Assembly: GCA_963719085.1 (NCBI GenBank)
Contig: CAVRAL010000001.1
Coordinates: 1,024,001-1,088,000, forward strand
DNA: 64,000 nt
Reading direction: 5' to 3'
From: a candidate division FCPU426 bacterium
GTDB taxonomy: Bacteria; Oederibacteriota; Muellerivitia; Muellerivitales; Muellerivitaceae
This document shows, in pieces, positions 1 to 64,000 of this stretch. Each line of letters opens with the position of its first letter. Position 1 is the first letter of the stretch. The notes beneath the pieces were generated by a model. That model did no database searches. It was not told where the DNA came from and was given only the letters and a program-made list of their open reading frames with translations. Made by a program: the position numbers and the translations under genes.

Positions 1-369
1 GCCGTCCCAGTCCAGCTCCCCAAGCACCTTGTTGTTGAAAAAACCCGTTTCAATCCCCGGGTCATTCTCGAGTTGGACGATCACATGGCCCGGTTGTCCG
101 CCTGTTAAAGCGGGATCAAGCAACCCGGCCGGAAAAGCCACATGAGCCCAGGAATGGACCTCATGGCCGTCCAAATCGATTAAATGGGTCTTTCCATCCA
201 ACGCCGAAAAAATCACATAGCTGTTATAGGCTTTGGCCGGATCGTAAATCGTCGTTCCCGTCTCAAAAACCGAAGGCGAGGCCAATCCCATACCAATCCC
301 GGCCGCCCATAACAACGCCGGCATGGCCGAAATCTTCAATCTTTTTGAAAAAATTTTTTTCCAATCCAT
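1..369 (-). CDS. Arylsulfate sulfotransferase (ASST)-family secreted protein, N-terminal part (runs off window)
   Basis: Manual translation MDWKKIFSKRLKISAMPALLWAAGIGMGLASPSVFETGTTIYDPAKAYNSYVIFSALDGKTHLIDLDGHEVHSW...; signal peptide followed by PSVFxTGTTIYDPxKAY, typical of the ASST-like N-terminus; not in ORF track. Confidence 0.75.
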   Translation of the reverse strand, partial: MDWKKIFSKRLKISAMPALLWAAGIGMGLASPSVFETGTTIYDPAKAYNSYVIFSALDGKTHLIDLDGHEVHSWAHVAFPAGLLDPALTGGQPGHVIVQLENDPGIETGFFNNKVLGELDWDG

Positions 370-398
370 CGTCTTGTCCTTTTTAAGGAGAAGTATTT

Positions 399-410
399 CC
401 AGTGGACTGG
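399..410. promoter_or_regulatory. Palindromic element CCAGT-GG-ACTGG, about 30 nt upstream of the ASST start
   Basis: Exact 12-mer also present at 3100-3111 at the same distance from a start codon. Confidence 0.55.
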
Positions 411-482
411 TCAATTTTTCTCTTAGATTTCCAGGGAACCTTCGTCCCCCTTTATCGCCGTTGTCGGCGATCCGCTTCATTT

Positions 483-659
483 TCAGCCGTTCTCGTCCTT
501 CACCAACCGGATCCGCTCAATCTTGTCGATCTGCGTGATCCGGGAATTATGGACGGTGATTTGCACCGTCCCATAACGCATCCCCTTGATCGCCGCCAAT
601 ATTTTTTGGACCAGTTGAACTTGTTCTTCTTCCGTCAAAAGCTCGTTCTTCGCCGACAT
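483..659 (-). CDS. yezD: YezD/DUF2292 (OscA-like) small protein, 58 aa
   Basis: Manual translation MSAKNELLTEEEQVQLVQKILAAIKGMRYGTVQITVHNSRITQIDKIERIRLVKDENG; xRYGxVxIxVHxxRITQI motif; below ORF-track cutoff. Confidence 0.85.
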   Translation of the reverse strand: MSAKNELLTEEEQVQLVQKILAAIKGMRYGTVQITVHNSRITQIDKIERIRLVKDENG

Positions 660-692
660 AAAATCCCCCCCTTTCCACCGATAAACCTCAAC

Positions 693-3068
693 TTACAGAA
701 TGTAAAAGCCCGCGCCCAGGTTGAATGTGGTGCCCACGTTCTCGTACACCGAGTAGTATTTCAGGTTGAAGATGTTATCCACCCCGGCCGAAATATTGCC
801 GCCGTTAAACTTGTATTCAGCCTTGAAATTAAAGGTCGTGAAGGGATCAAAGCTCCCCTGCACGCCGTTGACCGTATCAGAGTTGTTCGAGGTGGTGTAA
901 CGCTTGGACTGATAGGTTCCTGAGAGGGAAACCAACCAATCTTGCGGCGTGAAATCCACCCCAAAGTTCACCTCATCCGCCGGGATATTCGGCACCTGGT
1001 GCCCGACCGAAGTCGGCTGGGCCGCGTTAACCGTGATCTTGTCATCCAAATGGGTGTAGTTCCCGAAGACATCAAAATCCGCATTCACCTTTTGTTTTAA
1101 TTCCGTCTCAATGCCGTTGATTTGCGCTTGGCCCGCGTTGAAGTACTGCGTGATGGTGGTCACGCCCGCAGTCGAGGTGTCGGCGTAAATCAAATTGGTG
1201 AGCGCGTTGTTGAAATAAGTGGCCGAAACGGTTGTTTGGGTCGGCAGCTCATATTCCCCGCCGATTTCCCACGCCGTATCCAGTTCCGGCTTGAGGTTGG
1301 GATTGGGAATAGTCTCGGTGTTGGTGCCTGACGAGAAGAGGTAAAGCTCGCCCGAGGTCGCGGGGTTAAAAGCCTGCCCCCAAGAAGCGCGCAAGCTGCC
1401 GTTTTGGTCCACTTTGTAAACCAAGCTGACCTTCGGGGTCACTTGGTCAAAGCTGACCGTGGGATAGGTCACTTCCGTCGACAGTAGTGTATTGTAAATT
1501 TTTCCGTCGGCGGAAATCCAATGGTCCCAACGGGCCCCCAAAAAGGCTGTCAAGGAGGGGAAAATTTTCCATTGGTCCTGCGCGAAAAGCGAGTCCGTGG
1601 TCTCGTTGTCCCCGTTGCCTTGGCTGGTATTCTCAACGAAATCGTTGATATCCGTCCAATTGGCGAAGGTGACGTTGTAGCTGGTGAAGGCCGCGTAGTC
1701 CCAATTGAACCCCACGATCACTTCATGGTTATCCAGCTTTTGATCGGCCTGGATGTTCGCGAATCCTTCCCAATCGGCCTCCATGTCCGTTCCCGTGCCG
1801 GTTCCGGAGAAAGGAGTCGTGGCCGCCGGAAGGGCCGACTCGGCGATATGCAAAGGTCCGGCCGTCCAAGCGAAACTGCCCGTCAGGTTTAAATCCGCGT
1901 TCTCTTTGCCCTTGTATTGCAGGTAGGACCCGAAGAAACCGTTCTTCCCCGGCGCCGTCAAGAACTGCGATTGATTAACGCTGATGTTTTGTCCCGTTCC
2001 CGCCAGGGACACCGAACCGTTCAACACCGTGGCCGGGGCGCCGGTCGTGGCGTCCTTCAGGTAAGAGGTCCCGATTTGTCCCGTCGGGTTGGTGTTCGGC
2101 TGGTCCCAATAGGAATAATTGAGAAGCAGCGTGAAGATCTGGTCCTTATCGGGCGTGAAGTACAACTTACCCGTATAGTTGTTATTCTCCTGAACCGTCC
2201 GGGCGATCTCCCCGATGTTATAAAGAACGGTGGTTCCGCTGTTGTTCGTCGTTTGATTAAAGCCAGTCACCACTTCGGTGGGGGTCAACCCGGTTTTAGC
2301 CGCGGCTTGGACGAACTGATGGTCCGTGTATCCATCGATTCCGGTATTTTGAAAGCCGAAATAATAGGCGAACAAATCGTTGGGCTTATTCTCGTAGCTG
2401 ATATTGGTGGTGCGCACATTGGCGCTGTTCCAATCCTCGCTGAAATTGAAGCTCTCACCCTCGGGTTCCTTGGTGATTACGTTAATGACCCCGCCCACCG
2501 CGTTTTTACCCCACAAGGCGGAAAAAGGCCCCCGGACCACTTCCACGTGGTCCACCAATTGGGAGGGAATCCGGTTCCAGAAAACCCTTTCGTTGCCCAA
2601 CTGATTCAGCTCAAAACCATCCAGCAAAGCGAGGTTCTTTTCATATCCGGGAATCCCCCGCAAAGAAACCGTGACACCCTGGCTGCCCTCACCACCCGAG
2701 CGGTCAACCTCGACCCCCGGTAAGCCGGTCAAGGCATCGTCAAAAAATCCGATATCCTTTTTGGCCAGATCGTCTTTGGTGATGACTGAAATAGCCGCCG
2801 GCGAGTCCAGAATTTTTAATTTACTTTTGGTCCCGGTGATCACAACGGCGTTCAAGTCGTAATTCGGAGCCGTGGTCCCGGAAGCCGGGGCCAAATTGGC
2901 GGCCACCGGAGTTTGCGCCGTGGCGGTCGTGACGTCCGCGTCAGGAGCCGCCGCGGCGTCACCTGCCCCCGTATCCGGATCCGGAGTAGGGGTTGATTCC
3001 GCCCCCACCCAGGACGAAAGTCCTAAAAATAAACCCGCGGTCAAAACGAATGAAAATAACTTAGACAT
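693..3068 (-). CDS. TonB-dependent outer-membrane receptor
   Basis: Signal peptide from MSKLFSF; TonB-box-like AVVITGT; plug motif VEVVRGPFSALWGKNAVGGVINVITK; NPNLKPE; C-terminal aromatic beta strand. Confidence 0.95.
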   Translation of the reverse strand: MSKLFSFVLTAGLFLGLSSWVGAESTPTPDPDTGAGDAAAAPDADVTTATAQTPVAANLAPASGTTAPNYDLNAVVITGTKSKLKILDSPAAISVITKDDLAKKDIGFFDDALTGLPGVEVDRSGGEGSQGVTVSLRGIPGYEKNLALLDGFELNQLGNERVFWNRIPSQLVDHVEVVRGPFSALWGKNAVGGVINVITKEPEGESFNFSEDWNSANVRTTNISYENKPNDLFAYYFGFQNTGIDGYTDHQFVQAAAKTGLTPTEVVTGFNQTTNNSGTTVLYNIGEIARTVQENNNYTGKLYFTPDKDQIFTLLLNYSYWDQPNTNPTGQIGTSYLKDATTGAPATVLNGSVSLAGTGQNISVNQSQFLTAPGKNGFFGSYLQYKGKENADLNLTGSFAWTAGPLHIAESALPAATTPFSGTGTGTDMEADWEGFANIQADQKLDNHEVIVGFNWDYAAFTSYNVTFANWTDINDFVENTSQGNGDNETTDSLFAQDQWKIFPSLTAFLGARWDHWISADGKIYNTLLSTEVTYPTVSFDQVTPKVSLVYKVDQNGSLRASWGQAFNPATSGELYLFSSGTNTETIPNPNLKPELDTAWEIGGEYELPTQTTVSATYFNNALTNLIYADTSTAGVTTITQYFNAGQAQINGIETELKQKVNADFDVFGNYTHLDDKITVNAAQPTSVGHQVPNIPADEVNFGVDFTPQDWLVSLSGTYQSKRYTTSNNSDTVNGVQGSFDPFTTFNFKAEYKFNGGNISAGVDNIFNLKYYSVYENVGTTFNLGAGFYIL

Positions 3069-3099
3069 TGCTAACCTCGCATCAATTTGATGAGCAACG

Positions 3100-3111
3100 C
3101 CAGTGGACTGG
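3100..3111. promoter_or_regulatory. Second copy of palindrome CCAGT-GG-ACTGG, about 31 nt upstream of the receptor start
   Basis: Identical to 399-410. Confidence 0.55.
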
Positions 3112-3215
3112 AAGTTACCGAATTTTTTCACTTCGTTACCGAGCGGAAGTCCGCGCCGTTTAAAATAACCACAAAACCAATGCCCCTTCTGCCAACCCGC
3201 CATAAGCTCCTTCGC

Positions 3216-3794
3216 TCAATTCAGCTGGAACAAAATCGGAAGCGTCACTTCACAGGCCACCGGCGCGCCGTTCGCGTCGCAAGCCGGGGTGAAAATGCCG
3301 GCCTTGACCTTTCGGATCGCGAATTCATTCAAAACCTCGTAAGTTCCCTTCAGCAGCCGAACCTCCTGAACCAGCCCCTGGGCGTCAATGTGGAGCAGAA
3401 GCACCACCCGGCCGTCGCTGCCCGACTGGCGGGCCACCGAGGGATAATCGTCCGGATCAATCAAATTCCCCACCCAACGGGGCTTGCGAGAGGTCTGCGA
3501 TTCGGGCACCCAAACCGTCTGCGATTGGACCGGTTCCAGATGTACTTTTTCCGGAACGACTTTCTCGGCGGCCTGGTGCCCTTTTTTCGGCAAGGTCCAT
3601 TTAAAAGGCGGCTGGGTCACAACCGGGTTCATTTCCAGGTCCGTGATGACGACCGAGCGATGCGCGAAAAACAACAGGTACAAGATCAAGAACAAAGCCG
3701 TGTGGACCAAAATGGAAAGGCTAGTTCCCGCCGCCAAGGGCTCTCCCCAGAACTGCGCGAAACCGGCTTTATTTGTCAGAGACAAGTGCGACAT
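3216..3794 (-). CDS. tonB: Energy transducer TonB
   Basis: TM with SxxxH motif (SILVH); C-terminal YPSVAR...GRVVLLLHIDAQG domain. Confidence 0.9.
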   Translation of the reverse strand: MSHLSLTNKAGFAQFWGEPLAAGTSLSILVHTALFLILYLLFFAHRSVVITDLEMNPVVTQPPFKWTLPKKGHQAAEKVVPEKVHLEPVQSQTVWVPESQTSRKPRWVGNLIDPDDYPSVARQSGSDGRVVLLLHIDAQGLVQEVRLLKGTYEVLNEFAIRKVKAGIFTPACDANGAPVACEVTLPILFQLN

Positions 3795-4170
3795 GGTCGA
3801 CCCCCGCTTGTTTAATCACATCTAAAGCCGACACCACCTGCTGGTAAGGCAATCTACTGTCCGCCGCCAGCGTGATTCGAACCCCCGGATTTTCCGCCAC
3901 CTCCTGGGCCAGCGCGGTCTTCAGTGCAGCCAAGTCCGTCTTGTCTTTTCTCAAGTAAACTTGGCCCTTGTCGTCGATGGAAACAGAAAGGGTCGGAGCC
4001 GCCGGACTGTCCCCCGTTTCGGTTTTCGGCAAATTGATCTTGAGGCTCGCCTCCGACACGAAAGTTCCCGCCACCATGAAAATAATCAAAAGTACCAGCA
4101 TGATGTCCACCATCGGGGTGACATTGATGCCGGTCACCGTGCCATCTTCTTCGATATAATTTGAGCTCAT
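3769..4170 (-). CDS. exbD: Biopolymer transporter ExbD/TolR
   Basis: INVTPMVDIMLVLLIIFMV motif. Confidence 0.95.
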   Translation of the reverse strand: MSSNYIEEDGTVTGINVTPMVDIMLVLLIIFMVAGTFVSEASLKINLPKTETGDSPAAPTLSVSIDDKGQVYLRKDKTDLAALKTALAQEVAENPGVRITLAADSRLPYQQVVSALDVIKQAGVDHVALVSDK

Positions 4171-4225
4171 GGTCCCCCTCTTTCTTCTTCACTTTTTTAA
4201 CGGCTTAACTCCCGGCTCAACTTCA

Positions 4226-4915
4226 TCAAGAAACGGCCGCCGGATGCCGTCCCTCCACTTTTTGCTGGCTCTTGATGGCGCGGCGCAAAAGTCCCTCACT
4301 CTCATCCCGGAGATAAACCTGAAGCAGATGGATCAGGCTTTGGGTATTCGCGATCTTTTTGCGCAAACTGGTTTGGAAAACGTTGTTGGCCACCACCGCC
4401 GGAATCGCCACGAAAATCCCGAAGGCTGTGGCGATGAGCGCCGAGGAAATGCCCGCCATCACCACCGAAACTCCGGAGTTGCCGCTGACCGCCAGGTCAT
4501 TGAAAGCCTTGATGATTCCCAGCACTGTCCCCAAAAGTCCGACAAAGGGGGCGTTGTTGCCCAGGGTTCCCAAGATGATGAGGTGTTTTTCCAACCGGTT
4601 TCGCTCAAGCACCAGGCGGGAAGTCATGGCCTCTTCCACCGAAGCGTAGCCCTTATGCAGATGGGTCAATCCCGCCAAGGCCACATGGGCTTCCACACCG
4701 GAAGCTTTTTTCACCGTTTCTTTCGCTCCGTTTAAATTCCCCTTTTCGAGGAAATCCGAAAGCTTGTCCAAAAGCTGGGAGAAATCCACCGCGCTGGCCT
4801 TAAATACCCGCCAACGCTCAAAAATCACACCCAAGGAAAGCACGCTGGCGGCCACCAGCGTCCACAAGGCCCAAACATCCCCGGCCAAAGCCAGTTTTTT
4901 GAATAGTTCCGTCAT
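4226..4915 (-). CDS. exbB: MotA/TolQ/ExbB proton channel
   Basis: APFVGLLGTVLGII and ALIATAFGIFVAIPA motifs; start moved to ATG behind AGGAG. Confidence 0.95.
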   Translation of the reverse strand: MTELFKKLALAGDVWALWTLVAASVLSLGVIFERWRVFKASAVDFSQLLDKLSDFLEKGNLNGAKETVKKASGVEAHVALAGLTHLHKGYASVEEAMTSRLVLERNRLEKHLIILGTLGNNAPFVGLLGTVLGIIKAFNDLAVSGNSGVSVVMAGISSALIATAFGIFVAIPAVVANNVFQTSLRKKIANTQSLIHLLQVYLRDESEGLLRRAIKSQQKVEGRHPAAVS

Positions 4916-4961
4916 AAGTCCGCTCCTTTTAGGTCTTGCCCGAAAAAACCGGGCTGACAAC

Positions 4962-4994
4962 AAAAAACCCGAACCGCTTTCAAACGGTTCGGGT
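4962..4994 (-). terminator. Intrinsic terminator of riboswitch unit 3
   Basis: ACCCGAACCG-loop-CGGTTCGGGT followed by T-run on minus strand. Confidence 0.85.
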
Positions 4995-5017
4995 CATGAA
5001 ATAAATCATTGCCTTCA

Positions 5018-5104
5018 AACCGCTTTAGTTCCCGATTCGCCCAAGGGTTGAAACCTCAAACCTTGGAGCCGGCTGGGGGCAAGTTGGTACTTAAATCCCG
5101 CCGT
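5018..5104 (-). ncRNA. SAM-II-like aptamer, copy 3 (most downstream)
   Basis: CGGCGGG-ATTT-AAGTACCAAC-TTGC-CCCCAGCCG-hairpin-GGAACTAAAGCGGT. Confidence 0.65.
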
Positions 5105-5117
5105 AAAAATAATCCGT

Positions 5118-5163
5118 AAAAAAAAAATCCCAAAACCACTTCTTGTTGAAGCGGGTTGGGATT
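5118..5163 (-). terminator. Intrinsic terminator of riboswitch unit 2
   Basis: AATCCCAA-CCCGCTTC-loop-GAAGTGG-TTTTGGGATT followed by a long T-run. Confidence 0.75.
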
Positions 5164-5185
5164 CCGGATCGTCCGATAATCTTGT

Positions 5186-5258
5186 TCCGCTTTAGCGCCC
5201 TGTTTATCCCCTCTCGGGGGATACGGCCGGGGCAAGTAGGTCAACAAAGCCTCGCCGG
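5186..5258 (-). ncRNA. SAM-II-like aptamer, copy 2
   Basis: CGGCGAGG-CTTT-GTTGACCTAC-TTGC-CCCGGCCG-hairpin-GGGCGCTAAAGCGGA. Confidence 0.65.
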
Positions 5259-5359
5259 TGTTCCAATCCTCCCAAAATTCATCAGCCGGAGGTTGAAACC
5301 ACACCCGCTTCGATTCGGAGCGGGAAAAAGCTTAAATTTAAGGGTTTTTCGCCATAAAC

Positions 5360-5395
5360 AAAAAACCCGGGCCGCTTTAAAAGCGGTCCGGGTTT
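5360..5395 (-). terminator. Intrinsic terminator of riboswitch unit 1
   Basis: AAACCCGGACCGCTTT-T-AAAGCGGCCCGGGTTTTTT. Confidence 0.85.
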
Positions 5396-5421
5396 AGGGA
5401 TTACTCTCTAACTCGTTCGAC

Positions 5422-5488
5422 ACCGCTTTAGCTCACTGTTCGACCCGAAGGTCACGCCGGAGCAAGTTGGAACTTAAAGCCCGCGCTT
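5422..5488 (-). ncRNA. SAM-II-like aptamer, copy 1 (promoter-proximal)
   Basis: GCGCGGG-CTTT-AAGTTCCAAC-TTGC-TCCGGCGT-GACC(TTCG)GGTC-GAACAGTGAGCTAAAGCGGT. Confidence 0.65.
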
Positions 5489-5499
5489 GATGCTTTTGA

Positions 5500-5528
5500 A
5501 ATTTATTTCAATCGACGAAAAATGTCAA
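5500..5528 (-). promoter_or_regulatory. Sigma70-type promoter for the riboswitch leader/exbB operon
   Basis: TTGACA-17 nt-TAAATT immediately before aptamer 1. Confidence 0.7.
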
Positions 5529-5554
5529 CACGAAAAATAAATATATTTTTCAAT

Positions 5555-6283
5555 CTAACCGTTGGCCGCGCAAACCGCTTCCGACAAAACCTGAACCCGT
5601 CCCTGACCGCAAGCCGGACAATCCGGGTTTCGCTTCGGAACCATCGTTCGAATCCGCCGTTGCGCCGCGTCCACTTTGAAAAGCCGCAAGGGGCCCTTTC
5701 CTTGCCCCAGACGCCTCGCTTCCCGAGCCACCCAATAGCCGATCGACTGCGAAAAGGCGCCTAAGACGCCCGCTTCCTGGCAAGTCGGCATGGCGAAAGG
5801 CGGGGGAATTTTCGGCAGAAGACATCGCAGGCAAGCCGTTTGGCCCGGCCGAACGCCGAGCACTTGGCCTTCCAGCTTCACCACGCCCGCGTGCACATAG
5901 GGCTTGTCGAGTTTGACGCACCAGTCGTTCAAGAAAAATTTCTTTTCCAACCGATCAAGCCCGTCAACGACCAAGTCATATTGGGGAAGATTTTCTTTCA
6001 AACTTTCGGCCGTCATCATTCCCTCAAGGGGAATAATCTTAGTCTTAGGAAAACGGGAGTTCAGATAATCTCGGGCCGCCGCGACCTTGGGCCGCCCCAC
6101 ATCTTGGGCGGCGTAAAGGATTTGACGATGTAAGTTGGAAAGTTCTACTTTGTCAAAATCCATCAATCCCAAGGTTCCCACCCCGGCTTCGGCCAAGGCC
6201 AAGCCCGAAGGGCATCCCAGCCCTCCCACACCCACGATTAAAATTTTTAAATCGCTGAAATTCCTCAAAGTCACCCGCTCCAC
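5555..6283 (-). CDS. ThiF/MoeB/HesA E1-like adenylyltransferase lacking the N-terminal RYSRQ segment
   Basis: GVGGLG, DFDKVELSNLHRQ, CLRC and CPAC zinc motifs, candidate active Cys in PTCQEAG. Confidence 0.9.
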   Translation of the reverse strand: MERVTLRNFSDLKILIVGVGGLGCPSGLALAEAGVGTLGLMDFDKVELSNLHRQILYAAQDVGRPKVAAARDYLNSRFPKTKIIPLEGMMTAESLKENLPQYDLVVDGLDRLEKKFFLNDWCVKLDKPYVHAGVVKLEGQVLGVRPGQTACLRCLLPKIPPPFAMPTCQEAGVLGAFSQSIGYWVAREARRLGQGKGPLRLFKVDAAQRRIRTMVPKRNPDCPACGQGRVQVLSEAVCAANG

Positions 6284-6285
6284 CC

Positions 6286-7410
6286 CTAGTTCGACGACAA
6301 AGGCATTTTACGGATAACCTGGCCATCTTTGGAATAGCGCAGTGAATAAGTTTCGATTGGAAGGCTTCGGCCGGCGCTATCCTTCCCGTCCCATTGCACC
6401 CAAACCTGCTCACTGCCGGTGAGCGTCTTTTTCAACAAGGTTTGGACCAGCTGCCCCGACTCATCCGTGACATCCAACTGATAAATCCCCGGGCCGTCCA
6501 TCAAGCTGACATAAAAGCTTTGGGGTTGCTGAATTCCCGCCGGAACCGGTGTCAGCGTGACCGTGGGCCAAGGAGTGTTCGTCGGAAATATTGTGGGCGC
6601 CATATGTACCTCCATCGTTTCGGGCGCCTCCCAGGAATCCGCCACCCGCGCTTGACGGTCCGGCGCGTCGACCCCATTGCCCGCGGGAATCTCGGGCGTC
6701 GGCGTGGGGGAAACCCACGAGGGCGTCGGAGTGAAGGCCTCTTCTTGCGCGAAGTAAAAAGGCGTCGGGGTCGGCCGATTGGACCTCGTCTCGCAACGGG
6801 GATTGGGCAGTACATCCAAGTGAAACTGGATTCGAAAAAGTTGTTTTTCGCCCTTTTGGCTCACCGCCCCGGAAGAACCGGAAGCCGAAAGAAAGGCCAC
6901 TTGATCCCCATCCGGATCGGGCAGGATGGCGGCGTAAGGCACATGCCCCGCGTCAAAAGCCTTCACCCAGGCATGGTCGTCAAAACCGGGTTGCTGCCAT
7001 CCGTAGGGTTCCAAGTCCCCCGGAAGGTATAACGCCCGATGCTGGTCCACCTCGCTGCTGGTGAAAATTTGATGGCTGCCGTCCGAAAGGACCAACCGAA
7101 GGATATAAGCCACGCCGATGGTGGAATGCCCGGGGCTTTCAACGCGGATGGCCAGGGTATTGTCCCGTTGAAAAAAACAAAGATGATCCGGGAGGGCGAT
7201 CCGGGTCTGGGGCCCGCTTTCCAATCCGGTATAGTTTTGGGTAAAAAGATGATGGCCGTTCAACCAAAAATCCGCGGTCTGATCCGCCGAAACCTGAAAA
7301 GACGCTTCTTGGATATAGCGGTCGGTCATTTGGGCGTGAAGGCTGGAGCCCCAGGCGCCCGCCGCCCAAAAGACGCCGATCATTATTTTATCGCGCAAGT
7401 CCCATTTCAT
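6286..7410 (-). CDS. Secreted protein with beta-sandwich N-domain, Pro/Thr linkers and C-terminal FlgD-Ig-like domain
   Basis: Signal peptide; W..PGFDDHAW; PTPTP repeats; G.LV.TL...WDGKDSAG motif. Confidence 0.65.
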   Translation of the reverse strand: MKWDLRDKIMIGVFWAAGAWGSSLHAQMTDRYIQEASFQVSADQTADFWLNGHHLFTQNYTGLESGPQTRIALPDHLCFFQRDNTLAIRVESPGHSTIGVAYILRLVLSDGSHQIFTSSEVDQHRALYLPGDLEPYGWQQPGFDDHAWVKAFDAGHVPYAAILPDPDGDQVAFLSASGSSGAVSQKGEKQLFRIQFHLDVLPNPRCETRSNRPTPTPFYFAQEEAFTPTPSWVSPTPTPEIPAGNGVDAPDRQARVADSWEAPETMEVHMAPTIFPTNTPWPTVTLTPVPAGIQQPQSFYVSLMDGPGIYQLDVTDESGQLVQTLLKKTLTGSEQVWVQWDGKDSAGRSLPIETYSLRYSKDGQVIRKMPLSSN

Positions 7411-7451
7411 GGGCCATAGTATAATCAGAAAAAGGCGGGCGATTAAAACCG

Positions 7452-8411
7452 ATGGCCGAAAAAACAATCCTCCAATCCAAAGTGAAGGCGGCCTGCGCCG
7501 GCCAAACGCTGCTGGATTACGTCTCGGGGCGTTTCCGCTATCAAAGCCGGGATCATTGGGAAAAAACGATCGAAAGCGGGGATTTGACCCTCAATGGAAA
7601 AAAAACCTCGGCCCAAGTCCCGCTTCAAACCGGCGATCTTTTAGCCTATGCCGTGGTCCTCAATGAGCCTCCCGTCGACACCGACATCCAAATTTTACAT
7701 GAGGAAGAGGGCTTTCTGGTGGCCGTGAAGCCCGGATGGCTCCCTTCCCACGCCGATGGAAACTTCATCAAAAACACTTTCATCCATTTGGTGCAAAAGA
7801 CGCTCAAACAAAAGGGCTGGGGCGGCAAGGCCCACCTGGCCCATCGTTTGGATCGGGAAACCAGCGGGCTGATGGTGGTGGCGAAAACCAAAGACGCCCT
7901 CCGCCACCTGACCCGGCAATTTGAGACTGGGTTAGTGCGCAAACAATACCAAGCTATCGTCCAGGGCCTGGTCAAGGAGGATTCCTTCGAGGTCGGCGGC
8001 GCCATCGGCCTGGATCCCCAAAGCCAAATTTCCATGCGCCGAACGGTGGTTCCCTTGGAAACCCCCGGCGCCCAAAAAGCCTCGACTCATTTTGAGGTGC
8101 TCCAGCGGCTCGTCCAAAACACCTTGGTGCTTTGCCAGCCCCAAACCGGCCGCACGGGCCAGATCCGGGTTCACTTGGCTTCCATCGGCCATCCTTTGGT
8201 GAACGACAAGCTATATGGCCGCTCCGATGAGCAGTTTTTGGAGTTCGTTCGGGATTCCAAAGCCGGTTTGTGGGAAAAGGACCCCGGCCGGCGGCCCCGC
8301 CATTTGCTGCACGCTTCCCGCCTTGAGTTTGCCCATCCCGCCACCGGGAAGACCGTGGTTTTTGAATCCGAACTGCCTAAAGACATGAAATCATTTTTAG
8401 AGTCCGAATAG
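7452..8411 (+). CDS. RluA/RluD-family pseudouridine synthase
   Basis: HRLDRETSG, TGRTGQIRVHL, LHA motifs. Confidence 0.95.
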   Translation: MAEKTILQSKVKAACAGQTLLDYVSGRFRYQSRDHWEKTIESGDLTLNGKKTSAQVPLQTGDLLAYAVVLNEPPVDTDIQILHEEEGFLVAVKPGWLPSHADGNFIKNTFIHLVQKTLKQKGWGGKAHLAHRLDRETSGLMVVAKTKDALRHLTRQFETGLVRKQYQAIVQGLVKEDSFEVGGAIGLDPQSQISMRRTVVPLETPGAQKASTHFEVLQRLVQNTLVLCQPQTGRTGQIRVHLASIGHPLVNDKLYGRSDEQFLEFVRDSKAGLWEKDPGRRPRHLLHASRLEFAHPATGKTVVFESELPKDMKSFLESE

Positions 8412-8541
8412 AAAACGCCTCTTTTTTCAAAGGAATCAGGGTAACGTTATCCCAATAATACCCTTCTTTTGTTTTGCCTTCTTTCTGTCTCCCTTTAGAA
8501 TGATGCGAATTATTAGCCAACTTTATTTGAAAGAAAAACCA

Positions 8542-8916
8542 ATGGACTCTGCCCAGTCGCTGGTCGCCTCCAAGGATAAAAGAAATCATCCTCGAACTAA
8601 TTGCCACATCCCCGTCAAACTCCGCAATATGGATCCGGACGATCTTCCCAAAGAGGCCAAATCCCTCCGGCCGCAAACACTTCAAACGTTCATCTCGGAT
8701 CTCAGTTTGGGGGGCGCATTCTTGGAGTTTCCGGGGGCGTTGAAAGCCGGTAAGCTTTATCACCTTCAAGTGGAGATGCCAAAACCTTATACCGCCTTGG
8801 TGGCTTTCATCGAGGTACGTTGGGCGAATGACAAGGGCGGGGGGATCCAATTCTTGGCCATCCAAGAAGAACGGCTCAAAGACCTCAAAAACTACCTGCA
8901 AACCCAGCCAGCTTAA
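8542..8916 (+). CDS. PilZ-domain protein
   Basis: RNHPR (RxxxR) and DLSLGG (DxSxxG) c-di-GMP motifs. Confidence 0.85.
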   Translation: MDSAQSLVASKDKRNHPRTNCHIPVKLRNMDPDDLPKEAKSLRPQTLQTFISDLSLGGAFLEFPGALKAGKLYHLQVEMPKPYTALVAFIEVRWANDKGGGIQFLAIQEERLKDLKNYLQTQPA

Positions 8917-8935
8917 GAAACCACAACAAAAACTC

Positions 8936-9012
8936 AAATCCATTTAACAATGATGTCCCGGGTGTCTTTGACTTCAATAGGGGACCCCGGGGCATCATTG
9001 CTAAATGGATTT
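8936..9012. repeat. Long inverted repeat between convergent genes (bidirectional terminator or MITE/REP-like)
   Basis: 27-bp arms with 2 mismatches; shares TTAACAATGATG/CATCATTG ends with 10961-11136. Confidence 0.7.
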
Positions 9013-9024
9013 TTGTTAGAGACT

Positions 9025-9981
9025 CTAAGGCTTTTTCTCGAACTCATCTTCCAAACTAAAATAACGCTCGCCCATGTCGCAACAGATCGTCACGATCCGC
9101 GCCTGAGGGCCATACCGGCGGGATAAGCGCAGCGCCGCCGCCACATTCGCGCCGGAGGAAATACCCAGCATCAGCCCTTCCTCCTGGGCCAGGCGTTTGG
9201 TCATTTGAAAAGCTTCCTCATCCCCGACCGTCACCACTTCATCCAAAATCGACCGATCCAACACCGGCGGAATGAACCCGGCGCCGATGCCTTGGATACG
9301 GTGCGTACCGGGCGCGCCGCCGCTTAAAACCGCGGACTGGGCCGGTTCCACGCCCACTATCTTTATCGCCGGATTCTTCGCCTTAAAGTAGCGTCCCACT
9401 CCGGTGATGGTCCCGCCCGTTCCGATACCCGCCAGAAAAAGATCGAACTGGCCCTGGGTGTCATGGTCGATCTCGGGCGCGGTGGTCTTGAAATGGGCTT
9501 CCGGATTGGCCGGATTGGCGAACTGTTCCGGCATAAAATAATCCGGGTGCGCCTCTTTCAAGACCCGCGCCCGATCGATCGCCGCTTTCATGAGTCCCGC
9601 CGCCGGCGTCAGGATCAGTTCCGCGCCATAAGCCTTGAGCAGGACCCGTCGCTCGTGGCTCATGTCTTCGGGCATGGTGAGAATCAACCGGTAGCCCCTT
9701 TGGGCGCAAATCATGGCCAAGCCGATTCCCGTATTGCCGCTGGTAGGCTCCACCACCGTTCCGCCGGGTTTTAAAAGACCCTTCGCCTCCGCGTCCGACA
9801 GCATGGCCAAGGCGATCCGATCTTTCACGCTTCCGCCCGGATTGTTGAACTCAAGCTTGCAAAGAATTTGGGCGTGGTCTTTTTCGGGGACGCGTTGAAG
9901 CTTTAAAAGGGGGGTTTTGCCGATGAGCTGGGTAACGTCGGCGGCCGCCGAAAGCCGGGGGGAATCTTGCGGATCGGTCAT
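9025..9981 (-). CDS. cysK: Cysteine synthase A
   Basis: NPGGSVKDR, PTSGNTG, GIGTGGT, HRIQGIGAG. Confidence 0.95.
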   Translation of the reverse strand: MTDPQDSPRLSAAADVTQLIGKTPLLKLQRVPEKDHAQILCKLEFNNPGGSVKDRIALAMLSDAEAKGLLKPGGTVVEPTSGNTGIGLAMICAQRGYRLILTMPEDMSHERRVLLKAYGAELILTPAAGLMKAAIDRARVLKEAHPDYFMPEQFANPANPEAHFKTTAPEIDHDTQGQFDLFLAGIGTGGTITGVGRYFKAKNPAIKIVGVEPAQSAVLSGGAPGTHRIQGIGAGFIPPVLDRSILDEVVTVGDEEAFQMTKRLAQEEGLMLGISSGANVAAALRLSRRYGPQARIVTICCDMGERYFSLEDEFEKKP

Positions 9982-10652
9982 GGGGTGACTTTCGCGCCCC
10001 GGGCAATCAAATCCGCCGGGCATTTGGATGAGGGAAAAACCGGATGATGAAAAGACAAGCCCTCATTAAGCGAGGTGATCCAAACCTTATTTTCCACCGG
10101 GCTCTCGTTCGTTAATAGCCATTGCAAAAGCTCCGCCGCCGCCATGGCGCCTAAAAGACGCCGCGCCTCCGGGCTTCCCTCGTTAAAGGCTTTGGGATTT
10201 AAGGTCTCAAAACACTCAAAGCAGGGACCCGAGGATGATTGAAAGCGGGAGAAGAAAAGCGCCCAACCGCTGCCCGCGCACCAGCCAAAAAAGGCGGGCC
10301 GGGGCTTCAAACGCAAAGAACGATTCAGGCCTCGGCGAAGTTCCGGATCGTCGGTGAGGATTAACAGGGCCGAAAGATCCTCGGAGTCCCTCAGGGATTT
10401 TGAAAGCCTGAGATCGCTTTCGGGATAGCGCTTTTTCCAGGAAACCAGGTCGAACGATTCGGCGGTTTGAAGACGGATCGACGAAAGGCCGGAAGTCGTC
10501 AGGGCGAGAAGAGCCGCTTCCAAAGCGGTTCCCTCCCCCACAAGCCCCACGGCGGTTTGGGCCCATTTTTCCTGGCCCGCCTCGCCCACGGCCGGAAGGA
10601 TCACTTGGCGGCTGAACCGCTCTTTCCACTGGCTTCGGTCGGAAATTTCCAC
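9978..10652 (-). CDS. Degenerate ThiF/MoeB-like protein (keeps ERFSRQ, lacks ATP-binding motifs)
   Basis: ERFSRQVILPAVGEAGQEK; GEGTAL replaces GxGGLG; no SNLxRQ; one CFEC. Confidence 0.75.
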   Translation of the reverse strand: MEISDRSQWKERFSRQVILPAVGEAGQEKWAQTAVGLVGEGTALEAALLALTTSGLSSIRLQTAESFDLVSWKKRYPESDLRLSKSLRDSEDLSALLILTDDPELRRGLNRSLRLKPRPAFFGWCAGSGWALFFSRFQSSSGPCFECFETLNPKAFNEGSPEARRLLGAMAAAELLQWLLTNESPVENKVWITSLNEGLSFHHPVFPSSKCPADLIARGAKVTP

Positions 10653-10657
10653 CCGGA

Positions 10658-10903
10658 TTACTCGACGACGTCTTTTTCGATCGGGTTGACATCGATGCCT
10701 TGGCTCGTTAATTCAGCCAGGGCCCTCTTCACCTCGGCCTCATCCCCGCTGATCTCGGCTTGGACATAGCCGAACCCTTTGGTGATGCTGGCCCGGCGGA
10801 TGTTCATCAAAATATCGTATTTTTTAATGAGATGGGCCAAGACGGGCTCGGTGACCAAATTCGTCGGATAATCCAATTCAATGATTTTATTGATCCGGCC
10901 CAT
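10658..10903 (-). CDS. Stand-alone NIL-domain protein
   Basis: EPVLAHLIKKYDILMNIRRA..G....EISG pattern, 81 aa. Confidence 0.85.
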   Translation of the reverse strand: MGRINKIIELDYPTNLVTEPVLAHLIKKYDILMNIRRASITKGFGYVQAEISGDEAEVKRALAELTSQGIDVNPIEKDVVE

Positions 10904-10960
10904 GGCGCCCTCGAAATTTTAAAAGAAGGAATAAAAACTAGAAGCTTTAACAAAACCTAA

Positions 10961-11136
10961 TTAACAATGATGGACGCGGATGAACGCAGAAAAGAAAACA
11001 TCCCGAATCCCAATATTTTTAAAATCTGCGTTTTCGCCGCTTTTCCTTTAATCAAGTTGTGGGAAGCGGCATTATCCCGCACTCATTCGAATGATATTTA
11101 ACAACGATTTGCGGGGCATCAGCGTTCATCATTGTT
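10961..11136. repeat. Multi-hairpin intergenic element with terminal inverted repeats
   Basis: AACAATGATGGACGCGGATG ... CATCAGCGTTCATCATTGTT (2 mismatches) enclosing further hairpins. Confidence 0.6.
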
Positions 11137-11166
11137 CAATGCCTTTGAATTTTGGTAAATGGCCTC

Positions 11167-11448
11167 TTAGAACAATCCGCCCGCGATGGCCGGCACAATC
11201 GAGATTTGATCCCCGTCCTTCACCACGGTCGCTTCCCCTTGCAGGAAGCGGATATCCTCTTCATTGAGGTAGATGTTCACGAAACGGCGGATCTTGCCGT
11301 TCTCGTCGCAAAGGCGGTCCTTCAGTCCGGCGTATTTTTTTCCCAAGGAATCAATCAATTGAGAGATGGTGGCGCCGTCGGCGGCCACTTCGGCCTCATT
11401 ATTGGTCAAGTTGCGTAAGGGAGTGGGAATCAACACTTTCGCGGCCAT
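11167..11448 (-). CDS. MoaD/ThiS/CysO-family ubiquitin-like sulfur carrier with GG-LF extension
   Basis: IPTPLR, RRFVNIYLNEEDIRFL, VPAIAGGLF; AGGAGG RBS. Confidence 0.95.
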   Translation of the reverse strand: MAAKVLIPTPLRNLTNNEAEVAADGATISQLIDSLGKKYAGLKDRLCDENGKIRRFVNIYLNEEDIRFLQGEATVVKDGDQISIVPAIAGGLF

Positions 11449-11537
11449 GAACAGCCTCCTCAAGGATGATAAGTCTCTGGATTATGGACGAAGCGCGGGA
11501 GGATTTTCCAGTGGAAAATCAGGGCTTTTTTAAACGA

Positions 11538-12773
11538 TCAACGGCCCGCGGTGGCCAATTGGGTCTTTTCAAAAGCTTCCAGATTCGGCTGAATCACCGT
11601 GACTTTTCCCAAATGATCCGCGACCGCCTCTTGGGTCTTCAGTCCGGTTCCCGTGATATAAGCCACCGTCACCGCGTCCGGATCCAGATCGCCCGACTCG
11701 GCGAGTTTTTTCAAACAAGCGATGGTCACACCGCCGGCGGTCTCGGCGAAAATCCCCTCGGTGCGGGCCAGGAGCTTAATGCCTTCCACAATCTCATCGT
11801 CATTGGCCATTTCGGCCCCGCCGTTGGACTCCGCGATGGTCCTCAAAGCGTAATAACCGTCCGCCGGATTTCCAATGGCCAAAGACTTGGCGATGGTGTT
11901 GGGTTTCACCGGCCGGAAGGTATCCGTCTTGGCTTTATAGGCCGTGGTGACTGGAGAGCAGCCTTCCGCTTGCGCGCCGAAGACCCGCATTTTCTTTTCG
12001 GAAATGAGCCCCACCTTCACGAATTCCTGGGTGCCTTTCCAAATTTTGGTTAAAAGCGAGCCCGACGCCACCGGGACCACGACTTGGTCCGGCGCCTGCC
12101 AGCCCAATTGCTCGGCCGTCTCAAAAGCCAGGGTCTTGGACCCCTCCGCGTAATAGGGCCGCATGTTGATGTTCACGAAAGCCCATTTATATTTTCCGGC
12201 GATCTCGCTGCAAAGACGGTTGACGTCGTCGTAATTGCCGTTAACCCCGATTAAGTTAGGATCATAAACCAAGGCGCCCACAACCTTTCCCTTTTCCAGA
12301 TTGGAAGGAATAAAGACAAAGCGCTTAAGTCCGCCGCGCGCGCCATAGGCCGCCACCGCGTTGGCCAAGTTCCCCGTGGAAGCGCAGGCCAAGGTGTCAA
12401 AACCAAGCTCGATGGCCCGGGTCGAAGCCACCGCCACCACCCGGTCCTTAAAGGAGTGGGTCGGGTTGGCGCAATCGTTTTTCAGATAAAGATTTTTGAG
12501 TCCCAGCTCTTTGCCCAGCCGGTCGGCCCGCAGGAGGGGCGTGTAGCCTTCTTGCAGGGTGTTGTATTGGGTGCCTTCCACGGGCAAAAGTTCCCGATAG
12601 CGCCAAATATTGAGGTCGCGGGAACGGATCTTTTCGCGGGAAATGTCTTTTTTGATTTTGTCGTAGTCGTAAGCGGCTTCCAGGGGGCCAAAGCAAAACT
12701 CGCAAACATATTTCGCGGTCTTCTCGTATTCCTGGCCGCATTCCCGGCATTTTAAGGACTTCACGTAACTCAT
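11538..12773 (-). CDS. Threonine-synthase-like PLP enzyme (paralog with N-terminal CxxC/CxxC), SAM-regulated
   Basis: NPTHSFKDR, CASTGNLA, SLAIGNPADG; upstream of carrier gene. Confidence 0.9.
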   Translation of the reverse strand: MSYVKSLKCRECGQEYEKTAKYVCEFCFGPLEAAYDYDKIKKDISREKIRSRDLNIWRYRELLPVEGTQYNTLQEGYTPLLRADRLGKELGLKNLYLKNDCANPTHSFKDRVVAVASTRAIELGFDTLACASTGNLANAVAAYGARGGLKRFVFIPSNLEKGKVVGALVYDPNLIGVNGNYDDVNRLCSEIAGKYKWAFVNINMRPYYAEGSKTLAFETAEQLGWQAPDQVVVPVASGSLLTKIWKGTQEFVKVGLISEKKMRVFGAQAEGCSPVTTAYKAKTDTFRPVKPNTIAKSLAIGNPADGYYALRTIAESNGGAEMANDDEIVEGIKLLARTEGIFAETAGGVTIACLKKLAESGDLDPDAVTVAYITGTGLKTQEAVADHLGKVTVIQPNLEAFEKTQLATAGR

Positions 12774-12812
12774 GATTCTTTTCCTCCGACGCCCGGAGCC
12801 TTTCACCAAAAG

Positions 12813-12842
12813 AAAAAGGCTTCCATCCCGAGATGGAAGCCT
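12813..12842 (-). terminator. Terminator of the SAM-I expression platform
   Basis: AGGCTTCCATC-TCGG-GATGGAAGCCTTTTT. Confidence 0.9.
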
Positions 12843-12858
12843 AGATTCGGATTTCCAT

Positions 12859-12979
12859 CTCTCATCGACCCCGGCCTAAAGCCGGAGCAGGAATTGGCAC
12901 CTAGCAATTCCCCCCCTACGGGGGAAATCCGGTTGCCGTGGTTTCATAGGGCCTGTCCCTCCACCACTCTGGATAAGAG
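12859..12979 (-). ncRNA. SAM-I (S-box) riboswitch
   Basis: CTCTTATCCAGAG-TGGTGGAGGGACAGGCCCTATGAAACCAC-GGCAACC...GGTGCCAATTCC...GATGAGAG. Confidence 0.97.
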
Positions 12980-12997
12980 CGTTAAATTGTCCCAACA

Positions 12998-13026
12998 ATA
13001 GTATAAAAGTCGCCAGGCCCTGTCAA
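12998..13026 (-). promoter_or_regulatory. Sigma70-type promoter of the SAM-I leader
   Basis: TTGACA-17 nt-TACTAT. Confidence 0.75.
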
Positions 13027-13043
13027 GGGAGCCGGGCCGCGGC

Positions 13044-13523
13044 TTAAGCCTCCGCCACCGATATTTTCAAAATCTCGTACTTCAAAACACCCGCCGGAAC
13101 GGGAATTTCAACCTGTTCGCCGATTTTTTTCCCGATCAAACCCCGGGCGATCGGCGTGCTGATCGAGATTTTCCCCAGCGCGAAGTTCGCCTCTTCCTCG
13201 CCCACCAAGGTGTAAACTTCCTGCTCTTTGCTTTTAAGATCCTTCACCGTCACCACGCAACCGATGGACACATGTTCCCCGGTGATCTTCTCGTCTTCCA
13301 AAATGCGGGCGCGGGCCAGCTTGTCCTCGATCTCGCGGATCCGGGCTTCCAAAAGAGCCTGTTCTTGCTTCGCCGCGTCATACTCGGCGTTTTCTTTTAA
13401 ATCCCCATGAGCGCGCGCCTCTTCCAACGCCCGGGCGACCTGGGGCCGCCGGACCACCTTCAATTGCTTCAACTCATCTTGTAATTTGTCGCGGGTCGCC
13501 CGCGAAACCAGAAAATCAGCCAT
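13044..13523 (-). CDS. greA: Transcription elongation factor GreA
   Basis: ARAHGDLKENAEYDAAK, ISISTPIARGLIGK. Confidence 0.97.
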   Translation of the reverse strand: MADFLVSRATRDKLQDELKQLKVVRRPQVARALEEARAHGDLKENAEYDAAKQEQALLEARIREIEDKLARARILEDEKITGEHVSIGCVVTVKDLKSKEQEVYTLVGEEEANFALGKISISTPIARGLIGKKIGEQVEIPVPAGVLKYEILKISVAEA

Positions 13524-13802
13524 AGAACTCTCCAGGCTTAGGATGATTACCAAAGGATAAGCCTTTGGTAACTAATTACCCGTCTTCGCTACGCTTCGCC
13601 GGGTATCCTGACGTTTCAAGAACGAAATCCGGCATAGCATTAATAACTAATTCCCGATGTCAGCGAACCGCTGGCGAAGCCGGATAAAAACCAGTCAAAA
13701 GACTTTTAAAGGCTCAAACATCCGAGGATGAGCCGAACAGGTGGTCTCTAAAGTATACCGGGAAGGAGGCCCTATCTTACAAGATTCCCCTGGCCGGCGT
13801 TG

Positions 13803-14261
13803 TTATTTTTCGTTCTTTTGGCACTTTTGGCAGAGGCCATAAAGCTGCATGCGGTGGGACGTGATTTTAAAACCGTGTTTTCGGCCTACCAACTCCTGCA
13901 GGGCCTCGATCTGGGGGTTCAAAAACTCCACATAGGTCCCGCACCGGGTGCAAATGAGATGGTCATGGTGTTCCCGCTCGAATTCCCGCTCATATTTAAT
14001 CCGGTCATCCCCAAAATCAAGCTCCCGCGCCAACCCGCACTGGGTCATGTGCTTGAGGGTGCGGTAAACCGTGGCGAAGCCCACATGGGCCTGTTTTTGG
14101 CGGGCCTTCTGATAAAGCTCCTCGGCCGAAATGTGGCCGGGATGGCCCAAAAAAGTATCCAAAATCAACGCCCGTTGGGACGTCAACTTCAGATGACGTT
14201 CCTTCAGATAACGATTAAAAAGATCGTATTCCCGGGGCAAGACTTTTGTGTTTTCTCGCAT
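13803..14261 (-). CDS. fur: Fur-family transcriptional regulator
   Basis: ATVYRTL, HHDHLICTRCG, C-terminal CQKC. Confidence 0.92.
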   Translation of the reverse strand: MRENTKVLPREYDLFNRYLKERHLKLTSQRALILDTFLGHPGHISAEELYQKARQKQAHVGFATVYRTLKHMTQCGLARELDFGDDRIKYEREFEREHHDHLICTRCGTYVEFLNPQIEALQELVGRKHGFKITSHRMQLYGLCQKCQKNEK

Positions 14262-14278
14262 GACCTTTTTCCGAGGGT

Positions 14279-14713
14279 TTAATTCAGCATGACCGGCATC
14301 AATACGTTGGACCGCACGACGTGCTGAAAGGCGCCCGCAATATTGTCCGTGGCGTCGCTCAAGGTTTGGAGGTAATCCTCTTCCACTTCCCGGCTTTCCA
14401 CCAAAAACGAGGTCTTCAAAAGTACCGACAGCTGGCCCTTGATGACCTTGGAAACCTTCACCATTTGGTTATGGAAATAATCCGGATGGTCTTTGCGCAG
14501 CCGCTTGGCGGTCCGGGGCTTGAGATACTTCTTTTGGTTGACCGCGATCGTGGCGATCATCTGGGCCAAGTGATTCTCCAGCATGGCGCGGTCCACCCGC
14601 TGGTTGTGGATCAAGCGCTCGATGGCCGTTTCCATAAAAGAAACGTGGGAAAACAATTCCCGATAAAGTTCCAGGAAATTCTCGCGCGTGTCATCTTCAT
14701 GCGACAGGCCCAT
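14279..14713 (-). CDS. Hypothetical helical protein
   Basis: ORF fills the gap in a co-directional run; GGGG RBS. Confidence 0.65.
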   Translation of the reverse strand: MGLSHEDDTRENFLELYRELFSHVSFMETAIERLIHNQRVDRAMLENHLAQMIATIAVNQKKYLKPRTAKRLRKDHPDYFHNQMVKVSKVIKGQLSVLLKTSFLVESREVEEDYLQTLSDATDNIAGAFQHVVRSNVLMPVMLN

Positions 14714-14795
14714 GGTTTCCCCCTTATCCGGCTGATCAAATTATAACGCCCTCACTGTATGAAACAAGCCGTCCAAAAACAAGCCAACCAGGCCC

Positions 14796-15335
14796 TTAAT
14801 GGGCGGCCGGGACGGGCTCGGCCAAAAGCTGTTGAAAGAGCGCGGCAAAATCCTCTTCCGAATGCAGCCCGATAAACGAAGCGGCCACCTTGCCTTCGCG
14901 ATCGATAAAAAAGCTCGCTGGAATGCTGTTGATGCCGTAATCGGCGGCGGTTTTGTTGCTGGCCAATCCCGTGGGATAGGTAATATCGTTTTGGGTCAAA
15001 AACTGATCGAAAAGGCCCCGGGGAACGTTGCTGTTGATTTCCACCGAGAGCGCGAGAAACTCCACGCCCTGGGGATGATAGGTTTGATAAAGCTTAATAA
15101 GCGAGGGGATTTCCGCGCGGCAAGGCCCGCACCAGGTGGCCCAAAAATTGAGCAAGACCACTTTTCCCCGGAGTTTTTCCAAATTCGGCGAGTCCGGCAC
15201 ATTCAAAAAGTATCCGCTCACCTCCGGCGCGGCTGCCCTTTGGCTCGGATCCGTGACTTTAGGACCCGAACCGCCCCCGGCGCCGCAACCGGCCAAAAAC
15301 GCGGCCAAGACTGAAAGCAAAAATACCTTTTTCAC
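14796..15335 (-). CDS. TlpA/ResA thioredoxin-like lipoprotein
   Basis: LAGC lipobox; NFWATWCGPC. Confidence 0.93.
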   Translation of the reverse strand: MKKVFLLSVLAAFLAGCGAGGGSGPKVTDPSQRAAAPEVSGYFLNVPDSPNLEKLRGKVVLLNFWATWCGPCRAEIPSLIKLYQTYHPQGVEFLALSVEINSNVPRGLFDQFLTQNDITYPTGLASNKTAADYGINSIPASFFIDREGKVAASFIGLHSEEDFAALFQQLLAEPVPAAH

Positions 15336-15358
15336 GGCGCCGCCTACTTTCCCATGGG

Positions 15359-16063
15359 TCAGAAAAAGCTGACATACTGGATTCGAAGGATCCTGGAGAA
15401 CAACGCGGCGTTATTGATGTCCCGGAAATCCACGCCCACCCGCAGGGGACTGTCATAGTCAAAAATACAGTTGGCGTTGAACTGCCAATCCTTCATCAAG
15501 ACATCGTTGAGTTCCAGGTTGAAAACCAGGGATGAAGTCAGGGCGAAGGAGGTTCCCCCAAAAAGTCCCAGATCATTGGACGTGTTGAAGTTATCGAACG
15601 TGACGGCGTTGACGCCCCCATGAAGCTGGATGAAACCGGCCGCCGGCATTTCTTTGCTGGCCACCACGTAAAAGCCCTTTTGAAGTCCGGGGAAAAAACG
15701 GCCGCCCGACTCAACCCCATAACCGCGGTTGTCGTAAGCCGCCGCCAAAGAGAATGGCGTTCTTTTTTCATCTAAAAGTTTCACTTTAAAAAAGAGACCG
15801 GGTGTTTGAATTTGAATTGTTCCGGTTCCAATGACGTTGGTGGCGTTGCCCGAAAAGCCAAACATGAAAATATCTTTAAAACCGACATCACCCCTGAGGA
15901 AAAGACCTCCCTGTTCATACATCCGCATGACCAGGTCATATCCGCCATGGGGCAGGATATAAGCCGTGGGGGCTTCCACCATTTCATAGTTGGAAGGACC
16001 GGTCTCTAAGGTGCCGGCGGCCCAAAGGCATGAACTTAAAGACCCAAAAACAACGATGAGCAA
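15359..16063 (-). CDS. Hypothetical outer-membrane beta-barrel-like protein
   Basis: Signal peptide, PTAYILPHG start, alternating beta strands, C-terminal Phe; start uncertain. Confidence 0.6.
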   Translation of the reverse strand: MLIVVFGSLSSCLWAAGTLETGPSNYEMVEAPTAYILPHGGYDLVMRMYEQGGLFLRGDVGFKDIFMFGFSGNATNVIGTGTIQIQTPGLFFKVKLLDEKRTPFSLAAAYDNRGYGVESGGRFFPGLQKGFYVVASKEMPAAGFIQLHGGVNAVTFDNFNTSNDLGLFGGTSFALTSSLVFNLELNDVLMKDWQFNANCIFDYDSPLRVGVDFRDINNAALFSRILRIQYVSFF

Positions 16064-16140
16064 AGCGCGTGGGAATTTAACGGGAGACCTCCGTTTTTTA
16101 TAATTTTAAGGGCCAAAGGCCCAAAGTCAACCGACGGACC

Positions 16141-16944
16141 TTAATACTTCTCGATGAAAACCCGCTCCACTTTTTGAATGCTTTTCCCCAAAAAGCGCTG
16201 GGCATGCTCCTTGAATTTGCGGGAGACATCGCTGACGTAATAAGAACCGCCTCCATGGCCCAAAAGCTCAATGCCGTGGGTTTCTAAATTGCGGTGCAGG
16301 CTCCTGGCCGTTTCCTCGGCCGAATCAACGATGCGCACCTTGGGCCCCGCGACCTTGGCCAGCGTTTTTCGAAGCAGGGGATAATGGGTGCATCCCAAAA
16401 GAAGCGTGTCCACCCCGGAGCGCAAAAGCGGCTTCAAATATTCCCGGACAACCGCCTCCGCCACCGGACCGGTCACCTTCCCCTCTTCCACCAGCGGCAC
16501 GAAAAGCGGGCAGGCTTGGGTAAAAACCTTCGCCTTGGGATACAAAGCGTGGATGGCTTCTGGATAGGCTTTGGAATAAATCGTCCCTTCGGTGCCGATG
16601 ACGCCGATCTTCCCGTTGCGGGTGACCTCCACCGCGGCGTAAGCCCCCGGCTCAATGACTCCCAAAATGGGAATGTCGAATTCCCTCCGCAAACTTTTTA
16701 GTGCCCAGGCCGAGGAGGTGTTGCAGGCCACCACGATGGCCTTCACTTTTTCTTTTTTGATCAGGAACCGGACGATTTGCCGGGAGTAATGAATGATGGT
16801 CTCGGGAGCCTTGGTGCCGTAGGGGATACGAGCCGTGTCGCCAAAATAAGCCAGTTTTTCCTTGGGCAGTTCTTTGTGAATGGCTTTCACGACCGTTAAG
16901 CCGCCCAAGCCTGAGTCAAAAACACCGATGGGTCTGGACTTCAA
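16141..16944 (-). CDS. murI: Glutamate racemase
   Basis: IGVFDSGLGGL, VACNTS, LGCTHYP; TTG start behind GAGGAG. Confidence 0.97.
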   Translation of the reverse strand: MKSRPIGVFDSGLGGLTVVKAIHKELPKEKLAYFGDTARIPYGTKAPETIIHYSRQIVRFLIKKEKVKAIVVACNTSSAWALKSLRREFDIPILGVIEPGAYAAVEVTRNGKIGVIGTEGTIYSKAYPEAIHALYPKAKVFTQACPLFVPLVEEGKVTGPVAEAVVREYLKPLLRSGVDTLLLGCTHYPLLRKTLAKVAGPKVRIVDSAEETARSLHRNLETHGIELLGHGGGSYYVSDVSRKFKEHAQRFLGKSIQKVERVFIEKY

Positions 16945-16985
16945 GATCGGCTCCTCGATTGACGAAATAAAAACCACTTCCCCGC

Positions 16986-18020
16986 TTAAAGACACCCAAA
17001 CCAAGTTGGGGTTCCGCCCAAATTTTCCGCCAGCGGGATCCAACGGCTGTCCAAACGGGCCGCCAAATTGTACAAAAGACCGCTGGTCTTCGGGTCCCAC
17101 TTTCCTGAAAAACCCTTCACCCCCGCCTCACGTCTTTTCGCGTCAAAAGCGACAGTGGAATGAACAAACTCAATATGGGATTCTTTTCCCTCAGCGAAAG
17201 GCTCGAGCCACTCCAAGGCTTTTTCCAGCGACGCGCCCTTCGAGTTGGTGAGATGAAGCCAATCCTGTCCATGGGCCTTGGCCGCCAAAGCCGACAGCGC
17301 CAGGGGTTCCAAATCGTAAACCGTGTAATGGATCGCGTCCCTTTCGCTGTAGTCAATGGTCGATCCGTCGGCGTTAAGGTTCACCTCAAGTTGTTTTTGA
17401 AAAGCGGCCTTCGCCCGGGAAATAAGTTCCGCGTCGCCCAGCGCGAAAGCCGCTAAAACCGCCAGCTTCACCCGGTGGCTTTGCCAGTTATTGGTCCGCG
17501 TCCCTTCCATCGTGATATTTCGGCCTTCTAAATAACCCGTGGCCATGTCCCGCAAAAACGCTTTCATCCTTACTTGGGTCGGGGCCTCGAGTTTGGCGCC
17601 CACCAAGTCATACCCAAGAACAAAGGAATCAAAACGGGTTTCGTCAATCGGATTGAAGCTAGGATGATAAACCGTGAGCCAAGCGTCGTAATAGTTTTGA
17701 CAAGCCGTCAAATAGCCGGCCTTTTCGCTCAATTGATAAGCCGCGGCTAAATCCAGGATCGCCTCCATATCCTTGAGCGATTCAAGGCTTTGATCGTAAA
17801 TGCCCTGGTGCGGAAGCGTGCCTTCCACGTGGATTAAAGCGATGGCTTTTGGCGCGCGATGGGAGGCCGCGTCGGCGGACGAAAGGATTTTTTCAGCGAT
17901 TGGGCCCGTGACCGGCGTGGAAAAGACCGGCGGGTTCAAGACGGCGAAATCCCGCGCGTTGACCGGGAGCGTCAGCCCCCCAAACAAAAAAGCGATTCCT
18001 AAGAAAACCTTCCGGCTCAA
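16986..18020 (-). CDS. Alginate-lyase-family (alpha/alpha toroid) secreted protein
   Basis: Signal peptide; NNWQSHR and RDAIHYTVYDLEP motifs. Confidence 0.7.
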   Translation of the reverse strand: MSRKVFLGIAFLFGGLTLPVNARDFAVLNPPVFSTPVTGPIAEKILSSADAASHRAPKAIALIHVEGTLPHQGIYDQSLESLKDMEAILDLAAAYQLSEKAGYLTACQNYYDAWLTVYHPSFNPIDETRFDSFVLGYDLVGAKLEAPTQVRMKAFLRDMATGYLEGRNITMEGTRTNNWQSHRVKLAVLAAFALGDAELISRAKAAFQKQLEVNLNADGSTIDYSERDAIHYTVYDLEPLALSALAAKAHGQDWLHLTNSKGASLEKALEWLEPFAEGKESHIEFVHSTVAFDAKRREAGVKGFSGKWDPKTSGLLYNLAARLDSRWIPLAENLGGTPTWFGCL

Positions 18021-19600
18021 GATTTGCGTCTTTCACGGTCTTTCAAAAGCTTGTATTCAATCGAGTCGACCAAGGCCTCCCAGGAAGCCTCGATGATATT
18101 TTCGGAAACACCCACGGTTCCCCAACTGTCTTTCTTATCCTGACTCTCGATTAAAACCCGAACCTTGGCCGCGGTTCCTTCTTTGGCGTCCAAGACCCGA
18201 ACCTTAAAATCGGTCAAACGGACGTCTTTGAGGCTGGGATAAAATTTCGTCAGCGCTTTTCGCAAAGCCTGGTCCAGGGCGTTGATGGGACCATCTCCCT
18301 CGCCCACGGTATTTTCTAAAACCCCGTTCACCTTCACCTTAATGGTGGCTTCGGAAACCATGTCCCCTTCGTTGCGGTTTTCAACGATAACCCGGAAACC
18401 CACCAAATCGAAAAAACTCCGGTGTTGGCCCATGGCCTTTTTCAAGAGCAAGTCGAAGGACGCTTCCGCTCCCTCAAATTGATAGCCTTCGCTCTCCATC
18501 TTTTTAACGGTCTCAATGACTTCCCGGGCTTCGGACTTGTCTTTATTGAGGCGGATGTTTTTGCTGCCCGCCTTATGCATCACGACGGCCAAACCGGCCT
18601 GGTCGGACATCAGGATATTTCGGGCGTTACCCACCCGCGCCGGATCGATATGTTCATAGGTCTTGGCGAATTTATTGACCGCCGCGATGTGGACCCCCGC
18701 CTTGTGGGCGAAGGCGCTTTTACCGACATAGGGGGCGTTATCCCGGGGGTGTAGATTACAAATTTCATCCACCCGGCGCGAAACTTCGGTTAAGCGGTCA
18801 AGATGAATGGGTTTGATAAAAGACGCTTGGTACTTCAGGACCAAATTCGGAATCATGGAGGTCAAATTGGTGTTGCCCGTGCGTTCGCCGTAACCGTTCA
18901 CGCAGCCTTGAATCTGGGTCACGCCCGCCGCCACCGCCGCGTGGCTGTTGGCCACGGCCAAGTCGCCATCATTATGGCAATGAATGCCCAAAACCGCTTC
19001 AGGAAATCGCTGGCGGACCCGGGTGACCACGGCGTCCACGTCTTCCGGCAAGGACCCGCCGTTGGTATCGCAAAGCACCAAACAGTCGGCGCCTCCGGCC
19101 AGCGCCGCCTCCAAACATTGCAAAGCGTATTCGGGATTGGCTTTATAGCCGTCGAAAAAATGCTCGGCGTCGTAAAACATCTCGTCCACGCGGGATTTTA
19201 AAAATTTCACCGAATCCTGGATCAGCTCAAGATTGGCGCCCAGTGAGATTTTAAGCGCGTGCTCCACGTGAAAGTCCCAGCTTTTGCCGAAAATGGTGAC
19301 GGTGGAAACACCCGCCTTGACGAGATTGACCAAGACCGGATCTTGGGCCGCTTTGCGGTTCGCCCTGCGGGTCATTCCAAAAACCGACAATTTGGCGTTT
19401 TTGAGTTTTAATTTTTTGGCTTCCTTGAAAAAAGCGTCGTCCTTCGGGTTCGCGCCGGGCCAGCCGCCCTCAATGTAATGAAGGCCCAAGCTGTCCAAAG
19501 CTTCCGCCAGGCGCAGCTTATCCTTCACGGATAAATTGATCCCTTGGGTTTGGGGCCCTTCCCTGAGGAGGGCATCGTAAAGAACCAGCTTTTCGCTCAA
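18017..19600 (-). CDS. cimA: Citramalate synthase
   Basis: LREG, IEGGWPGANPKD, DAEHFFDG, HCHND, GYGERTGN. Confidence 0.92.
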   Translation of the reverse strand: MSEKLVLYDALLREGPQTQGINLSVKDKLRLAEALDSLGLHYIEGGWPGANPKDDAFFKEAKKLKLKNAKLSVFGMTRRANRKAAQDPVLVNLVKAGVSTVTIFGKSWDFHVEHALKISLGANLELIQDSVKFLKSRVDEMFYDAEHFFDGYKANPEYALQCLEAALAGGADCLVLCDTNGGSLPEDVDAVVTRVRQRFPEAVLGIHCHNDGDLAVANSHAAVAAGVTQIQGCVNGYGERTGNTNLTSMIPNLVLKYQASFIKPIHLDRLTEVSRRVDEICNLHPRDNAPYVGKSAFAHKAGVHIAAVNKFAKTYEHIDPARVGNARNILMSDQAGLAVVMHKAGSKNIRLNKDKSEAREVIETVKKMESEGYQFEGAEASFDLLLKKAMGQHRSFFDLVGFRVIVENRNEGDMVSEATIKVKVNGVLENTVGEGDGPINALDQALRKALTKFYPSLKDVRLTDFKVRVLDAKEGTAAKVRVLIESQDKKDSWGTVGVSENIIEASWEALVDSIEYKLLKDRERRKS

Positions 19601-20826
19601 GATTTTCTCCCAGCTTTATCCAACCGGAATTTCTTGTGGATGGCGTTAACGGCCTTGGCCACGTCTTTTTGGTCGATGATCACCGATATTTTGATCTCCG
19701 ACGTGGAGATCATCTCGATGTTCACGCCTTCTTCGGCCAGCGCTTTAAACATACCCGCGGCCACGCCCGAATGGGACCGCATCCCCACCCCGACCACCGA
19801 CACCTTGGCGATATCCTCGTCGGCGATGACGCCGGCGGGCTTCAAAGTCTTAGCCGCTTCCGTGACGACCTTCATGGCTTTTTTGAATTCCGATTTGTCC
19901 ACGGTGAAGGAAACGTCCGAATGGCCCTTCTCCCCGATGTTTTGGATGATCATGTCCACGTTCACGCCAGCGGTTCCCAATTTGGAGAAAAGGATGGAAG
20001 CGACCCCCGGCCGGTCCGGCACGCCCCGCACCGTGATCTTGGCCTCGTTTTTATTGTAGGTCACCCCGCTGATGACCACTTTTTCCATGGCTTTGGTCTC
20101 ATGCATCACGATGGTCCCTTCCTTTTCATTAAATGTCGGCCGGACATGGATTTTGATGTCAAAGTTTTTGGCGAATTCCACGGACCGGGCGTTCAAAACT
20201 TGGGCTCCCGCGCTGGCCATCTCGAGCATCTCATCGTAACTGATGGCCGAAAGCTTCCGGGCGTTTTTCACGATTCCCGGATTGGCGGTAAAAACACCGT
20301 CCACATCCTTATAAAACTCACAAACATCGGCTTTCAGCGCCGCCGCGATGGCCACGGCCGTCAAGTCGCTTCCGCCCCGGCCCAAGGTGGTGATTTCATG
20401 CTCCTTATTTTCGCCTTGGAAACCGGCCACGATGACGACCTTGCCTTCGTTCAAAGCCTTGCGCAGGGTCGAGTCGCCGACTTTAACGATGCGGGCCTTT
20501 CCGTGAGCGCTGTCGGTCACGATCCCCACCTGGGGGCCGGTGAAGGATATCGCGTCGCAACCCAGGCTTTTCAAGGCAATGGCCAAAAGCGCGATCGATT
20601 GCTGCTCCCCGGTGGCGAGCAAAACGTCCATTTCCCGCTCGTCAGGTTCGTCGGTGATTTTCCAGGCCAAGTCGATGAGATTATCCGTCGTGTCCCCGGG
20701 CGCCGAAACGACGACCACGATTTGGTTTCCCTGCTTTCGGTTTTTGGCGATCCGTTTGGCCACTTCCAACATCTTGGCGGCGTCCGCCACCGAGGATCCG
20801 CCGAATTTTTGAACGAGTAGGGCCAA
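19597..20826 (-). CDS. lysC: Aspartate kinase
   Basis: VQKFGGSSV, TTLGRGGSD, two ACT domains; TTG start. Confidence 0.97.
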   Translation of the reverse strand: MALLVQKFGGSSVADAAKMLEVAKRIAKNRKQGNQIVVVVSAPGDTTDNLIDLAWKITDEPDEREMDVLLATGEQQSIALLAIALKSLGCDAISFTGPQVGIVTDSAHGKARIVKVGDSTLRKALNEGKVVIVAGFQGENKEHEITTLGRGGSDLTAVAIAAALKADVCEFYKDVDGVFTANPGIVKNARKLSAISYDEMLEMASAGAQVLNARSVEFAKNFDIKIHVRPTFNEKEGTIVMHETKAMEKVVISGVTYNKNEAKITVRGVPDRPGVASILFSKLGTAGVNVDMIIQNIGEKGHSDVSFTVDKSEFKKAMKVVTEAAKTLKPAGVIADEDIAKVSVVGVGMRSHSGVAAGMFKALAEEGVNIEMISTSEIKISVIIDQKDVAKAVNAIHKKFRLDKAGRKS

Positions 20827-20828
20827 GG

Positions 20829-21890
20829 TTAAATCCCCATAATTTTTAAGATGTCTTGAACTTCCGGCTTCACCACGTGATGCTTCGCCTTTTGTTTCAC
20901 CGCCGTGTCCGGATCTTTCAAACCATGCCCGGTCAGCGTGCAAACGATCCGCTTTTGACCGTCCAGGAAAAATTTTTCTTTGTTCTTTTTAATCACGCCC
21001 GCCAAGGAAGCCGCGGAGGCAGGCTCACAAAAGATGCCTTCCATGGACGCCAGCATGTTATAGGCTTCCAAAATCTCATCGTCGGTGACCGCCTCGATCA
21101 ATCCCCGGGACTCGTCCCGGGCGGCTTCCGCCGGCTTCCAGGAATAGGGATTCCCAATCTTGATGGCGGTGGCGATGGTCTTGGGATCCGAAATGATCTT
21201 TTTTTCCACGATCGGCGCCGAGCCCGCGGCTTGGAACCCGCACATTTTAGGAAGCTGCTTGGCGATTCCCTTGCGTTGGTATTCCTTATAACCCTTCCAA
21301 TAAGCCGTGATATTACCGGCGTTGCCCACAGGAATGGCGTGATATTCGGGCGCGTCGCCCAAGGTATCCACGATCTCAAAGGCGGCGGTTTTTTGGCCCT
21401 CAATGCGGTAAGGGTTGGCCGAGTTGACCAGGGTCACCGGATATTGGGTCGTGATCTCACGGACCAAGTCGAGGGCTTTATCGAAGTTGCCCTCAATCGC
21501 GATGACTTCAGCCCCGTGGATGAGGGTCTGGGCGATCTTACCCAGCGCGATGGCTCCGTGCGGTAAAATTACGCAGCATTTCAATCCCGCCGCGGCCGCG
21601 TAAGCCGCCGCGGAGGCTGAGGTGTTGCCGGTGGAGGCGCACATGACGATTTTACTTTTTTCCTCAACCGCCTTGGAAATGGCCATGGTCATGCCCCGGT
21701 CCTTGAAGGAACCGGTCGGATTAAGACCCTCAAACTTCATGTAAATTTTAAGACCGTTGCCGAGTTTTTCAGAAATGTGGCGAGCGAACAAAAGCGGCGT
21801 GTCGCCTTCCTTTAAGGTGATGACGGGGGTGGCATCGGTGACCGGCAGATAGGGGCGGTATTCCTCAATGAGGCCCTTCCAATAGGCCAT
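20829..21890 (-). CDS. thrC: Threonine synthase (housekeeping)
   Basis: EGLNPTGSFKDRG, CASTGNTSAS; lies between hom and lysC. Confidence 0.96.
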   Translation of the reverse strand: MAYWKGLIEEYRPYLPVTDATPVITLKEGDTPLLFARHISEKLGNGLKIYMKFEGLNPTGSFKDRGMTMAISKAVEEKSKIVMCASTGNTSASAAAYAAAAGLKCCVILPHGAIALGKIAQTLIHGAEVIAIEGNFDKALDLVREITTQYPVTLVNSANPYRIEGQKTAAFEIVDTLGDAPEYHAIPVGNAGNITAYWKGYKEYQRKGIAKQLPKMCGFQAAGSAPIVEKKIISDPKTIATAIKIGNPYSWKPAEAARDESRGLIEAVTDDEILEAYNMLASMEGIFCEPASAASLAGVIKKNKEKFFLDGQKRIVCTLTGHGLKDPDTAVKQKAKHHVVKPEVQDILKIMGI

Positions 21891-21891
21891 C

Positions 21892-23211
21892 TTATTCTCC
21901 CCGGTCCATGCGGATGAGAAGCGTTTCTTCCCGCACGAAAGGCAGGCCATTGATCTTTTTCAAGGCTTCCTGCACGTTTTTCTCAACAGCCTCATAGGTC
22001 ACGATCACCACCGGCACCTTGTCGCCCTTTTTCTGTTCTTTTTGGATGACCGAGGCGATGGAAATTTGATGCTCCCCCAGAATTCGGGCAATGGCCGAAA
22101 GCACGCCCGCCTGGTCCACCACGCTGAACTTTAAATAATAGCGGGACTTGATGTCGCCCATCTTGCGGATGCGCTTTACTTGGGGGTTATCGCTCAAAAA
22201 CCAGTTGTTGGACGTCTCGCCCGCCACATTGTCATGTACGGCGCGGCTGACATAAATGAGATCGCTCATGACCGCGGAGGCCGTGGGGTTTTTCCCGGCG
22301 CCCAGGCCGTAATACATGGTGGTTCCCACGAAATCGCCGGTCACCAGGACGCCGTTATATTCCCCATCCACCTTGGCCAGCAAATGGTCTTCCGGAATCA
22401 AAGTAGGATGCACCCGAACTTCCAGCTCATCGCCCTCAACTTCAGCGATGGCGAAAAGTTTTACCACGCGGCCAAACTCTTCCTTGGCGAACTCAATATC
22501 CTGGACCGTAATGCGCTCAATGCCCTCAACATAAATGTCCTCGACCTTGACCCGTTTGGAAAAGGCCAGCGACGCCAGGATGGCCAGCTTGTGGGCCGCG
22601 TCCATGCCGTTGATGTCGAGCGTTGGATCGGCTTCGGCCAAACCCTTTTTCTGGGCCATTTGCAAAGCTTCTTTGAAAGTTTTCTTTTCCTCGGTCATCT
22701 TCTGAAGGATGAAATTGGTGGTGCCGTTCACGATGCCGTAAATGGAAGTGATGTTATTGGGAGCCAATCCGTCGTTGATGGCTTGAATGACCGGTATCCC
22801 GCCGCAGACGGCGGCCTCGAAATAAATGTCCACTTTATTCTGGCGGGCGGTTTGGATGAGCTCATCCCAATGCACCGACAAGACCGCCTTGTTGGCCGTG
22901 ACGATATGTTTGCCCTGGCGCATGGCGTCCAGGAGATAGGTGCGGGCCGGCTCGTAGCCGCCCATCAGTTCCAAAACGATATCGATCTCGGGATCGCCGA
23001 CAATATCCTCGAAACTGGTGGTCATCATGCCTTCGGGCACGACCACTTCCCGAACCTTGGCGATGTCCTGCACCAGGATTTTTTTGATCTTGATCTGGGC
23101 GCCGATCTTGTCTTCGATCAGGGTGCGGTTTTTTTCCAATAGACGGTAAAGCCCCTGGCCCACATTGCCGAAGCCCACCATGCCAATTTGAATGACCGAT
23201 TTTTCAGCCAT
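21892..23211 (-). CDS. hom: Homoserine dehydrogenase
   Basis: GFGNVG, VTANKA, EAAVCGGIP, C-terminal ACT domain. Confidence 0.97.
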   Translation of the reverse strand: MAEKSVIQIGMVGFGNVGQGLYRLLEKNRTLIEDKIGAQIKIKKILVQDIAKVREVVVPEGMMTTSFEDIVGDPEIDIVLELMGGYEPARTYLLDAMRQGKHIVTANKAVLSVHWDELIQTARQNKVDIYFEAAVCGGIPVIQAINDGLAPNNITSIYGIVNGTTNFILQKMTEEKKTFKEALQMAQKKGLAEADPTLDINGMDAAHKLAILASLAFSKRVKVEDIYVEGIERITVQDIEFAKEEFGRVVKLFAIAEVEGDELEVRVHPTLIPEDHLLAKVDGEYNGVLVTGDFVGTTMYYGLGAGKNPTASAVMSDLIYVSRAVHDNVAGETSNNWFLSDNPQVKRIRKMGDIKSRYYLKFSVVDQAGVLSAIARILGEHQISIASVIQKEQKKGDKVPVVIVTYEAVEKNVQEALKKINGLPFVREETLLIRMDRGE

Positions 23212-23241
23212 GCCAACGGTCTCCTGGAATTACCGGAATAG

Positions 23242-23271
23242 AAAACGCCCGGGACCAACGGCCCGGGCGTC
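23242..23271 (-). terminator. GC hairpin with short U-tract between the aminotransferase and hom
   Basis: ACGCCCGGG/CCCGGGCGT followed by TTTT on minus strand. Confidence 0.55.
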
Positions 23272-23334
23272 TAAAAGCGAGTGGAAATACTAACGAAAAA
23301 AGCCTTTGTTTTCAACCAAAAGACCCGTGGCGGC

Positions 23335-24501
23335 CTAAGCCACCGCGTCTTTAAAGCGCTTCAGGCCTTCTTCAATGACCTTTTCGCTGGTGGCGTAAGA
23401 AAGCCGCAAATAACCCTCGGCCCCAAAGGCGATTCCGGGAGCCAAGGCCAATTTGGCCTTCTCGAGTAGGTAGTCCGAAAGCTCCAGGGAGTTGGCGCGG
23501 CCTGGTTTGAAAAGCCCCTTCACGTTGGGAAACACGTAAAAGGCCCCCGCCGGCTTCAGGCACTTCACGCCCGGAATGGCGTTAAGGCCGTCCACGATCA
23601 TGTCCCGGCGTTTTTGGAAAATCGCCACCATCTTTTGAATTTCGGAGTCCGGCAAGGTCAAGGCCGCGACGGCCGCCTTTTGGGAAATCGAGGAGGGGTT
23701 GGAAGTCGAGTGGCTTTGGAAATCCCCCACCGCCTTCATCACGTTCGCGGGTCCGGCCATATAACCGATGCGCCAGCCAGTCATGGCGTAGGCTTTCGAC
23801 ATCCCGTTGATCAGGATCGTTTGAGCCGCCACTTCTTTGGACAAGGTCGGAAAACAAACATGCGTTTCCCCATAAACGAGCTTGGCGTAAATTTCGTCCG
23901 AAATGACCCAGAGCTTATGTTGAAGCGCCAACTCCGCGATGCCTTCCATCGTTTTGCGGTCAACTACCGCGCCCGTGGGGTTGCTGGGCGAATTGAGCAG
24001 AATGACTTTGGTCTTCGGGGTGATCTTGGCTTTCAAAGCCGCCGCCGTCAATTTGAAGCCATCGGCTTCCGGACATTCCACGTAAACCGGAACGCCCCCG
24101 GCCATCTTGACTTGCTCCGGATAGGTCACCCAATAGGGTGAAGGAATCAAAACCTCGTCACCCGGATTGACCAAGGCCAGCATGGCATTATAAAGCGAAT
24201 GTTTGGCGCCATTGGAGATGACAATGTCGTTCGGGGAATATTGGATTTTATATTCGCGGTTCAGGTAATCCCCCACGGCTTTACGGAGTTCAACGGTTCC
24301 CGCCGCGGGCGTGTATTTATGGTGGCCTTCGTCGATAGCCTTCTTGGCGGCGTCACAGGCGATTTGCGGCGTGTTGAAATCGGGTTCCCCTGCGCCGAAA
24401 TTGAGGATGTCTTGGCCTTCTTCTTTGAGCTTTTTGGCCTTCGCGTCGATGGCCAAAGTCATCGAGGGGGCGATTTGCTTCATGCGTTCAGCGATATCCA
24501 T
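23335..24501 (-). CDS. aspC: Aspartate aminotransferase (class I/II PLP)
   Basis: GAGEPDF, NSPSNPTG, SDEIY, SKAYAMTGWRIG. Confidence 0.9.
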   Translation of the reverse strand: MDIAERMKQIAPSMTLAIDAKAKKLKEEGQDILNFGAGEPDFNTPQIACDAAKKAIDEGHHKYTPAAGTVELRKAVGDYLNREYKIQYSPNDIVISNGAKHSLYNAMLALVNPGDEVLIPSPYWVTYPEQVKMAGGVPVYVECPEADGFKLTAAALKAKITPKTKVILLNSPSNPTGAVVDRKTMEGIAELALQHKLWVISDEIYAKLVYGETHVCFPTLSKEVAAQTILINGMSKAYAMTGWRIGYMAGPANVMKAVGDFQSHSTSNPSSISQKAAVAALTLPDSEIQKMVAIFQKRRDMIVDGLNAIPGVKCLKPAGAFYVFPNVKGLFKPGRANSLELSDYLLEKAKLALAPGIAFGAEGYLRLSYATSEKVIEEGLKRFKDAVA

Positions 24502-24541
24502 TTCTCAATCTCCTGAATTTTAAAACTTCTTCGAAAACCCA

Positions 24542-24640
24542 TTTCACCACCAAGACACCAAGGCACCAAAAACGAATTATTCCGATTTAATCAAAACTTT
24601 TTCTCTTGCCACCTTGGCGTCTTGGTGCCTTGGTGGTAAA
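24542..24640. repeat. REP-like long inverted repeat built of CCAAG units
   Basis: ACCACCAAGACACCAAGGCACCAA ... TTGGCGTCTTGGTGCCTTGGTGGT. Confidence 0.75.
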
Positions 24641-24652
24641 AGCCTTTTTTCA

Positions 24653-25834
24653 TTAAGAAAACAGCTTCTTCATATTCCGCAAGGCCTGACGGCTGCGGTC
24701 TTTGTTTTCCACCAGGGCCATGCGGATATAGCCTTCGCCCAAGTCCCCAAAACCCGTGCCCGGAGCGACAGCCACACCCGCTTCTTTTAAGAGCATCATG
24801 GAAAAGTCCAGCGAGTTCATTTTCGAAAACTTCGGCGGGATTTTCGCCCACAAATACATGGCGGCGCGGGGCTTATCCACCGGCCAGCCCATTTGATTCA
24901 TGCCCTCCACCATAATGTTGCGGCGCTCTTGGTAAACCGCCGCCAACTTGCGCAGGTTTTCTTCCGGGCTATCCAATGCCGTAATCGCCGCCACCTGGAT
25001 CGGGGTGAAGATTCCGTAATCCATGTAGCTCTTGATTTTGGCCAAGGCCCCGATAATTTTTGGATTCCCGGCCGCGAAGCCAATGCGCCAGCCCGCCATG
25101 TTATAGGACTTGGACATGGTGAAAACCTCAACGCCCACGTCTTTGGCGCCCTTCACCGAAAGAAAGCTCGGCGACTTGTAGCCGTCATAAACAATGTCGG
25201 CATAAGCCAGATCATGGACAACCGTCACCTGGGTTTTCTTGGCCCACTTCACGATGTCCTTGAAATATTCTTGGTCCACGCTGACGGTCGTCGGGTTATG
25301 GGGGAAATTGATGATCAGCACCTTCGGCTTGGGGCTGGATTTTTTATAAGCCTTTTCCAGGTTTTTAAAAAAGACTTCCGGACCCTCGATGATGGGCACG
25401 GAAACGATTTTTCCGCCGGCGATGATGATGCTGTAATGGTGGATCGGGTAAGTGGGATTCGGCACCAAAATTTTGTCGCCCCGGTTGAAAAGCGCCAACC
25501 CTAAATGGGCCAACCCTTCTTTGGAACCGATGACCGAGACCGCTTCGGTCTTAGGATCAATGGAAACGTTATATTTGCGCTCGTACCAGCGGGAAACCGC
25601 CTTGAGGAAGGCCGGAATCCCTTTGGACGTGGAATAGCGGTGGGCTTTCTTGTCCCGCACGACCTCAATCAATTTGTCCACGATGGGCTGGGGAGTTTGG
25701 TTGTCCGGATTCCCCATGCCGAAGTCGATCACATCCACGCCCTTGTGGCGCGCCGCCAGTTTTTCGGCGTTCAACCGCGCGAAAATATAAGGCGGGAATT
25801 TTTTGATGAGTTCGGACTCAAATTGAAAAGCCAT
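24653..25834 (-). CDS. AlaC/LL-DAP-type aminotransferase (class I/II)
   Basis: DFGMGNPD, IGSKEGLAHL, HDLAYAD, SKSYNMAGWRIG. Confidence 0.9.
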   Translation of the reverse strand: MAFQFESELIKKFPPYIFARLNAEKLAARHKGVDVIDFGMGNPDNQTPQPIVDKLIEVVRDKKAHRYSTSKGIPAFLKAVSRWYERKYNVSIDPKTEAVSVIGSKEGLAHLGLALFNRGDKILVPNPTYPIHHYSIIIAGGKIVSVPIIEGPEVFFKNLEKAYKKSSPKPKVLIINFPHNPTTVSVDQEYFKDIVKWAKKTQVTVVHDLAYADIVYDGYKSPSFLSVKGAKDVGVEVFTMSKSYNMAGWRIGFAAGNPKIIGALAKIKSYMDYGIFTPIQVAAITALDSPEENLRKLAAVYQERRNIMVEGMNQMGWPVDKPRAAMYLWAKIPPKFSKMNSLDFSMMLLKEAGVAVAPGTGFGDLGEGYIRMALVENKDRSRQALRNMKKLFS

Positions 25835-25911
25835 GGTGTCTCACTTGTCGCTAATAAAGTACAAGCGCGAAGGTTCGCCCTTCGCGCTTGCGGGTGTGGC
25901 TGTTGATTGGT

Positions 25912-26832
25912 TTATAATTTTACGGTAGGAAGGCTCGCGAATCGATAAAATTCTTTGGCCCTTTGGCGCACCTTGCCCAAGGTCAAGCCCGCCACGCCCT
26001 TCACGCCCAACTGCTCCACCGTGAAGGAAGCGGTGAGGCTTCCCGCCACAATGGCTTGCTTCAAGGTTTCCAGATTCACTTTGCCCAGACGGGCCAGATA
26101 GCCGATAAAACCTCCGGCAAAAGTATCTCCCGCGCCGGTCGGATCCACCACCCGTTCCAAGGGCATCGCCGGGGATAAAAAGACGCCTTCCGGGCCGATG
26201 AGCATGGCGCCATGCTCCCCCTTCTTGACAATGACCCGCTTGGGCCCCATTTTCAAAATCGCCCGGGCCGCCTGCTTCAAATGGGCCTCGCCGGTCAAGA
26301 GACGCACTTCCTGGTCGTTCAAAACCATGAGATCGACTTTGCCCATGACCTTCAACAAATCCTTTCGGGCGATATTGATCCAAAGGTTCATGGTATCCAA
26401 GAGCGTGAATTTGGGATGACGCATTTGCTGGGTGACCTTGTATTGAAGCGCCGGGTGAATGTTAGCTAGGAATAGGAACGGAATATTTCGGTCCTTTTCG
26501 GGAATCTTCGGATCAAAGGTGGCGAAAACATTCAAGTCGGTTTTCAGGGTATAGGCGATGTTCATGTCTTCCTTCTTATAGAAGCCCTTCCAATAAAAGG
26601 TCTTGCCCTTGGCCCGAACCAAGCCGTCCAATCCGATTTTTTTCGACTTGAGCAATTTGAGATCGTTAGGATGAAAGTCTTCCCCGACTACACCCACAAT
26701 ATGGGTTTTGGTATAAAGGGACGAGGCCAAGCTGGAATAGGTCGCGGCGCCGCCCAGCGTGCGTGGGGTAGAACCATAGGGGGTTTTCAATCCGTCATAA
26801 GCCACCGACCCAACAATGAGTACTTCGGACAT
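25912..26832 (-). CDS. PfkB-family carbohydrate/nucleoside kinase
   Basis: LGGAATY, DPTGAGDTFAGG. Confidence 0.93.
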   Translation of the reverse strand: MSEVLIVGSVAYDGLKTPYGSTPRTLGGAATYSSLASSLYTKTHIVGVVGEDFHPNDLKLLKSKKIGLDGLVRAKGKTFYWKGFYKKEDMNIAYTLKTDLNVFATFDPKIPEKDRNIPFLFLANIHPALQYKVTQQMRHPKFTLLDTMNLWINIARKDLLKVMGKVDLMVLNDQEVRLLTGEAHLKQAARAILKMGPKRVIVKKGEHGAMLIGPEGVFLSPAMPLERVVDPTGAGDTFAGGFIGYLARLGKVNLETLKQAIVAGSLTASFTVEQLGVKGVAGLTLGKVRQRAKEFYRFASLPTVKL

Positions 26833-26910
26833 TTCAAAAACCTTTCCAAATAATTGATTTCAAGCTAAAGCCCAGACTTTCACAATCCCGACGCGAGCAT
26901 CGTTATAGCT

Positions 26911-27588
26911 TCATTTCCCCGACTTTTCAAATCTCGAATCACCAATCCGCTTCATTTTTTTGACCGACCCCACTTCCACGGTTCCCCGCTCTTTTCCCGC
27001 GCCGATTTTCGCTTGTTCATAGCTTTCAGATTCGGTCAGGCTTAATCGAATCATTCGCAGTTCCTCGATGTTTTCCAAAAGGGCCCGGCAAAGCGGGTCG
27101 TTGCTTTTCGTCTCCACCGATTCCCGATAGGCCTCGGTCAATGGATTTTTCCCGTCCACTTTTTGGAAATATTTTTCAGATTCCACCGGCCCCAATCCGA
27201 TGGCGATCCCTTCCACGACCTGGCGCTGCCAATCGCTGACTTTGGAATAGAAATCCTTATCATCCGAATGGGCGCCTAGCTTCCCGCCTTCGTTAATGAT
27301 GAAATCCAGGTAGGACTTGAAAAAATTCTTGGAGGTGAAATCAAACCGTTCTTTCCGCCGAAGCGAATATTCAATGGCCGACCACCACAAGAGGGCCAGC
27401 CAACCAATCACCCAGGCATACCAAGGAACCCATTTCTCAATTGCGAGGATAGGTTTTGTCATAGCCCAAGGTGGAACAAGACCAACAACAAATCCGGCAA
27501 TTTGGAGAATGGCTAGAACTACGAGGAGCGGCGAATGTTGAAAGATGAGTTGGATGAGTTGAAAACGATCTTTAAACCATTTGATCAT
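26911..27588 (-). CDS. Hypothetical membrane protein (2 N-terminal TM)
   Basis: ORF track; hydrophobic segments. Confidence 0.7.
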   Translation of the reverse strand: MIKWFKDRFQLIQLIFQHSPLLVVLAILQIAGFVVGLVPPWAMTKPILAIEKWVPWYAWVIGWLALLWWSAIEYSLRRKERFDFTSKNFFKSYLDFIINEGGKLGAHSDDKDFYSKVSDWQRQVVEGIAIGLGPVESEKYFQKVDGKNPLTEAYRESVETKSNDPLCRALLENIEELRMIRLSLTESESYEQAKIGAGKERGTVEVGSVKKMKRIGDSRFEKSGK

Positions 27589-27607
27589 TCAAAATCCTAA
27601 GGAAGTA

Positions 27608-28072
27608 TCAGACGGGTTTAAAAAGCACCAAACCGCGGCTCGAGCAAAATAGGACAAACACCAATAACGCCAGCAAGGTATCCCCCACTAACCTCAAAAC
27701 CAGCGGGTTATCCTCATCCTTGTTGCATTGAACCTTAAGGCCGTGGGCGGTCGCGCCGATGAAGTAATAGTGGCGGTCATGGTCATAAGTCTGAGCCGGG
27801 ATTAACCCGGCCTGGACCAACTTAGATTCGTCAAATCCCTTGTCTTTGTCGTCGGAGTCCGTCATGGCTTGGTCGGGATGGGCGGTGTTCCATTGATTCA
27901 CCGCTTTTTGGAAAAGGGCGACCCGGGCGTAGCAATCCAGTTCCTCTTTAGGAATTAGGATTTGCCGAAGGCCCCAAACCACCGCTACGGTGGCGACCCA
28001 GCAAATCAGAAAAATTGCCCATCCCTTTTTCCAGGTCAAGACTTCAAGTTTTTTTGTTTTAATGACCATCAT
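27608..28072 (-). CDS. Hypothetical membrane protein with TM at both ends
   Basis: AGGAG RBS before MMVIK; two Cys in the periplasmic part. Confidence 0.7.
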   Translation of the reverse strand: MMVIKTKKLEVLTWKKGWAIFLICWVATVAVVWGLRQILIPKEELDCYARVALFQKAVNQWNTAHPDQAMTDSDDKDKGFDESKLVQAGLIPAQTYDHDRHYYFIGATAHGLKVQCNKDEDNPLVLRLVGDTLLALLVFVLFCSSRGLVLFKPV

Positions 28073-28126
28073 TTTCTCCTGTCGAATTGCGCCGAGTATA
28101 CCAAAAAACCTCAATCAAAACCTGTT

Positions 28127-28234
28127 CACCGCCAAGACGCCAAGTTCGCCAAGAAAAACTAACAAGATTGAATTTACAAATATTTAAACGCTTATTCTTT
28201 CGCCGTTCTTGGCGAACTTGGCGTCTTGGCGGTG
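28127..28234. repeat. Perfect 29-bp inverted repeat (CCAAG-unit family) with 50-nt AT-rich spacer
   Basis: CACCGCCAAGACGCCAAGTTCGCCAAGAA and its exact reverse complement. Confidence 0.85.
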
Positions 28235-28241
28235 GAGGTTT

Positions 28242-29351
28242 CTATCCCCTGCGGGTGCCCACCAAAACCGGACGGCGGTTGGCGTAGGAAATATTCAAAA
28301 GCATGCCGATGGCCGCGTAGCTGAAAACCAACGAGGTTCCGCCGTAGCTGATAAAAGGAAGCGTCAGCCCCGTGACCGGCAAAATGCCGATGGTCATCCC
28401 CACGTTCACCACGATCTGCACGGCGAAAATGCTGGAAATTCCCAGAGCCAAAAGGGCGCCTTCCCGGTCCCGGGCCTTGCGGGCGATTTGAAACGACTTT
28501 TGAATCATAAAGTAATAAAGACCCAGTACCACCAGACATCCCACGAAACCCCATTCTTCCCCGACCACCGAAAAGATAAAGTCCGTGTGATGTTCCGGGA
28601 TAAAAGAAAGCTGGGTCTGGGTTCCCTGCAAATAGCCTTTGCCCGACACGCCGCCGGAGCCGATGGCGATGATGGATTGAATCAGGTTATAACCGGCGCC
28701 CAAGGGATCGGCCTGGGGGCTCAAAAAAACATCCAATCGTTCCCTTTGGTAATCCTTCAAAAAATGCCAAATAATCGGAAGGCAGGACAAACCCAAGATG
28801 AGCATCCATAACAACCAGCGCAGTTGAACCCCGCCCACGTACATGAGAATGATAGAGACCGGAACCAGCAGTAGCGCCGAACCCAGGTCCGGTTGTTTGA
28901 GGATGAGGATTAAGGGAACCCCCAAAGCCAGCAAAAGGAAAAATAAACGGCTTAGGTAAAAAAGCTCCACGCTCCGGCTTCCAATATAACGGGCCAAAAA
29001 GAGGATGAGCGAAAACTTCGCCAGCTCCGAAGGCTGGAACGAGAGGATGCCGAGCCTAATCCAGCGTTGGGCGCCGTTGGTGGAACCGCCCCAAAAAAAC
29101 ACAATCACCAAACAAATGATCGACAACCAGTAAAAGATGTAAGACGCCTCGATCCAAAACCGGTAATCAATGCGGGAAAAAAGCCACATGGCGAAAAGCG
29201 CGATGCCGAACCCCACCAATTGCCTTTTCCAAAGCTGGGAAATGTCTGGATTGCGGGAAGTGGCCGAGTAAACCACAAGCAAACCAATCACGGTCAAAAG
29301 CAAAACCTGGATGACCAAGGTCCAATCCAAACCCCGAAGATAATTTTTCAA
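28242..29351 (-). CDS. rodA: Rod shape-determining protein RodA
   Basis: GAQRWI, FQPSELAK, QPDLG, PEHHTDFIF. Confidence 0.96.
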   Translation of the reverse strand: MKNYLRGLDWTLVIQVLLLTVIGLLVVYSATSRNPDISQLWKRQLVGFGIALFAMWLFSRIDYRFWIEASYIFYWLSIICLVIVFFWGGSTNGAQRWIRLGILSFQPSELAKFSLILFLARYIGSRSVELFYLSRLFFLLLALGVPLILILKQPDLGSALLLVPVSIILMYVGGVQLRWLLWMLILGLSCLPIIWHFLKDYQRERLDVFLSPQADPLGAGYNLIQSIIAIGSGGVSGKGYLQGTQTQLSFIPEHHTDFIFSVVGEEWGFVGCLVVLGLYYFMIQKSFQIARKARDREGALLALGISSIFAVQIVVNVGMTIGILPVTGLTLPFISYGGTSLVFSYAAIGMLLNISYANRRPVLVGTRRG

Positions 29352-31204
29352 GGCGCCACCCCCATGATGGGCGTCGGTTTTTCCACCGGCGTGGGCCCCA
29401 CGGTGGGCGTGGCCCAAGGCGAGACTTCCATTCCTAAAGAGGCTTCCATCAACCGCTGGGCGATGGGGGCGGAAACAATGCCGCCTTCCCCGCCGTTTTC
29501 CACCAAAACAATCACCGCCACCCGCGGATTATCCGCCGGGGCGTAAGCCGTGAACCAGGCGTGGTTGTCGCCATGGGGGTTTTCCGACGTGCCGGTTTTA
29601 CCGGCGACCAAAACACCGGGAATGCGGGCCTTCTTGCCCGTGCCCCTGTCACTGCTGATCACTTTTTCCATACAGCCTTGAATGAACTTCAAATGCTCCG
29701 GATCCAAGCTCGTCTGGCCCAACAGCTCGGGCGCCTGGTCGTAAATCGACCGGCCCGTCTTTTGGTCCACCACGCGGTAAAGCAGGTGCGGTTTGAATAT
29801 TTTACCGTTCATGGCGATCGCCGAATCCATATCCAGCATCTGCAGGGGGGTGGTCAACAGGTATCCCTGGCCGATGCTCATTTGAATGGTGTTTCCGGGA
29901 AACCAAGGCGTGTGCTGGGTGCTTTCCTTCCATTTGGGATTGGGAACCAGGCCCGGCACTTCGGAATCTAGATCCACCCCCGTCTTGCTGCCCAAGCCCA
30001 TCATGCGGGCCACCCGGTAAATCTGATCGATCTTCACCTCAAGCCCCAATTGATAAAAAAAGATATCGCAGGATTCGATGATGGCCGTCTGCAAATTCAC
30101 CCAGCCGTGTCCCGAGGTTCTCCAACAGCGATAGGGCCAGGTTTTGTACCAAAAGATGCCGCGGCAAAGAAAAACTTTTGAGTAATCGATCACATGGTCT
30201 TCCAACGCCGCCAGGGCCGTGATGAGTTTAAAAATCGATCCCGGCGGATACTGGCCCTGGATGGCCCGGTTTTCCAGGGGAAAGGTTTTGTCTTTGATCA
30301 GCTTGTTCCAATCCTTGAAAGAAATGCCGCTGACGAATTGGTTCGGATCGTAATTGGGCGTACTGACCATGGCCAAGATCTCGCCCGTGCTGGGATCGGT
30401 GACGATGATCGCGCCGATATTGTCGCCCATCAATTCTTCGGCGAGCTTTTGAACCTTATAGTCAATCGACAACATCACGGTCTGGCCTTGGATTGGATTT
30501 TTATAGGCCAAGGTCCGGCGCTGAACCCCGGAAGCGTCCACCTCGACTTCCACGCCCCCGTTCTCGCCCCGAAGCACATTGTCGTAGGTCCGTTCCACGC
30601 CCTTCTGCCCGACCCAATCCCCCTCATGATAACCATCGTCCTTCAAGCGGCCCAACTGTTGTTCGCTGATCTCGCCGATATAGCCCAATACGTGGGAAGC
30701 CAATTCGCCATGGGGGTAATAGCGCTCCGGCTCCATTTGAATATAAATTCCGGGCAGGTGAACCAGGTTCTCCTCGATCTGGGAAATCAAGACGGGGTCC
30801 AAATGGGTGCGCAGGCGGATCGGCTCAAACTTTCGCGTCTCGCGGCGGCTCTCGACCAACAGTTCCATGTCCGAAAGGGGCTCGCCCAATATCTGGCTCA
30901 ACTTCACCAAGGTCGGGCCGTAAGCCTGGACTTCGGCGGGCACCAAAAAGAGCGAATAGGTGGGGCGGTTAGTGGCCAAAATCTCCCCGTTGCGGTCCGT
31001 AATGATTCCGCGCGGGGCCTTTTCCGGGATGAGGCGCAGGCTGTTGACGTCCGACAAGTTTCGGTAATAGGGATAATTGAGAATTTGGATATAAAAAAGA
31101 CGGGCAAAAATACAAAAGAAACCCAACGAGATCAGCGCGAGCAAAAGATTCATCTTTTTCTCGGGCGACCGGCCGAATTTTAAGTTGGTTCTTTTAAAAG
31201 ACAT
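29348..31204 (-). CDS. mrdA: Penicillin-binding protein 2
   Basis: PRGII.DRNG, SIFK, SCD, KTG motifs. Confidence 0.96.
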   Translation of the reverse strand: MSFKRTNLKFGRSPEKKMNLLLALISLGFFCIFARLFYIQILNYPYYRNLSDVNSLRLIPEKAPRGIITDRNGEILATNRPTYSLFLVPAEVQAYGPTLVKLSQILGEPLSDMELLVESRRETRKFEPIRLRTHLDPVLISQIEENLVHLPGIYIQMEPERYYPHGELASHVLGYIGEISEQQLGRLKDDGYHEGDWVGQKGVERTYDNVLRGENGGVEVEVDASGVQRRTLAYKNPIQGQTVMLSIDYKVQKLAEELMGDNIGAIIVTDPSTGEILAMVSTPNYDPNQFVSGISFKDWNKLIKDKTFPLENRAIQGQYPPGSIFKLITALAALEDHVIDYSKVFLCRGIFWYKTWPYRCWRTSGHGWVNLQTAIIESCDIFFYQLGLEVKIDQIYRVARMMGLGSKTGVDLDSEVPGLVPNPKWKESTQHTPWFPGNTIQMSIGQGYLLTTPLQMLDMDSAIAMNGKIFKPHLLYRVVDQKTGRSIYDQAPELLGQTSLDPEHLKFIQGCMEKVISSDRGTGKKARIPGVLVAGKTGTSENPHGDNHAWFTAYAPADNPRVAVIVLVENGGEGGIVSAPIAQRLMEASLGMEVSPWATPTVGPTPVEKPTPIMGVAP

Positions 31205-31227
31205 GATTCCCCATTTTTAACCGGCGC

Positions 31228-31707
31228 TTAAGCCGTGGCCGGGTCAAACCGCCGGCGCCTGAAACGCACCACCCCGAAACACACCACCGCCCCCACCAAT
31301 GAGGTGAGGAAAATCGAGGGCAAGGCGATCCACAAGGCGTCCACGAAGGTGGGGGCTTTGCCGTCCCATTTCATCAATATCCAAATGACGATTTGTTGGA
31401 TGGAAATATTAGCCAGGATCAGCAAGGCCTGGGTGGGGATGCGCTCCCTGTAAATTTTCTTTTGGGCCAAAACCGCGATCAAGGCCGTCAAAACCTTGGC
31501 GATCAGGTTGGGGCCGATCCACCCCGCGGATAGAAGATCCTGGCTCAATCCCATCACGAAACCGATGGAAGCGGCCTTTAAGGGCGTCGTCCTCAAGCCC
31601 ACCAAGGAGACAAAAATGAGCGGCAGGTCGATTCCCCAAATCGCCGCGAAGGATTGCTGGAAAAAGAAAACGCCGAAAGCCCATAAAAAAAGCGCCGGGG
31701 GCCTCAT
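31228..31707 (-). CDS. mreD: Rod shape-determining protein MreD
   Basis: Hydrophobic, GLSQDLLS; lies between mreC and mrdA. Confidence 0.88.
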   Translation of the reverse strand: MRPPALFLWAFGVFFFQQSFAAIWGIDLPLIFVSLVGLRTTPLKAASIGFVMGLSQDLLSAGWIGPNLIAKVLTALIAVLAQKKIYRERIPTQALLILANISIQQIVIWILMKWDGKAPTFVDALWIALPSIFLTSLVGAVVCFGVVRFRRRRFDPATA

Positions 31708-31731
31708 AGCGCCTGCTCTTGAAAGGAGTGC

Positions 31732-32562
31732 CTATTGGTAAACATTAATGGGCTCCAACACAAACACATAGTCCAAGACCGCGAAATCCACCGCCGGCAC
31801 CATCTCGATTTCGGTGTAAAGGCCGTTATCCGATTGGGTTTTACTCAAGACCGTCCCTAAGGCGTAGCCCTTGGGAAAAACCCCGCCCAGCCCGGAGGAA
31901 ACAATGGCGTCACCGGATTGAATGTCCTCGCCGATGTCCACGTAATCAAACTTCAACCGGTTGCGTCCCGATCCCACCGCGACCCCCGTCACCCGGGACC
32001 TGGAATCAATCCCCCCCACGCCCGAGTCCGGATCCAGGATGAGAAGCACCCGGGAATATTTGGCCGTGGTCTCGATGATCCTTCCCACGATGCCTTGCTC
32101 GGAGATGACCGGCGAATCCACCTGGACGCCGTCGTCGGTGCCTTTATCAATCACGAAACTTTTGTTCCAAGTGCTGGGATCATGGGCGATGATCCGGGCG
32201 AGCTGGGCGTTGTGCGGCATGGTGGCCTTGATCCGAACCACATCCTGGAGCCGCTTTAACTCATCCCCCACCAGTTTGTCCGATGAGATTTCAAGCCGAA
32301 GGGACTGATTGTCCTGTTGGAGCCGGGTGACTTCCTGTCGCAAGTGGCTCAATTCCTGAATGGCGTCCAGGGTATTTTCGGGAAAGGTCAAAATCTGATC
32401 CACGCCGTCCTGGATCGGCTGCCAAACCGAGAGCGAGACGTTTTTAGCCGCTCCCGCCTCGCGCAAAGTCCGGGCGTGGCGGTGGAAATAAATCCAGACG
32501 CACAAAAACAAAAGCAACGCCAGGAGAAGAAGCGATCGGTTTTTGATAAGGAATTTAAGCAC
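31732..32562 (-). CDS. mreC: Rod shape-determining protein MreC
   Basis: TM, coiled coil, IDKG, SSGLGGVFPKG. Confidence 0.95.
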   Translation of the reverse strand: MLKFLIKNRSLLLLALLLFLCVWIYFHRHARTLREAGAAKNVSLSVWQPIQDGVDQILTFPENTLDAIQELSHLRQEVTRLQQDNQSLRLEISSDKLVGDELKRLQDVVRIKATMPHNAQLARIIAHDPSTWNKSFVIDKGTDDGVQVDSPVISEQGIVGRIIETTAKYSRVLLILDPDSGVGGIDSRSRVTGVAVGSGRNRLKFDYVDIGEDIQSGDAIVSSGLGGVFPKGYALGTVLSKTQSDNGLYTEIEMVPAVDFAVLDYVFVLEPINVYQ

Positions 32563-32613
32563 GGCGTCTTAAGCTTTCAAAGCGTTTGGCGGCTGGCCGC
32601 TGGGGACGGAGGA

Positions 32614-33654
32614 TTAATTGTATTCTTTTTCAAGAACCGAAATCCGCTTCAACAAGTCCAGGGACTCATCCAAAAGCTTGCCCGCGCCCATGGCGACGGC
32701 CGTCGTGGGATCGTCGGCCAAGTTCACCGGCACACCCGTCTCGTCCCGTAGACGTTCGTCCAAATTCTTTAAGAGTGAGGAGCCACCGGCCAGGATAATA
32801 CCCCGGTCCACGATGTCCGCGGCCAACTCCGGCGGCGTGCGCTCCAGCGTCATCTTGATGGTCTCGATGATGGGAATCAGCGGCTCTTCCAGCGCTTCCC
32901 GAATTTCTTCCGAGCGAAGCTCGATGGATTTGGGAAGACCGGTCACCAAGTCCCGGCCCTTAATCTGCATGCGCAGTTCCTGCTCCAGCGGGAAAGCCGA
33001 CCCGATTTGGATCTTGATATCCTCGGCCGTTCTTTCACCGATCAGGATGTTATAGGTCTTCTTGATGTGGCTGATGATGGCCTCATCCATTTCGTCCCCG
33101 GCTACCCGGATGGATTTTCCGTAAACAATGTCGGTCAAGGAGATAACGGCCACTTCGGTCGTGCCCCCGCCGATATCCACGATCATGTTGCCTTGGGCTT
33201 CCCCGACGGGTAACCCGGCGCCGATCGCCGCCGCCATGGGTTCTTCCACCAGAAACACTTCCCGGGCGCCGGCCTGCTCCGCCGAGTCGCGCACGGCGCG
33301 CTTCTCAACTTCGGTACAGCCGGAAGGAATGGCCACCACGATGCGGGGGCGGATCAGGGACTTTCGGTTGTGGACCTGGGAAATAAAGTGGCGCAGCATG
33401 CGTTCGGTAATCTCAAAATCGGCGATGACCCCGTCCTTCATGGGCCGGATGGCGACGATCGATCCCGGGGTGCGCCCCAGCATGGTTTTGGCTTCGTTGC
33501 CGACAGCCAGGATTTGGTTGGTAGCTTTATGCACAACCACCAGCGAGGGTTCTTGCAGGACGATGCCCCGTCCCTTCACGTAAACCAATGTGGTGGCGGT
33601 CCCCAAGTCGATGGCGACGTCACTGGAAAACAGCCCTAATAGGAAGTTCAGCAA
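32614..33654 (-). CDS. mreB: Rod shape-determining protein MreB
   Basis: [25 protein letters not shown]. Confidence 0.98.
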
Positions 33655-33920
33655 AGGTCTTCTCCTCGCCGCGAATTCGCGGCCGGTTTTTAAAGAATCT
33701 CGCTACCCAAAACACCTATAAAAAAAACAACCCCGGTCGAAAACCGAGGAAACTCAAGGATTTACGAACCCTTCGGTAAAGGCGCAGTAGTTTAACATAG
33801 GGCCTAGGCCTGTCCAATATTTTTCAATAAATATAGGCCCGAAAATGGCGGTTTATTAAGACGAAATCGGCTTTTATGCAGTGGGTTCGATTGGGGAAAA
33901 AAAGAAACTTCCGGCGAAAT

Positions 33921-34376
33921 TTACGGCGTGGGGGCGGGCGGTCCGCCGATGCCGCGTTGGGCTTTCATTTTCAGGACCCGCTCAAACAACTTTAAATATT
34001 CTTTTTTCAAATCGGCGTGAGAAAAGCCTTTGTAGCCGTTTTCGTTGTAATCCTCGCCCAGGTATTCTTTGCTCTGTTTGATGAAGGTAAGGACGGTCCC
34101 CACAGTCTCATCCTCGGCGTTGGCCGCCTGGATCGCGACCTTTTGGACCACGCCGTTTTTATAGCGGCTGATCTGTTCGGGACTGGGATTGACGATCCCC
34201 CCGATTTTCCCGGTAAAGGAATCGTTATAAAAGAGCACCTGGACTTCTTGGCCGATTAACCCAGCGGAGTTAAAGAGCTGTTCGTTCACCTTTTCGCTGG
34301 CGGGCATTTCAGCCCCGCAGTCCGAGCAGAACTTGGCTTTCGGGTCATTTTTCACGCCGCAACGGGGACATTTCAT
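33921..34376 (-). CDS. Zinc-ribbon domain hypothetical protein
   Basis: CPRCG...FCSDCG. Confidence 0.75.
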   Translation of the reverse strand: MKCPRCGVKNDPKAKFCSDCGAEMPASEKVNEQLFNSAGLIGQEVQVLFYNDSFTGKIGGIVNPSPEQISRYKNGVVQKVAIQAANAEDETVGTVLTFIKQSKEYLGEDYNENGYKGFSHADLKKEYLKLFERVLKMKAQRGIGGPPAPTP

Positions 34377-34733
34377 GAATTTAAGGATTCTCCTGGGAAA
34401 GTTCGGGAAACTATACCAGCCAATTCCCCCAATTCAAGGGTTCTCATAGCTGTTTTAACGTTCGGATTCCTTATTTTATAACGACAAAAAACCTGAAAAC
34501 CTTAGCCCCAGGCGATAAAAACAAGGGTCTTTTCAACCTAATAGACGGTTGGCGGGGGTCAAAAGTTACCCCCCGAAGCCCGTCAAAACACCCGGAACAA
34601 CTCCAGCCAACAGGCCGAACTTGCGGCCCGCAATAGATGACAGTGTTTGTGCATTAAAATTGATTTAAGAAATAAATTTAATTCCCCAGAATAATATCTT
34701 GAATAATTTTTGTCCTTATTGAAAATACAGCGC

Positions 34734-34910
34734 ATGCGTTTGAAAATTCCGGCATTTAGGAAAACCGTCGAAGCCGGACAAGCCGCGACCGAGTATCTAT
34801 TGCTCGCCGCCATGATTTTGATGGTCTTCACCGGAACAACAGCGCTCTTTTCAAAACAGATCCAAAATTATTTGGACCTGTTACTTGAAATGATTTGTCT
34901 ACCCTTTTAA
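34734..34910 (+). CDS. Small Flp-like minor pilin (class III signal peptide)
   Basis: GQAATEYLLL followed by a hydrophobic helix. Confidence 0.7.
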   Translation: MRLKIPAFRKTVEAGQAATEYLLLAAMILMVFTGTTALFSKQIQNYLDLLLEMICLPF

Positions 34911-34924
34911 ATTTCGGAGGCCCC

Positions 34925-35149
34925 ATGAAACTCAAACACTCTCTCAAAAATAACCGCGGACAAGGAATGACCGAGTACATTTTGATCGTCGCGCTGATCG
35001 CCGTTTTTGCCATTGGAGCCATTAAGTTCTTCGGAAAAAGCACCTCCGATAACTTCACGGCCGCCGCCAACGCCACCAACTCGGCCGTTAACAGCGGCAC
35101 CGCTGGTTCCTCCGCCGGCGGGGCGTTGGGAGCCGTCGCTGGGCATTAA
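34925..35149 (+). CDS. flp: Flp/type IVb major pilin
   Basis: RGQGMTEYILIVALIAV; GGAGG RBS. Confidence 0.9.
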   Translation: MKLKHSLKNNRGQGMTEYILIVALIAVFAIGAIKFFGKSTSDNFTAAANATNSAVNSGTAGSSAGGALGAVAGH

Positions 35150-35154
35150 CCGCC

Positions 35155-35718
35155 ATGAGAACCCAGGCAAAAAACACCAAAGGCCAATCGTTGGTCGAGT
35201 TCACGCTCATCGCGCCTTTGGTTTTCTTTGTCTTTTTGGGAATTATTCAACTGACCTATATGGCTTTTGTTTTTTTCGCCGTGCAAAACGCGGCTTTTTC
35301 CATCGCTCACAAAGCCGCCGCTTCCGCTTCCCCCAAGGAATACAATCCGGCCCTCGATTTAATTTATGACTTGGCCCCTCTGGAAAAAATCAATTCTTCC
35401 CTCGTCCTAACCGCCTTGGCGTCTCAATGCCAAATTCAAAACCAGTCCGACCAAGTCCAGCTAACCTTGCGCTATCCCATGATTATTTGGATTCCACTGT
35501 TCAAAGAACTTTTTGGCGAAAAACTTTCTTTACCAACGACTTCTGAAAATCTCGACTCGAATCTCGTCCAAAATATTTTCGCCCTTGCCGGCGTCTCGAT
35601 CCCCCTACTGCGGGCCGCGGGGGCCCAAGCGCCTTACGTCCACTGGTTTGTCGTCACCGCGTCAGCGCTGGATGAAAACTCCGTTCCGAATACCGACGCT
35701 CTTCGGACACCCTTATGA
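35155..35718 (+). CDS. TadE-like pseudopilin
   Basis: KGQSLVEFTLIAP. Confidence 0.85.
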   Translation: MRTQAKNTKGQSLVEFTLIAPLVFFVFLGIIQLTYMAFVFFAVQNAAFSIAHKAAASASPKEYNPALDLIYDLAPLEKINSSLVLTALASQCQIQNQSDQVQLTLRYPMIIWIPLFKELFGEKLSLPTTSENLDSNLVQNIFALAGVSIPLLRAAGAQAPYVHWFVVTASALDENSVPNTDALRTPL

Positions 35719-36941
35719 CCTTACTTATTCGAAAAAAAATCGAAAAACCGGAGGGACAGGTTCTCTTAGCCACCTTGTTTTTTTGTTTTATTTTCGCGGC
35801 TTTATTCGCGGGCCTCTACAAATCGGGGCTTGTTTATAGCCTAAAGGAAAGGTCCAACCGCTCTTGCGAATTAACGGCTTTATCCGCCGGGGCCGTCTAC
35901 GCGAACGGCATGCAGCTGGTCCGGTTGACCAATGTGCTATTAATCGCCTTCGCGATGATCGACCTGACCGTCATCGCGGCCGAAGTCGCCGCGGCGTCCT
36001 CGGTCAGTTTCGGCGCCTTAGCCTTAATTGCCAGCCGGGCCGATCCGCATACGCGGAAAATAGTTCAAGATCTCCAAAAAGTTCTTTTCGGAATTGACAT
36101 TAAGGTTCCCGGCCTTTACCCGCTCCTCATTTTGACGGAAGGGCTTTCCGCCGACGAAAAAAACTGTTTAATGAACAATTGGTCCATCCCTGCCCACTTA
36201 TCCTTTCACGTCCCTTTTCCGCCTTCTCCCTTATTTCTTTTCAGCGTTGAAACTTCCACCCCAATATTTATTTCGGCGGTACCTACCATGGCTTTAAAAT
36301 TCCGAACCGCCGATCAATTCATCAATGATATGGATGATTCCAACGAGAACAAAGTCTATTACCGGTACAAGGATCAGCAAACAGGAACCTATCATTACGT
36401 CGAAGAAAAGGACACCGAGGAAGCGCCCGGATCAGTCCACGAAGGACAAAGACGCGTCAGAGAGGGTTTACCCGGATCAAACAAACTTCTCAAAATGGAA
36501 CCCGTCACCATGACGGAGGCCGAAAAGGACGCCTTGGGCTCGGCCGAAGGCGAGCTCCCCAAACACGGCCTGACTCAAATTCAAAGTTCTTTTGGCGCCA
36601 TCGCACACCTCTTAAACGGAATCCCAATGGATGTCACCGATCGGGACGACCCGCCCAACCACACGGTGGTCGTTTATTCCACCCTTCCCACAACCCTTCA
36701 AAAGACAAGCCAGTCCGGCGTGAACCTACAATCCCTGAGCGAAACCAGCGTCGAGGGTCCGGGATTAGCCGCCTGGGATTTTGAAAACCCCTTATACCAA
36801 GCCCGCCTGACGGAGTTCGACGCTTCCCGCGCCGCTCAAATCATAAGCTCCAAAATAAATTTGCAAAACCTGATCGGGTCGGGACAAATCCCATCGCTTC
36901 CCCATTTTTCCAATATTCCCGCCGCGCTTACGGGGTTTTAA
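35715..36941 (+). CDS. TadG-like pilus-associated protein
   Basis: EGQVLL + TM, ALSAGAVYA pattern; tad context. Confidence 0.6.
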   Translation: MTLLIRKKIEKPEGQVLLATLFFCFIFAALFAGLYKSGLVYSLKERSNRSCELTALSAGAVYANGMQLVRLTNVLLIAFAMIDLTVIAAEVAAASSVSFGALALIASRADPHTRKIVQDLQKVLFGIDIKVPGLYPLLILTEGLSADEKNCLMNNWSIPAHLSFHVPFPPSPLFLFSVETSTPIFISAVPTMALKFRTADQFINDMDDSNENKVYYRYKDQQTGTYHYVEEKDTEEAPGSVHEGQRRVREGLPGSNKLLKMEPVTMTEAEKDALGSAEGELPKHGLTQIQSSFGAIAHLLNGIPMDVTDRDDPPNHTVVVYSTLPTTLQKTSQSGVNLQSLSETSVEGPGLAAWDFENPLYQARLTEFDASRAAQIISSKINLQNLIGSGQIPSLPHFSNIPAALTGF

Positions 36942-37429
36942 TGAAAAATTCCCAAGGGCAAGCCCTTACCGAAATGGTCCTGGTCATTCCCCTGCTTTCT
37001 CTTTTAGCTTTTGGGCTTATTCAGTTTGCCGTCTTTTTTTCCGCCAAGTCTGCCTTTGAATACGCCTGCGGTCAAATGGCCCGGCAATACGCTTGCGGAC
37101 GCGTTTCAAAGACATCCGACCTTTCCGGCTCGATATGGAACGCGCTGGGATCTTATCAGCGTTTTTTTGACCCCTCGTCTTTACGCGTTTCCGCCTCTCC
37201 CTTCTCATCCCAACTCGCGGCGCCTTTTTTATCCATCGCGAACGCCATGCCGGGCGCGGGCTTATTGACCTCCACACTCGGGGATGGCTTTCTGAATTAC
37301 TCGGGTCAGACTTGGATCGTCACGCTCCAATACAACGGCCTTCCCTTCTCCCATCTTTTCCTGTCCCGGGGGGTCCAGCTTCAAACTCAATTAGCCGTCC
37401 TCAAATATCCCGACGGGGCGATTCCATGA
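36941..37429 (+). CDS. TadE-like pseudopilin
   Basis: QGQALTEMVLVIP. Confidence 0.85.
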   Translation: MKNSQGQALTEMVLVIPLLSLLAFGLIQFAVFFSAKSAFEYACGQMARQYACGRVSKTSDLSGSIWNALGSYQRFFDPSSLRVSASPFSSQLAAPFLSIANAMPGAGLLTSTLGDGFLNYSGQTWIVTLQYNGLPFSHLFLSRGVQLQTQLAVLKYPDGAIP

Positions 37430-38145
37430 AAAAAACATGGTTTTGGGCCACCCTGGTTTTTTGGGGAATTCTCTCAAGCGCCGTCATTTCCCGGGCGCTG
37501 ATCTTTTCGCCTTTACAATTCGACCCCCAAACCATTCAACACTTTGAAACACAGGTCAACGGGCTGCCTCAAGACCATCGGGTGTGGGTTAATTCGGGAA
37601 CGCTCAATCGTTTAATTCCCCTCATCGAAACCCAATATAAAAATCAAGGCTGGAACTTGGTCGGTTCGGGAATGGACTTTGCCCCAACCGCCCTCGGGAT
37701 TCAAGATCCGTCCATCGCCTTTCCCGATACTTTTCAAATCAAGATTTTTGAAAAAAACGCCGTCACCCGCACATTGGGTTTATGGCAATCGCCCGGGACG
37801 GATCAAACTTACGGCTGGACTTGCGATACGTCCCAAGCCATCCAGGACTTCGTTCAAGCCCGCAAAAACTGGAATTTCCCATTCGCGCCCCCGCCAAACG
37901 CCACTTCTTTTTTCGTTGAAAAAATAAGAAACTGCCAGATCGCGATCATCTTGGTTCCCGCGACGCCCCATCCCTTGGAGGAATTTGACGAAATTTGTCG
38001 CGCCCAATCCTTTGAGAAGAACCCCTACACCGGCGATACCTCCAACCCCACTTTTATCCTGAAAAAAAACAGGCTCCGCCTTTTAGCCCAACTCATCGCC
38101 GGAAAAACCCAGACTTCCCTCTCATTTGTGGATTTAAACAAATAA
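37426..38145 (+). CDS. Hypothetical exported protein in the tad locus
   Basis: ATGA overlap with the upstream gene; N-terminal hydrophobic segment. Confidence 0.7.
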   Translation: MKKTWFWATLVFWGILSSAVISRALIFSPLQFDPQTIQHFETQVNGLPQDHRVWVNSGTLNRLIPLIETQYKNQGWNLVGSGMDFAPTALGIQDPSIAFPDTFQIKIFEKNAVTRTLGLWQSPGTDQTYGWTCDTSQAIQDFVQARKNWNFPFAPPPNATSFFVEKIRNCQIAIILVPATPHPLEEFDEICRAQSFEKNPYTGDTSNPTFILKKNRLRLLAQLIAGKTQTSLSFVDLNK

Positions 38146-38155
38146 AGGAAAAGCA

Positions 38156-38959
38156 ATGAACGACAAAAGAATTCTGATCGCCTTGGGCGCGGGACTATTC
38201 GCCGGCCTACTCGCCTTTTGGCTGATGGCGGAAAAAATAAAGGTTTATGAGAGACAATCCACTCCCACGGATGTCTTAGTCGCCACGACCTTTATCCCCG
38301 CCGAATCGCCTCTTCGGCCCAACCAAATCGAAAAACGAAAAATTCCGGCCGAGTTCATCGACCCCAGCGCCATTCAAGATCCAAAAGAGGTCGAAGGGCT
38401 CATTACCTTGGTGCCCATTTCAGCCGGCGAACAAATCCTCTCAAACAAATTCGGGCTTCCGGGAAACGGCTTGGCCCTGACGCTGCCGCAGGGACTGCGA
38501 GCTTTCACTCTTGAGGTCAATGAAATGACGGGCGTCGGCGGTTTACTCAATCCCGGAGACCGGGTCGATATCCTTTCGCACCTTGAGACCAATCAAAAGC
38601 AAATTACGGCGACGGTTCTTCAGAATGTCTTGGTTTTGGCCACGGGAATTAAAACCAGTAATTTCTCGTCCGATCATCCGTCTTCCAACGCCGCCCCGGC
38701 AAACCCCGGGGAAAATTCCCAGAATTCTTACGATACGGTCACTGTGGCCGTCACACCCGAGCAGGCGGAAATGCTCGCCTTTTTGGACGAGCGTCATCCG
38801 CTGCGCTTTGTCCTGCGTTCCCCCGGCGATGAGGAGATTTTACCGTTGGCGCCTCAAAGCGATTTGGAAATGATCAATAAAATCGGGACTTTTTCGAAAC
38901 CTCGCGAAAAAAGTTTGGAAGTCATTCGAGGAATCCAAAACACCGAGGAAGGACAATAA
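38156..38959 (+). CDS. cpaB: Flp pilus assembly protein CpaB/RcpC
   Basis: SAF domain; GVGGLLNPGDRVDIL; VTVAVTPEQAE. Confidence 0.92.
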   Translation: MNDKRILIALGAGLFAGLLAFWLMAEKIKVYERQSTPTDVLVATTFIPAESPLRPNQIEKRKIPAEFIDPSAIQDPKEVEGLITLVPISAGEQILSNKFGLPGNGLALTLPQGLRAFTLEVNEMTGVGGLLNPGDRVDILSHLETNQKQITATVLQNVLVLATGIKTSNFSSDHPSSNAAPANPGENSQNSYDTVTVAVTPEQAEMLAFLDERHPLRFVLRSPGDEEILPLAPQSDLEMINKIGTFSKPREKSLEVIRGIQNTEEGQ

Positions 38960-38960
38960 A

Positions 38961-39968
38961 ATGACAAAAAAATTATCGACTCTGATCCTGGCTTTTTTCA
39001 CCGGCCTTTCGCCGGTTTGGGCTGAATCCGACACATTCCACCTGACTATCGGGGACTCCAAACTCCTCCATCTTCAATCCACTGAAAAAATAGCGGTCGG
39101 CAATCCCGCCATTGCCGACATCACGACCGTCAGCAATGACGAAATCCTTATTTCGGCCAAATCCGTCGGCAGCACCTCCCTGACTTTCATTGCCGCCAAC
39201 GGAAATCAGACCAGCCAAACGATTATCGTAACCGCCCACAATTTAAAGAAAGCCATGATCGAAGTCGGGGCTGAGATTATGGAGATACAATCCCAAAGCG
39301 CTTTGGAAGCGGGATTGAGCTGGGGGTCCGTCTCACCGAGCGCCGTCACTGGTACCGCCAGTACGGTGGTTTCGAATAGCCTGGTCGTCGGCGAAAATTC
39401 ACCGCCGCCGCTTTTGTCTTTCGGCTCCTTGAATCGCCAAGCCATTACGGCTTCCCTTCAATTATTGATCAATCGAGGAAAAGCCAAGGTATTGGCCAAA
39501 CCCAAGCTTTTGGCGGTGAGCGGCGAGGAGGCGAGTTTTTTAGCGGGAGGGGAAGTTCCTTATATCGTTCAAAACAGCCTGGGAGCTTCCAGCGTTGACT
39601 TTAAACCCTACGGAGTCAAGCTCAACGTCAAGCCAACCTTGGACGCCGATGGGAATATTTTCGCCACCTTGCGCGCGGAGGTCAGCGGGATTGACTCCCA
39701 GAACGGCATCACCTTAAACAACGCGGTCATCCCCGCCCTTCGCACCCGCTGGGTCGAAACCAGTGTGTATATGCGAAGCGGAAGCACCTTGGTCATCGCC
39801 GGCTTGATTGAGGACGAGAGCCAAAAACTCACATCCGGCATCCCGATTTTAAGCGACATTCCCGTTCTGGGCGAGTTGTTCAAGTTCACGGACAACAGCC
39901 AAACTCAAACCGAGCTGGTTATTTTCGTAACGCCTTCTTTGGTGGGACAAAACGACGAGGCAGATTAA
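38961..39968 (+). CDS. cpaC: Tad secretin CpaC/RcpA (short form)
   Basis: IAVGNPAIAD, ASFLAGGEVP, GIPILSDIPVLGELF, ELVIFVTP. Confidence 0.92.
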   Translation: MTKKLSTLILAFFTGLSPVWAESDTFHLTIGDSKLLHLQSTEKIAVGNPAIADITTVSNDEILISAKSVGSTSLTFIAANGNQTSQTIIVTAHNLKKAMIEVGAEIMEIQSQSALEAGLSWGSVSPSAVTGTASTVVSNSLVVGENSPPPLLSFGSLNRQAITASLQLLINRGKAKVLAKPKLLAVSGEEASFLAGGEVPYIVQNSLGASSVDFKPYGVKLNVKPTLDADGNIFATLRAEVSGIDSQNGITLNNAVIPALRTRWVETSVYMRSGSTLVIAGLIEDESQKLTSGIPILSDIPVLGELFKFTDNSQTQTELVIFVTPSLVGQNDEAD

Positions 39969-39979
39969 ATTCAGTTTTT

Positions 39980-40444
39980 TTATTTTTCGGCCGCGGGCGC
40001 CGCGGACAAGCCTTCCACTTGATCCCCCGCCTTCACCCCGTTGTTCTTGTACCACCCGGTGTTCATTTCCAAGGCGTACTGGGCCTGACCCGTCGAATAA
40101 AAGGTATCCTCGGTCTCGGGCGGCATTTCCAAAATGTTCAATATGACACCCCGGCTATCCATATAAGCGATGCTCAAGGGCAGGAGGGTGTTTTTCATCC
40201 AAAAGGCCCTAATTTGGGCGTCCGGAAACACGAAAATCATTCCATGGTTCTTCTCCATCTCGCTTCGAAACATTAATCCCGTCATGCGGGTGGACTCTTT
40301 ATTCGCGACTTCCGCCTCAACCGCGTGGCCGTCAATGGTCAGGGTCACCACCGGCAAAACCGACTTTGCCTTGGGGTGACAAGCCGAGATTGAAACAGTC
40401 AACAACCCCAAAACAAAGATTGAAAATCGGATGGTTTTCTTCAT
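39980..40444 (-). CDS. DUF192-family lipoprotein
   Basis: GLMFR, GMIFVF, FWMKNTLLPLSI, ALEMNTG. Confidence 0.92.
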   Translation of the reverse strand: MKKTIRFSIFVLGLLTVSISACHPKAKSVLPVVTLTIDGHAVEAEVANKESTRMTGLMFRSEMEKNHGMIFVFPDAQIRAFWMKNTLLPLSIAYMDSRGVILNILEMPPETEDTFYSTGQAQYALEMNTGWYKNNGVKAGDQVEGLSAAPAAEK

Positions 40445-40554
40445 GATTTTTTCCGTTTCTCCGAAGTGAAAATGATCAAAAACCCTTATTTTTAAAAGGT
40501 TTTTCAAGATATATTAATTGACGGCTGAATTGCAATTGCTTTAAGATAAATGCC

Positions 40555-41628
40555 ATGAAAAAACAATTTTTGGCTTTCGTCTTTGTTCTTTCCGGCGCCC
40601 TTCTCGCTCCTTCCTTAGGAAAAGCGGCTCCCAGTGTCGAAGAAGCTTACCAATACGCCTACAGTCTTTATAGCGCCAATAATTTCGCCCAGGCCAAACA
40701 ATATTACCTCTATGTCGTCTTGAACGGCACCGATTCCGAGCAAAAAGCCAATTCCCTCTATCTACTTTGCCAATGTTACCTCCGTCTCGGGGATTACAAC
40801 AATTGCGTGAAAGCGGCCAATATGTTGGCCGGCGGATATCCCAAGTCCAATATCGTCAAAAATGGCAGTTTGACGAATTTTTCCACCAGCCTAATCAGCC
40901 AAGTCAGTAACTTTGACACCGATTGGGATTATTGGCGCTATCAAGATGGAACCGACGACAAGGACCAAATCGTTTGGAAAGAAAGCGTTCCTATCGGGAA
41001 AAAAATCAAGCAGATCGATTTCAAATTGGCTTTCGGCCTTTACCGGGCCTTGGCGAAGCTAAACCCCAACGCGGCGGAGACCCTGGACGCCAAGAAAAAA
41101 TTGGACGCCATGTTGTCCCGCCCCATGACCATTATTTGGGTCGATGAAAAAGCGGCGCCGAGCCGCAATGGGCATCCCGCGGACTTTTTCTCGCTTTTCA
41201 CTAAAAACGAGAAAAAAGATTTCTCGAAAGTAATCTGTGAACGAATGTTCTACGACTGGAAAAGCGACATGCTTTGGCGGTTCATGGACATGTACGACGA
41301 TGTCCGCAACTTAAAACCTCAATACACCGCGAAAACCTTCAATCTCGACAGCGATAATTCAGGGGATACCGGCGTGGCCGCCGCGGCCCCAACCGCCACT
41401 CCCAACCCTTCGGCCGCCTTGCCTCCTCCGCCGCCGCTTCCAGGCTTAGAAGCCTCGGCCGACACCACAAACTCGAAAACCCCGCCTCCACCGCCGGCGC
41501 CCTCCACGGCGCCCACCGATACGGACTTGACCCTCGGCCGGCTTTTCGCGGCCGCCGCCTACGATCCCTATTCCGACACCTTCAGCAACCCCGCCGAAAC
41601 TTCCGGGGCGACCGCCCCAAGCCTCTGA
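40555..41628 (+). CDS. Exported TPR protein with Pro-rich tail
   Basis: Signal peptide; BamD/YbgF-like TPR helices; poly-Pro linker. Confidence 0.7.
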   Translation: MKKQFLAFVFVLSGALLAPSLGKAAPSVEEAYQYAYSLYSANNFAQAKQYYLYVVLNGTDSEQKANSLYLLCQCYLRLGDYNNCVKAANMLAGGYPKSNIVKNGSLTNFSTSLISQVSNFDTDWDYWRYQDGTDDKDQIVWKESVPIGKKIKQIDFKLAFGLYRALAKLNPNAAETLDAKKKLDAMLSRPMTIIWVDEKAAPSRNGHPADFFSLFTKNEKKDFSKVICERMFYDWKSDMLWRFMDMYDDVRNLKPQYTAKTFNLDSDNSGDTGVAAAAPTATPNPSAALPPPPPLPGLEASADTTNSKTPPPPPAPSTAPTDTDLTLGRLFAAAAYDPYSDTFSNPAETSGATAPSL

Positions 41629-41633
41629 ACCTC

Positions 41634-42014
41634 ATGAACCGGGAGAATCGCCAAAAGGTCGGTCATTCCCTCCTTGTCGGCTTATGGCTCATCGTGTTTT
41701 TCAGCTTGCCCGCCCTTTCATTGGCCGATACTAGCGCCACTCCAACGACCGGCACGTTAACCGCTTCGCAGCCGACCACCCAACAATACGGCAGCACGAA
41801 GCTTTTGGAAATTCACAAACCCATGATTCCGACCGCCTGGGGACGGGTCATCCAATATAAAAAAGACATTAACTTCGTTTTAATCGGCCACAACCAAGAA
41901 ACACTTTATGAGTTTGTGCTCGAGACGAATGACGGGATCATCCGCACCGCGACTTATCATGAAACCTCAGACGGGGACGGCTATTGGGAAGTTTACGTCT
42001 GGGACCAGCTTTGA
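41634..42014 (+). CDS. Hypothetical exported protein
   Basis: Signal peptide, Thr-rich linker; stop overlaps the next start. Confidence 0.65.
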   Translation: MNRENRQKVGHSLLVGLWLIVFFSLPALSLADTSATPTTGTLTASQPTTQQYGSTKLLEIHKPMIPTAWGRVIQYKKDINFVLIGHNQETLYEFVLETNDGIIRTATYHETSDGDGYWEVYVWDQL

Positions 42015-44017
42015 GCAAAAAAGGGAAAATCATTTCGGTCATTGGGGCCCAACCCGCCACCGGCAATTCCACAATCGCCCTTATGCTCGGAAGATATCTC
42101 CTCTCACAAAAATCAGCGGCTTCCGTCTTTATTGACCCCGGTTCAACTCCGCCTTTGTTTTTCCCCTTTCAGCCGCCGACGGCTTCCGCCATCCGTTCTT
42201 TTCGCCAGCTCCTTCCTTACACCGATCAACTTGATCTCAAAACAATTGAAAATTTCTTCGCGTCCTCTCCTGAGGGCCTTCGATATGTCCCATTAACCGA
42301 ATCTCCGAATCCCAAACCAGACGGGAACGAAAGCCTTCGGTTGATAAAAACACTGCGGCCATTTTTCGACTATTTAATTGTGGATTGGGGATCCTCCTTG
42401 GGAGAAGCGCCCTTAGCGCTCCTCGAAATGAGCGATTTGATCCTTTTCACCTCGTCATTAGAAAACTCATCGGTAGCCGCCCTCCAGAAAGTCGAAAAAT
42501 CGCTGTTATCCCGCCACTTCCCTTTGCACACCTCAAAAGTCATCTTAAATCAAACCGCCGAAACCCAGCCTCACCTCAGCGATTTTACGAATTGGACAAG
42601 CGCCTTTTCATTCCTCGGAACGCTTCCTTTCCAGGGTGGAAACTTTAAAAAAACATTAGGCGGAAAAGAACCGGCGGCTTTTTTGAAAAATCAGGGCGCG
42701 GGCCCTCTTTTCAAAGCCGTCGAAACTTGCTTGGAATCAGGAATCCTTTTACCACTAGCGACCCCTACTTCTTCAGAGCATTTTGAACGGGTCCATCGAT
42801 TGCACCAAAAATTATTGGAAACGCTTCGAACTGGCGGGCATCTGGACTCATCCCCCAATGGCGGGATTCTAAAACGCGAGCTTTTGGAGCCCAAAGCCCG
42901 AGAAATTTTAGACCGACTTATTCAGGAATTCAAAATTCCAACCCGGGAACAAACCCAGACGCTCATGAACGAAACGATTGATCTTTGTTTCGGATTTGGT
43001 CCACTGGAACCGTTACTCCAAAGCGCCGAAATCACCGAAATAATGGTCAATGGCCCCGGCCACGTATTCGTCGAGAAGGAAGGCCGCCTGGAAAAGACGG
43101 ATATTCGCTTTATCAATGATCAACAATTATTGACAATCATTGAACGGATTTTGGCCCCCATTGGGCGCCGGATCGATGAAAGCCAGCCTTATGTGGATGG
43201 AAGACTCCCCGACGGGTCAAGAATCAACGCGGTCATCGCGCCATTAAGCCTCAGCGGACCCGTGTTAACCATCCGAAAGTTTTCCAAGCAAAAACTTCAA
43301 GCCGCCGACCTCGTCCGTTTCGGCTCCCTCACTCAAGAGGCCGCCGACTTTTTGAACGCTTGCGTGCGGGCCAGAAAAAACATTGTCGTTTCCGGGGGAA
43401 CCGGCTCCGGAAAAACCACCTTGCTCAATGTGCTTTCCACCTTTATCCCCGACGATGAAAGAATCGTGACCATCGAGGATTCCGCCGAACTTCAGCTGGC
43501 GCAAGCCCATGTGGTTCGACTCGAAGGCCGTCCCGCTAATCTCGAGGGAAAAGGGCAAGTCACTATCCGGGATTTGGTCATAAACGCTTTACGCATGCGC
43601 CCAGATCGGATCATTGTTGGCGAGGTTCGGGGAAGCGAGGCGCTCGACATGCTTCAAGCGATGAACACGGGGCACGACGGCTCTCTCACCACGGGCCACG
43701 CCAATTCGCCGCGAGACATGTTGGCTCGTTTGGAAACCATGTGCTTATTCACCGGATTAAGTCTTCCGCTTCGGGCCATCCGAGAACAAATCGCGCGGGC
43801 CGTGCACTTGGTCGTTCAGCAATCCAGGCTCCCCAACGGACGAAGAGCCGTCACCCGGATCACGGAAATCCAAGGCATGGAAGGCGATGTGATTCTTTTG
43901 CAGGACTTATTCGCGCGGGAAGACGGCGGGGGGTTGGTTCGAAAATCTTTTGCCCCTAAATTCATTCCCGATTTAGAGGCGCAAGGTTATCACTGGCCCG
44001 GACATACGGCCAAGTAG
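42011..44017 (+). CDS. cpaF: CpaE/TadZ(MinD-like)-CpaF/TadA ATPase fusion
   Basis: N-terminal [17 protein letters not shown]...FDYLIVD; C-terminal [39 protein letters not shown]. Confidence 0.9.
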
Positions 44018-44021
44018 CGCC

Positions 44022-44468
44022 CTATTTCTGCGGGGTCGACTGGATCTTCACTGAAAAGTTGGGCGAGGGGGCGTAAGACGTGTCCCCGACCGGCGTGATC
44101 TGGGCGATCTCGGCTTGGTACTTGGAGTAATCCGGACGCAAGGTCCTCACATCGGCGTCCATGGGGCCTTCGGGCGGGACCCAATCCCCCAAATAAGCCC
44201 GGCACAACCATTCTTTTTCCGCGGCCAAATCCACCCACTTGCTGTGGGGCGGCGTGTAGAATTCCTGCACTTCCTGGTAATCCCACATGGCTTCTTTGTA
44301 TTGTTTCTGTTGGTAAAGCGCCTCGCCCCGGTCGTAGGCGTTATGGGCCCGGCGAAGAAGCTCCAAATTGGCCATCCCATAGGCGATCGCGAGGGTCACC
44401 AGAATGGTCATTCCGGTTTTAAAACCTTCCCATTGGTAAAAAGGAATATCTTTTTTCGAGTCGGCCAA
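44022..44468 (-). CDS. Hypothetical membrane-anchored TPR-like protein
   Basis: TM followed by a TPR-like helix pair; GGAGG RBS. Confidence 0.7.
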   Translation of the reverse strand: MADSKKDIPFYQWEGFKTGMTILVTLAIAYGMANLELLRRAHNAYDRGEALYQQKQYKEAMWDYQEVQEFYTPPHSKWVDLAAEKEWLCRAYLGDWVPPEGPMDADVRTLRPDYSKYQAEIAQITPVGDTSYAPSPNFSVKIQSTPQK

Positions 44469-44481
44469 GACAGCCCTCCGC

Positions 44482-45495
44482 CTAAAATTGGTTTAAAAAC
44501 CGAACGTCATTCTGGTAGAACAACCGGATATCGTCCACATGATACTTGGAAATGGCGATCCGTTCCACGCCCATTCCAAAGGCGAAACCGGTCCATTTTT
44601 CCGAATCAATTTTGCAATTCTCCAAGACATTGGGATCGATCATGCCGCATCCCATAATCTCAATCCACCCGGCGTGTTTGCAAACCGAACATCCTTTGCC
44701 CTCGCAAAAAGCGCAGGAAATATCCACCTCGGCGCTGGGCTCGGTAAAGGGGAAAAAACTGGGCCGAAAACGGGTCTTAATTTTAGGACCAAAAAACTTT
44801 TTCACAAAGGCATCCAGGGTTCCCTTTAGATGGCCAAAGTTAACTCCCTCATCCAATAAGAATCCGTCCACCTGGTGAAAGATATGATGATGGGTCGCGT
44901 CGATGGCTTCTTTACGGTAGACCCGGCCCGGCATAACGACTTTAAAGGGCGGCTTGGCGTTTTCCATCACCCGGACTTGGACCGGGGTTGTATGGGTGCG
45001 CATCAGGACTTCTTCCGTCAGGTAAAAGGTGTCGTGGGAATCACGGGCCGGATGGTCGGTCGGAAAATTTAAAGCCAGGAAGTTATAATAGTCGGTCTCA
45101 ACATCCGGTCCCTCAACAATATCAAAGCCAAACCCTTGGAATATCCCGCAAATTTCTTTTTGCACCAAGGTGAGGGGATGGAGTTTGCCAATCGGTTGGA
45201 TACGTCCCGGCAGGGTGGAGTCCCATCCCGGTATGGCCTTTTGGGATTCCTGTTCCTCGAAAGCTTCTTTTTTTTGATCCAGGAGCACGGTAATTTTGTT
45301 TTTGGCCTCGTTCAAGGCCTTGCCCATCTGGGGCTTTTCTTCCGCGGGAACCTTACCGAGTTCCTTCAAAAGGTTGGTCAATTCCCCGCTTTTACCCAAA
45401 AACCGCACACGGCAATCCTCGACCTCTTTAAGGCTCCCGGATTGGGCGGCCGCCGCTTCAGCGGCTTTTAAGATTTCCTGGATACGATCAATCAC
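44482..45495 (-). CDS. pheS: Phenylalanyl-tRNA synthetase alpha subunit
   Basis: HPARDSHDTFY, FRPSFFPFTEPS, GFAFGMGVER. Confidence 0.98.
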   Translation of the reverse strand: MIDRIQEILKAAEAAAAQSGSLKEVEDCRVRFLGKSGELTNLLKELGKVPAEEKPQMGKALNEAKNKITVLLDQKKEAFEEQESQKAIPGWDSTLPGRIQPIGKLHPLTLVQKEICGIFQGFGFDIVEGPDVETDYYNFLALNFPTDHPARDSHDTFYLTEEVLMRTHTTPVQVRVMENAKPPFKVVMPGRVYRKEAIDATHHHIFHQVDGFLLDEGVNFGHLKGTLDAFVKKFFGPKIKTRFRPSFFPFTEPSAEVDISCAFCEGKGCSVCKHAGWIEIMGCGMIDPNVLENCKIDSEKWTGFAFGMGVERIAISKYHVDDIRLFYQNDVRFLNQF

Positions 45496-45552
45496 GACTC
45501 CACCTTGTTGATGATATTTTCACATCTCGCGTCCGCATTCCTCATCTAAAAC

Positions 45553-46119
45553 TCAATGGGATACAACGGGAGCAGATCCCAAAACAGTCGGATCTTCCAA
45601 AAGCTCCTTGAAAAACGCCTGGTTTGGCGCAGTAAAAGCCAGCTCAACATAACCATTCACGGCAACTATTTTAACCAAAACCTGTTTTCCGTTGATGATT
45701 TGTTGGAGCTGATCCAAAGTCAAGTCATAGTAAATTCCTGAAGTATTGGCGTTTCGGGCGAATTGGAGCAATTGCCCATCGACATTAATGATTAATGAAT
45801 AGCCATCTGCAACTTTAAACGGCTGATAATGCACAAGACGCATTTCGTATGTTCGAGCTCCGGTTTTGGAAACAGTTTCTTTCAATCCAAGATTAAAAAC
45901 ACAATTATAAATTGCTGGTATCGCTCCACCATTCGTCCAAGCCGTATCACATGGCGTGCATTTTTGGCCGTCCCAGTTGCTCAGACCATTTGTATCTGCT
46001 TCATAGGTGGTAGTCATTTCAACGGAATCTGGAACAACGTTTAATTCGTAATCGGTTATTTTAGTGGTCGCACAACCACAAAAGAAAACACAAAATATCA
46101 ATAAAAGAACAATTGGCAC
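45553..46119 (-). CDS. AT-rich hypothetical lipoprotein
   Basis: FCGC lipobox; AGGAGG RBS. Confidence 0.7.
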   Translation of the reverse strand: MPIVLLLIFCVFFCGCATTKITDYELNVVPDSVEMTTTYEADTNGLSNWDGQKCTPCDTAWTNGGAIPAIYNCVFNLGLKETVSKTGARTYEMRLVHYQPFKVADGYSLIINVDGQLLQFARNANTSGIYYDLTLDQLQQIINGKQVLVKIVAVNGYVELAFTAPNQAFFKELLEDPTVLGSAPVVSH

Positions 46120-46150
46120 ATAAGCCTCCTAAAACCGGATATCGACGACA

Positions 46151-46951
46151 CTATCCTTTTGGACGATTCGCCACCCAGAAAAGGGCCAAACTTCCCGCCA
46201 CTCCCGCGTTTAAAGATTCCGTCTTGCCCGCCATCGGAATCCCGACCCGCGCGTCACAGGCCGCCATCAATTCTTCCGACAGTCCCGCGCCTTCAGACCC
46301 CACCCAAAGGGCCACCTTGGCGGGCAAAGGAATTTCAAGCAAGGACGCTCCAGGATGGCTCGTCAGCGCTAGCGAATAAAACCCGTTGGCCTTCAGCCAC
46401 TCGATATGGGCGGTCCAAGGCATCTTGTCTTGAAATGGCAGACGGAAAAGGGCGCCCATGGTGGATCGAATCACTTTGGGATTGAAAACGTCGCAAGAAC
46501 CTTCGGTCAATAAAACCCCGCCGGCGCCGAAGGCCTCCGCGGAACGAAAAAGAGTCCCCAAATTTCCGGCGTCTTGAATCTGGTCCGCGCATAAAAGAAT
46601 CGCGGCGTCTTCTTTCGGCCATTGGCTTACGGGCTTTTGAACGACCGCCAACAAACCCTGCGGAGTCGTTGTATCGGAAACATATTGGATGATCTTGGGA
46701 TGGACCGGAACCCAACGGGCTTTTTGCTTGCGGCACTCAACTTGAAGCTTTTTTCCCAACTCGGTCTTTTCAGCGTCCGGGGTGGCGAAAACGTAGCGGA
46801 CATTCAAATTGCTGGCGAAGGCCTCTTCCACCAAATGAAAACCCTCGCAAAGAAAATCAAACGACTCTTTGATTTGCTTGGGTTTCTTTAAGGAATAGGC
46901 GTGCTTGACCATGGAGTTTTGCACGCTTTGAATGAGGGAAGATTCGCTCAT
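46151..46951 (-). CDS. TrmH/SpoU RNA methyltransferase
   Basis: IQDAGNLGTLFRSA, GSEGAG, ESLNAG. Confidence 0.95.
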   Translation of the reverse strand: MSESSLIQSVQNSMVKHAYSLKKPKQIKESFDFLCEGFHLVEEAFASNLNVRYVFATPDAEKTELGKKLQVECRKQKARWVPVHPKIIQYVSDTTTPQGLLAVVQKPVSQWPKEDAAILLCADQIQDAGNLGTLFRSAEAFGAGGVLLTEGSCDVFNPKVIRSTMGALFRLPFQDKMPWTAHIEWLKANGFYSLALTSHPGASLLEIPLPAKVALWVGSEGAGLSEELMAACDARVGIPMAGKTESLNAGVAGSLALFWVANRPKG

Positions 46952-46973
46952 GGATTAATCCCTGCCTCCGGGC

Positions 46974-47014
46974 AAAAAAACACCCCTTATCGTCTTGAAA
47001 GAGGATAAGGGGTG
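46974..47014 (-). terminator. Intrinsic terminator after rplT
   Basis: CACCCCTTATC/GATAAGGGGTG followed by T7. Confidence 0.85.
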
Positions 47015-47030
47015 AAAAAAACGAGAAAGC

Positions 47031-47390
47031 TTAGGACTTTTTCGAACTCTTGGCCACTTGGACCAATTGCTCAAAAGCCTTGGTATCCGTCACGGCCAGG
47101 TCGGACAGGATCTTGCGGTCCAATTCCACCGAAGCCGTCTTCAACCCGTTCATGAACTGGCTGTAAGACATGCCGTGCTCGCGGACCGCCGCGTTGATGC
47201 GGGTGATCCACAACCGGCGGAACTCGCGCTTGCGGGCCTTGCGGTCCCTGAAAGCGTAATTCCCGGAACGCTTCGACGCTTCCCGCACCGTGCGGTACTG
47301 GCGGCTCTTGGCTCCGAAATAGCCCTTGGTCAGTTTAAAAAACTTCTTCTTCCGTTTTCTCTTCGCGACCGCTCTTTTAATACGTGCCAT
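47031..47390 (-). CDS. rplT: 50S ribosomal protein L20
   Basis: MARIKR...[11 protein letters not shown]. Confidence 0.98.
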
Positions 47391-47405
47391 GTTCTGTTCT
47401 CGCTC

Positions 47406-47606
47406 CTATATTCCCAGCATTCTTTTAACCGCCAGCTCCTGCGTTTTCTTCAAAAGAGGCTGGTCTTTCAAATGACGTTTCCGCTTGGGGGATTTGCTCC
47501 CCATCAAATGACTGCGGCCGGATTGCTTCTTGACCTTGATCTTCCCGGTGCCGGTCACTTTAAAGCGCTTCGCGACGCTTTTTTTACTCTTGAACTTTTT
47601 GGCCAT
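47406..47606 (-). CDS. rpmI: 50S ribosomal protein L35
   Basis: KSKKSVAKRFKVTGTGK. Confidence 0.95.
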   Translation of the reverse strand: MAKKFKSKKSVAKRFKVTGTGKIKVKKQSGRSHLMGSKSPKRKRHLKDQPLLKKTQELAVKRMLGI

Positions 47607-48171
47607 TTTCGGCGTCCTTTTCCTTTGCAGGTGTAGTTTCCTTCCCAGCGGGCCGATTCGGCTTCGGGGAAAAGACTGCGACAATCTGGTTGCCTTCATC
47701 CTTGGGCGGCGCTTCCAAATCGGAGAACTCGCTCATGTCGGCGACGATCCGGTTCATCAGCTGCTTGCCCAAATCCTTGTGGCTCAACTCACGGCCGCGG
47801 AACATCAAGGTGCATTTCACCTTGTCCCCGTGCTCAAAAAAGCTCCAAGCCATCCGCAGCTTGGTCTGATAGTCATGCTCGTCAATCTTCGGGCGCATCT
47901 TGAGTTCTTTAACCTTGATGACCCGCTGTTTTTTAGAGGCTTCTTTTTCCTTCTTGCGCTGGGCGTACTTAAACTTTCCGTAATTCAGGATGCGGCAAAC
48001 CGGCGGCACGCCCTCCGGGGCGACTTCCACGAGATCCAAGTTCCGTTCTTCGGCCATAGCGAGCGCCTTGCTCAGTTCAACGATGCCTAATTGTTCTCCA
48101 GCGTCCCCCACCAACCGGATTTGACGCGCCCGGATTTGATGGTTGATCCTTAATTCTTTTGAGGGCGAAAT
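47584..48171 (-). CDS. infC: Translation initiation factor IF-3 (ATT start)
   Basis: In-frame ATT 8 nt after GGAGGT gives SPSKELRINHQIRARQIRLV; DLVEVAP, FRGRE. Confidence 0.95.
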   Translation of the reverse strand: MSPSKELRINHQIRARQIRLVGDAGEQLGIVELSKALAMAEERNLDLVEVAPEGVPPVCRILNYGKFKYAQRKKEKEASKKQRVIKVKELKMRPKIDEHDYQTKLRMAWSFFEHGDKVKCTLMFRGRELSHKDLGKQLMNRIVADMSEFSDLEAPPKDEGNQIVAVFSPKPNRPAGKETTPAKEKDAENGQKVQE

Positions 48172-48201
48172 AAGTGCTTACCTCCGAATAAGATTGGGTC
48201 C

Positions 48202-48323
48202 AAAAAAAAAGGACGAACCCGTGGGTCCGCCCAAAAAAGTAGGTCGCCATTAACAGCCCAATGGAAAAACCGTAACCCGTTCGCGCCCGAAGGGCTTAGG
48301 GTGAGGGGCGGACGCCCCTGCTT
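48202..48323 (-). ncRNA. L20 ribosomal-protein leader with terminator
   Basis: AAGCAGGGGCGTCCGCCCCTCACCCT...CGGGT; terminator GGGCGGACCC-AC-GGGTTCGTCC-T9 whose 5' arm is complementary to GTCCGCCC. Confidence 0.8.
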
Positions 48324-48332
48324 GAGCTGATA

Positions 48333-48361
48333 ATGTTAATCGTAATGGGATTGGTTGTCAA
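48333..48361 (-). promoter_or_regulatory. Sigma70-type promoter of the infC operon
   Basis: TTGACA-17 nt-TAACAT. Confidence 0.7.
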
Positions 48362-48429
48362 AGCCTATTTGGACGCCAAAACGCCGATGAAACGGGGTCG
48401 ATACTGTCGCCCTGGCTTCAGCCCAATCT

Positions 48430-49233
48430 TCAAGTTAGGCCGGGGTCTCTCATTTTTTTCAGGCTCGGCCAAGCCGAGCCCTCCATAGGATGAATGTCTT
48501 TAACCTGTGAATAATTATCCAGTCCTACGCCTTTCCAGAATTCAAAATATTTATCGGTATCAAAATCATTCGCATGGCTCCAATTTTTAAGTTTGATCCT
48601 CATCTCCTCCGGGGTACGTCCATAAGCGAAATGCAGGAGACGGAGGGGAGAGACTTTCTTGTTCTGGCCCGTGTGTCTCGCGCCGATGTATCCTCCCCGG
48701 AGTCTGGTGCCAACCGGATGATGATGGTTCTCCTTGTCCACTACCAACAACTCATTTCCGATTTTTTTGTAAACAAGGATCCAATGGGCGAGAATCATCC
48801 CGGAACCGTTCCCTGAGTCAATCCACTCTTTAAATTCCTCGGGATTCAGCAGGATTTCGTCGGAATCGATTTGAATGATCCAATTGCCTTTTTGGCACAA
48901 TCCGGAAAGGTAGTTCCGTTCGTGGGTTTCGCAGGCCATGGGATCAGGAGCTGAATGAAAATCCTCCTCAACAACCCGTATCTTGCCCTCGGGGTCGAGT
49001 CGCCGAATCATCGATTGGAATTCCACGGTATCGAACTCGAATGGCTTTTTGGTGAAAGAGATCCTGTCTCGATCCAAGCCCAGAATAATCTCGTCGGCAA
49101 TGGAATAAAGAGACTTGATGACTGGAGGTAAATACTTGTAATCATAGGCAACCAACACCACAAAGCTTAAAGGCGCGACACCTTTTTGAGGATGTCCCAA
49201 CCATTTCAACCAAAGTTTAAGTTTCACCGCCAC
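48430..49233 (-). CDS. GT-A fold (family 2-like) glycosyltransferase
   Basis: WIIQIDSDE (DxD), LLHFAY. Confidence 0.65.
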   Translation of the reverse strand: MAVKLKLWLKWLGHPQKGVAPLSFVVLVAYDYKYLPPVIKSLYSIADEIILGLDRDRISFTKKPFEFDTVEFQSMIRRLDPEGKIRVVEEDFHSAPDPMACETHERNYLSGLCQKGNWIIQIDSDEILLNPEEFKEWIDSGNGSGMILAHWILVYKKIGNELLVVDKENHHHPVGTRLRGGYIGARHTGQNKKVSPLRLLHFAYGRTPEEMRIKLKNWSHANDFDTDKYFEFWKGVGLDNYSQVKDIHPMEGSAWPSLKKMRDPGLT

Positions 49234-49327
49234 CTCCTTGCACCCAATGGGAAAGACTCAAGAACTAGTTCCATTTGAATTAGGCTCCAAAAGAAACTTT
49301 GAAACGCGCAATATAAATCAACGGGAC

Positions 49328-49852
49328 TCAAGCGAAATTATGCCAGATCAACATATGAATCGCGATATATAGGAACAGGGCCATCTCAATCCCCGCCGCG
49401 ATCAATAGCAGTCGGCGCGGTTGTTTGAACTTGGTGATAAAGGAGAAGAAGACAAACCCGAAACCTAAAACAACAGTCCCAAATACTCGAAGCAGCGCGA
49501 AAAACGAGAAAAACACCCACAAAGAATGGGTATTCATACATAAAATCCTGACCGCTAGCATATACCCCTCAGCCAACGGCCCAGTTAAGGCCAACCCGAT
49601 CGCGAAGATTGAGAATAAGTTCCAAAACTTTTCATTGGACCGCAGGAAAAAAAGAGCCAAGGCTACCGGAAAGATCGATAAAAAAGTAAAGGCCCCGATG
49701 AAAAGGATCATTTCTCCGCCCGCCACCATCCCACCGGATTGGGCATTAAACTGTGAGGTGGCCAAATCATCCAAATAAGCCGCCAAGCAAGCACCGGCAA
49801 AGGCCAAAATAAACCCCGCTATAACTAAACCGATTTTCGTCATTGTTTTCAT
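49328..49852 (-). CDS. Hypothetical membrane protein (about 5 TM)
   Basis: ORF track; hydrophobicity. Confidence 0.7.
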   Translation of the reverse strand: MKTMTKIGLVIAGFILAFAGACLAAYLDDLATSQFNAQSGGMVAGGEMILFIGAFTFLSIFPVALALFFLRSNEKFWNLFSIFAIGLALTGPLAEGYMLAVRILCMNTHSLWVFFSFFALLRVFGTVVLGFGFVFFSFITKFKQPRRLLLIAAGIEMALFLYIAIHMLIWHNFA

Positions 49853-49885
49853 TGGAGCCTCATCTCGAACGATTGTTGATCTTCT

Positions 49886-50197
49886 CTATTTTTGTTTAAC
49901 CCGGCCAAACACAATCGCCAATTGAACCCCGATCAATAGCAACCCCAACCCGACAGCCCCAGCCTGCGCCAACTGCCGGATGTCAAAATCTCCGACCCTG
50001 AAAATCAAAAAGTAAGCAATCAATAAATTAAAAAGCCCCCAAAGAACATTAGACAAAGGCGAGGACAATCCTTTTCCAGGCGGTTTGCCAAAAGGCGACG
50101 GAAACTTTCGTCCGGAAACGCCATTAACGAAATGAGGAACAAAATTACCCAGAAAAGCCCCACCAAAGAAGTAAGCAACATAAACATACCATTCCAT
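49886..50197 (-). CDS. Small conserved-type membrane protein
   Basis: NFVPHFVNGVSGRKFPSPF..PPG motif; GAGGAGG RBS. Confidence 0.8.
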   Translation of the reverse strand: MEWYVYVAYFFGGAFLGNFVPHFVNGVSGRKFPSPFGKPPGKGLSSPLSNVLWGLFNLLIAYFLIFRVGDFDIRQLAQAGAVGLGLLLIGVQLAIVFGRVKQK

Positions 50198-50278
50198 AGT
50201 CTCCTCCTCAGTTTTCCGATTAGTTGAGTCTATCAAACGATTCGCGAACCATTCGACAAGCGGGCAGATCATCAAAGC

Positions 50279-50455
50279 TTAAGGTTTATAGACAAGCATC
50301 GCCTTGATGTACATGGCGATCGCTCCGACAATCCAGCCCGCGAAAAATATAGCGACTAGCTTGGTTTTTTCTTTACCACCCTTGAGCCAAAATAGGCCCA
50401 GAACGACAGCCATAACGATGGCCACCGCGATCCCCCAACTTACGAATGGATTCAT
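50279..50455 (-). CDS. 58-aa two-TM membrane protein
   Basis: Manual translation MNPFVSWGIAVAIVMAVVLGLFWLKGGKEKTKLVAIFFAGWIVGAIAMYIKAMLVYKP; GGAG RBS; not in ORF track. Confidence 0.6.
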   Translation of the reverse strand: MNPFVSWGIAVAIVMAVVLGLFWLKGGKEKTKLVAIFFAGWIVGAIAMYIKAMLVYKP

Positions 50456-50562
50456 AATGTAAGCTCCGATTTTCGAACACGACGTGTCCCTATTCCGTAC
50501 GATTTGCGAACCGTTAGATTCAAGATACGTAGATAGAAACAGTCAGTTAAAAATCACCCGGG

Positions 50563-51102
50563 TTAACTGACCCTTGAAAATGGCGAATCTTTCGGATTCA
50601 CCAAATGCTTTAAAAACCTTACGCAAAGGAACATATTCATCAGAAAACCAAATACAATTGCGAAGCTAAAAACGAGGGGCGCTATTTCAATAAACGCCCA
50701 TGTCCTTAAATTAATTTTGTTTGTGGAAAATATAGTCATAAAACCAAAAAATAATGAAAAAACAATGAAGAAAATTAAAATTGAAAATAAAATCCTCATT
50801 CCGGCCCCATCTTTGGTCTGAATAACGAATTCAGGTTTGTCCAAAGTACTTTCGACCCTCCCCATCATTTCGATTTTTTGTTGGTAACCCGAGCCCCCAT
50901 ATCTTCGATTGGTATAAGACCATCGGCTTAAAATAAAATTGTCTTTATCTTTCCAAAAAAGTCCATAACGTGCAGGAAGAGGACCAAACAGCTGTTCCTT
51001 TAATGAGATGACGTCAGGAATATCCATTTTTTCATGTTCCTTGAAGATTTTGCGACATTCCGCAAGATCGATGCTTGAATTAATCCTGAACTTTAGTGGC
51101 AT
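50563..51102 (-). CDS. AT-rich hypothetical membrane protein
   Basis: ORF track; two C-terminal TM. Confidence 0.65.
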   Translation of the reverse strand: MPLKFRINSSIDLAECRKIFKEHEKMDIPDVISLKEQLFGPLPARYGLFWKDKDNFILSRWSYTNRRYGGSGYQQKIEMMGRVESTLDKPEFVIQTKDGAGMRILFSILIFFIVFSLFFGFMTIFSTNKINLRTWAFIEIAPLVFSFAIVFGFLMNMFLCVRFLKHLVNPKDSPFSRVS

Positions 51103-51286
51103 GATTTTTTTGATCCTTCCCCGGGTTGGACTCGAACCACCCCACAGTTCGTTTGGATATGCACTATTTTAGCCCAAGAAGAAGAGAAGTATTTATAGAT
51201 TTGGAAGGGACCGCGAAATAAAAAAGGGCAATGGAATCCTTGTTGAAAGGATACCATTGCCCATCAAACGGCCAAATGAGCTATTT

Positions 51287-51850
51287 TTAGGGGCAAACCC
51301 AATCGGCGGAAATCTCCGGGGCCGAGGCGAAACTGAACACCGAACTGCTGGGGAAAGTCGCCGGGAGCAGCCCCGATCCGGGGCCGTAGGAAGCCTCGTT
51401 TGTACCCGTCGCATTGGTTAAAAGATACTCGACCGCCTGCGAGGACCCCACCGCCAGCCAATAATAACCCGCGGGCAAGTCCACCCCGCCGCCGGAAAAG
51501 TCGAGGGTCACGCCCGCGCAGGCCGTCACTTCTTGGCTGATCACCGGGCTCACCAGGGTTCCGGGCGCCGAAGTACCATCCGAATAGATGCCCACATTGA
51601 AGGTCGTTCCCGCCGATCCGCAAACATTGATCCGAATGTCGGTGACCTTCGCTTCATGCGTGAATTGGTAACGAGAGGCGTACAAGTGGTCCGTGGTGGT
51701 CGTATTGGTTCCATCCGTGCTGTTTAACCCAACGTTTCCACCGGTACAGGGAGCGGGGCCGGACGGCGAGGAACCGCAACCCAGGTTGGTAAGAATCGAA
51801 GCTAAAATAATGGGGCAAGCGAACAAAAGCGTGAATACTAAATTTTTCAT
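51287..51850 (-). CDS. Hypothetical lipoprotein/secreted beta protein
   Basis: Signal peptide with NLGC; GGAGG RBS; LPAGYYWLAV. Confidence 0.7.
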   Translation of the reverse strand: MKNLVFTLLFACPIILASILTNLGCGSSPSGPAPCTGGNVGLNSTDGTNTTTTDHLYASRYQFTHEAKVTDIRINVCGSAGTTFNVGIYSDGTSAPGTLVSPVISQEVTACAGVTLDFSGGGVDLPAGYYWLAVGSSQAVEYLLTNATGTNEASYGPGSGLLPATFPSSSVFSFASAPEISADWVCP

Positions 51851-51880
51851 GGATTTAGTTCCTCCCTATTTTCAATCCAA

Positions 51881-53707
51881 CTATTCCGGCAGCGTCACAT
51901 CAGCGAAGTTATCCATCAACCGTTCCCTGACCATCTTTTCAAGCATGTCCTCGGCCTTGGCCAAGGGCGCTTGGATTTGTTTCTCGGCGGCATAGCGGCG
52001 CCAAGTGATGGTCTCGTCTTTCACCTCGTTGGCCCCGACGATCCAGATATTGGGAATCTTTCGGGTGATGGCGTTGCGCACCTTTTTCGAGAAAGAATCG
52101 TTGGAAAAATCGACCTCGGCCCGAATCAACCGCGAGTCCAATTCGGCTTTGATCTTTTCGGCATAGGGCAAAAAATCCTCGGCGACCGGAACCACTCTCA
52201 CTTGAGTCGGCGACATCCAGGTCGGGAAAGCCCCGCCCCAACGCTCGATCAAGAATGAAATGAACCGCTCATGGGTGCCCAAAGGCGCCCGGTGAATAAT
52301 GAAGGGTCTTTGCTTGGAGCCGTCCGAAGCCGTGTATTCCAACTCGAAGCGCTCGGGAGAAGTGAAGTCGAGCTGAACGGTCGCCGCCGTCTCTTCCCGG
52401 CCCAGCACATTCTCGGTCTGGTAGTCGATCTTGGGGCCGTAAAAGGCCGCCTCGCCCGCCACTTCCTCGTATTCCACATTCAATTCTTTCAGCACTTCCC
52501 GAAGGATATTTTCGGTGCGGATCCAAAGCGGCTCATTTTCCCCGAACTTGTCCTTGTCCTTGTCATGGAGCGAAAGCCTTACCCAGATCTTGTCCATGCG
52601 GAACTTGCTGAAATAAAACTGGTGCATGGCCACGACTTTTTTGATCTCAGATTTAATCTGGTCCTCGGTGCAATAGATGTGGGCGTCGTTCATGGCCAAC
52701 CCCCGCACGCGAAGAAGCCCGGCCAATTGGCCTGATTTCTCGAAACGGTACACCGTGCCGTATTCGGCCAAACGCAGGGGAAGCTCCCGGTAGCTGCGGG
52801 GGCGGGCCAGGTAAATCATGTGGTGATGGGGGCAATTCATGGGCTTCAAGTAAAATTCTTCGGGAGGCGAATCTGGGTCTTTTTCCACGCTTCGCATGGG
52901 CGGGAACATTCCCTCTTTATAAAGCTTGAGATGGCCCGAGAGTTTGTACAGGTCTCCATTGGCGATATGGGGCGTGGCTACGCGGACATAGCCGTCCCGG
53001 AACTCGGTTTCCTTGGCGAAGGCTTCCAATTCCTCACGGATCACGGTCCCGTTAGGAAGCCAAAGGGGTAATCCCTTCCCCACCCGCTCATCAATGGTGA
53101 AAAGTTCAAGCTCTTGACCCAGCTTGCGGTGGTCGCGCTTCAAGGCCAGTTCCCGGTCCTTGACGAATTGTTTCAGTTCCGCCTCAGTGGGAAAAGCCAG
53201 GCCGTAAATGCGGGTCAGCATGGGATTCTTGGAATCTCCCCGCCAGTAACTGCCGGCGATGGAATCAAGCTTAAAACCCATCAGGGGAATCTTGGAGGTA
53301 TCCGCGACGTGGGGGCCTTCGCACATATCCACAAAGGGGCCGCTGGAATAAAAACTGAGGTTTTCCCCCTCGGCAATTAATTCTTTGGCGTATTCGGTCT
53401 TCAGGCTTTGGCCCATGCCGTCCAGTTTCTTGAGGGCTTCATCCTTGGGCAGGTCTTCACGCTTGAACTCTTGTTTTTCCTGGATGATTTTACGCATGCG
53501 TTTTTCGAGGTCGGGGAAATCGGCTTCGGTGAGGGGTTCTTCCAATAAAAAGTCGTAATAAAAACCCGTACGGATGGGGGGGCCAAATCCTAATTGAGCC
53601 TTGGGCCTTATCTGTAAAACGGCCTCGGCCAGGATATGGGCCATGGAATGGCGTATCTTGAAAAGCGTCTCATCCATTCTATGTTTTGGTTCGTATTTTT
53701 CGGACAT
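51881..53707 (-). CDS. thrS: Threonyl-tRNA synthetase (short form lacking TGS domain)
   Basis: RHSMAH, DMCEGPH, RDHRKLG, KPMNCP, AFYGPKID. Confidence 0.97.
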   Translation of the reverse strand: MSEKYEPKHRMDETLFKIRHSMAHILAEAVLQIRPKAQLGFGPPIRTGFYYDFLLEEPLTEADFPDLEKRMRKIIQEKQEFKREDLPKDEALKKLDGMGQSLKTEYAKELIAEGENLSFYSSGPFVDMCEGPHVADTSKIPLMGFKLDSIAGSYWRGDSKNPMLTRIYGLAFPTEAELKQFVKDRELALKRDHRKLGQELELFTIDERVGKGLPLWLPNGTVIREELEAFAKETEFRDGYVRVATPHIANGDLYKLSGHLKLYKEGMFPPMRSVEKDPDSPPEEFYLKPMNCPHHHMIYLARPRSYRELPLRLAEYGTVYRFEKSGQLAGLLRVRGLAMNDAHIYCTEDQIKSEIKKVVAMHQFYFSKFRMDKIWVRLSLHDKDKDKFGENEPLWIRTENILREVLKELNVEYEEVAGEAAFYGPKIDYQTENVLGREETAATVQLDFTSPERFELEYTASDGSKQRPFIIHRAPLGTHERFISFLIERWGGAFPTWMSPTQVRVVPVAEDFLPYAEKIKAELDSRLIRAEVDFSNDSFSKKVRNAITRKIPNIWIVGANEVKDETITWRRYAAEKQIQAPLAKAEDMLEKMVRERLMDNFADVTLPE

Positions 53708-53748
53708 GATGGTTCCAAATCGACTAGCGGTGAATCGGCCGGGAAAAA

Positions 53749-53825
53749 TGGTGGGCGTAACTGGACTCGAACCAGTGACCCCTTCCATGTCAAGGAAGTA
53801 CTCTAACCAACTGAGCTATACGCCC
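53749..53825 (-). tRNA. tRNA-Val(GAC)
   Basis: Cloverleaf GGGCGTA...CTTCC-TTGACAT-GGAAG...TTCGAG...TACGCCCACCA. Confidence 0.97.
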
Positions 53826-53909
53826 CGGAATCTAAAAAAGAAGCCAACAGCAGACCGAATTGTAGGGGGGCTTCCGAATCTGTCAAGTTGACCGGAGTCA
53901 CCCCAACGC

Positions 53910-54584
53910 CTACTCGGGGAAAATTTTCTCCATTAAACGGCCCAACTCGCTGAACTTTTCCTGGTAATCCTCTTGGCTGAGCCGGATCACCTGATGGGCC
54001 TCTTCCCGGCCATAAGTATGCACAATATCGGTTTGTCCCTTGTGCATGGTGGGAAAGTCCTTGTAGGTAAGGAAGTAATGGCGCAAACGGTCGACCAGGT
54101 TATGCGGGCAATCGCTGATGTCGTTCCATTCGCCATAGACCAGGTCGCTTTTCAGCACCGCGATGATTTTGTCGTCCGCTTCCCCATTGTCAATCATGCG
54201 GAGGCCCCCGATAGGTTTGGCCTCCACCAGGATGTCGCTCTTAAAAATCGGCCGCTCCGAAAGCACGCAGATATCCAGCGGATCCGTATCCCCGTCCATC
54301 TTGGAGATTCCGGCTTTTTGGGCGAAGTAGGCGGATACCCGGGGTCCGCAATAGGTCCGGGGAATGAAACCGTAAAGCGAGGGGCATTGGCTGGAAAAGG
54401 CCTGGGGCCGGTCCACCCGGAGGAATCCGGTATTTTTGTCCACCTCATACTTCACGTTGTCCGTGGGCGTGATTTCGATGTAAGCGTTCACGAAACGCGG
54501 CGCTTCATAACCGATATCCAGGCCGTGCCAGGGATGATGTTTGAATAAAAGCCGCGCGTATTTTCCGAATAATTGATCTGACAT
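53910..54584 (-). CDS. ppa: Inorganic pyrophosphatase (family I)
   Basis: HPWHG, KYEVDK, YGFIPRT, DGDTDPLD, DDKIIAV. Confidence 0.95.
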   Translation of the reverse strand: MSDQLFGKYARLLFKHHPWHGLDIGYEAPRFVNAYIEITPTDNVKYEVDKNTGFLRVDRPQAFSSQCPSLYGFIPRTYCGPRVSAYFAQKAGISKMDGDTDPLDICVLSERPIFKSDILVEAKPIGGLRMIDNGEADDKIIAVLKSDLVYGEWNDISDCPHNLVDRLRHYFLTYKDFPTMHKGQTDIVHTYGREEAHQVIRLSQEDYQEKFSELGRLMEKIFPE

Positions 54585-54649
54585 AAAATCCTCCAACCCC
54601 CCGCAGAAAAGTGCCTGATTCTACCGAACTCAAGGCCTCTGTCTAGTTT

Positions 54650-55207
54650 TTATTTCGCCTTCGCTTCCCCAAGTAAAGCCTTCACCCGGCTAAAAAGCGG
54701 CAAGCCCGCGTCCTTCGCCGACAAGACCGGGTTTTGTACCGGCCATTTGATTCCAAGCTCCGGGTCGTTCCACAAAATCCCGATTTCGTCCTTCGGGTCG
54801 TAATAATCCGTGCACTTATACTCGATCTCCGCCACCGGGCTCAGCACACAAAACCCGTGAAAAAAACCCGGCGGTAGATAAAGCGCCTGAAAGTCGGAGT
54901 CCTTCAAGCTGCAGCCAAACCACTTCCCGTAAGCGGGTGAACTTGGGCGGGCGTCCACGGCCACGTCATAAATTTCCCCGAGAGCCACCCGGACAAATTT
55001 GCCCTGGGGCTTTTGAAGCTGGGCGTGAAGCCCGCGAAGTACGCCCTGCTGGGAGCGGGAACGGTTGTCCTGCAAAAACCTCTCCGTGATCCCCAATCCC
55101 GCCAAACGGCTCTCATGATAATTCTCGACGAAATAACCCCGGTCATCGCCATGACGCGTCAATTGGATCAGTTTAAGCCCCGGCAAAGGTTCTTGAAGCA
55201 GACGCAT
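54650..55207 (-). CDS. rmlC: dTDP-4-dehydrorhamnose 3,5-epimerase
   Basis: DDRGYF, VLRGLH, GFFHGF. Confidence 0.96.
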   Translation of the reverse strand: MRLLQEPLPGLKLIQLTRHGDDRGYFVENYHESRLAGLGITERFLQDNRSRSQQGVLRGLHAQLQKPQGKFVRVALGEIYDVAVDARPSSPAYGKWFGCSLKDSDFQALYLPPGFFHGFCVLSPVAEIEYKCTDYYDPKDEIGILWNDPELGIKWPVQNPVLSAKDAGLPLFSRVKALLGEAKAK

Positions 55208-55214
55208 GGCCCGT

Positions 55215-56075
55215 TCACCCCAAAAGTGATTTTAAATAATCCCCATAGGATCCCGGATAGTTCTCGGCGATCGTTTTAAACTCGTCCCGGCTCAAGAATT
55301 TTTGCTTGTAGGCGATCTCTTCCAAGCAGGCCACCCGCAATCCCTGCCGTTCCTCGATGGCTTGAATGAAGGTGGAAGCCTGCAGCAGCGACTCCGGCGT
55401 CCCCGTATCCAGCCAGGCGATTCCCCGGCCCAAGGTCAAAACCCCCATTTTTTTGCGCCGCATATACTCAAGATTCACATCCGTGATCTCCAACTCCCCG
55501 CGCTTGGAAGGTTTCAACCCGCCCGCGATCTTCACCACGTCTTTGTCATAAAAATAAATTCCGGGGACCGCGTAGGACGATTTAGGCTTCGCGGGTTTTT
55601 CCTCAATCCCGACCACCCCGCCCTTCCCGTCAAACTCGATCACCCCATAACGCTCGGGGTCCCGGACAAAATAAGCGAAGATCATGGCCCCATCGGTCAG
55701 CTTGGCGCCTTCCTGCAAATGCTGGGTCAAACCCTGTCCGTAAAAGATGTTGTCGCCCAGCACCAGGGCCACCGGCTCATTCTGGATAAAATCCTTGCCG
55801 ATCAAAAAGGCTTGGGCGATGCCGGCGGGTTTTTCTTGGACCGCGTACCGCATCCGGACCCCCACGGAGGACCCATCGCCAAAGAGCCGTTTGAACCCGG
55901 CGATGTCGTCGGGCGTGCTGATGAGTAAAATATCCCGAATGCCGGCCAGCATCAAAACTGAAAGCGGGTAATACACCATCGGTTTGTTATAAACCGGAAG
56001 CAGCTGTTTGCTGACCGACCGCGTAATGGGATGGAGCCTGGTTCCGCTCCCCCCCGCCAAAAGAATGCCTCTCAT
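55215..56075 (-). CDS. rmlA: Glucose-1-phosphate thymidylyltransferase
   Basis: [26 protein letters not shown]. Confidence 0.97.
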
Positions 56076-57169
56076 TTTTCGCCCCCCGCCAATCCCAGCC
56101 TTTGCCGGTTATATTTTCCCGTCTGGACCTTCGCGCACCAAACCCGGTTCAGTAGATACCACCGGACCGTTTCCCGGATGCCTTCCTTAAATCCATGCTT
56201 GGGCTTCCATCCCAGTTCCCGCTTGATCTTGGAAGCGTCGATGGCGTAACGGCGGTCATGGCCGGGCCGATCCTTCACGAAGATCTTCAATTGGTCGTAA
56301 TGCTTGACCGCCTTCGCTTTCAACACCGGGTTTTGCCCGGGCGGCACCGCTTCTTCCAAACACCGGCAGATGGTATCGACCACTTGCAGGTTGGTCTTCT
56401 CGCTGTGGCCTCCCACATTATACTTTTCGCCGGGCTTTCCCCGGGTTAATACGGTCCAAAGGGCCTCGCAATGGTCGCCCACATAAAGCCAATCCCGCAC
56501 ATTCAAACCATCCCCATAAATGGGCAGGGCCTTGCCTTCCAAGGCGTTTAAAAGGGTCAGGGGAATCAGTTTCTCCGGATATTGGTAGGGACCGTAATTG
56601 TTCGAGCAATTGGTCATCAAGACCGGAAGCCCGAAGGTCTCGAAATAGGCCCGGCTCAAATGATCGGCACCCGCCTTGGTGGCCGAATAGGGTGAATTGG
56701 GTTGATAGGGCGTCTCTTCTTTAAACAGACCCTTCGGTCCCAGGCTTCCGTAAACTTCATCCGTTGAGATTTGTAAAAACCGAAAACCCTTGGCTTTTTT
56801 CTTGGCCAAAGCCCCCCAGTAACGGCGGCTTTCTTCCAAAAGTTCAAAGGCGCCTAAAACATTCGTCCTCACGAAAACCCGGGGCCCCTCGATCGACCGG
56901 TCCACGTGGCTTTCCGCGGCGAAGTTGACGACAAAGTCCGGCCGAGCGGCCAGAAAAGCTTTCCGCACCATCACCGGATCGGCGATATCGCCCTTGATCA
57001 TTTGAAAGCGCTTATTCCCCAAAACATCCCGCAGGGTCAAAAGATTCCCCGCGTAGGTCAGTTTGTCCAATACGGTCACCCGGACATCTTGGCCCTTGCC
57101 CAAGGCGGTCCTCACGAAGTTCGAACCGATAAACCCGGCCCCCCCCGTCACCAAAATGGAAGTCATCAC
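56072..57169 (-). CDS. rmlB: dTDP-glucose 4,6-dehydratase
   Basis: [29 protein letters not shown]. Confidence 0.97.
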
Positions 57170-57190
57170 GCCCCCTTGATCAAAACGATT

Positions 57191-58777
57191 TTACAGGTTA
57201 ACACTGGAACCGGTTTGATGCGCTGGTTTCAATAGGTCAAAAACGGTCTTCACCGGGTTAAACGTGGCCAAGGGCACTTCCACGAAAAGGGTTGTCCAGC
57301 CCGCCATGGCGCCGTTCCAAAGCCCGGGAAGTTCCAAGGCCTTTAACTCCCGCCCCTGATGGGATTTGCGGCTGATAAAGACCGCTTTCTCGTCCACATA
57401 GTCCGCCAACGAATAAGGTTTTCCACGCCGATCGGAGACGGCGCAAACCAAGTCCACCGGATTGAAATGCGTGGATTCGCGGAAAAGCGCGGCCTGGGCC
57501 TCGGAGTCGGGATCGACTTGGGACCCTTCCACGATTTGAAGCGACTCCCCGCTCCCGGGGCCTTTGACCCAAAAAGGACCGCCGCCCGGCTCTCCCGTGT
57601 TCGGGACGACACCGCAAACCCGCATCGGACGATCCAACAGTTTTTGAAGCCACTTCACTTTTTCCGGCTCGTCCTTTTTCGCGAATGTGTCGGGCACTTT
57701 GACCCACAAAACCTCCCGGACAAATTCAGCCATTTCCCGAAGCGACGCCTCGGAAACGTTGCCCTCGTCCAAACGGCGCAGAAACTCAAAAACCCTCCCC
57801 TGGGTTTCGAGCAGGTAACCCGCCAAAAGCTTTTTCCATTCGATGGTGGGTTCCAGAAATTTCTCGATCACCACATTGTCGATGTTCTTAATGAACACGA
57901 TGTCGGCGCCCAGCTGGTCGAGGTTTTTTAAAAGCGCCCCATGACCCGCCGGCCTAAAAACCAGCCGGCCTTCCTTATCCCGGAAGGGCTCATTATTTAA
58001 ATCCACCGCGACCGTTTGATAAGACTTTTCCTGTTCGGAAAAACCGACTTGAAACCGGGCGCCCATGGGTTTCTCAAGGGCTTGGGTCAATTCCGCGACC
58101 CGCTTCTCGTAAGCGGCGCGGTGTTCGGGAGACACCGTAAAATGGATCCGGCAAACACCTTGGGCGTCCTTCAAATAATGGACGCCTTCCCGCAAATGCT
58201 CTTCCAGCGCCGTCCTGGGCCCCTCCGGATGGCCGTGAAATTGGATAAGGCCTTTGGAAGCCAGGCCATAACCCAATCCTTCCTCCGACAAAAGCGATTC
58301 CCAAACGGGGCCGTACTCGCCTTGCTTCAACAGCGCGTCGAGGTCTTTTCCCCGCGATTGGAGTTGTCGCTTGAGATCGCCGTAAAAAGCCACACGGGGC
58401 AGCGAATCCATGAAAAACAACAGGCTCAAGGCTTCGGCGTCGCCCAAAGCGGACTTGGCTTGAAGCTCCGCGCGCCGCGCGCAGCCTTCCTTCAAAAATT
58501 TTAAGAACGATTGGAACATGCGGGTCGCCGCGCCGGAGGCCGGGACAAATTTCGAAAGCCTTCCCTGGTCCCGGGCGACGCCGTAAGAAGCCAAGAGCCC
58601 CGGCTTTTGCGGGTCCTCGATTTTATGGATTCCATCGGATAGGACCGCCGGGCGCGCCAAAACGGCGAAAGGGGGTGGATTTTTAAAAAGGGATATCTGC
58701 CGTTCCACCTCGGCGGGCGGAAGCGCAAGTTGTCTCATTTGCTCGAAGTCGGAAGCGGACCAGGAATGGGGGCTCAT
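57191..58777 (-). CDS. DUF4301-family protein (nucleotidyltransferase-like)
   Basis: KFVPASGAATRMF, FRPAGHGAL, GEPGGGPFW, THFNPVD, ELPGLWNGAM. Confidence 0.9.
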   Translation of the reverse strand: MSPHSWSASDFEQMRQLALPPAEVERQISLFKNPPPFAVLARPAVLSDGIHKIEDPQKPGLLASYGVARDQGRLSKFVPASGAATRMFQSFLKFLKEGCARRAELQAKSALGDAEALSLLFFMDSLPRVAFYGDLKRQLQSRGKDLDALLKQGEYGPVWESLLSEEGLGYGLASKGLIQFHGHPEGPRTALEEHLREGVHYLKDAQGVCRIHFTVSPEHRAAYEKRVAELTQALEKPMGARFQVGFSEQEKSYQTVAVDLNNEPFRDKEGRLVFRPAGHGALLKNLDQLGADIVFIKNIDNVVIEKFLEPTIEWKKLLAGYLLETQGRVFEFLRRLDEGNVSEASLREMAEFVREVLWVKVPDTFAKKDEPEKVKWLQKLLDRPMRVCGVVPNTGEPGGGPFWVKGPGSGESLQIVEGSQVDPDSEAQAALFRESTHFNPVDLVCAVSDRRGKPYSLADYVDEKAVFISRKSHQGRELKALELPGLWNGAMAGWTTLFVEVPLATFNPVKTVFDLLKPAHQTGSSVNL

Positions 58778-58811
58778 GACTGGGCCCCTCGGGAAGAAAA
58801 AGGAAAAGAAA

Positions 58812-58887
58812 TGGAGGCGGCAGGCGGATTTGAACCGCCGAATCGCGGTTTTGCAGACCGCTCCCTTAACCACTTGGGTATGCCGCC
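58812..58887 (-). tRNA. tRNA-Cys(GCA)
   Basis: GGCGGCA...GCGGT-CTGCAAA-ACCGC...TGCCGCCTCCA. Confidence 0.97.
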
Positions 58888-58979
58888 CAAAAAACCAAAA
58901 TCTTCCGGCGCTAAAAATGAATCAAAACCCTCGGGAACCAATTTTTTAAATTCGGGGGGGTTTGAAAAAAACAAAAAAA

Positions 58980-59054
<75 letters not shown>

Positions 59055-59088
59055 GTTTTTCACGAATGAATCTCTCGAAACGGAGCGG

Positions 59089-59117
59089 ATTATACTGATC
59101 GCTAAGGCAGGAGTCAA
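59089..59117 (-). promoter_or_regulatory. Sigma70 promoter of tRNA-Gly/Cys
   Basis: TTGACT-17 nt-TATAAT. Confidence 0.8.
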
Positions 59118-59169
59118 TTGGGGAAATAAGGCAACGCGACCCACCTTCCCCACAGACGCGAACCCCATA

Positions 59170-59991
59170 CTAATCCTTCTTGAGCCCCAGGTCTTTCGCG
59201 ACTTGGTCGATAATCTCGGCGTCGATGGTTTCTTTTTTCAGCAAATAGCCTTCCAACATGGCGTTGTCGCACGTGGTGTTGATCAATCGGGGAATACCCT
59301 TGGTGTAATCAAAAATTTTCTGATAAGCGTCCAGCGTAAAGACCGGCTTCACGCAGCCGGCCACGGACAGGCGATGCTGGATATAATTTTCGGTGCTCTC
59401 CCGGGTCAATGACTTGACGAAAAATTTCACCGCGATCCGTTGAAACAAGGGCGGGTCCAGGGCCAGATACTGCTCGAGCTCGGGCAGACCCAAAAGAATA
59501 ATGGAGATGAGCTTGCGGCCCGGCACCTCCAGGTTTAAAAGGCCCCGAAACTCCTCGAAAATTTCCTTCTTCTGAAGCATGTTCGCCTCATCGATTAAAA
59601 CCACCGCCTTACGCCCCTCCTCATAAATTTTCATGAGGCGCTCGTAAAGCTGGGAAATGATCTGTCCCTTGGTTTCGCCCGGGTCTTCCACGCCCAACTG
59701 AACGGCGATTTTTTTGAGCATCCATTCGGCCGTGATTTCGGTATGAACGATGACCAAGAGGGTGGCTTCGTATTGGGGATCCTGCTCCAGTTTTTCCAAA
59801 GCTTTGCGGGCCAAAAGGGTCTTCCCCGCGCCGATGTCCCCCACGACCACAGTCAAGCCCTTCATGGTATCGACCGCGTGAAGCATCCTCACCATGGCTT
59901 CCGAATGTTGGCTGCTTTCGAAATAAAAACGGCTGTCGGGAGCGTTGGAAAAAGCCTGTTCCCTTAATCCGTAAAATTGTTCGTAGCTCAT
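59170..59991 (-). CDS. ExeA/GspA-family AAA ATPase
   Basis: YEQFYGLREQAF, GDIGAGKT, LIDEAN, GIPRLINTTCD. Confidence 0.92.
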   Translation of the reverse strand: MSYEQFYGLREQAFSNAPDSRFYFESSQHSEAMVRMLHAVDTMKGLTVVVGDIGAGKTLLARKALEKLEQDPQYEATLLVIVHTEITAEWMLKKIAVQLGVEDPGETKGQIISQLYERLMKIYEEGRKAVVLIDEANMLQKKEIFEEFRGLLNLEVPGRKLISIILLGLPELEQYLALDPPLFQRIAVKFFVKSLTRESTENYIQHRLSVAGCVKPVFTLDAYQKIFDYTKGIPRLINTTCDNAMLEGYLLKKETIDAEIIDQVAKDLGLKKD

Positions 59992-60161
59992 AAGTCCTCG
60001 GGAGGTGCCTTTGGGTTCGGCGGGTCCGAAATCCAAAAACGGAATCAAGGATGCCTGTCGTTTTTCGGCTAGAATCTGTTAATTTTTAGTACGAAGTCCA
60101 ATAATTCTTGAGCAAAGAACTTGGATCAAACGAGAACAACTAAAGAAGCCCCAAATCAGCG

Positions 60162-62720
60162 TCAAACGTAGCCTACTCGATTTGACTTCTTTTTGCCACC
60201 CGAATTTTCCCCCTCGGAGGGGTTTTCGGCGGCCGAACCGGCCTCGGGAGCGGGTTTTGGCGTCGAAATCACCGCCGCGGGAGGCGCGGCGGCTTTGGGC
60301 CCGCCCTTGGCTTTCATCAAGTTTTCCACGTCCGCCAGCTTTTTCTTAGCCTCAAAATTATCCGGTTCGGCGTGAATAATCCTTTGATAAATCTTCATGG
60401 CTTCCTCATAGAGGCCCTGACGGGTATAAATTTCGGCCACGGCCACCGTCATGAACTCATCCCGGCTTTCTTCCAAAGCGGAGTCGGTCTTGGAGTGCGC
60501 GTCCAGCTTGGACATGCCCGGCGCGGTCACCGCATGGGGCGCGGAAGCCGCCTTCGGCGCGACGGAAGGCGCGGGCGCGGGGATGGGTGCCGGCGTGGCG
60601 GGCGCGGGCCTTGAGGCGGCCTCTTCCCTGGCTTTGGCGGCCATTTCTTCCCGGAGTTTTTTCTCGATTTCTTCCCGGATCTTTTGTTCCATTTCCACGC
60701 GGGCTTTCTTTTCCATCTCTTCCCGGAGCTTCTGCTCGCTTTCCTGCTTGGCTTTTTGCATCATTTCGTCCTGGACCTTGCGTTCCAGTTCCTCGCGCAT
60801 CTTATGTTCCGCCTCATCGCGGATTTTCTTTTCCATTTCGACGTGCGCTTGGCGGTCAGCCTCCGCCCTGGCTTTTTGCTCCAGTTCTTCCCTCAGCTTT
60901 TTGGATTCTTCCTCGGCCTTGCGTTCCATTTCATCGCGAAGACGCCGTTCCTCGTCTTCCTTGGCCTTCTTTTCGGCTTCCAAGGCCCCAATCACATCGT
61001 CGCCGGTCTTCACGTAAGCCGTATAGGCTTGGTTCAATTTCGTGCGGATTTCATTGTTGTCCGGATGGGCTTCCAACAGCTGTTGATAAATCTCGATGGC
61101 TTCTTCCACCAGGTTTTGCTTGAGGTAGTTTTCCGCGATCCCCAATTGGGCGTTCAGTTCGATCAAAGGATCTTCCGGGGCTTTCGCCGCGGGAGCGGGT
61201 GCCGGAGCGGCAACCACCGGCGCGGGAGCGGCCGCGGGCGTGTCATCCTCCAAATCCATCACATTTTCAGCCGCCTTCGCGGGCGCTGGCGCAGTCCCCA
61301 CGGGGGGCGCGGGCGAGTTCCCGGCGGATTCAACGGCTTTGGCCCCCGCAGGGGGCGCGGCTACTGCGGCTTTGACAGGCGGGGGCGGAGGCATCGCGGG
61401 CTTCGGCGAAGTCCCCGCCGGGGGCGCGGCTACAGCGGGAGCCGGGGTCGCCGTGGCGGTCGGATTCAGTTCCTGCGCCTTGGTCATCCAAGCGGAAGCT
61501 TGATCGGCTTTTCCTTGGGCGGTGGCCAAGCCCGCCGCTTTTTGAAAGGCTTCCACGGCTTTTTCTTTTTGTCCGCTTTTTTTCAAAAGATCGCCGAGCC
61601 GTCCCACCGCCGCGAAAGCGTTCGCGTCGAGCGAAATCACTTTTTGGGCCACTTCCACCGCGTTGGGCAAAAGACCCTTTTCCTCATACTTGCCCACCAG
61701 CACATTGAAGCCGTTGATGGCCTCGAGCTTGGAGCCTTTTTTCAAGGAGATGTCCGCCAGCGCTTCCAAAGCCCCCAAATTATCCTTTTCGACCTTCAGC
61801 GCCTTCTGGATGGATTCCACCGCTTTGTCGAGTTGCCCCTGCTCGCTTAAGACCAATCCCAAATGAACCAAGGCGCCCACATGGTTGATTTTGAACCGGA
61901 GCAAACTCTCAAACTCAGCTTTGGCTTCCGAGTATTGCTGTTTTTTTAAAAAAATAAGCCCCAAGGTGTAATGGGCCTCAATGCTTTTGAACTCGATGGC
62001 TTTATTGGCGTAAAGCAAAGCCTTGTCCATGTCGCCTTTGGCGTGGGCCAATTCGGCGATGGATAAGAATTCTTTTTTGGCGTCGCTCTCGGAGCCTTGT
62101 TTGATGAAAATTTGGGCCAGATTGATGCGGGCATCCAAGTTCCCCGGTTCCAGTTGGACGATTTTCTGGAACATTTCCTGGGCTTTTTTGAAAAGGCGGT
62201 TTTTGAGAAAAGCCGAGCCGATGGCCAGGTACTGCTGGATGGCCTCATCCATCTTGCCTTGTTTTTCCAGGAGTTCGGCGAGCTTGGAATAGGCGGAGAG
62301 GTTTTCCGGGTCCAGTTTCACCACTTCGCTCAGGGCCTCGGTAGCGGCGTCCAGATTGCCTTGTTCCATGGCCGAATCGGCCTTGAGGGTTTGCTTGATG
62401 AGGCCTTGCTTCTTTTGCGCGTCCGCCGATAATTTGGAGGTCTCAAGCGCCGCTATTTTTTTGTTCACCACAAGGGCCTTGTCTACTTGGCCCCGGGATG
62501 AAAAATCGGAGGAGACTTTGTTATAGGCGTCAAAAGCCTCGGCCACCGCGCCTTTTTTCACATAAACATCGCCCAGCATGTTGTGGGTATTCACGTCCTC
62601 AGGGTCTAAAGCGATGAGTTTTTTGTATTCCTCAATCGCTTTGTCCCAGCGGCCTTCCTGGAAATAAATATAGGCCATTTTGACGATGTTTTTTTTGTCG
62701 CCGCCGGCTGGGGTGCTCAT
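60162..62720 (-). CDS. Long cytoplasmic TPR protein with Pro/Ala linkers and a charged coiled coil
   Basis: Many TPRs; PAPA linkers; E/K/R-rich helix; C-terminal TVAVAEIYTRQG TPR. Confidence 0.85.
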   Translation of the reverse strand: MSTPAGGDKKNIVKMAYIYFQEGRWDKAIEEYKKLIALDPEDVNTHNMLGDVYVKKGAVAEAFDAYNKVSSDFSSRGQVDKALVVNKKIAALETSKLSADAQKKQGLIKQTLKADSAMEQGNLDAATEALSEVVKLDPENLSAYSKLAELLEKQGKMDEAIQQYLAIGSAFLKNRLFKKAQEMFQKIVQLEPGNLDARINLAQIFIKQGSESDAKKEFLSIAELAHAKGDMDKALLYANKAIEFKSIEAHYTLGLIFLKKQQYSEAKAEFESLLRFKINHVGALVHLGLVLSEQGQLDKAVESIQKALKVEKDNLGALEALADISLKKGSKLEAINGFNVLVGKYEEKGLLPNAVEVAQKVISLDANAFAAVGRLGDLLKKSGQKEKAVEAFQKAAGLATAQGKADQASAWMTKAQELNPTATATPAPAVAAPPAGTSPKPAMPPPPPVKAAVAAPPAGAKAVESAGNSPAPPVGTAPAPAKAAENVMDLEDDTPAAAPAPVVAAPAPAPAAKAPEDPLIELNAQLGIAENYLKQNLVEEAIEIYQQLLEAHPDNNEIRTKLNQAYTAYVKTGDDVIGALEAEKKAKEDEERRLRDEMERKAEEESKKLREELEQKARAEADRQAHVEMEKKIRDEAEHKMREELERKVQDEMMQKAKQESEQKLREEMEKKARVEMEQKIREEIEKKLREEMAAKAREEAASRPAPATPAPIPAPAPSVAPKAASAPHAVTAPGMSKLDAHSKTDSALEESRDEFMTVAVAEIYTRQGLYEEAMKIYQRIIHAEPDNFEAKKKLADVENLMKAKGGPKAAAPPAAVISTPKPAPEAGSAAENPSEGENSGGKKKSNRVGYV

Positions 62721-62982
62721 TCAGGCCTCAAGTTGGAATAAAGAAAACAATCGAGTTTACCGCTTCACCTCAGAACCCTGAGTTTTTTTACTATAACATT
62801 GGGTAAAGTGGAGCGCAAGAAAATGCAGGGATTTGTTGGGTCTTTTCCTTATCGCGACCGACTCCGACGCCTTTTTGGTCAGAAAAATTATCGCGAAGGC
62901 CTTCGCCAAGGAATCCGCAAAATCCGCCTCACCCTCCATCGGCCTTTGTGACGCGGGCGACACCCAAACTATAAACCGAAGG

Positions 62983-63420
62983 TTAAAGAAACCGCAAAGA
63001 AGCCTTTTTCCGCTTCAAACACCTGGGGCAATTGAGCATCCGGGAAGAAGCGGAGTCCGCCAATCCCGGCCGGATAAGCCGAAACCATTCCGACGTCCAC
63101 GCCCCTTGGCTTTTATCCAAAAAACGCCCCAGTGGTCTTTCCGAAATGAAAACATGGGCACATTGACATTTTTTACAGGTCAGGGCCAGCTTGGTCTCCG
63201 AGGGTTCGGCCAGAATCTTTTCCCAGGCTTTGGCGTTTTCAGCCAACAGCTCCATGCCCAAAATCTCGTCCCGGTAAACCCCGCCGCCGACCCGCCATTC
63301 TTTCACCTCGCCCGGGAGGGTTTCCCAAAGGGTCAAAAGCCGGTAACCCGCCTGCTCCTTGAGGAAGCCATAATGACGGTTGAAAAGAAAGTTATTCCAC
63401 CAGCCGTGAAATGGATTCAT
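62983..63420 (-). CDS. Hypothetical protein with two CxxC motifs
   Basis: CKKC and CPRC. Confidence 0.6.
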   Translation of the reverse strand: MNPFHGWWNNFLFNRHYGFLKEQAGYRLLTLWETLPGEVKEWRVGGGVYRDEILGMELLAENAKAWEKILAEPSETKLALTCKKCQCAHVFISERPLGRFLDKSQGAWTSEWFRLIRPGLADSASSRMLNCPRCLKRKKASLRFL

Positions 63421-63578
63421 GTTCTTCTTTCCGGGAAATCCAAAATAAAATATCGGCGCCCTATTTCCCCCATTCTAAGGGATGAAACGCCTTCCCGCAC
63501 CCGTTACAACCGGGTTAAATAAAAAAATCCACGGAATTTTTTATTGGGAACTCGGCGGTTTCAATCCATACTAGTCCC

Positions 63579-64000
63579 ATGCCCCTTACCCAATTCCAGG
63601 ACAATCCTTTTTACATCGGGTGCCTGATCGGCCTTTTTTTCTCCTTTTACCTCTGGACCATCCTCGATTATTTTTCCCGGTCCCGGACCAACCAAAGGGC
63701 CTTTGAAAACCTCGCCCATCAACTGGACTTCGAGTTTTACGAATCCAAATGGCTTTTTGAGAAAAACGGCTTCGCCTTACCGGCGCCCGTCTGGCCATAC
63801 CGTCCCCGCAAACCCATTTTCAGCGTCAGCCCCGCTTGGGGCTGCCGGAATATCCTGAAGGGCGCGCGCAACGGATGGGATGTCCTCTTTTTGGAAAGGG
63901 CCTATCAAGACCGGGACTTCAAGGACATCCGCGAGACCCTGGTGCTTTACGACCGCAAAAACGCCCGTCTTCCCCAAATGGAGCTGGTGCCGCGCCGGCT
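63579..64000 (+). CDS. Hypothetical membrane-anchored protein (runs off window)
   Basis: Open frame MPLTQFQDNPFYIGCLIGLFFSFYLWTILDYF... to the window end. Confidence 0.6.
   Translation, partial: MPLTQFQDNPFYIGCLIGLFFSFYLWTILDYFSRSRTNQRAFENLAHQLDFEFYESKWLFEKNGFALPAPVWPYRPRKPIFSVSPAWGCRNILKGARNGWDVLFLERAYQDRDFKDIRETLVLYDRKNARLPQMELVPRR

Follow-up and report, generated by a model that had tools for sequence, protein, structure and literature searches.

The window, a 64,000-nucleotide stretch from a candidate division FCPU426 genome, carries on its minus strand exbB, exbD, a tonB-like gene and the gene for a TonB-dependent receptor, preceded by a leader (5528-4916) in which a promoter-like site is followed by three diverged units, each with a hairpin and a U-run after it. 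The features are as follows.

5528..5500, minus strand: promoter-like site TTGACA-17-TAAATT (predicted; 10 of 12 consensus positions)
5421..5487, minus strand: unit 1 aptamer, subtype B (model R1, 68.5 bits; alignments)
5394..5411, minus strand: spacer hairpin separating aptamer 1 from terminator 1 (folds; enclosed by the predicted antiterminator)
5360..5392, minus strand: terminator 1 (stem 5392-5366, U-run 5365-5360; folding)
5185..5258, minus strand: unit 2 aptamer, subtype A (R1, 71.5 bits; alignment)
5118..5163, minus strand: terminator 2 (stem 5163-5128, ten U at 5127-5118; folding)
5018..5104, minus strand: unit 3 aptamer of subtype C (GGGAUUU), whose P3 hairpin is long (R1, 55.2 bits; alignment)
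4960..4995, minus strand: terminator 3 (stem 4995-4966, U-run 4965-4960; terminator scan and folding)
4928-4923, minus strand: ribosome-binding site AAGGAG (sequence)
4915-4226, minus strand: exbB (ATG 4915-4913; Pfam MotA_ExbB, 1.4e-31)
4170-3769, minus strand: exbD (Pfam ExbD, 1.6e-32)
3794-3216, minus strand: tonB-like gene with a TonB C-terminal domain (Pfam TonB_C, 1.6e-12)
3203-693, minus strand: TonB-dependent outer-membrane receptor, 836 aa (Pfam Plug and TonB_dep_Rec_b-barrel)

The initial annotation had described a TonB uptake operon behind the leader, and Pfam and NCBIfam searches confirm exbB, exbD, the tonB-like gene and the receptor gene there; no NCBIfam model reached its cut-off for the receptor. 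The promoter-like site that it had placed just before the first copy is also present, and transcription is predicted to start a few bases upstream of unit 1. An 82-aa open reading frame within the leader (5056..5304) overlaps units 2 and 3 and a terminator and was judged spurious; leader-peptide attenuation, ANTAR and T-box control were considered and gave no family match.

The units and their terminators

The units were detected by repeat finding and alignment and their boundaries taken from matches to the covariance model R1, which gave 5487-5421, 5258-5185 and 5104-5018, within one nucleotide of the three copies first proposed (5488-5422, 5258-5186 and 5104-5018). All three have GG[C/A]UUU-N5-CC[A/U]ACUUGC[C/U]CC, a variable hairpin and then CUAAAGCGG. 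In unit 1 the 5' strand is without the bulged A, GCUCC carries a U and the tail region reads CAGUGAGC; unit 2 has a UUUGU variant that is also found in unit 2 of another locus, L001. A 12-mer of the core (up to one mismatch) and a 9-mer of the tail each occur at only three sites in the 64 kb window, all of them in the units, compared with shuffle means of 1.16 and 0.53, respectively. A local AAGU/ACUU hairpin, seen in units 1 and 3, was rejected as a family feature since subtype A does not keep it.

As had been claimed, a hairpin and U-tract follow every copy. A simple terminator scan listed only the third of the three terminators, together with an overlapping hairpin at 5368-5342, and the first two were recognized by folding. 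The CCGYUU motif reported for the 5' arms of the terminators is there in each case (CCGCUU, CCGCUU and CCGUUU) and is complementary to the aptamer tail: the arm of terminator 1 contains ACCGCUUU, complementary to the tail AAAGCGGU (8-nt complement), and that of terminator 3 contains GAACCGUUU, with a complement of 9 nt counting G-U pairs. When the units were folded only as far as the terminator loop, the tail paired with the arm in all three (-14.5, -15.4 and -17.2 kcal/mol). Hairpins resembling the spacer hairpin of unit 1 were found by folding in many homologous units. The 3' part of the aptamer is thus complementary to the 5' arm of an intrinsic terminator, as in a transcription-terminating riboswitch, and with a terminator for each of its three units the leader has the layout of a tandem (pseudo-cooperative) arrangement.

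A conserved RNA family upstream of sulfur genes

A single pattern scan across 185,579 species genomes yielded 55 loci. R1 was built from the pattern matches and run on the window together with 32 loci, which come from 24 uncultured genomes. It found 64 copies with scores of 41.8-85.5 bits, the next best match scoring at most 25.3 bits, and no copies in the 64 kb window beyond the three leader units. The host genomes are labelled Elusimicrobia, Acidobacteria, Firestonebacteria or unclassified. This covariance-model search of relatives, with covariation in both P1 and P3 (see below), bears out the earlier suggestion of a riboswitch-type family, and the three units are confirmed members of a real, conserved RNA family. 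No prior description of it was found in the literature on SAM-II/SAM-V variants, newer SAM classes, Elusimicrobia riboswitches or sulfate-transporter candidates.

A terminator lies within 75 nt downstream of 54 of the 64 copies at a nearly fixed spacing (U-run 48-61 nt from the reference point), and is absent from 9 of the 63 copies that could be assessed. CCGC is kept in 50 of these 54 terminator 5' arms, opposite the invariant GCGG of the aptamer tail, and the longest complement between tail and arm averages 6.1 nt, compared with 4.0 nt for shuffled tails. The complementarity behind the proposed terminator/antiterminator pairing is thus conserved in nearly the whole family. Arrays of two or three units make up 18 of the 42 leaders (14 double, 4 triple), and the order of subtypes, B then A then C, is conserved across the arrays. 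The full three-unit cassette precedes different operons in the window and at L001.

The genes downstream of the family are a sulfur-acquisition regulon, in keeping with the sulfur link that had been suggested, and serve sulfate uptake, cysteine/homocysteine synthesis and other functions in sulfur limitation. For transport there is a sulfate-binding protein, scoring 558 bits where the cut-off is 288, along with CysT/CysW/CysA and phosphate-type porins; for synthesis, MetY (675 bits against 495), MetX, CysK and a CysE-like protein; and, besides these, peroxiredoxin, a family 2A encapsulin shell and DsrE-like proteins. ExbB, ExbD, TonB and receptor genes are downstream in the window and in two further loci, L046 and L047. 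None of the leaders examined is followed by metK, metE or metH. Some loci have a thiF/moeB-like gene upstream, the only recurrent neighbour of the 42 leaders.

Evidence for the structure

When RNAalifold was given only the three copies of the window, the fold was nested and free of compensatory changes; the analysis of 64 sequences superseded this result. In P1, pair 2-96 is CG in 36 sequences, AU in 18, GU in 4 and UA in 4; pair 3-95 is GC in 45 and CG in 18; and pair 5-93 is CG in 50, UA in 9 and UG in 4. In P3 both sides change in all five modelled pairs, and the covarying hairpin is present in 64/64 copies. The covariation score was 0.346, compared with 0.138 in shuffles (none of 500 reached 0.346) and at most 0.114 in slid registers. 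The segment between UUUAA and CCAAC tolerates inserts of 54-57 nt, as a turn would be expected to do. Columns 88 and 199 combine as U with A in 11 sequences, U with G in one and A with U in two, which fits a tail lying alongside or paired to that strand; the two columns are unpaired in 36/63 sequences.

Covariation in P1 and P2 had been named at the outset as a check, and here the two helices differ: P1 covaries, and the P2 pairs, being invariant, carry no such signal. Candidate pairs for P2/P2a (CC:GG with UU:AA, or CUU:AAG) are formed in 99-100% of the sequences with no informative variation, so that covariation cannot test the pseudoknot, which is proposed wholly by analogy. The C-run is compatible both with a long P1 through GAGG and with a lower P2 through GGGnG, and the counts do not separate the two. 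An alternative pseudoknot, GCUUUA:UAAAGC, is possible on paper; in its column 10, 14 of the 64 copies carry A, one carries G and one U, and the proposed partner G is invariant. UUU, UUG and U-AAA show little or no variation (61-64 of 64 copies), and P3 is followed by (G/A)AACA, in which A192 and A193 are present in 64/64 copies, and then by GGGnGC-U-AAA.

These data also bear on whether the units might be nothing but repeated terminators, intergenic repeats or a mobile repeat element without any sensing function. In favour of this, they are direct repeats with strong hairpins and U-runs, and a three-unit cassette stands before different operons in the window and at L001. Yet the covariation of P1 and P3 preserves the structure as the sequence drifts, the unpaired core is invariant between phyla, every unit is upstream of sulfur genes and in the sense orientation, the order B, A, C is conserved and the rest of the 64 kb window is free of copies. 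We therefore consider this explanation highly implausible.

Relationship to known riboswitches

None of the families in Rfam 15 was matched by the units, including SAM-II, SAM-V and SAM-II_long_loops. For SAM-II (RF00521) and SAM-V (RF01826), the whole window was without a match at the gathering threshold, and there was none at E<=10 when 801 nt or the 83 nt of unit 2 were searched. The sul1 motif, presumably among the Rfam models, was not matched either. Matches in the leader to NsiR1, sraL and a CRISPR repeat were at chance level, all fell on the terminator hairpins and were rejected. Ten plasmid-borne metY/metX loci of Alphaproteobacteria scanned with Rfam were without SAM-II and gave only the ar15 sRNA. 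Elsewhere in the window, Rfam detected a SAM-I riboswitch (83.6 bits) ahead of a homocysteine-type operon.

It is improbable, in our judgement, that the element is instead a site at which an RNA-binding (anti)terminator protein, a tRNA or a small RNA reports sulfur status. The conserved single-stranded segments might just as well be the footprint of a protein, there is a small conserved hairpin between aptamer and terminator in each unit, and any ligand of the element is putative. Against this, Rfam found no T-box, ANTAR-type or other leader family, and no conserved regulator gene stands beside the 42 leaders, only the thiF/moeB-like genes upstream of some. The same core is moreover shared by at least four differently labelled phyla, and the proposed fold runs collinear with a pseudoknot known to bind a ligand, as far as the available parts of its descriptions go (PMC6061858, PMC3303485).

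The units had been called SAM-II-like, and what stands of that description is the order of the elements and of the pocket, which is collinear with SAM-II/SAM-V in the available parts of the structural reports (PMC6061858, PMC3303485); Rfam membership does not stand, and the layout is nearer to that of SAM-V. In the portions of the SAM-V report available to us (6FZ0; PMC6061858), the 5' part consists of P1, a third strand U8-U10, a 3-nt turn and the descending P2 strand A18 U19 U20 G21, and the 3' part of the descending strand of P1, P3, A40-42 in the minor groove of P1, an ascending P2 with a bulged U47 and A48-A50, and a 2-bp P2a. The fold proposed for the present family likewise has, in its 5' half, P1, a U-rich third strand, a short turn and a P2 ending in UUG, and, in its 3' half, the P1 3' strand, P3, an A-rich linker, an ascending P2, U-AAA and a 2-bp P2a, and the spacing from P2a to G is 8 nt in both. 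The SAM-V succession of P3, conserved adenines and a putative ascending P2 is therefore found here, and with its P3 hairpin and putative 2-bp P2a the layout of the family is closer to SAM-V than to SAM-II. In both, the ligand would hold the 3' tail and there is a link to sulfur/methionine genes. P1 is longer and irregular here, however, and the control differs: in SAM-V, P2a overlaps the Shine-Dalgarno sequence (translational), whereas our units have an intrinsic terminator and the ribosome-binding site in the window lies at least 32 nt beyond the last U-run. SAM-V is of metY/bhmT type and from marine bacteria, in contrast to the Elusimicrobia-, Acidobacteria- and Firestonebacteria-type hosts, sulfate-uptake-centred regulon and common arrays of this family.

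With SAM-II (the metA motif; Corbino 2005, PMC1273637; 2QWY, PMC3303485) the proposed fold would share an H-type pseudoknot, whose L1 U-U-U lies in the P2b groove, and a pocket made from U-U-G plus an unpaired U with A-A-A after it, as given in the available part of PMC3303485. A promoter directly before P1 is common to both, and many SAM-II members are OFF switches with terminators. The initial annotation had regarded SAM-II as usually single and translational, which the literature contradicts: most SAM-II riboswitches work through transcription, and, in the part of PMC9481103 available to us, 44 doublets with a terminator for each unit are known. P3 is universal here and absent from SAM-II as described in the available part of PMC6061858, the host taxa are different, the genes are mainly for sulfate uptake and cysteine synthesis as opposed to the met genes of SAM-II, and triple units occur, whereas the available part of PMC9481103 reports no SAM-II triplets. 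That part also describes pseudo-cooperative doublets and triplets (TPP, c-di-GMP-I/II, glycine, Moco, glutamine), which resemble the present arrays in that riboswitches of one class are serially repeated, each with its own terminator, and a sharper response is expected. Those arrays are of near-identical repeats, whereas here the aptamer class would be new and its diverged subtypes are ordered B, A, C. The sul1 motif (Weinberg 2017, PMC5737381) is similarly an orphan cis-regulatory RNA candidate before sulfate-transporter and serine acetyltransferase genes, but a different family.

Proposed mechanism and ligand

We consider it rather probable that the units represent a new class of SAM-II/V type absent from Rfam 15, each unit being a complete transcriptional OFF riboswitch with SAM as its likeliest ligand; the pseudoknot/triplex, the OFF logic and the ligand are what we infer. 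From the 5' end, the fold would comprise a short P1, a strand that lies in the P2 groove and ends in UUUAA, the variable turn and CCAACUUG as the descending strand of P2. These would be followed by the P1 3' strand, the variable hairpin P3, the A-rich linker GAACA and GGGnGC-U-AAA-GC-GG, the putative ascending strand of P2 and P2a. With ligand bound, the AAAGCGG tail would be kept in the pseudoknot/triplex, allowing the terminator to form and stop transcription. Without ligand, the free tail would pair with CCGC(UUU) of the terminator 5' arm to give an antiterminator and read-through. The three units would then act as serial checkpoints, with exbB-exbD-tonB-receptor expressed only when all three are open, giving low leakage and a steep response.

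Since the family controls a sulfur-acquisition regulon its ligand should signal sulfur sufficiency, and by analogy S-adenosylmethionine would be the most likely one, because the pocket nucleotides match those of SAM-II/V. Mapped by eye from published residue names, in the available parts of the reports, 10 of 11 pocket nucleotides line up with SAM-II and SAM-V. In SAM-V, U47 contacts the adenine of the ligand, A50 its amino acid, and U9 and U20 O4 its sulfonium (PMC6061858, available part); the SAM-II equivalents are U10-U12, U18 A19 U20 U21 G22, U44 and A45-A48 (PMC3303485, available part). By the same mapping, the equivalent of A18 (SAM-V) or A19 (SAM-II), which backs the adenine holding the amino-acid end of SAM (available parts of PMC6061858 and PMC3303485), is C in 60/61 copies, and the pocket may therefore differ from that of SAM-II/V. 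In one strong copy (L040:1360-1444) this C is replaced by A, with the tail unchanged.

It is possible, though rather unlikely, that the same RNA and terminator logic serve another sulfur-status metabolite (cysteine, methionine, homocysteine, SAH, APS/PAPS, sulfide or thiosulfate) through a re-tuned SAM-II/V-type fold. The regulon is mostly one of sulfate uptake and cysteine synthesis and not of methionine or SAM genes, and with SAM-I already on the homocysteine-type operon of the window a second SAM sensor is a priori unneeded. Besides the C behind the pocket, which is A in the available descriptions of SAM-II/V, close aptamer variants can switch ligand, an example in the accessible part of PMC10853860 being spermidine-sensing variants of SAM-I. 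Yet every direct SAM contact of SAM-V (U47, A50, U9 and U20, on the same partial source) has an invariant counterpart here, an end product such as SAM best explains the joint repression of uptake, CysK and MetY/MetX, and different SAM riboswitch classes are known to co-occur in single transcripts (available part of PMC9481103). We put forward only tentatively, as an outcome with limited chances, that the triplex fold is re-tuned to another sulfur-status ligand or that it is a SAM sensor with graded affinities of B, A and C (multi-threshold), either of which would make the family a master regulator of sulfur starvation.

Implications

If SAM sensing by a new transcriptional OFF class is correct, the SAM-II/SAM-V structural group would gain another riboswitch class, from poorly studied and mostly uncultured phyla, and the family would place a full sulfur-acquisition regulon, including TonB-dependent outer-membrane uptake, under control by RNA only. 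An organosulfur compound would then be a reasonable guess for the substrate of the TonB-dependent receptor. R1 separates the copies, at 41.8 bits or more, cleanly from a background of 25.3 bits or less and could serve to flag sulfur-regulated genes when metagenome-assembled genomes are annotated. With its invariant core and a single change beside the pocket, the family is a natural test of the specificity of the SAM-II/V fold, and the ordered B-A-C arrays are a natural system for studying the dose-response of serial riboswitches. In model bacteria the sulfur-starvation regulon is under protein regulators such as CysB. Should the re-tuned or multi-threshold reading hold, a master RNA regulator would govern such a regulon in several candidate phyla, spanning sulfate uptake, TonB-dependent uptake of a sulfur compound, a cysteine-desulfurase-type encapsulin and peroxiredoxin.

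A tandem element in the exbB leader

Repeat finding and alignment resolve the leader of exbB into three diverged copies of one element. All features of this region, from the thiF/moeB-like gene to exbB, lie on the minus strand:

5555-6283 (-), thiF/moeB-like adenylyltransferase gene, directly upstream of the leader and ending at 5555
5528..5500 (-), promoter-like TTGACA-17-TAAATT, 10 of 12 consensus positions
5487-5421 (-), unit 1, subtype B
5258-5185 (-), unit 2, subtype A
5104-5018 (-), unit 3, subtype C
4915-4913 (-), exbB ATG, preceded by an AAGGAG ribosome-binding site and, further upstream, by the three units

A G+C-rich hairpin with a U-run follows every unit on its 3' side (3/3), and neither the 12-nt core nor the 9-nt tail (the aptamer 3' end with GCGG) occurs outside the units in the 64 kb window. 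The three units reported in the initial annotation therefore stand, with coordinates at most 1-2 bases off ours. A small hairpin, GCCCGG-UUUUUU-CGGGC (4935-4951, minus strand), separates the last U-run from the exbB ribosome-binding site. Pfam and NCBIfam identify ExbB, ExbD, a TonB C-terminal-domain protein and an 836-aa TonB-dependent receptor downstream; this last protein scores below cut-off with every receptor subfamily model.

A family outside Rfam

The element belongs to no Rfam 15 family. At the gathering threshold, Rfam 15 found in the whole window only a SAM-I riboswitch (12859-12979) and three tRNA genes (53752-53825, 58815-58887 and 58983-59054 (-)), with nothing in the leader. Even at E<=10, no riboswitch model, those of SAM-II, SAM-V and SAM-II_long_loops included, matched the leader or the 83 nt of unit 2 alone. 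Literature searches found no prior description of the element.

Scanning the species-genome collection with the invariant core written as a degenerate pattern, for which a few tens of chance matches were estimated, returned 55 loci. The element is carried by 36, and after removal of four that overlap others 32 were kept; the other 19, from unrelated taxa and with no P1 (the outer stem) and no GG behind the tail, were taken as chance matches. A covariance model, R1, built from 44 distinct copies, recovers 64 copies at 41.8-85.5 bits from the window and the 32 loci together, and about 20 of these copies had escaped the core pattern; the chance loci score at most 25.3 bits. The 32 loci represent 24 metagenome-assembled genomes, labelled Elusimicrobia/Elusimicrobiota (12), Acidobacteria (3), Candidatus Firestonebacteria (1), "Proteobacteria" (2) or unclassified (6). 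A weak second copy in one locus (L003:4148-4238, 21.5 bits, core CCGAAUUGC, tail CUAAAAAAGGA) may be in decay, or else represents a variant whose pocket-side nucleotides have changed.

Together the 64 copies make up 42 leaders, of which 24 are single, 14 double and 4 triple, the triple ones being those of the window and of loci L001, L012 and L014. Since the subtype order is kept across arrays, B preceding A and C coming last, the arrays are old and have differentiated, and do not stem from recent duplication. L001 shows synteny with window positions 8347-5067 (about 70% identity), and its three units are those of the window in unchanged order; they precede a porin and a sulfate-binding protein, not exbB. 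The thiF/moeB-like gene is likewise directly 5' of the leader in L001, L004, L013, L024, L028 and L039 (68-70% nucleotide identity). A review of tandem riboswitches (PMC9481103) reports 44 SAM-II doublets, some with one terminator per unit, and triplets for several classes other than SAM-II, and explains such arrays as pseudo-cooperative, giving sharper responses.

Aptamer structure and likely ligand

In alignment A5, which was fitted to the structure and whose counts lean towards it, covariation is strong in the outer pairs of P1 and in each of the five pairs modelled for the variable hairpin P3; none of 500 shuffles reaches the observed score, and slid registers attain at most one third of it. 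The P1 changes C-G to U-A and G-C to C-G are also obvious in an unfitted MAFFT alignment. The initial annotation had looked to covariation in both P1 and P2, and it is P1 that is borne out; the candidate pseudoknot pairs (P2/P2a; CC:GG and UU:AA) form in nearly every sequence and never vary, so that covariation says nothing on them. A single position is still informative: the 12 copies with U as third base of the C-run have A or G as the variable base of GGGnGC, the 2 copies with A have U there, and the 50 copies with C have any base.

The unpaired core (UUUAA, CCAACUUGC, (G/A)AACAGGG and GCUAAAGCGG) is nearly invariant. Two inserted hairpins, 54-57 nt in all, can take the place of the three variable bases that separate UUUAA from CCAAC; this insert, between UUUAA and CCAACUUGC, was seen in the subtype A copies L024:4164-4278, L027:5043-5179(-) and L052:4885-5011(-), the second of which has UC in place of CC.

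According to Huang and Lilley 2018 (PMC6061858), SAM-V runs from P1 through a third strand (U8 U9 U10), a 3-nt turn, descending P2 (A18 U19 U20 G21) and descending P1 to a P3 stem-loop, then to A40-A42, which lie in the minor groove of P1, and to ascending P2, which comprises G-C pairs, the bulged U47 and A48 A49 A50; nucleotides 14-15 provide a 2-bp P2a. The SAM adenine pairs with U47, A50 holds the amino-acid end and O4 of U9 and U20 faces the sulfonium. The SAM-II pocket is equal (U10-12; U20 U21 G22; U44; A45-47), with P3 absent, according to that paper and to Kelley and Hamelberg 2009 (PMC3303485). On a mapping inferred from the residue names in these texts, the new element is collinear with SAM-V, with equal P2a-to-G spacing (8 nt), and 10 of the 11 pocket nucleotides named there find an invariant counterpart in it; at the position of A18/A19 it has C. 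The fold is probably of the SAM-II/SAM-V type. Among candidate ligands we lean modestly towards SAM as the single most likely one, and a sulfur metabolite other than SAM is a serious rival.

Expression platform

A terminator follows 54 of the 64 copies within 75 nt at nearly constant spacing; one further copy, at a contig end, does not count among the assessable ones. In 50 of the 54 terminators the 5' arm contains CCGC, which is complementary to the GCGG present without variation in the tail. The longest complementary stretch between tail and arm has a mean length of 6.1 nt, versus 4.0 nt for shuffled tails. When folded only up to the terminator loop, all three window units pair tail with arm, in agreement with the antiterminator proposed at the outset. 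With the tail inside the aptamer the terminator would form, and with the tail on the arm it would be blocked; these two alternative pairings are the layout of an OFF switch. Very probably the element switches transcription OFF, through three stages placed in series, and we are confident that the feature is real and a riboswitch-type cis-regulator.

In the window (5394-5411, minus strand) and in many loci, the stretch between aptamer and terminator contains a recurring small hairpin, often GUUUAAGAG...CUCCUAAAC, which the predicted antiterminator encloses.

No terminator was found after nine assessable copies, which may use another expression platform; most of them are subtype C copies of other genomes that stand last in their array. 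Copies without a detectable terminator include L001:3231-3313, L024:5114-5185, L027:3997-4068(-), L012:4410-4503, L046:4205-4277 and those in L007, L009 and L034. Several share the tail GCGGUCUUCG, for which a downstream CGAAGACC is a possible pairing partner, the two enclosing a hairpin that has no U-run; this arrangement may be such a platform.

Genes downstream of the family

Pfam and NCBIfam scans of the ORFs downstream of the loci identified:

phosphate-type porins, then a sulfate ABC transporter (binding protein, CysT, CysW, CysA)
O-acetylhomoserine sulfhydrylase and MetX
CysK and a CysE-like acetyltransferase
taurine/sulfonate-like ABC ATPase
1-Cys-type peroxiredoxin
family 2A encapsulin shell protein
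DsrE-like proteins and DUF3034
ExbB-ExbD-TonB-receptor (L046, L047 and the window)

Small ORFs that have no family follow the three Acidobacteria leaders. In Pseudomonas, a TonB receptor and a 1-Cys peroxiredoxin are part of the response to sulfate starvation, and in a cyanobacterium sulfur starvation induces the SrpI encapsulin; both responses fit the sulfur-related genes downstream of the family. An ar15 alphaproteobacterial sRNA (L056:879-994, 82 bits) was noted upstream of a metY-like gene on a Rhizobium plasmid.

The SAM-I riboswitch of the window (minus strand, 83.6 bits) precedes genes at 12809-9025 (-) for a threonine-synthase-like PLP enzyme with an N-terminal zinc-ribbon-like match, an 81-aa NIL-domain protein, a ThiF-like protein and CysK, a set that looks like a sulfur-carrier or homocysteine-type operon. 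With SAM-I and the new element in one sulfur gene neighbourhood, this genome employs two different RNA sensors there.

Follow-up and report, generated by a model that had tools for sequence, protein, structure and literature searches.

Tandem SAM-II/V-like pseudoknots with their own terminators ahead of a TonB uptake operon, and their relatives at sulfur genes of the same family

The window, a 64,000-nucleotide stretch of DNA from a candidate division FCPU426 bacterium, carries on its minus strand an exbB leader bounded by a thiF/moeB gene on one side and by exbB on the other. The leader holds three aptamer-like units, all on the minus strand, and each is laid out as an aptamer, a 26-30 nt spacer, a GC-rich hairpin and a U tract, with the tracts ending near 5360, 5118 and 4962. 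The genes behind it (exbB, exbD, tonB, a receptor gene, a DUF2292 gene and three arylsulfotransferase genes, all three of the last matching PF05935/PF14269) lie on one strand with short gaps and are presumably co-transcribed. Judging by domain names, the likely job of the operon is the uptake and desulfation of sulfate esters. For the receptor, none of the NCBIfam subfamilies searched matched at cut-off. The features are as follows.

5500..5528, minus strand: sigma-70-type promoter, TTGACA-17-TAAATT, 10 of 12 matches, transcription probably starting near 5493
5423..5486, minus strand: aptamer 1, subtype B, with P1 GCGC/GCGU, extension UCC and P3 GACC-UUCG-GGUC; 67.5 bits with covariance model R1 (in its training set)
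5360..5392, minus strand: terminator 1, stem 5392-5366, -18.0 kcal/mol; antiterminator strand CCGCUUU at 5386-5380
about 5187..5257, minus strand: aptamer 2, subtype A, with P1 CGGC/GCCG and extension CCC; R1 74.5 bits (in training set)
5118..5160, minus strand: terminator 2, stem 5160-5129, -15.0 kcal/mol; CCGCUU at 5154-5149
about 5020..5103, minus strand: aptamer 3, subtype A, with a long P3; R1 58.4 bits (in training set)
4962..4993, minus strand: terminator 3, stem 4993-4968, -17.9 kcal/mol; CCGUUU at 4987-4982
4226..4915, minus strand: exbB/tolQ family gene, PF01618; ATG at 4915, AAGGAG at 4928-4923
3769..4170, minus strand: exbD, PF02472
3216..3794, minus strand: tonB, PF03544
693..3203, minus strand: TonB-dependent receptor, true start probably later than 3203
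483..659, minus strand: small DUF2292 gene, PF10055, 59 bits
1..480, minus strand: 5' part of the first of the three adjacent arylsulfotransferase genes, the remainder lying beyond the window (L017 12123-16481)
12859..12979, minus strand: SAM-I riboswitch, RF00162, 83.6 bits, the only one in the genome and outside the array
L017 7593-8150 and 11642-11903 (G000 C1, about 1015600-1019900), minus strand: a second triple and a double of the same element

A preliminary description of this leader had proposed three aptamer copies ahead of exbB, and a strict pattern searched over the 3.04-Mb genome recovers exactly these and one paralogue (4 sites; none in the reversed-genome control). It had also given each copy its own terminator, which the stem energies and U tracts above bear out; a simple terminator scanner called only terminator 3 of the three. 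The CCGYUU motif that it noted in the terminator 5' arms, complementary to the AAGCGG at the aptamer 3' end, is seen in all three units. The promoter that it placed before copy 1 is present, and the scan that called it found 3 promoter-like sites, against 0.6 in shuffles.

Across its relatives, the element is marked by a covarying P1 of 4-5 bp, a P2 longer by about three pairs, a longer loop 1 and a hairpin in loop 3. P1 reaches at least 4 bp in 131 of 148 units under a fixed-register parse. In 86 aligned units its covariation score is 0.189, compared with 0.090+/-0.006 when shuffled and at most 0.069 when slid, and the pair types include CG41/AU32/GU4/UA2 and GC49/CG34; the covariation to which the preliminary description had looked is therefore present in P1. 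The distal CC/GG pairs of the pseudoknot (P2a) are complementary in 86/86 units without any variation and hence give no covariation signal. The pocket is nearly invariant, with UUG in 149/149 model hits and CUAAA and GG in 148/149, figures that are partly circular because the initial members were selected by pattern. Where the pocket edge does vary, the first U of loop 1 becomes G in 11 of 149 hits and the G before CUAAA becomes A in 10 of 149. Aptamer 3 of the window has this A and one additional base before the P1 3' strand; a genome of the same genus has the consensus bases where this unit deviates. The U-to-G change reads GAGGCGUU in eight cases, with first units of L115, L116, L118, L119, L111 and L130 showing it, and it often falls in the first unit of a double that heads metY or DUF2292. 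Downstream of P1, 141 of 148 units have a P3 hairpin, the two bases of the AA after P3 are conserved in 146 and 147 of 149, and about two dozen units carry inserts of 35-130 nt after UUU.

Loop 1 has the form G(A)GG[C/A]UUU, lengthened to match the extension of P2, in which CCC, UCC, CUC or ACC pairs with GGG, G-GA, GAG or GGU preceding GCUAAA, usually with one bulge. Four Watson-Crick extension pairs can be drawn in 138 of 148 units if one bulge is allowed, a permissive parse that has no control, and an extension U stands opposite A in 27 of 29 cases. A fixed-column count gives no two-sided change in the three extension pairs because the position of the bulge shifts. What seems the clearest support for a lengthened P2 comes from distant members (20-34 bits), which read CAA/UUG, CGC/GCG or CGG/CUG, two of them swapping the first pair from C-G to G-C. 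The preliminary description was right to see a pseudoknot here and mistaken about one partner, for the C run that follows UUGC has as its partner the GGG ahead of GCUAAA and not the 5' GG. A longer, SAM-II-like P1 that joins the loop-1 GG to the C run occurs in ligand-free folds and was rejected, as it fails in the CAA members; such a pairing is a possible unbound state.

The closest known core is that of SAM_alpha (RF00521). The segments CCAACUUGC ... GCUAAAGCGG agree base for base with its consensus CCGGCUUGC ... GCUAAAgAGG, and P1, the UUU loop, CCNNCUUGC, P1' and GCUAAAGNGG follow in the same register, so that the SAM-II-type order proposed earlier holds in both register and pocket bases. 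Terminator platforms and a metY, metH and metK context are shared as well. RF00521 differs in having a P1 of 6 bp rather than 4-5 bp, two bases ('Ag') between UUGC and P1', with an extension of one pair, where the present units have 3-4 that pair with the 3' strand, and 3 rather than 4-5 bases of loop 1 before UUU; the loop 3 hairpin is a further difference. Plain Rfam SAM-II membership, as the preliminary description would have had it confirmed by a cmscan-type search, is contradicted by the silence of all three models. The leader units do not match RF00521 at E 10, and 0/31 family genomes rise above its gathering threshold (36 bits); SAM-V (RF01826, threshold 41 bits) has 0 matches at E 10 in the genome itself, and SAM-II long loops (RF01726, threshold 44 bits) has none. 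Nor did any SAM-II/V match come from scanning the window, its leader, one member that lacks the hairpin and three distant members.

Likenesses to SAM-V were taken from the description in the available text of PMC6061858, not from example sequences, and include a 4-bp P1, a P2 continuous with P1, a P3 hairpin followed by an A stack, and extra pairs at the lower end of P2. In that account SAM-V is translational and marine; its platform at the ribosome site is absent from the three window units, which have terminators instead, and the extension here is one or two pairs longer and usually bulged, on a core that is SAM_alpha-like. The SAM contacts listed there (U9, U20, U47, A48, A50 and the 3' CC/GG helix) all have counterparts in these units. 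A pattern scan of viral sequences for SAM-V examples gave 117 stretches, of which 19 were scanned with Rfam and none matched. SAM-II long loops (RF01726) share a longer purine-rich loop 1, a P1 of 4-5 bp and optional loop 3 inserts, whereas in the part of the supplement 5 alignment compared (part 37 of 282; PMC2864571) the rows have UUGC(A/G)A right before P1', an A-rich loop 3 ending in AUGCUAAA and no 3-bp extension.

Comparison of sequences thus supports P1, P2, its lengthening, P3, the terminators and the antiterminator complementarity. On this footing the element is a structural variant of SAM-II/V and not a plain member of Rfam SAM-II, and the units are probably SAM-binding H-type pseudoknots from the SAM-II/SAM-V clan, each with a longer lower P2 and an intrinsic terminator. 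New here are the extended fold, the SAM-II triples, a family-wide regulon and the fixed order of two subtypes; the mechanism and the tandem logic are known already. A literature search, with most subscription papers outside its range, found no description of the variant, and curated riboswitch sets outside Rfam may hold some members.

The array is not the one-off that the preliminary description implied. A first pattern matched 25 of 30 genomes of the same family and 2 of 30 others, and its reversed form gave zero in 60 of 61 genomes. R1 was built from 86 of 91 short-loop candidates; three long-insert units that had been parsed wrongly and two hits that looked like chance were left out. This model, which answers to the covariance search named earlier, matches 28 of 30 family genomes, the one genome of the same order (1/1) and 6 of 67 others of the phylum, as well as 8 of 151 in a second phylum, where one match looks spurious. 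Among named records, strong hits bear the labels Elusimicrobia, Acidobacteria, Ca. Desantisbacteria and Ca. Firestonebacteria; 25 such loci were scored with R1, giving 16 above 60 bits, 3 weak and 6 none, and the nine weak or unscored loci were taken as chance. Of 15 viral loci, 4 were inspected, and one of these fits the element.

This genome itself has nine copies. Besides the window triple there are a second triple (two of its units with inserts of 54 and 102 nt) that heads a porin gene, sbp and cysTWA, a double that heads a small ORF, a family 2A encapsulin and its cysteine desulfurase, and a single that heads a peroxiredoxin gene; the second triple and the double lie at most 14 kb from the window array. 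An HPr-family gene sits at L017 4373-4795 (-), between sbp and cysT of the sulfate transport operon. With units less than 420 nt apart counted as one array, and tiny intervening ORFs not each checked, the 149 units of the loci studied form 93 arrays: 47 singles, 36 doubles and 10 triples, the last spread over 9 genomes. Counts of units and arrays are not independent because the members share descent.

Terminator-like hairpins follow 129 of 148 units, compared with 193 of 1500 random windows, and CCGY is found in the 5' arm of 121/129 of these, against 44/193 in controls. Several of the 19 units that lack a terminator call have CCGC hairpins with poor U tracts. Folding can be used to follow the competition between the two states: in RNA that stops short of the terminator 3' arm, the final five bases of the aptamer find downstream partners with a probability of 0.94-1.0 in all three units, and in the full-length minimum-energy fold the terminator is kept in all three, so read-through must be kinetic, during transcription. 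Folds, energies and the CCGY count together back the three terminator/antiterminator units proposed earlier, and the arrangement is consistent with the OFF logic. At low SAM, the free AAAGCGG at the aptamer 3' end would capture the emerging terminator 5' arm and the polymerase would continue; with SAM bound, the triplex and CC/GG pairs would hold AAAGCGG and the terminator would form. The statement that SAM-II usually controls translation is at odds with the available parts of two papers, which describe it as mostly transcriptional (PMC6061858 and PMC2258182), with metX a rare translational case (PMC6061858). In some of the distant members the element closes with AGAGG or AUAGG just upstream of a start codon, only a few bases away (that of metK in L282 and of metY in L160), and these do look translational. 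A more distant group (L282 1198-1258 (-), L300 259-317 (-), L338 1193-1252 (+), L388 and L414 896-947 (+)) has a 3-bp extension without a bulge that ends in GCUAAAGAGG at a ribosome site; its genes are metK in L282 and elsewhere unassigned or HTH genes, one of them on a viral contig.

Our best reading, which we hold with good confidence, is that these are SAM-off transcription switches. The sulfur link is backed by the gene context of the 93 arrays, whose first genes include metY (12), porin (24), sbp (4), DsrE (4) and one each of cysK, cysD and a sulfite reductase-like gene, and by metK, metH and metY in distant members. Taken together, the downstream genes cover sulfate uptake, metY, cysD, cysK, peroxiredoxin and the desulfurase encapsulin, and genes found behind distant members include metK, metH (3) and a SAM hydroxide adenosyltransferase. 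According to the available text of PMC8049743, Synechococcus induces its desulfurase encapsulin when starved of sulfate. A sulfur marker gene lies downstream in 61 of 93 arrays, and in 49 of 57 where at least 4 kb of DNA was covered, a count without background in which the markers were chosen from the same neighbourhoods and nested arrays are counted twice. Against SAM stand the uptake or cysteine-side nature of most family targets, seven first genes without a family (in Acidobacteria-labelled and other loci), the units whose pocket edge varies, the presence of SAM-I as well in 26 of 30 family genomes and the lack of metY in this genome. The SAM-I of the window heads an operon of thrC-like, moaD-like, NIL, thiF-like and cysK genes, whose make-up suggests a sulfur-carrier route to homocysteine or cysteine.

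With three such switches in series, the checkpoints would multiply, and therefore the TonB uptake and arylsulfotransferase genes would stay near silent until SAM, as a proxy for sulfur supply, drops well below the midpoint of a single switch; the same element would control much of the family's sulfur-acquisition genes. If the read-through of each unit is assumed to run from 0.9 to 0.1, a model gives a 9-fold range, a midpoint of 1.0 Kd and a Hill slope of 1.0 for a single unit, 80-fold, 0.48 Kd and 1.13 for two, and 710-fold, 0.30 Kd and 1.22 for three. Tripling would thus gain depth of repression and a lower threshold with little steepness, and the steep response once suggested gives way to a modelled slope of 1.22 and a wider range. 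That SAM-II usually occurs singly, as had been stated, is not supported either: the available text of PMC9481103 counts 44 doublets of SAM-II, in some of which each switch has its own terminator, and 2 cases of SAM-I/IV followed by SAM-II. The present arrays resemble these tandem pseudo-cooperative riboswitches in repeating complete switches with their own terminators, and in L300 the element directly follows a SAM-I/IV switch and its terminator (in L338 it lies 500 nt after one). They differ in that the triples in that text are of SAM-I (1), c-di-GMP, glycine, guanine, Moco and FMN, with SAM-II as doublets only.

The arrays also have an internal order. Subtype B, defined by a P1' of GCG, comes first in 41 of the 46 doubles and triples and subtype A fills 55 of 56 later positions; a hexamer resembling TTGAC lies ahead of 37 of the 41 B units in first position, against 6 of the 55 later A units. 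In this genome the three arrays begin with near-identical units, and two of the second units also closely match each other, so the leaders appear to have been copied as cassettes. Descent alone may explain the B-then-A order, a more interesting cause being that the subtypes differ in affinity. CysB-type proteins run such sulfur regulons elsewhere. A bolder proposal, which we consider rather doubtful, makes the extended-P2 pseudoknot a third structural class of its own within the SAM-II/V clan, one whose triple helix is longer; B and A would differ in affinity or ligand, and the arrays would be ordered threshold or two-input devices replacing a protein sulfur-starvation regulator across the family.

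The almost fixed order of subtypes can also be read another way: with the same fold and terminators, some or all units might sense a SAM relative or other sulfur metabolite (SAH, decarboxylated SAM or a cysteine-pathway compound), and B and A might differ so as to form a two-input gate. The pocket variants fit this, as do targets in sulfate uptake and scavenging while a separate SAM-I serves the synthesis operon, and a spermidine-sensing variant of SAM-I appears in the available text of PMC10853860. However, no SAM-contact base is lost in B or in A, and this holds also for the two uridines by which SAM-V prefers the sulfonium to SAH (available text of PMC6061858); what separates the subtypes is mainly P1 and the extension. 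Copying of whole leaders could account for their order, and the metK, metH and metY context points to SAM itself. We therefore regard another ligand as unlikely.

A protein antiterminator or other trans factor binding the repeats, with the SAM-II likeness a relic, would suit the unusually high identity between distant lineages and the failure of Rfam models to find the units. Yet the invariant bases are those of a small-molecule pocket, the translational versions overlap the Shine-Dalgarno sequence before metK and metY, no regulator gene lies beside the arrays in the neighbourhoods examined, and the genome's one LysR-type gene adjoins a leuC-like gene and not the sulfur cluster; we give this very little weight. 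The deviations of unit 3 from a consensus that its same-genus counterpart keeps, and a SAM-independent terminator after the SAM-II switch of S. meliloti metA (available text of PMC9373788), could mean that a single unit works and the others are decayed copies or constitutive attenuators. The covarying P1, pocket and antiterminator strand of all three units speak against this, as does the share of doubles and triples (46 of 93 arrays), and such decay is less probable still.

If the preferred reading of SAM-off switches holds, sulfate uptake, organosulfur scavenging, peroxiredoxin and the desulfurase encapsulin would come under RNA control, and this shared control suggests a likely sulfur role for a TonB receptor, a porin and small uncharacterised genes. 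About 150 unannotated switches would be added in a lineage for which libraries list only a single SAM-I in each genome, and present counts of SAM-II/V riboswitches and of tandem arrays would therefore be too low. The arrays also offer a natural series (1, 2 or 3 units; short to long P2) in which the gain from stacking, and triplex length against affinity, can be tested.

Small ORFs without a Pfam match lie right behind double arrays at L017 11295-11552 (-), L143 9195-9626 (-), L113, L104 and L102; they include an 86-aa ORF before the encapsulin and a 105-145 aa family in four genomes. In L052, L067 and L070 (Acidobacteria-labelled), the switch precedes a protein of 90-99 aa, also without a Pfam match. 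Four switches are spread along one apparent operon at L104 12137-14441 and L113 10798-13120, in the order double, ORF, single, DsrE gene, single and exbB. At L353 968-1405, a double and a single on opposite strands form divergent arrays in one intergenic region.

Follow-up and report, generated by a model that had tools for sequence, protein, structure and literature searches.

In the homodimeric adenylyltransferases MoeB and ThiF, an N-terminal helix places an arginine in the ATP site of the partner chain. Of the solved proteins, the E. coli forms (1jw9, 1zud) come nearest to both proteins described here in sequence and fold, and each of their chains carries an arginine finger together with an ATP site. 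In eukaryotes, NAE1(APPBP1)-UBA3 and SAE1-UBA2 pair an active adenylation-fold chain with a paralogue whose ATP site does not work, and in canonical E1s the arginine of the inactive half reaches the active site, as described for Arg57 of UBA1, which touches the gamma-phosphate site (PMC12355090). A two-gene heterodimer of paralogues is likewise described for the yeast ct6A synthase, a ThiF-fold enzyme in which inactive Tcd1 gives its finger, Arg59, to active, finger-less Tcd2; the Tcd1 R59A substitution lowers the product ratio by only 26%, and the finger is nearly dispensable there (PMC13139853). Among bacteria, BilD of the Bil antiviral ubiquitination-like system contains an inactive adenylation domain that donates Arg9 to its single active domain, and that report presents all other known bacterial E1-like proteins as homodimers (PMC10557695). 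With regard to pathway, the MetM/MetO thiocarboxylate route of Streptomyces albulus (Hasebe et al. 2024, as summarized in the relevant section of the GapMind 2026 preprint) employs a threonine-synthase homologue and a GG-type sulfur carrier for homocysteine synthesis; the carrier needs C-terminal maturation, and MoeZ (an E1 fused to a rhodanese) and the Mec hydrolase are used.

The window, by which we mean the whole 64-kb stretch of DNA analysed from a contig of ~1.44 Mb, contains a dead and an active adenylation-fold module, each encoded by its own gene (Table 1). On balance, we favour the view that these genes encode a split, asymmetric E1-like enzyme. In the proposed mechanism, the short ThiF would be the catalytic subunit, binding ATP-Mg and adenylating the C-terminal glycine of the MoaD-like carrier, while the degenerate protein, a ThiF-fold paralogue without an ATP site, would be its heterodimer partner and supply Arg15 in trans. 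With finger and ATP site on separate chains, the pair would have one active site, as eukaryotic E1s do with their inactive and active adenylation domains. Once activated, the carrier would be thiocarboxylated and used by the threonine-synthase-like (MetM-like) enzyme to form homocysteine, with CysK as a possible second user. As far as sequence can tell, the pair probably activates a sulfur-carrier protein for methionine synthesis.

Table 1. Coordinates, strand and supporting evidence of the features discussed, numbered from the first nucleotide of the window.
Feature	Position	Strand	Evidence and remarks
Promoter-like site	12998..13026	-	TTGACA, 17 nt spacer, TACTAT; upstream of riboswitch; consensus match only
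SAM-I riboswitch aptamer (RF00162)	12859..12979	-	83.6 bits (gathering score 44.4); full model 1-108
Terminator-like hairpin	12817..12842	-	11-pair stem with 6 GC pairs, then T-run; between aptamer and first gene
Threonine-synthase-like PLP enzyme, MetM-like candidate homocysteine synthase	11538..12809	-	N-terminal zinc ribbon; PALP 227 bits; NF006050 310 bits (cut-off 303)
MoaD/ThiS-type sulfur-carrier protein	11167..11463	-	98 aa, C-terminal GG + LF; ThiS PF02597 68.4 bits
Stand-alone NIL domain protein	10658..10903	-	81 aa; PF09383 54.1 bits
Degenerate ThiF-fold protein, proposed non-catalytic Arg-donor subunit	9978..10652	-	224 aa; no ATP motifs, finger helix kept
ERFSRQ codons of degenerate ThiF	10605..10622	-	residues 11-16; Arg15 = MoeB Arg14 by alignment
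GEGTAL codons of degenerate ThiF	10521..10538	-	residues 39-44; remnant of GxGGxG ATP loop
Cysteine synthase CysK	9025..9981	-	TIGR01139 438 bits (cut-off 351)
In-frame TAA	6308..6310	-	blocks N-terminal extension of short ThiF
Short ThiF/MoeB adenylyltransferase, proposed catalytic subunit	5555..6283	-	242 aa from GTG start; active site complete, without arginine-finger helix
GVGGLG codons of short ThiF	6215..6232	-	residues 18-23; intact ATP loop

The short ThiF matches Pfam ThiF (PF00899) with 203.3 bits (cut-off 28.1), its residues 8-224 corresponding to profile positions 17-238 of 238, so that the first 16 profile positions are absent; its Gly loop follows the protein start by ~17 residues, and it is alignable to E. 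coli MoeB (1jw9_B) from residue 30 on (30-249) and to ThiF (1zud_1) from residue 27 on. The motifs GVGGLG, DFDKVELSNLHRQ, CLRC and CPAC are all found, and alignment to 1jw9_B recovers GxGGxG, DxD, SNLxRQ, the equivalents of Lys86 and Asp130, and two CxxC pairs. The protein thus shares with 1jw9 and 1zud the ATP-site residues, the Zn-binding CxxC pairs and the crossover-loop region. The alignment reveals no large insertion relative to MoeB that could form a catalytic-cysteine domain, of which only the crossover-loop Cys168 is retained. The arginine of SNLxRQ corresponds to MoeB Arg73, and the arginine finger to MoeB Arg14 and ThiF Arg11. The finger is missing from the short ThiF according to the profile, the alignments, the upstream reading frames and the relatives: upstream of the gene, a RYSRQ-like helix at the right distance is found in no frame, which, with the in-frame TAA, bears out the earlier note's description of a motif-complete protein without an N-terminal finger segment. 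The sole near match, LRYSK, is a chance occurrence within the C-terminus of the upstream ORF, in a different frame. The finger motif is found in 0 of the 120 short-ThiF relatives listed, 109 of which contain the Gly loop, in most cases 4-20 residues after the start. At the NCBIfam equivalog level (MoeB, ThiF, MoeZ, UbaA), all 23 matches of the short ThiF fall below their cut-offs, the best being NF006444 with 196.3 bits against 449. The window-type short family also has basic substitutions of its own beside the Mg-binding Asp, with DRLEKKF replacing DNFPTRY.

The degenerate protein presents the complementary pattern, with the finger region alone retained. It matches PF00899 with merely 36.1 bits, over residues 13-64 and profile positions 1-52, and its Arg15 precedes Gly39 by 24 residues, the spacing of full-length ThiFs, in which the Gly loop comes 27 residues after the first Arg and 24 after the finger Arg. 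GEG stands in place of GxGGxG, and the region from SNLxRQ to the Lys is gone. The 24-residue spacing, the decayed Gly loop and the loss of SNLxRQ had been read from the single sequence in the earlier note. The family comprises 92 proteins at E below 1e-40; among the 90 with at least 195 aa that were used for conservation, SNLxRQ occurs in none, whereas Arg15 and Gln16 are kept in at least 97%. The mean top-residue frequency in these 90 proteins is 0.85 for residues 11-20 and 0.80 for residues 21-30, values equalled by no other part than CPCxECFE (0.86) and residues 171-180 (0.84); the finger block ranks among the top two stretches for conservation. The dN/dS comparison proposed earlier for this gene indicates purifying selection, with dN of 0.18-0.45 while dS is saturated, and omega of 0.09-0.29 where computable. 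By these comparisons, the short and the degenerate forms are both conserved families under purifying selection, and because both states are conserved across their families, the complementary motif pattern is, at the sequence level, more than chance. An AlphaFold2 monomer model (pLDDT 89.6, pTM 0.86), in which residues 1-20, the finger helix, are the only poorly placed part, predicts a ThiF/MoeB fold for the degenerate protein; the nearest PDB folds to the model are MoeB 1jw9_B (TMq 0.75) and ThiF 1zud (0.74), at 18-20% identity.

With regard to gene context, the genes for carrier, NIL protein, degenerate subunit and CysK all stand behind the SAM-I riboswitch in the window, where the threonine-synthase-like gene, whose true start is likely an ATG 12 codons inside the listed ORF, adjoins the carrier gene downstream of the riboswitch. 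The terminator-like hairpin probably represents the riboswitch expression platform. In carrier relatives with a stop at most 12 residues on (n=16), 1-5 variable residues follow the GG in 15. The NIL gene beside the degenerate ThiF is conserved in L001-L012, and CysK probably starts at an ATG (9981-9979) that shares nucleotides with the TGA stop of the degenerate gene (ATGA), an arrangement consistent with translational coupling. The short ThiF lies 3.7 kb from the degenerate gene, in a different transcription unit. The pairing of a threonine-synthase homologue with an adjacent GG-type sulfur carrier resembles the MetM/MetO system, a comparison made by description; unlike that system, the window has no rhodanese or Mec-type JAMM (JAB/JAMM) domain within its 64 kb, and it adds a NIL protein and a split E1. 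It seems somewhat probable to us that the pair represents the asymmetric E1 design in a new form, split in two and serving a homocysteine pathway of MetM/MetO type.

In related loci, the short ThiF is found 5.8-8.5 kb downstream of the degenerate gene in five cases (L003, L004, L007, L011 and L012), while in three others (L006, L010 and L013) ~10 kb downstream of the degenerate gene is present and the short ThiF was not found there. All nine loci with a short ThiF also hold the degenerate gene, a proportion that is biased because the loci were retrieved by the degenerate family's own motifs. The co-occurrence across genomes suggested in the earlier note could be followed at contig level, with a mixed outcome: of the 37 short-ThiF entries whose contigs measure 10 kb or more, 17 were matched to a degenerate-family protein or locus on an equally long contig, and 20 were without a match. 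A SAM-I riboswitch lies 5' of ThrC in L001, L002, L003, L004, L008 and L012. In L003, the riboswitch-ThrC unit and the carrier-NIL-degenerate-CysK cluster lie ~3.4 kb apart, with unrelated genes in between, and the spacing between ThrC unit and carrier cluster is the same in L011 and L012. In other phyla the carrier operon holds a single full-length ThiF. Four such carrier and CysK clusters (L018, L019, L024 and L036; with ThrC also in L019 and L024, and NIL in L019) contain one ThiF with both finger and active site, which belongs to the full-length ThiFs most closely related to the short ThiF.

A more compact arrangement occurs in three MAGs labelled Binatia, UBP10 and Proteobacteria (L042, L043 and L046), with the operon order SAM-I riboswitch, finger-less ThiF, ThrC-like gene, carrier, CysK/M-like gene, NIL and a 151-aa remnant in which the finger motif is kept, the Gly loop is absent and little else is recognisable. 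Since the riboswitch there precedes the finger-less ThiF, both halves belong to the riboswitch operon, and the earlier suggestion that SAM-I control is confined to the Arg-donor half can apply to the window at most. Dead and active domains are also found fused in five 50%-identity clusters (P0234, P0287, P0308, P0339 and P0362; 474-490 aa), with an N-domain that has the finger and no Gly loop, followed by an active C-domain without a finger of its own. The N-half of the fusions matches the degenerate-family profile (87% probability, E 4e-6). A whole-chain fusion model (pLDDT 69, pTM 0.80) scores TMq 0.54-0.61 across ~600 columns when compared with the single-chain E1s UBA7, UBA1 and UBA6, but 0.41 with a single MoeB/ThiF domain. 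Taken with the family conservation, the shared contigs and the full-length ThiFs in relatives' operons, these operons and fusions lend partial support to the idea, put forward in the earlier note, that a dead, finger-bearing paralogue completes a finger-less ThiF. More tentatively, uncultured bacteria may have repeatedly turned the symmetric MoeB/ThiF homodimer into an enzyme with one active site, in three architectures (two distant genes, as in the window; two genes in one SAM-riboswitch operon, with an inactive half of 151 aa; and a single-chain fusion), as a prokaryotic metabolic counterpart of the step that gave rise to eukaryotic E1s, and in the window lineage SAM could possibly set E1 activity through Arg-donor dosage alone.

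Compared with eukaryotic E1s, the window has no catalytic-cysteine domain insertion, no ubiquitin-fold domain (UFD) and no E2-like match; its setting is a sulfur-carrier metabolic operon and not protein conjugation, and its active subunit is a minimal MoeB-type protein. Because the PDB sequence search ranks MoeB/ThiF far above UBA3 and UBA2, the likeness is convergent or parallel and not one of orthology. BilD differs from the window pair in being one chain, in its CYS domain and in working with an E2; the PADLOC BilD model gives no match to the degenerate protein, is absent among the best 25 of the 33 short-ThiF matches, and scores merely 31.5 bits on the fused protein P0287. Tcd1-Tcd2, for its part, is a eukaryotic member of the TcdA family whose substrate is tRNA instead of a carrier protein.

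An alternative that we regard as possible, though rather doubtful, is that the two proteins work independently of each other. On this view the short ThiF would be a self-sufficient, finger-free homodimer, and the degenerate protein a non-catalytic factor of the carrier pathway, such as a carrier-binding scaffold, a chaperone of the MetM-like enzyme or a relay via the conserved Cys144, Cys147, His203 and Cys211, with its N-terminal motif kept for its own folding or dimerisation. The finger is reported as non-essential in MoeB, ThiF and Tcd and as missing from E. coli TcdA (PMC13139853), so a finger-less ThiF may work alone. In addition, 24 further clusters among the 150 nearest 50%-identity representatives appear finger-less from the N-termini read, if their start sites are correct, the basic residues near the Mg site of the short family could compensate for the lost finger in cis, the degenerate family has strong motifs of its own that are unrelated to the finger (CPCxECFE, NPKAF and a C-terminal GAxVTP), and the two window genes belong to separate transcription units. 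However, a motif whose sole known role is to complete the ATP site of a partner ranks among the best-conserved segments of a protein that has no ATP site, and little else can be recognised in the 151-aa remnant; the fusions place the finger-bearing dead domain before a finger-less active one, and the degenerate gene occupies the operon position where relatives hold a full ThiF.

It is considerably less probable that a full-length MoeB/ThiF paralogue from another part of the genome completes the short ThiF, the degenerate protein being unrelated to the latter. The 64 kb read contain no other ThiF, MoaE or ThiG gene, so such genes, if present, lie elsewhere, for which the ~1.44 Mb contig leaves room; yet the riboswitch operons with both halves and the fusions pair the finger-less domain specifically with the degenerate one, and the contig-sharing counts likewise favour the degenerate partner. 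Conservation comes close to refuting the view that the degenerate gene survives as a decaying pseudogene or a neutral remnant of a ThiF that the operon once had: although it evolves fastest and diverges most within its cluster (37-55% identity, compared with 62-92% in neighbouring genes) and is frameshift-split in the MAG loci L011 and L013, of which L011 also has a fragmented ThrC gene, pointing to assembly quality rather than decay, its frame is open in the window, L001-L010 and L012, its stop overlaps the CysK start, its fold is confidently predicted, its dN is far below the saturated dS, and 33 positions are kept in at least 97% of the 90 family members.

As the earlier note had claimed, the two ThiF-like genes of the window are defective in complementary ways. 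The short ThiF protein matches the Pfam ThiF profile from position 17 onward (203 bits), and its alignments start at residue 30 of E. coli MoeB and residue 27 of ThiF, so that it lacks the arginine finger, the N-terminal helix that completes the partner's ATP site in MoeB/ThiF homodimers. The Gly loop, DxD, SNLHRQ, the Lys and Asp equivalents, both CxxC pairs, and the crossover-loop Cys are all present. Its frame is closed upstream by a TAA at 6308-6310, and the missing helix is encoded in no frame upstream of the gene; an N-terminal extension or frameshift is ruled out by these stops, and the upstream string LRYSK is out of frame and wrongly spaced. The degenerate ThiF protein, matched only over profile positions 1-52 (36 bits), has lost the ATP motifs and kept the finger: ERFSRQ occupies residues 11-16, Arg15 corresponds to MoeB Arg14 in an alignment to 1jw9_B, and Arg15 stands at the canonical spacing of 24 residues from GEGTAL. 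The simplest reading of these sequences, which is partly supported, is that the two proteins may be halves of one asymmetric E1-like enzyme, in which the short protein would be the catalytic half and the degenerate protein a non-catalytic partner supplying the arginine in trans.

Positions of the features discussed, in the window and in loci from other genomes
Feature	Position	Strand	Remark
Promoter-like site	13026-12998	-	
SAM-I riboswitch aptamer	12979-12859	-	83.6 bits vs gathering score 44.4
Terminator-like hairpin	12842-12817	-	
Threonine-synthase-like PLP enzyme (ThrC)	12809-11538	-	N-terminal zinc ribbon
MoaD/ThiS-type carrier	11463-11167	-	98 aa, C-terminus GG-LF
NIL-domain protein	10903-10658	-	81 aa
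Degenerate ThiF-like gene	10652-9978	-	
CysK	down to 9025	-	
PilZ gene and RluA-like gene	between CysK and 393-aa gene	+	
393-aa secreted-looking protein	7467-6286	-	C-terminal FlgD-Ig-like domain, 25.9 bits vs Pfam cut-off 27
Short ThiF	6283-5555	-	directly after 393-aa gene
Aspartate kinase	19597-20943	-	
Homoserine dehydrogenase	21892-23211	-	
Amino acid gene cluster	19597-26832	-	
L043 operon	6138-11679		
L014 degenerate variant	268-933		
L013 broken degenerate gene	385-958		
L011 broken degenerate gene	9668-10652		
L045 347-aa protein	9308-10348		

An R-x-x-R-Q/H motif is missing from all 120 top-scoring relatives of the short protein (49-100% identity); the Gly loop is included in 109 of them, usually 4-20 residues from the start, and the other 11 are fragments without the loop. 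In a quick tree of 53 rows, from which the degenerate family was omitted as too divergent, the window-type short proteins form a clade of 21 rows (SH-aLRT 100). P0123 (415 bits) is the sole representative of a 50%-identity cluster in the score range of the window's short family, the next scoring 273 bits.

For the degenerate family, a profile recovers 92 proteins at E below 1e-40. Among 90 members of at least 195 aa, the top-residue frequency is 0.85 and 0.80 in the finger blocks (residues 11-30), 0.86 in CPCxECFE and 0.84 in residues 171-180, which places the finger among the best conserved stretches; Arg15 and Gln16 are the same in at least 97% of these proteins, and SNLxRQ occurs in none. 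The degenerate gene is the fastest-evolving of its cluster, with 37-55% identity to the window as against 86-92% for ThrC, 76-87% for the carrier, 62-78% for NIL and 71-82% for CysK, and of four matched genome pairs, three give it a dN roughly double the value for the short ThiF. The selection check proposed in the earlier note gave dN of 0.18-0.45 and, where computable, omega of 0.09-0.29, values to be read as bounds because dS is saturated in all informative pairs; they point to a maintained gene. The AlphaFold2 model (pLDDT 89.6, pTM 0.86) is confident except for residues 1-20, and the nearest PDB structures are MoeB (TMq 0.75) and ThiF (TMq 0.74), at 18-20% identity. Taken together, conservation, selection, and predicted fold argue for a maintained ThiF-fold pseudo-enzyme rather than a decaying gene, which would correct its source annotation as 'hypothetical' or 'adenylyltransferase'. 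In two MAG loci, L013 and L011, the gene is broken into two or three ORFs; since ThrC of L011 is fragmented too, assembly errors are as likely an explanation as decay.

The degenerate family also has invariant motifs of its own, namely CPCxECFE..NPKAF and a C-terminal GAxVTP tail (residues 141-156 and 219-224), together with His203 and Lys210-Cys211; these Cys and His residues could bind a metal as a 3Cys-1His site in place of the usual four-Cys site. For a docking role of the TOMM/SagC type, the degenerate protein has only weak local NCBIfam matches (TIGR03882, 21 bits; cut-off 36.9), and a local match of the same kind is seen with the short form. A defence-system origin is rejected: the PADLOC matches listed for the short form are local and confined to E1-E2 domains, and the degenerate form has no match. 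A 347-aa protein of a Coxiellaceae MAG (L045) has GPCFECFE in common with the degenerate family, is otherwise unrelated (22 bits), and may be a docking-type E1-like protein. Look-alikes in the Protein Atlas, to be taken as leads only, fall in clusters of 53-111 members whose commonest label is Candidatus Binatota.

When species-representative genomes were scanned with the degenerate-family profile, 47 loci were obtained; L001-L013 hold true family members, and the gene order carrier, NIL, degenerate ThiF, CysK holds in all of L001-L012. The short ThiF lies 5.8-8.5 kb downstream of the degenerate gene in L003, L004, L007, L011 and L012 (3.7 kb in the window), and the L009 locus probably stops just short of the expected position; no short ThiF was found within about 10 kb downstream of the degenerate gene in L006, L010 or L013, and the remaining contigs of this set are too short to show its position. 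All loci with a short ThiF also hold the degenerate gene (9/9), a figure biased by the retrieval of the locus set through the degenerate family's own motifs. With contigs of 10 kb or more, 14 of 37 short-ThiF entries have a longest contig exactly as long as that of a degenerate-family entry, and three more are tied via L004, L007 and L011 (17/37 matched); in the converse comparison, against the best 120 short-form relatives, 14 of 26 degenerate-family entries meeting the same length limit were matched. The 393-aa gene of the window and its homologues in L003, L004, L007, L011 and L012 immediately precede the short ThiF, which could reflect a functional link or plain synteny.

In three other loci, L042, L043 and L046 (MAG labels Proteobacteria, Binatia, UBP10), both ThiF halves lie in one operon, in the order SAM-I riboswitch, finger-less ThiF, ThrC-like enzyme, carrier, CysK/M-like enzyme, NIL protein, and a 151-aa protein without a Gly loop whose sole Pfam match is to ThiF profile positions 1-44, the finger region. 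These finger-less ThiFs and the window-type short forms may or may not go back to a single truncation event. A 419-aa radical-SAM protein overlaps the end of the 151-aa remnant of this operon. The halves are also found fused, in five proteins of 474-490 aa (P0234, P0287, P0308, P0339, P0362) that belong to the 150 top-scoring 50%-identity representatives in a search with the short-family profile. Their N-terminal half has kept the finger motif, lost the Gly loop, and matches the degenerate-family profile (hhalign 87%, E 4e-6), and their C-terminal half, an active domain of MoeB type, lacks a finger; the proteins score as MoeB-type, and by PADLOC they are not BilD. A whole-chain model (pLDDT 69, pTM 0.80), built from an alignment of only five sequences, resembles single-chain UBA7, UBA1 and UBA6 (TMq 0.54-0.61, about 600 columns, rmsd 8-12 Å) more than a single MoeB/ThiF domain (TMq 0.41), and is weakly consistent with an inactive and an active domain forming a pseudo-dimer.

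In other phyla, related carrier/CysK clusters have only one ThiF, of full length and with finger and active site together, in L019 and L024 (Omnitrophota), L018 (Anaerolineae) and L036 (Methanomassiliicoccales). ThrC is present in the L019 and L024 clusters and NIL in that of L019, and the L018 ThiF is fused to carrier and rhodanese. The quick tree places these four ThiFs among the full-length proteins closest to the short clade. A further degenerate variant, on a Binatia MAG contig (L014) whose 3 kb leave no room for a partner gene to be seen, has kept the finger and both CxxC pairs and lost the Gly loop and SNLxRQ.

The heterodimeric E1 proposed in the earlier note is partly supported by the conserved families, one-operon pairs, fusions, and full-length replacements, whereas its claim that only the arginine-donor half is under SAM-I control does not hold generally. 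A riboswitch precedes ThrC in six of eight loci scanned; no match was obtained in L005, whose contig has the ThrC 3' end only, or in L007, which starts inside the NIL gene. In L042, L043 and L046 both ThiF halves lie behind the riboswitch, and in L003 ThrC is set apart from the carrier cluster by unrelated TPR, peptidase S51 and GH127 genes, a spacing also seen in L011 and L012.

According to the accessible text of PMC10557695, E1-like enzymes of bacterial sulfur-carrier pathways are homodimers, and the combination of inactive and active adenylation domains is a hallmark of eukaryotic-type E1s and the Bil defence E1; the inactive domain of single-chain BilD gives Arg9, and the other known bacterial E1-like proteins are described as homodimers. 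In UBA1, Arg57 lies at the gamma-phosphate site (PMC12355090, in part). Precedents for the inactive-plus-active design are eukaryotic NAE1-UBA3 and SAE1-UBA2, UBA1, bacterial BilD, and yeast Tcd1-Tcd2. The literature searched, including the accessible portion of Iyer et al. (2006), gave no account of an asymmetric bacterial ThiF/MoeB encoded by two genes; the E1-like superfamily survey of Burroughs, Iyer and Aravind, outside that search, may bear on novelty.

Several points weaken the pairing of the two proteins. Besides the biased 9/9 count, the available part of the 2026 Tcd1-Tcd2 paper (PMC13139853) reports a small effect of Tcd1 R59A and describes the MoeB/ThiF finger as non-essential. Judged by their N-termini, with unverified starts, another 24 clusters within the 150 nearest representatives look finger-less. 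The short form might also compensate in cis: directly after the Mg-binding Asp (residues about 107-116) it reads DRLEKKF where full-length relatives have DNFPTRY, with Arg111, Lys114 and Lys115 invariant or nearly so in the window-type family, and these basic residues might substitute for the finger. If the asymmetric enzyme is real, inactive/active asymmetry evolves in plain metabolism too, the case being a two-gene ThiF that serves methionine synthesis and has relatives in one-operon and fused forms, and these small bacterial proteins would allow the roles of the trans arginine and the dead subunit to be probed.

The threonine-synthase-like gene behind the SAM riboswitch is probably a homocysteine synthase, which would correct its annotation, and the operon's carrier would be the substrate of the short/degenerate pair in a thiocarboxylate route to homocysteine resembling the MetM/MetO pathway (Hasebe et al. 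2024, as cited in the accessible part of a 2026 GapMind preprint). The NIL stop and the degenerate gene start are 5 nt apart, and the TGA stop of the latter overlaps the probable CysK ATG start as ATGA. In the carriers of the window and L001-L012, GG is followed by one to five variable residues (LF, SF, R, K, IHPNS and others), an ending seen in 15 of 16 relatives with a stop no more than 12 residues on, and this makes a C-terminal peptidase necessary; nothing resembling a JAMM/Mec gene was found within the 64-kb window, whose 58 remaining ORFs encode no JAMM peptidase, rhodanese, MoaE or ThiG domain. A cluster of genes for aspartate kinase, homoserine dehydrogenase, two class I/II aminotransferases, and a PfkB-family kinase, some 7-14 kb upstream of the riboswitch operon, is in keeping with a local neighbourhood for methionine/threonine precursors.
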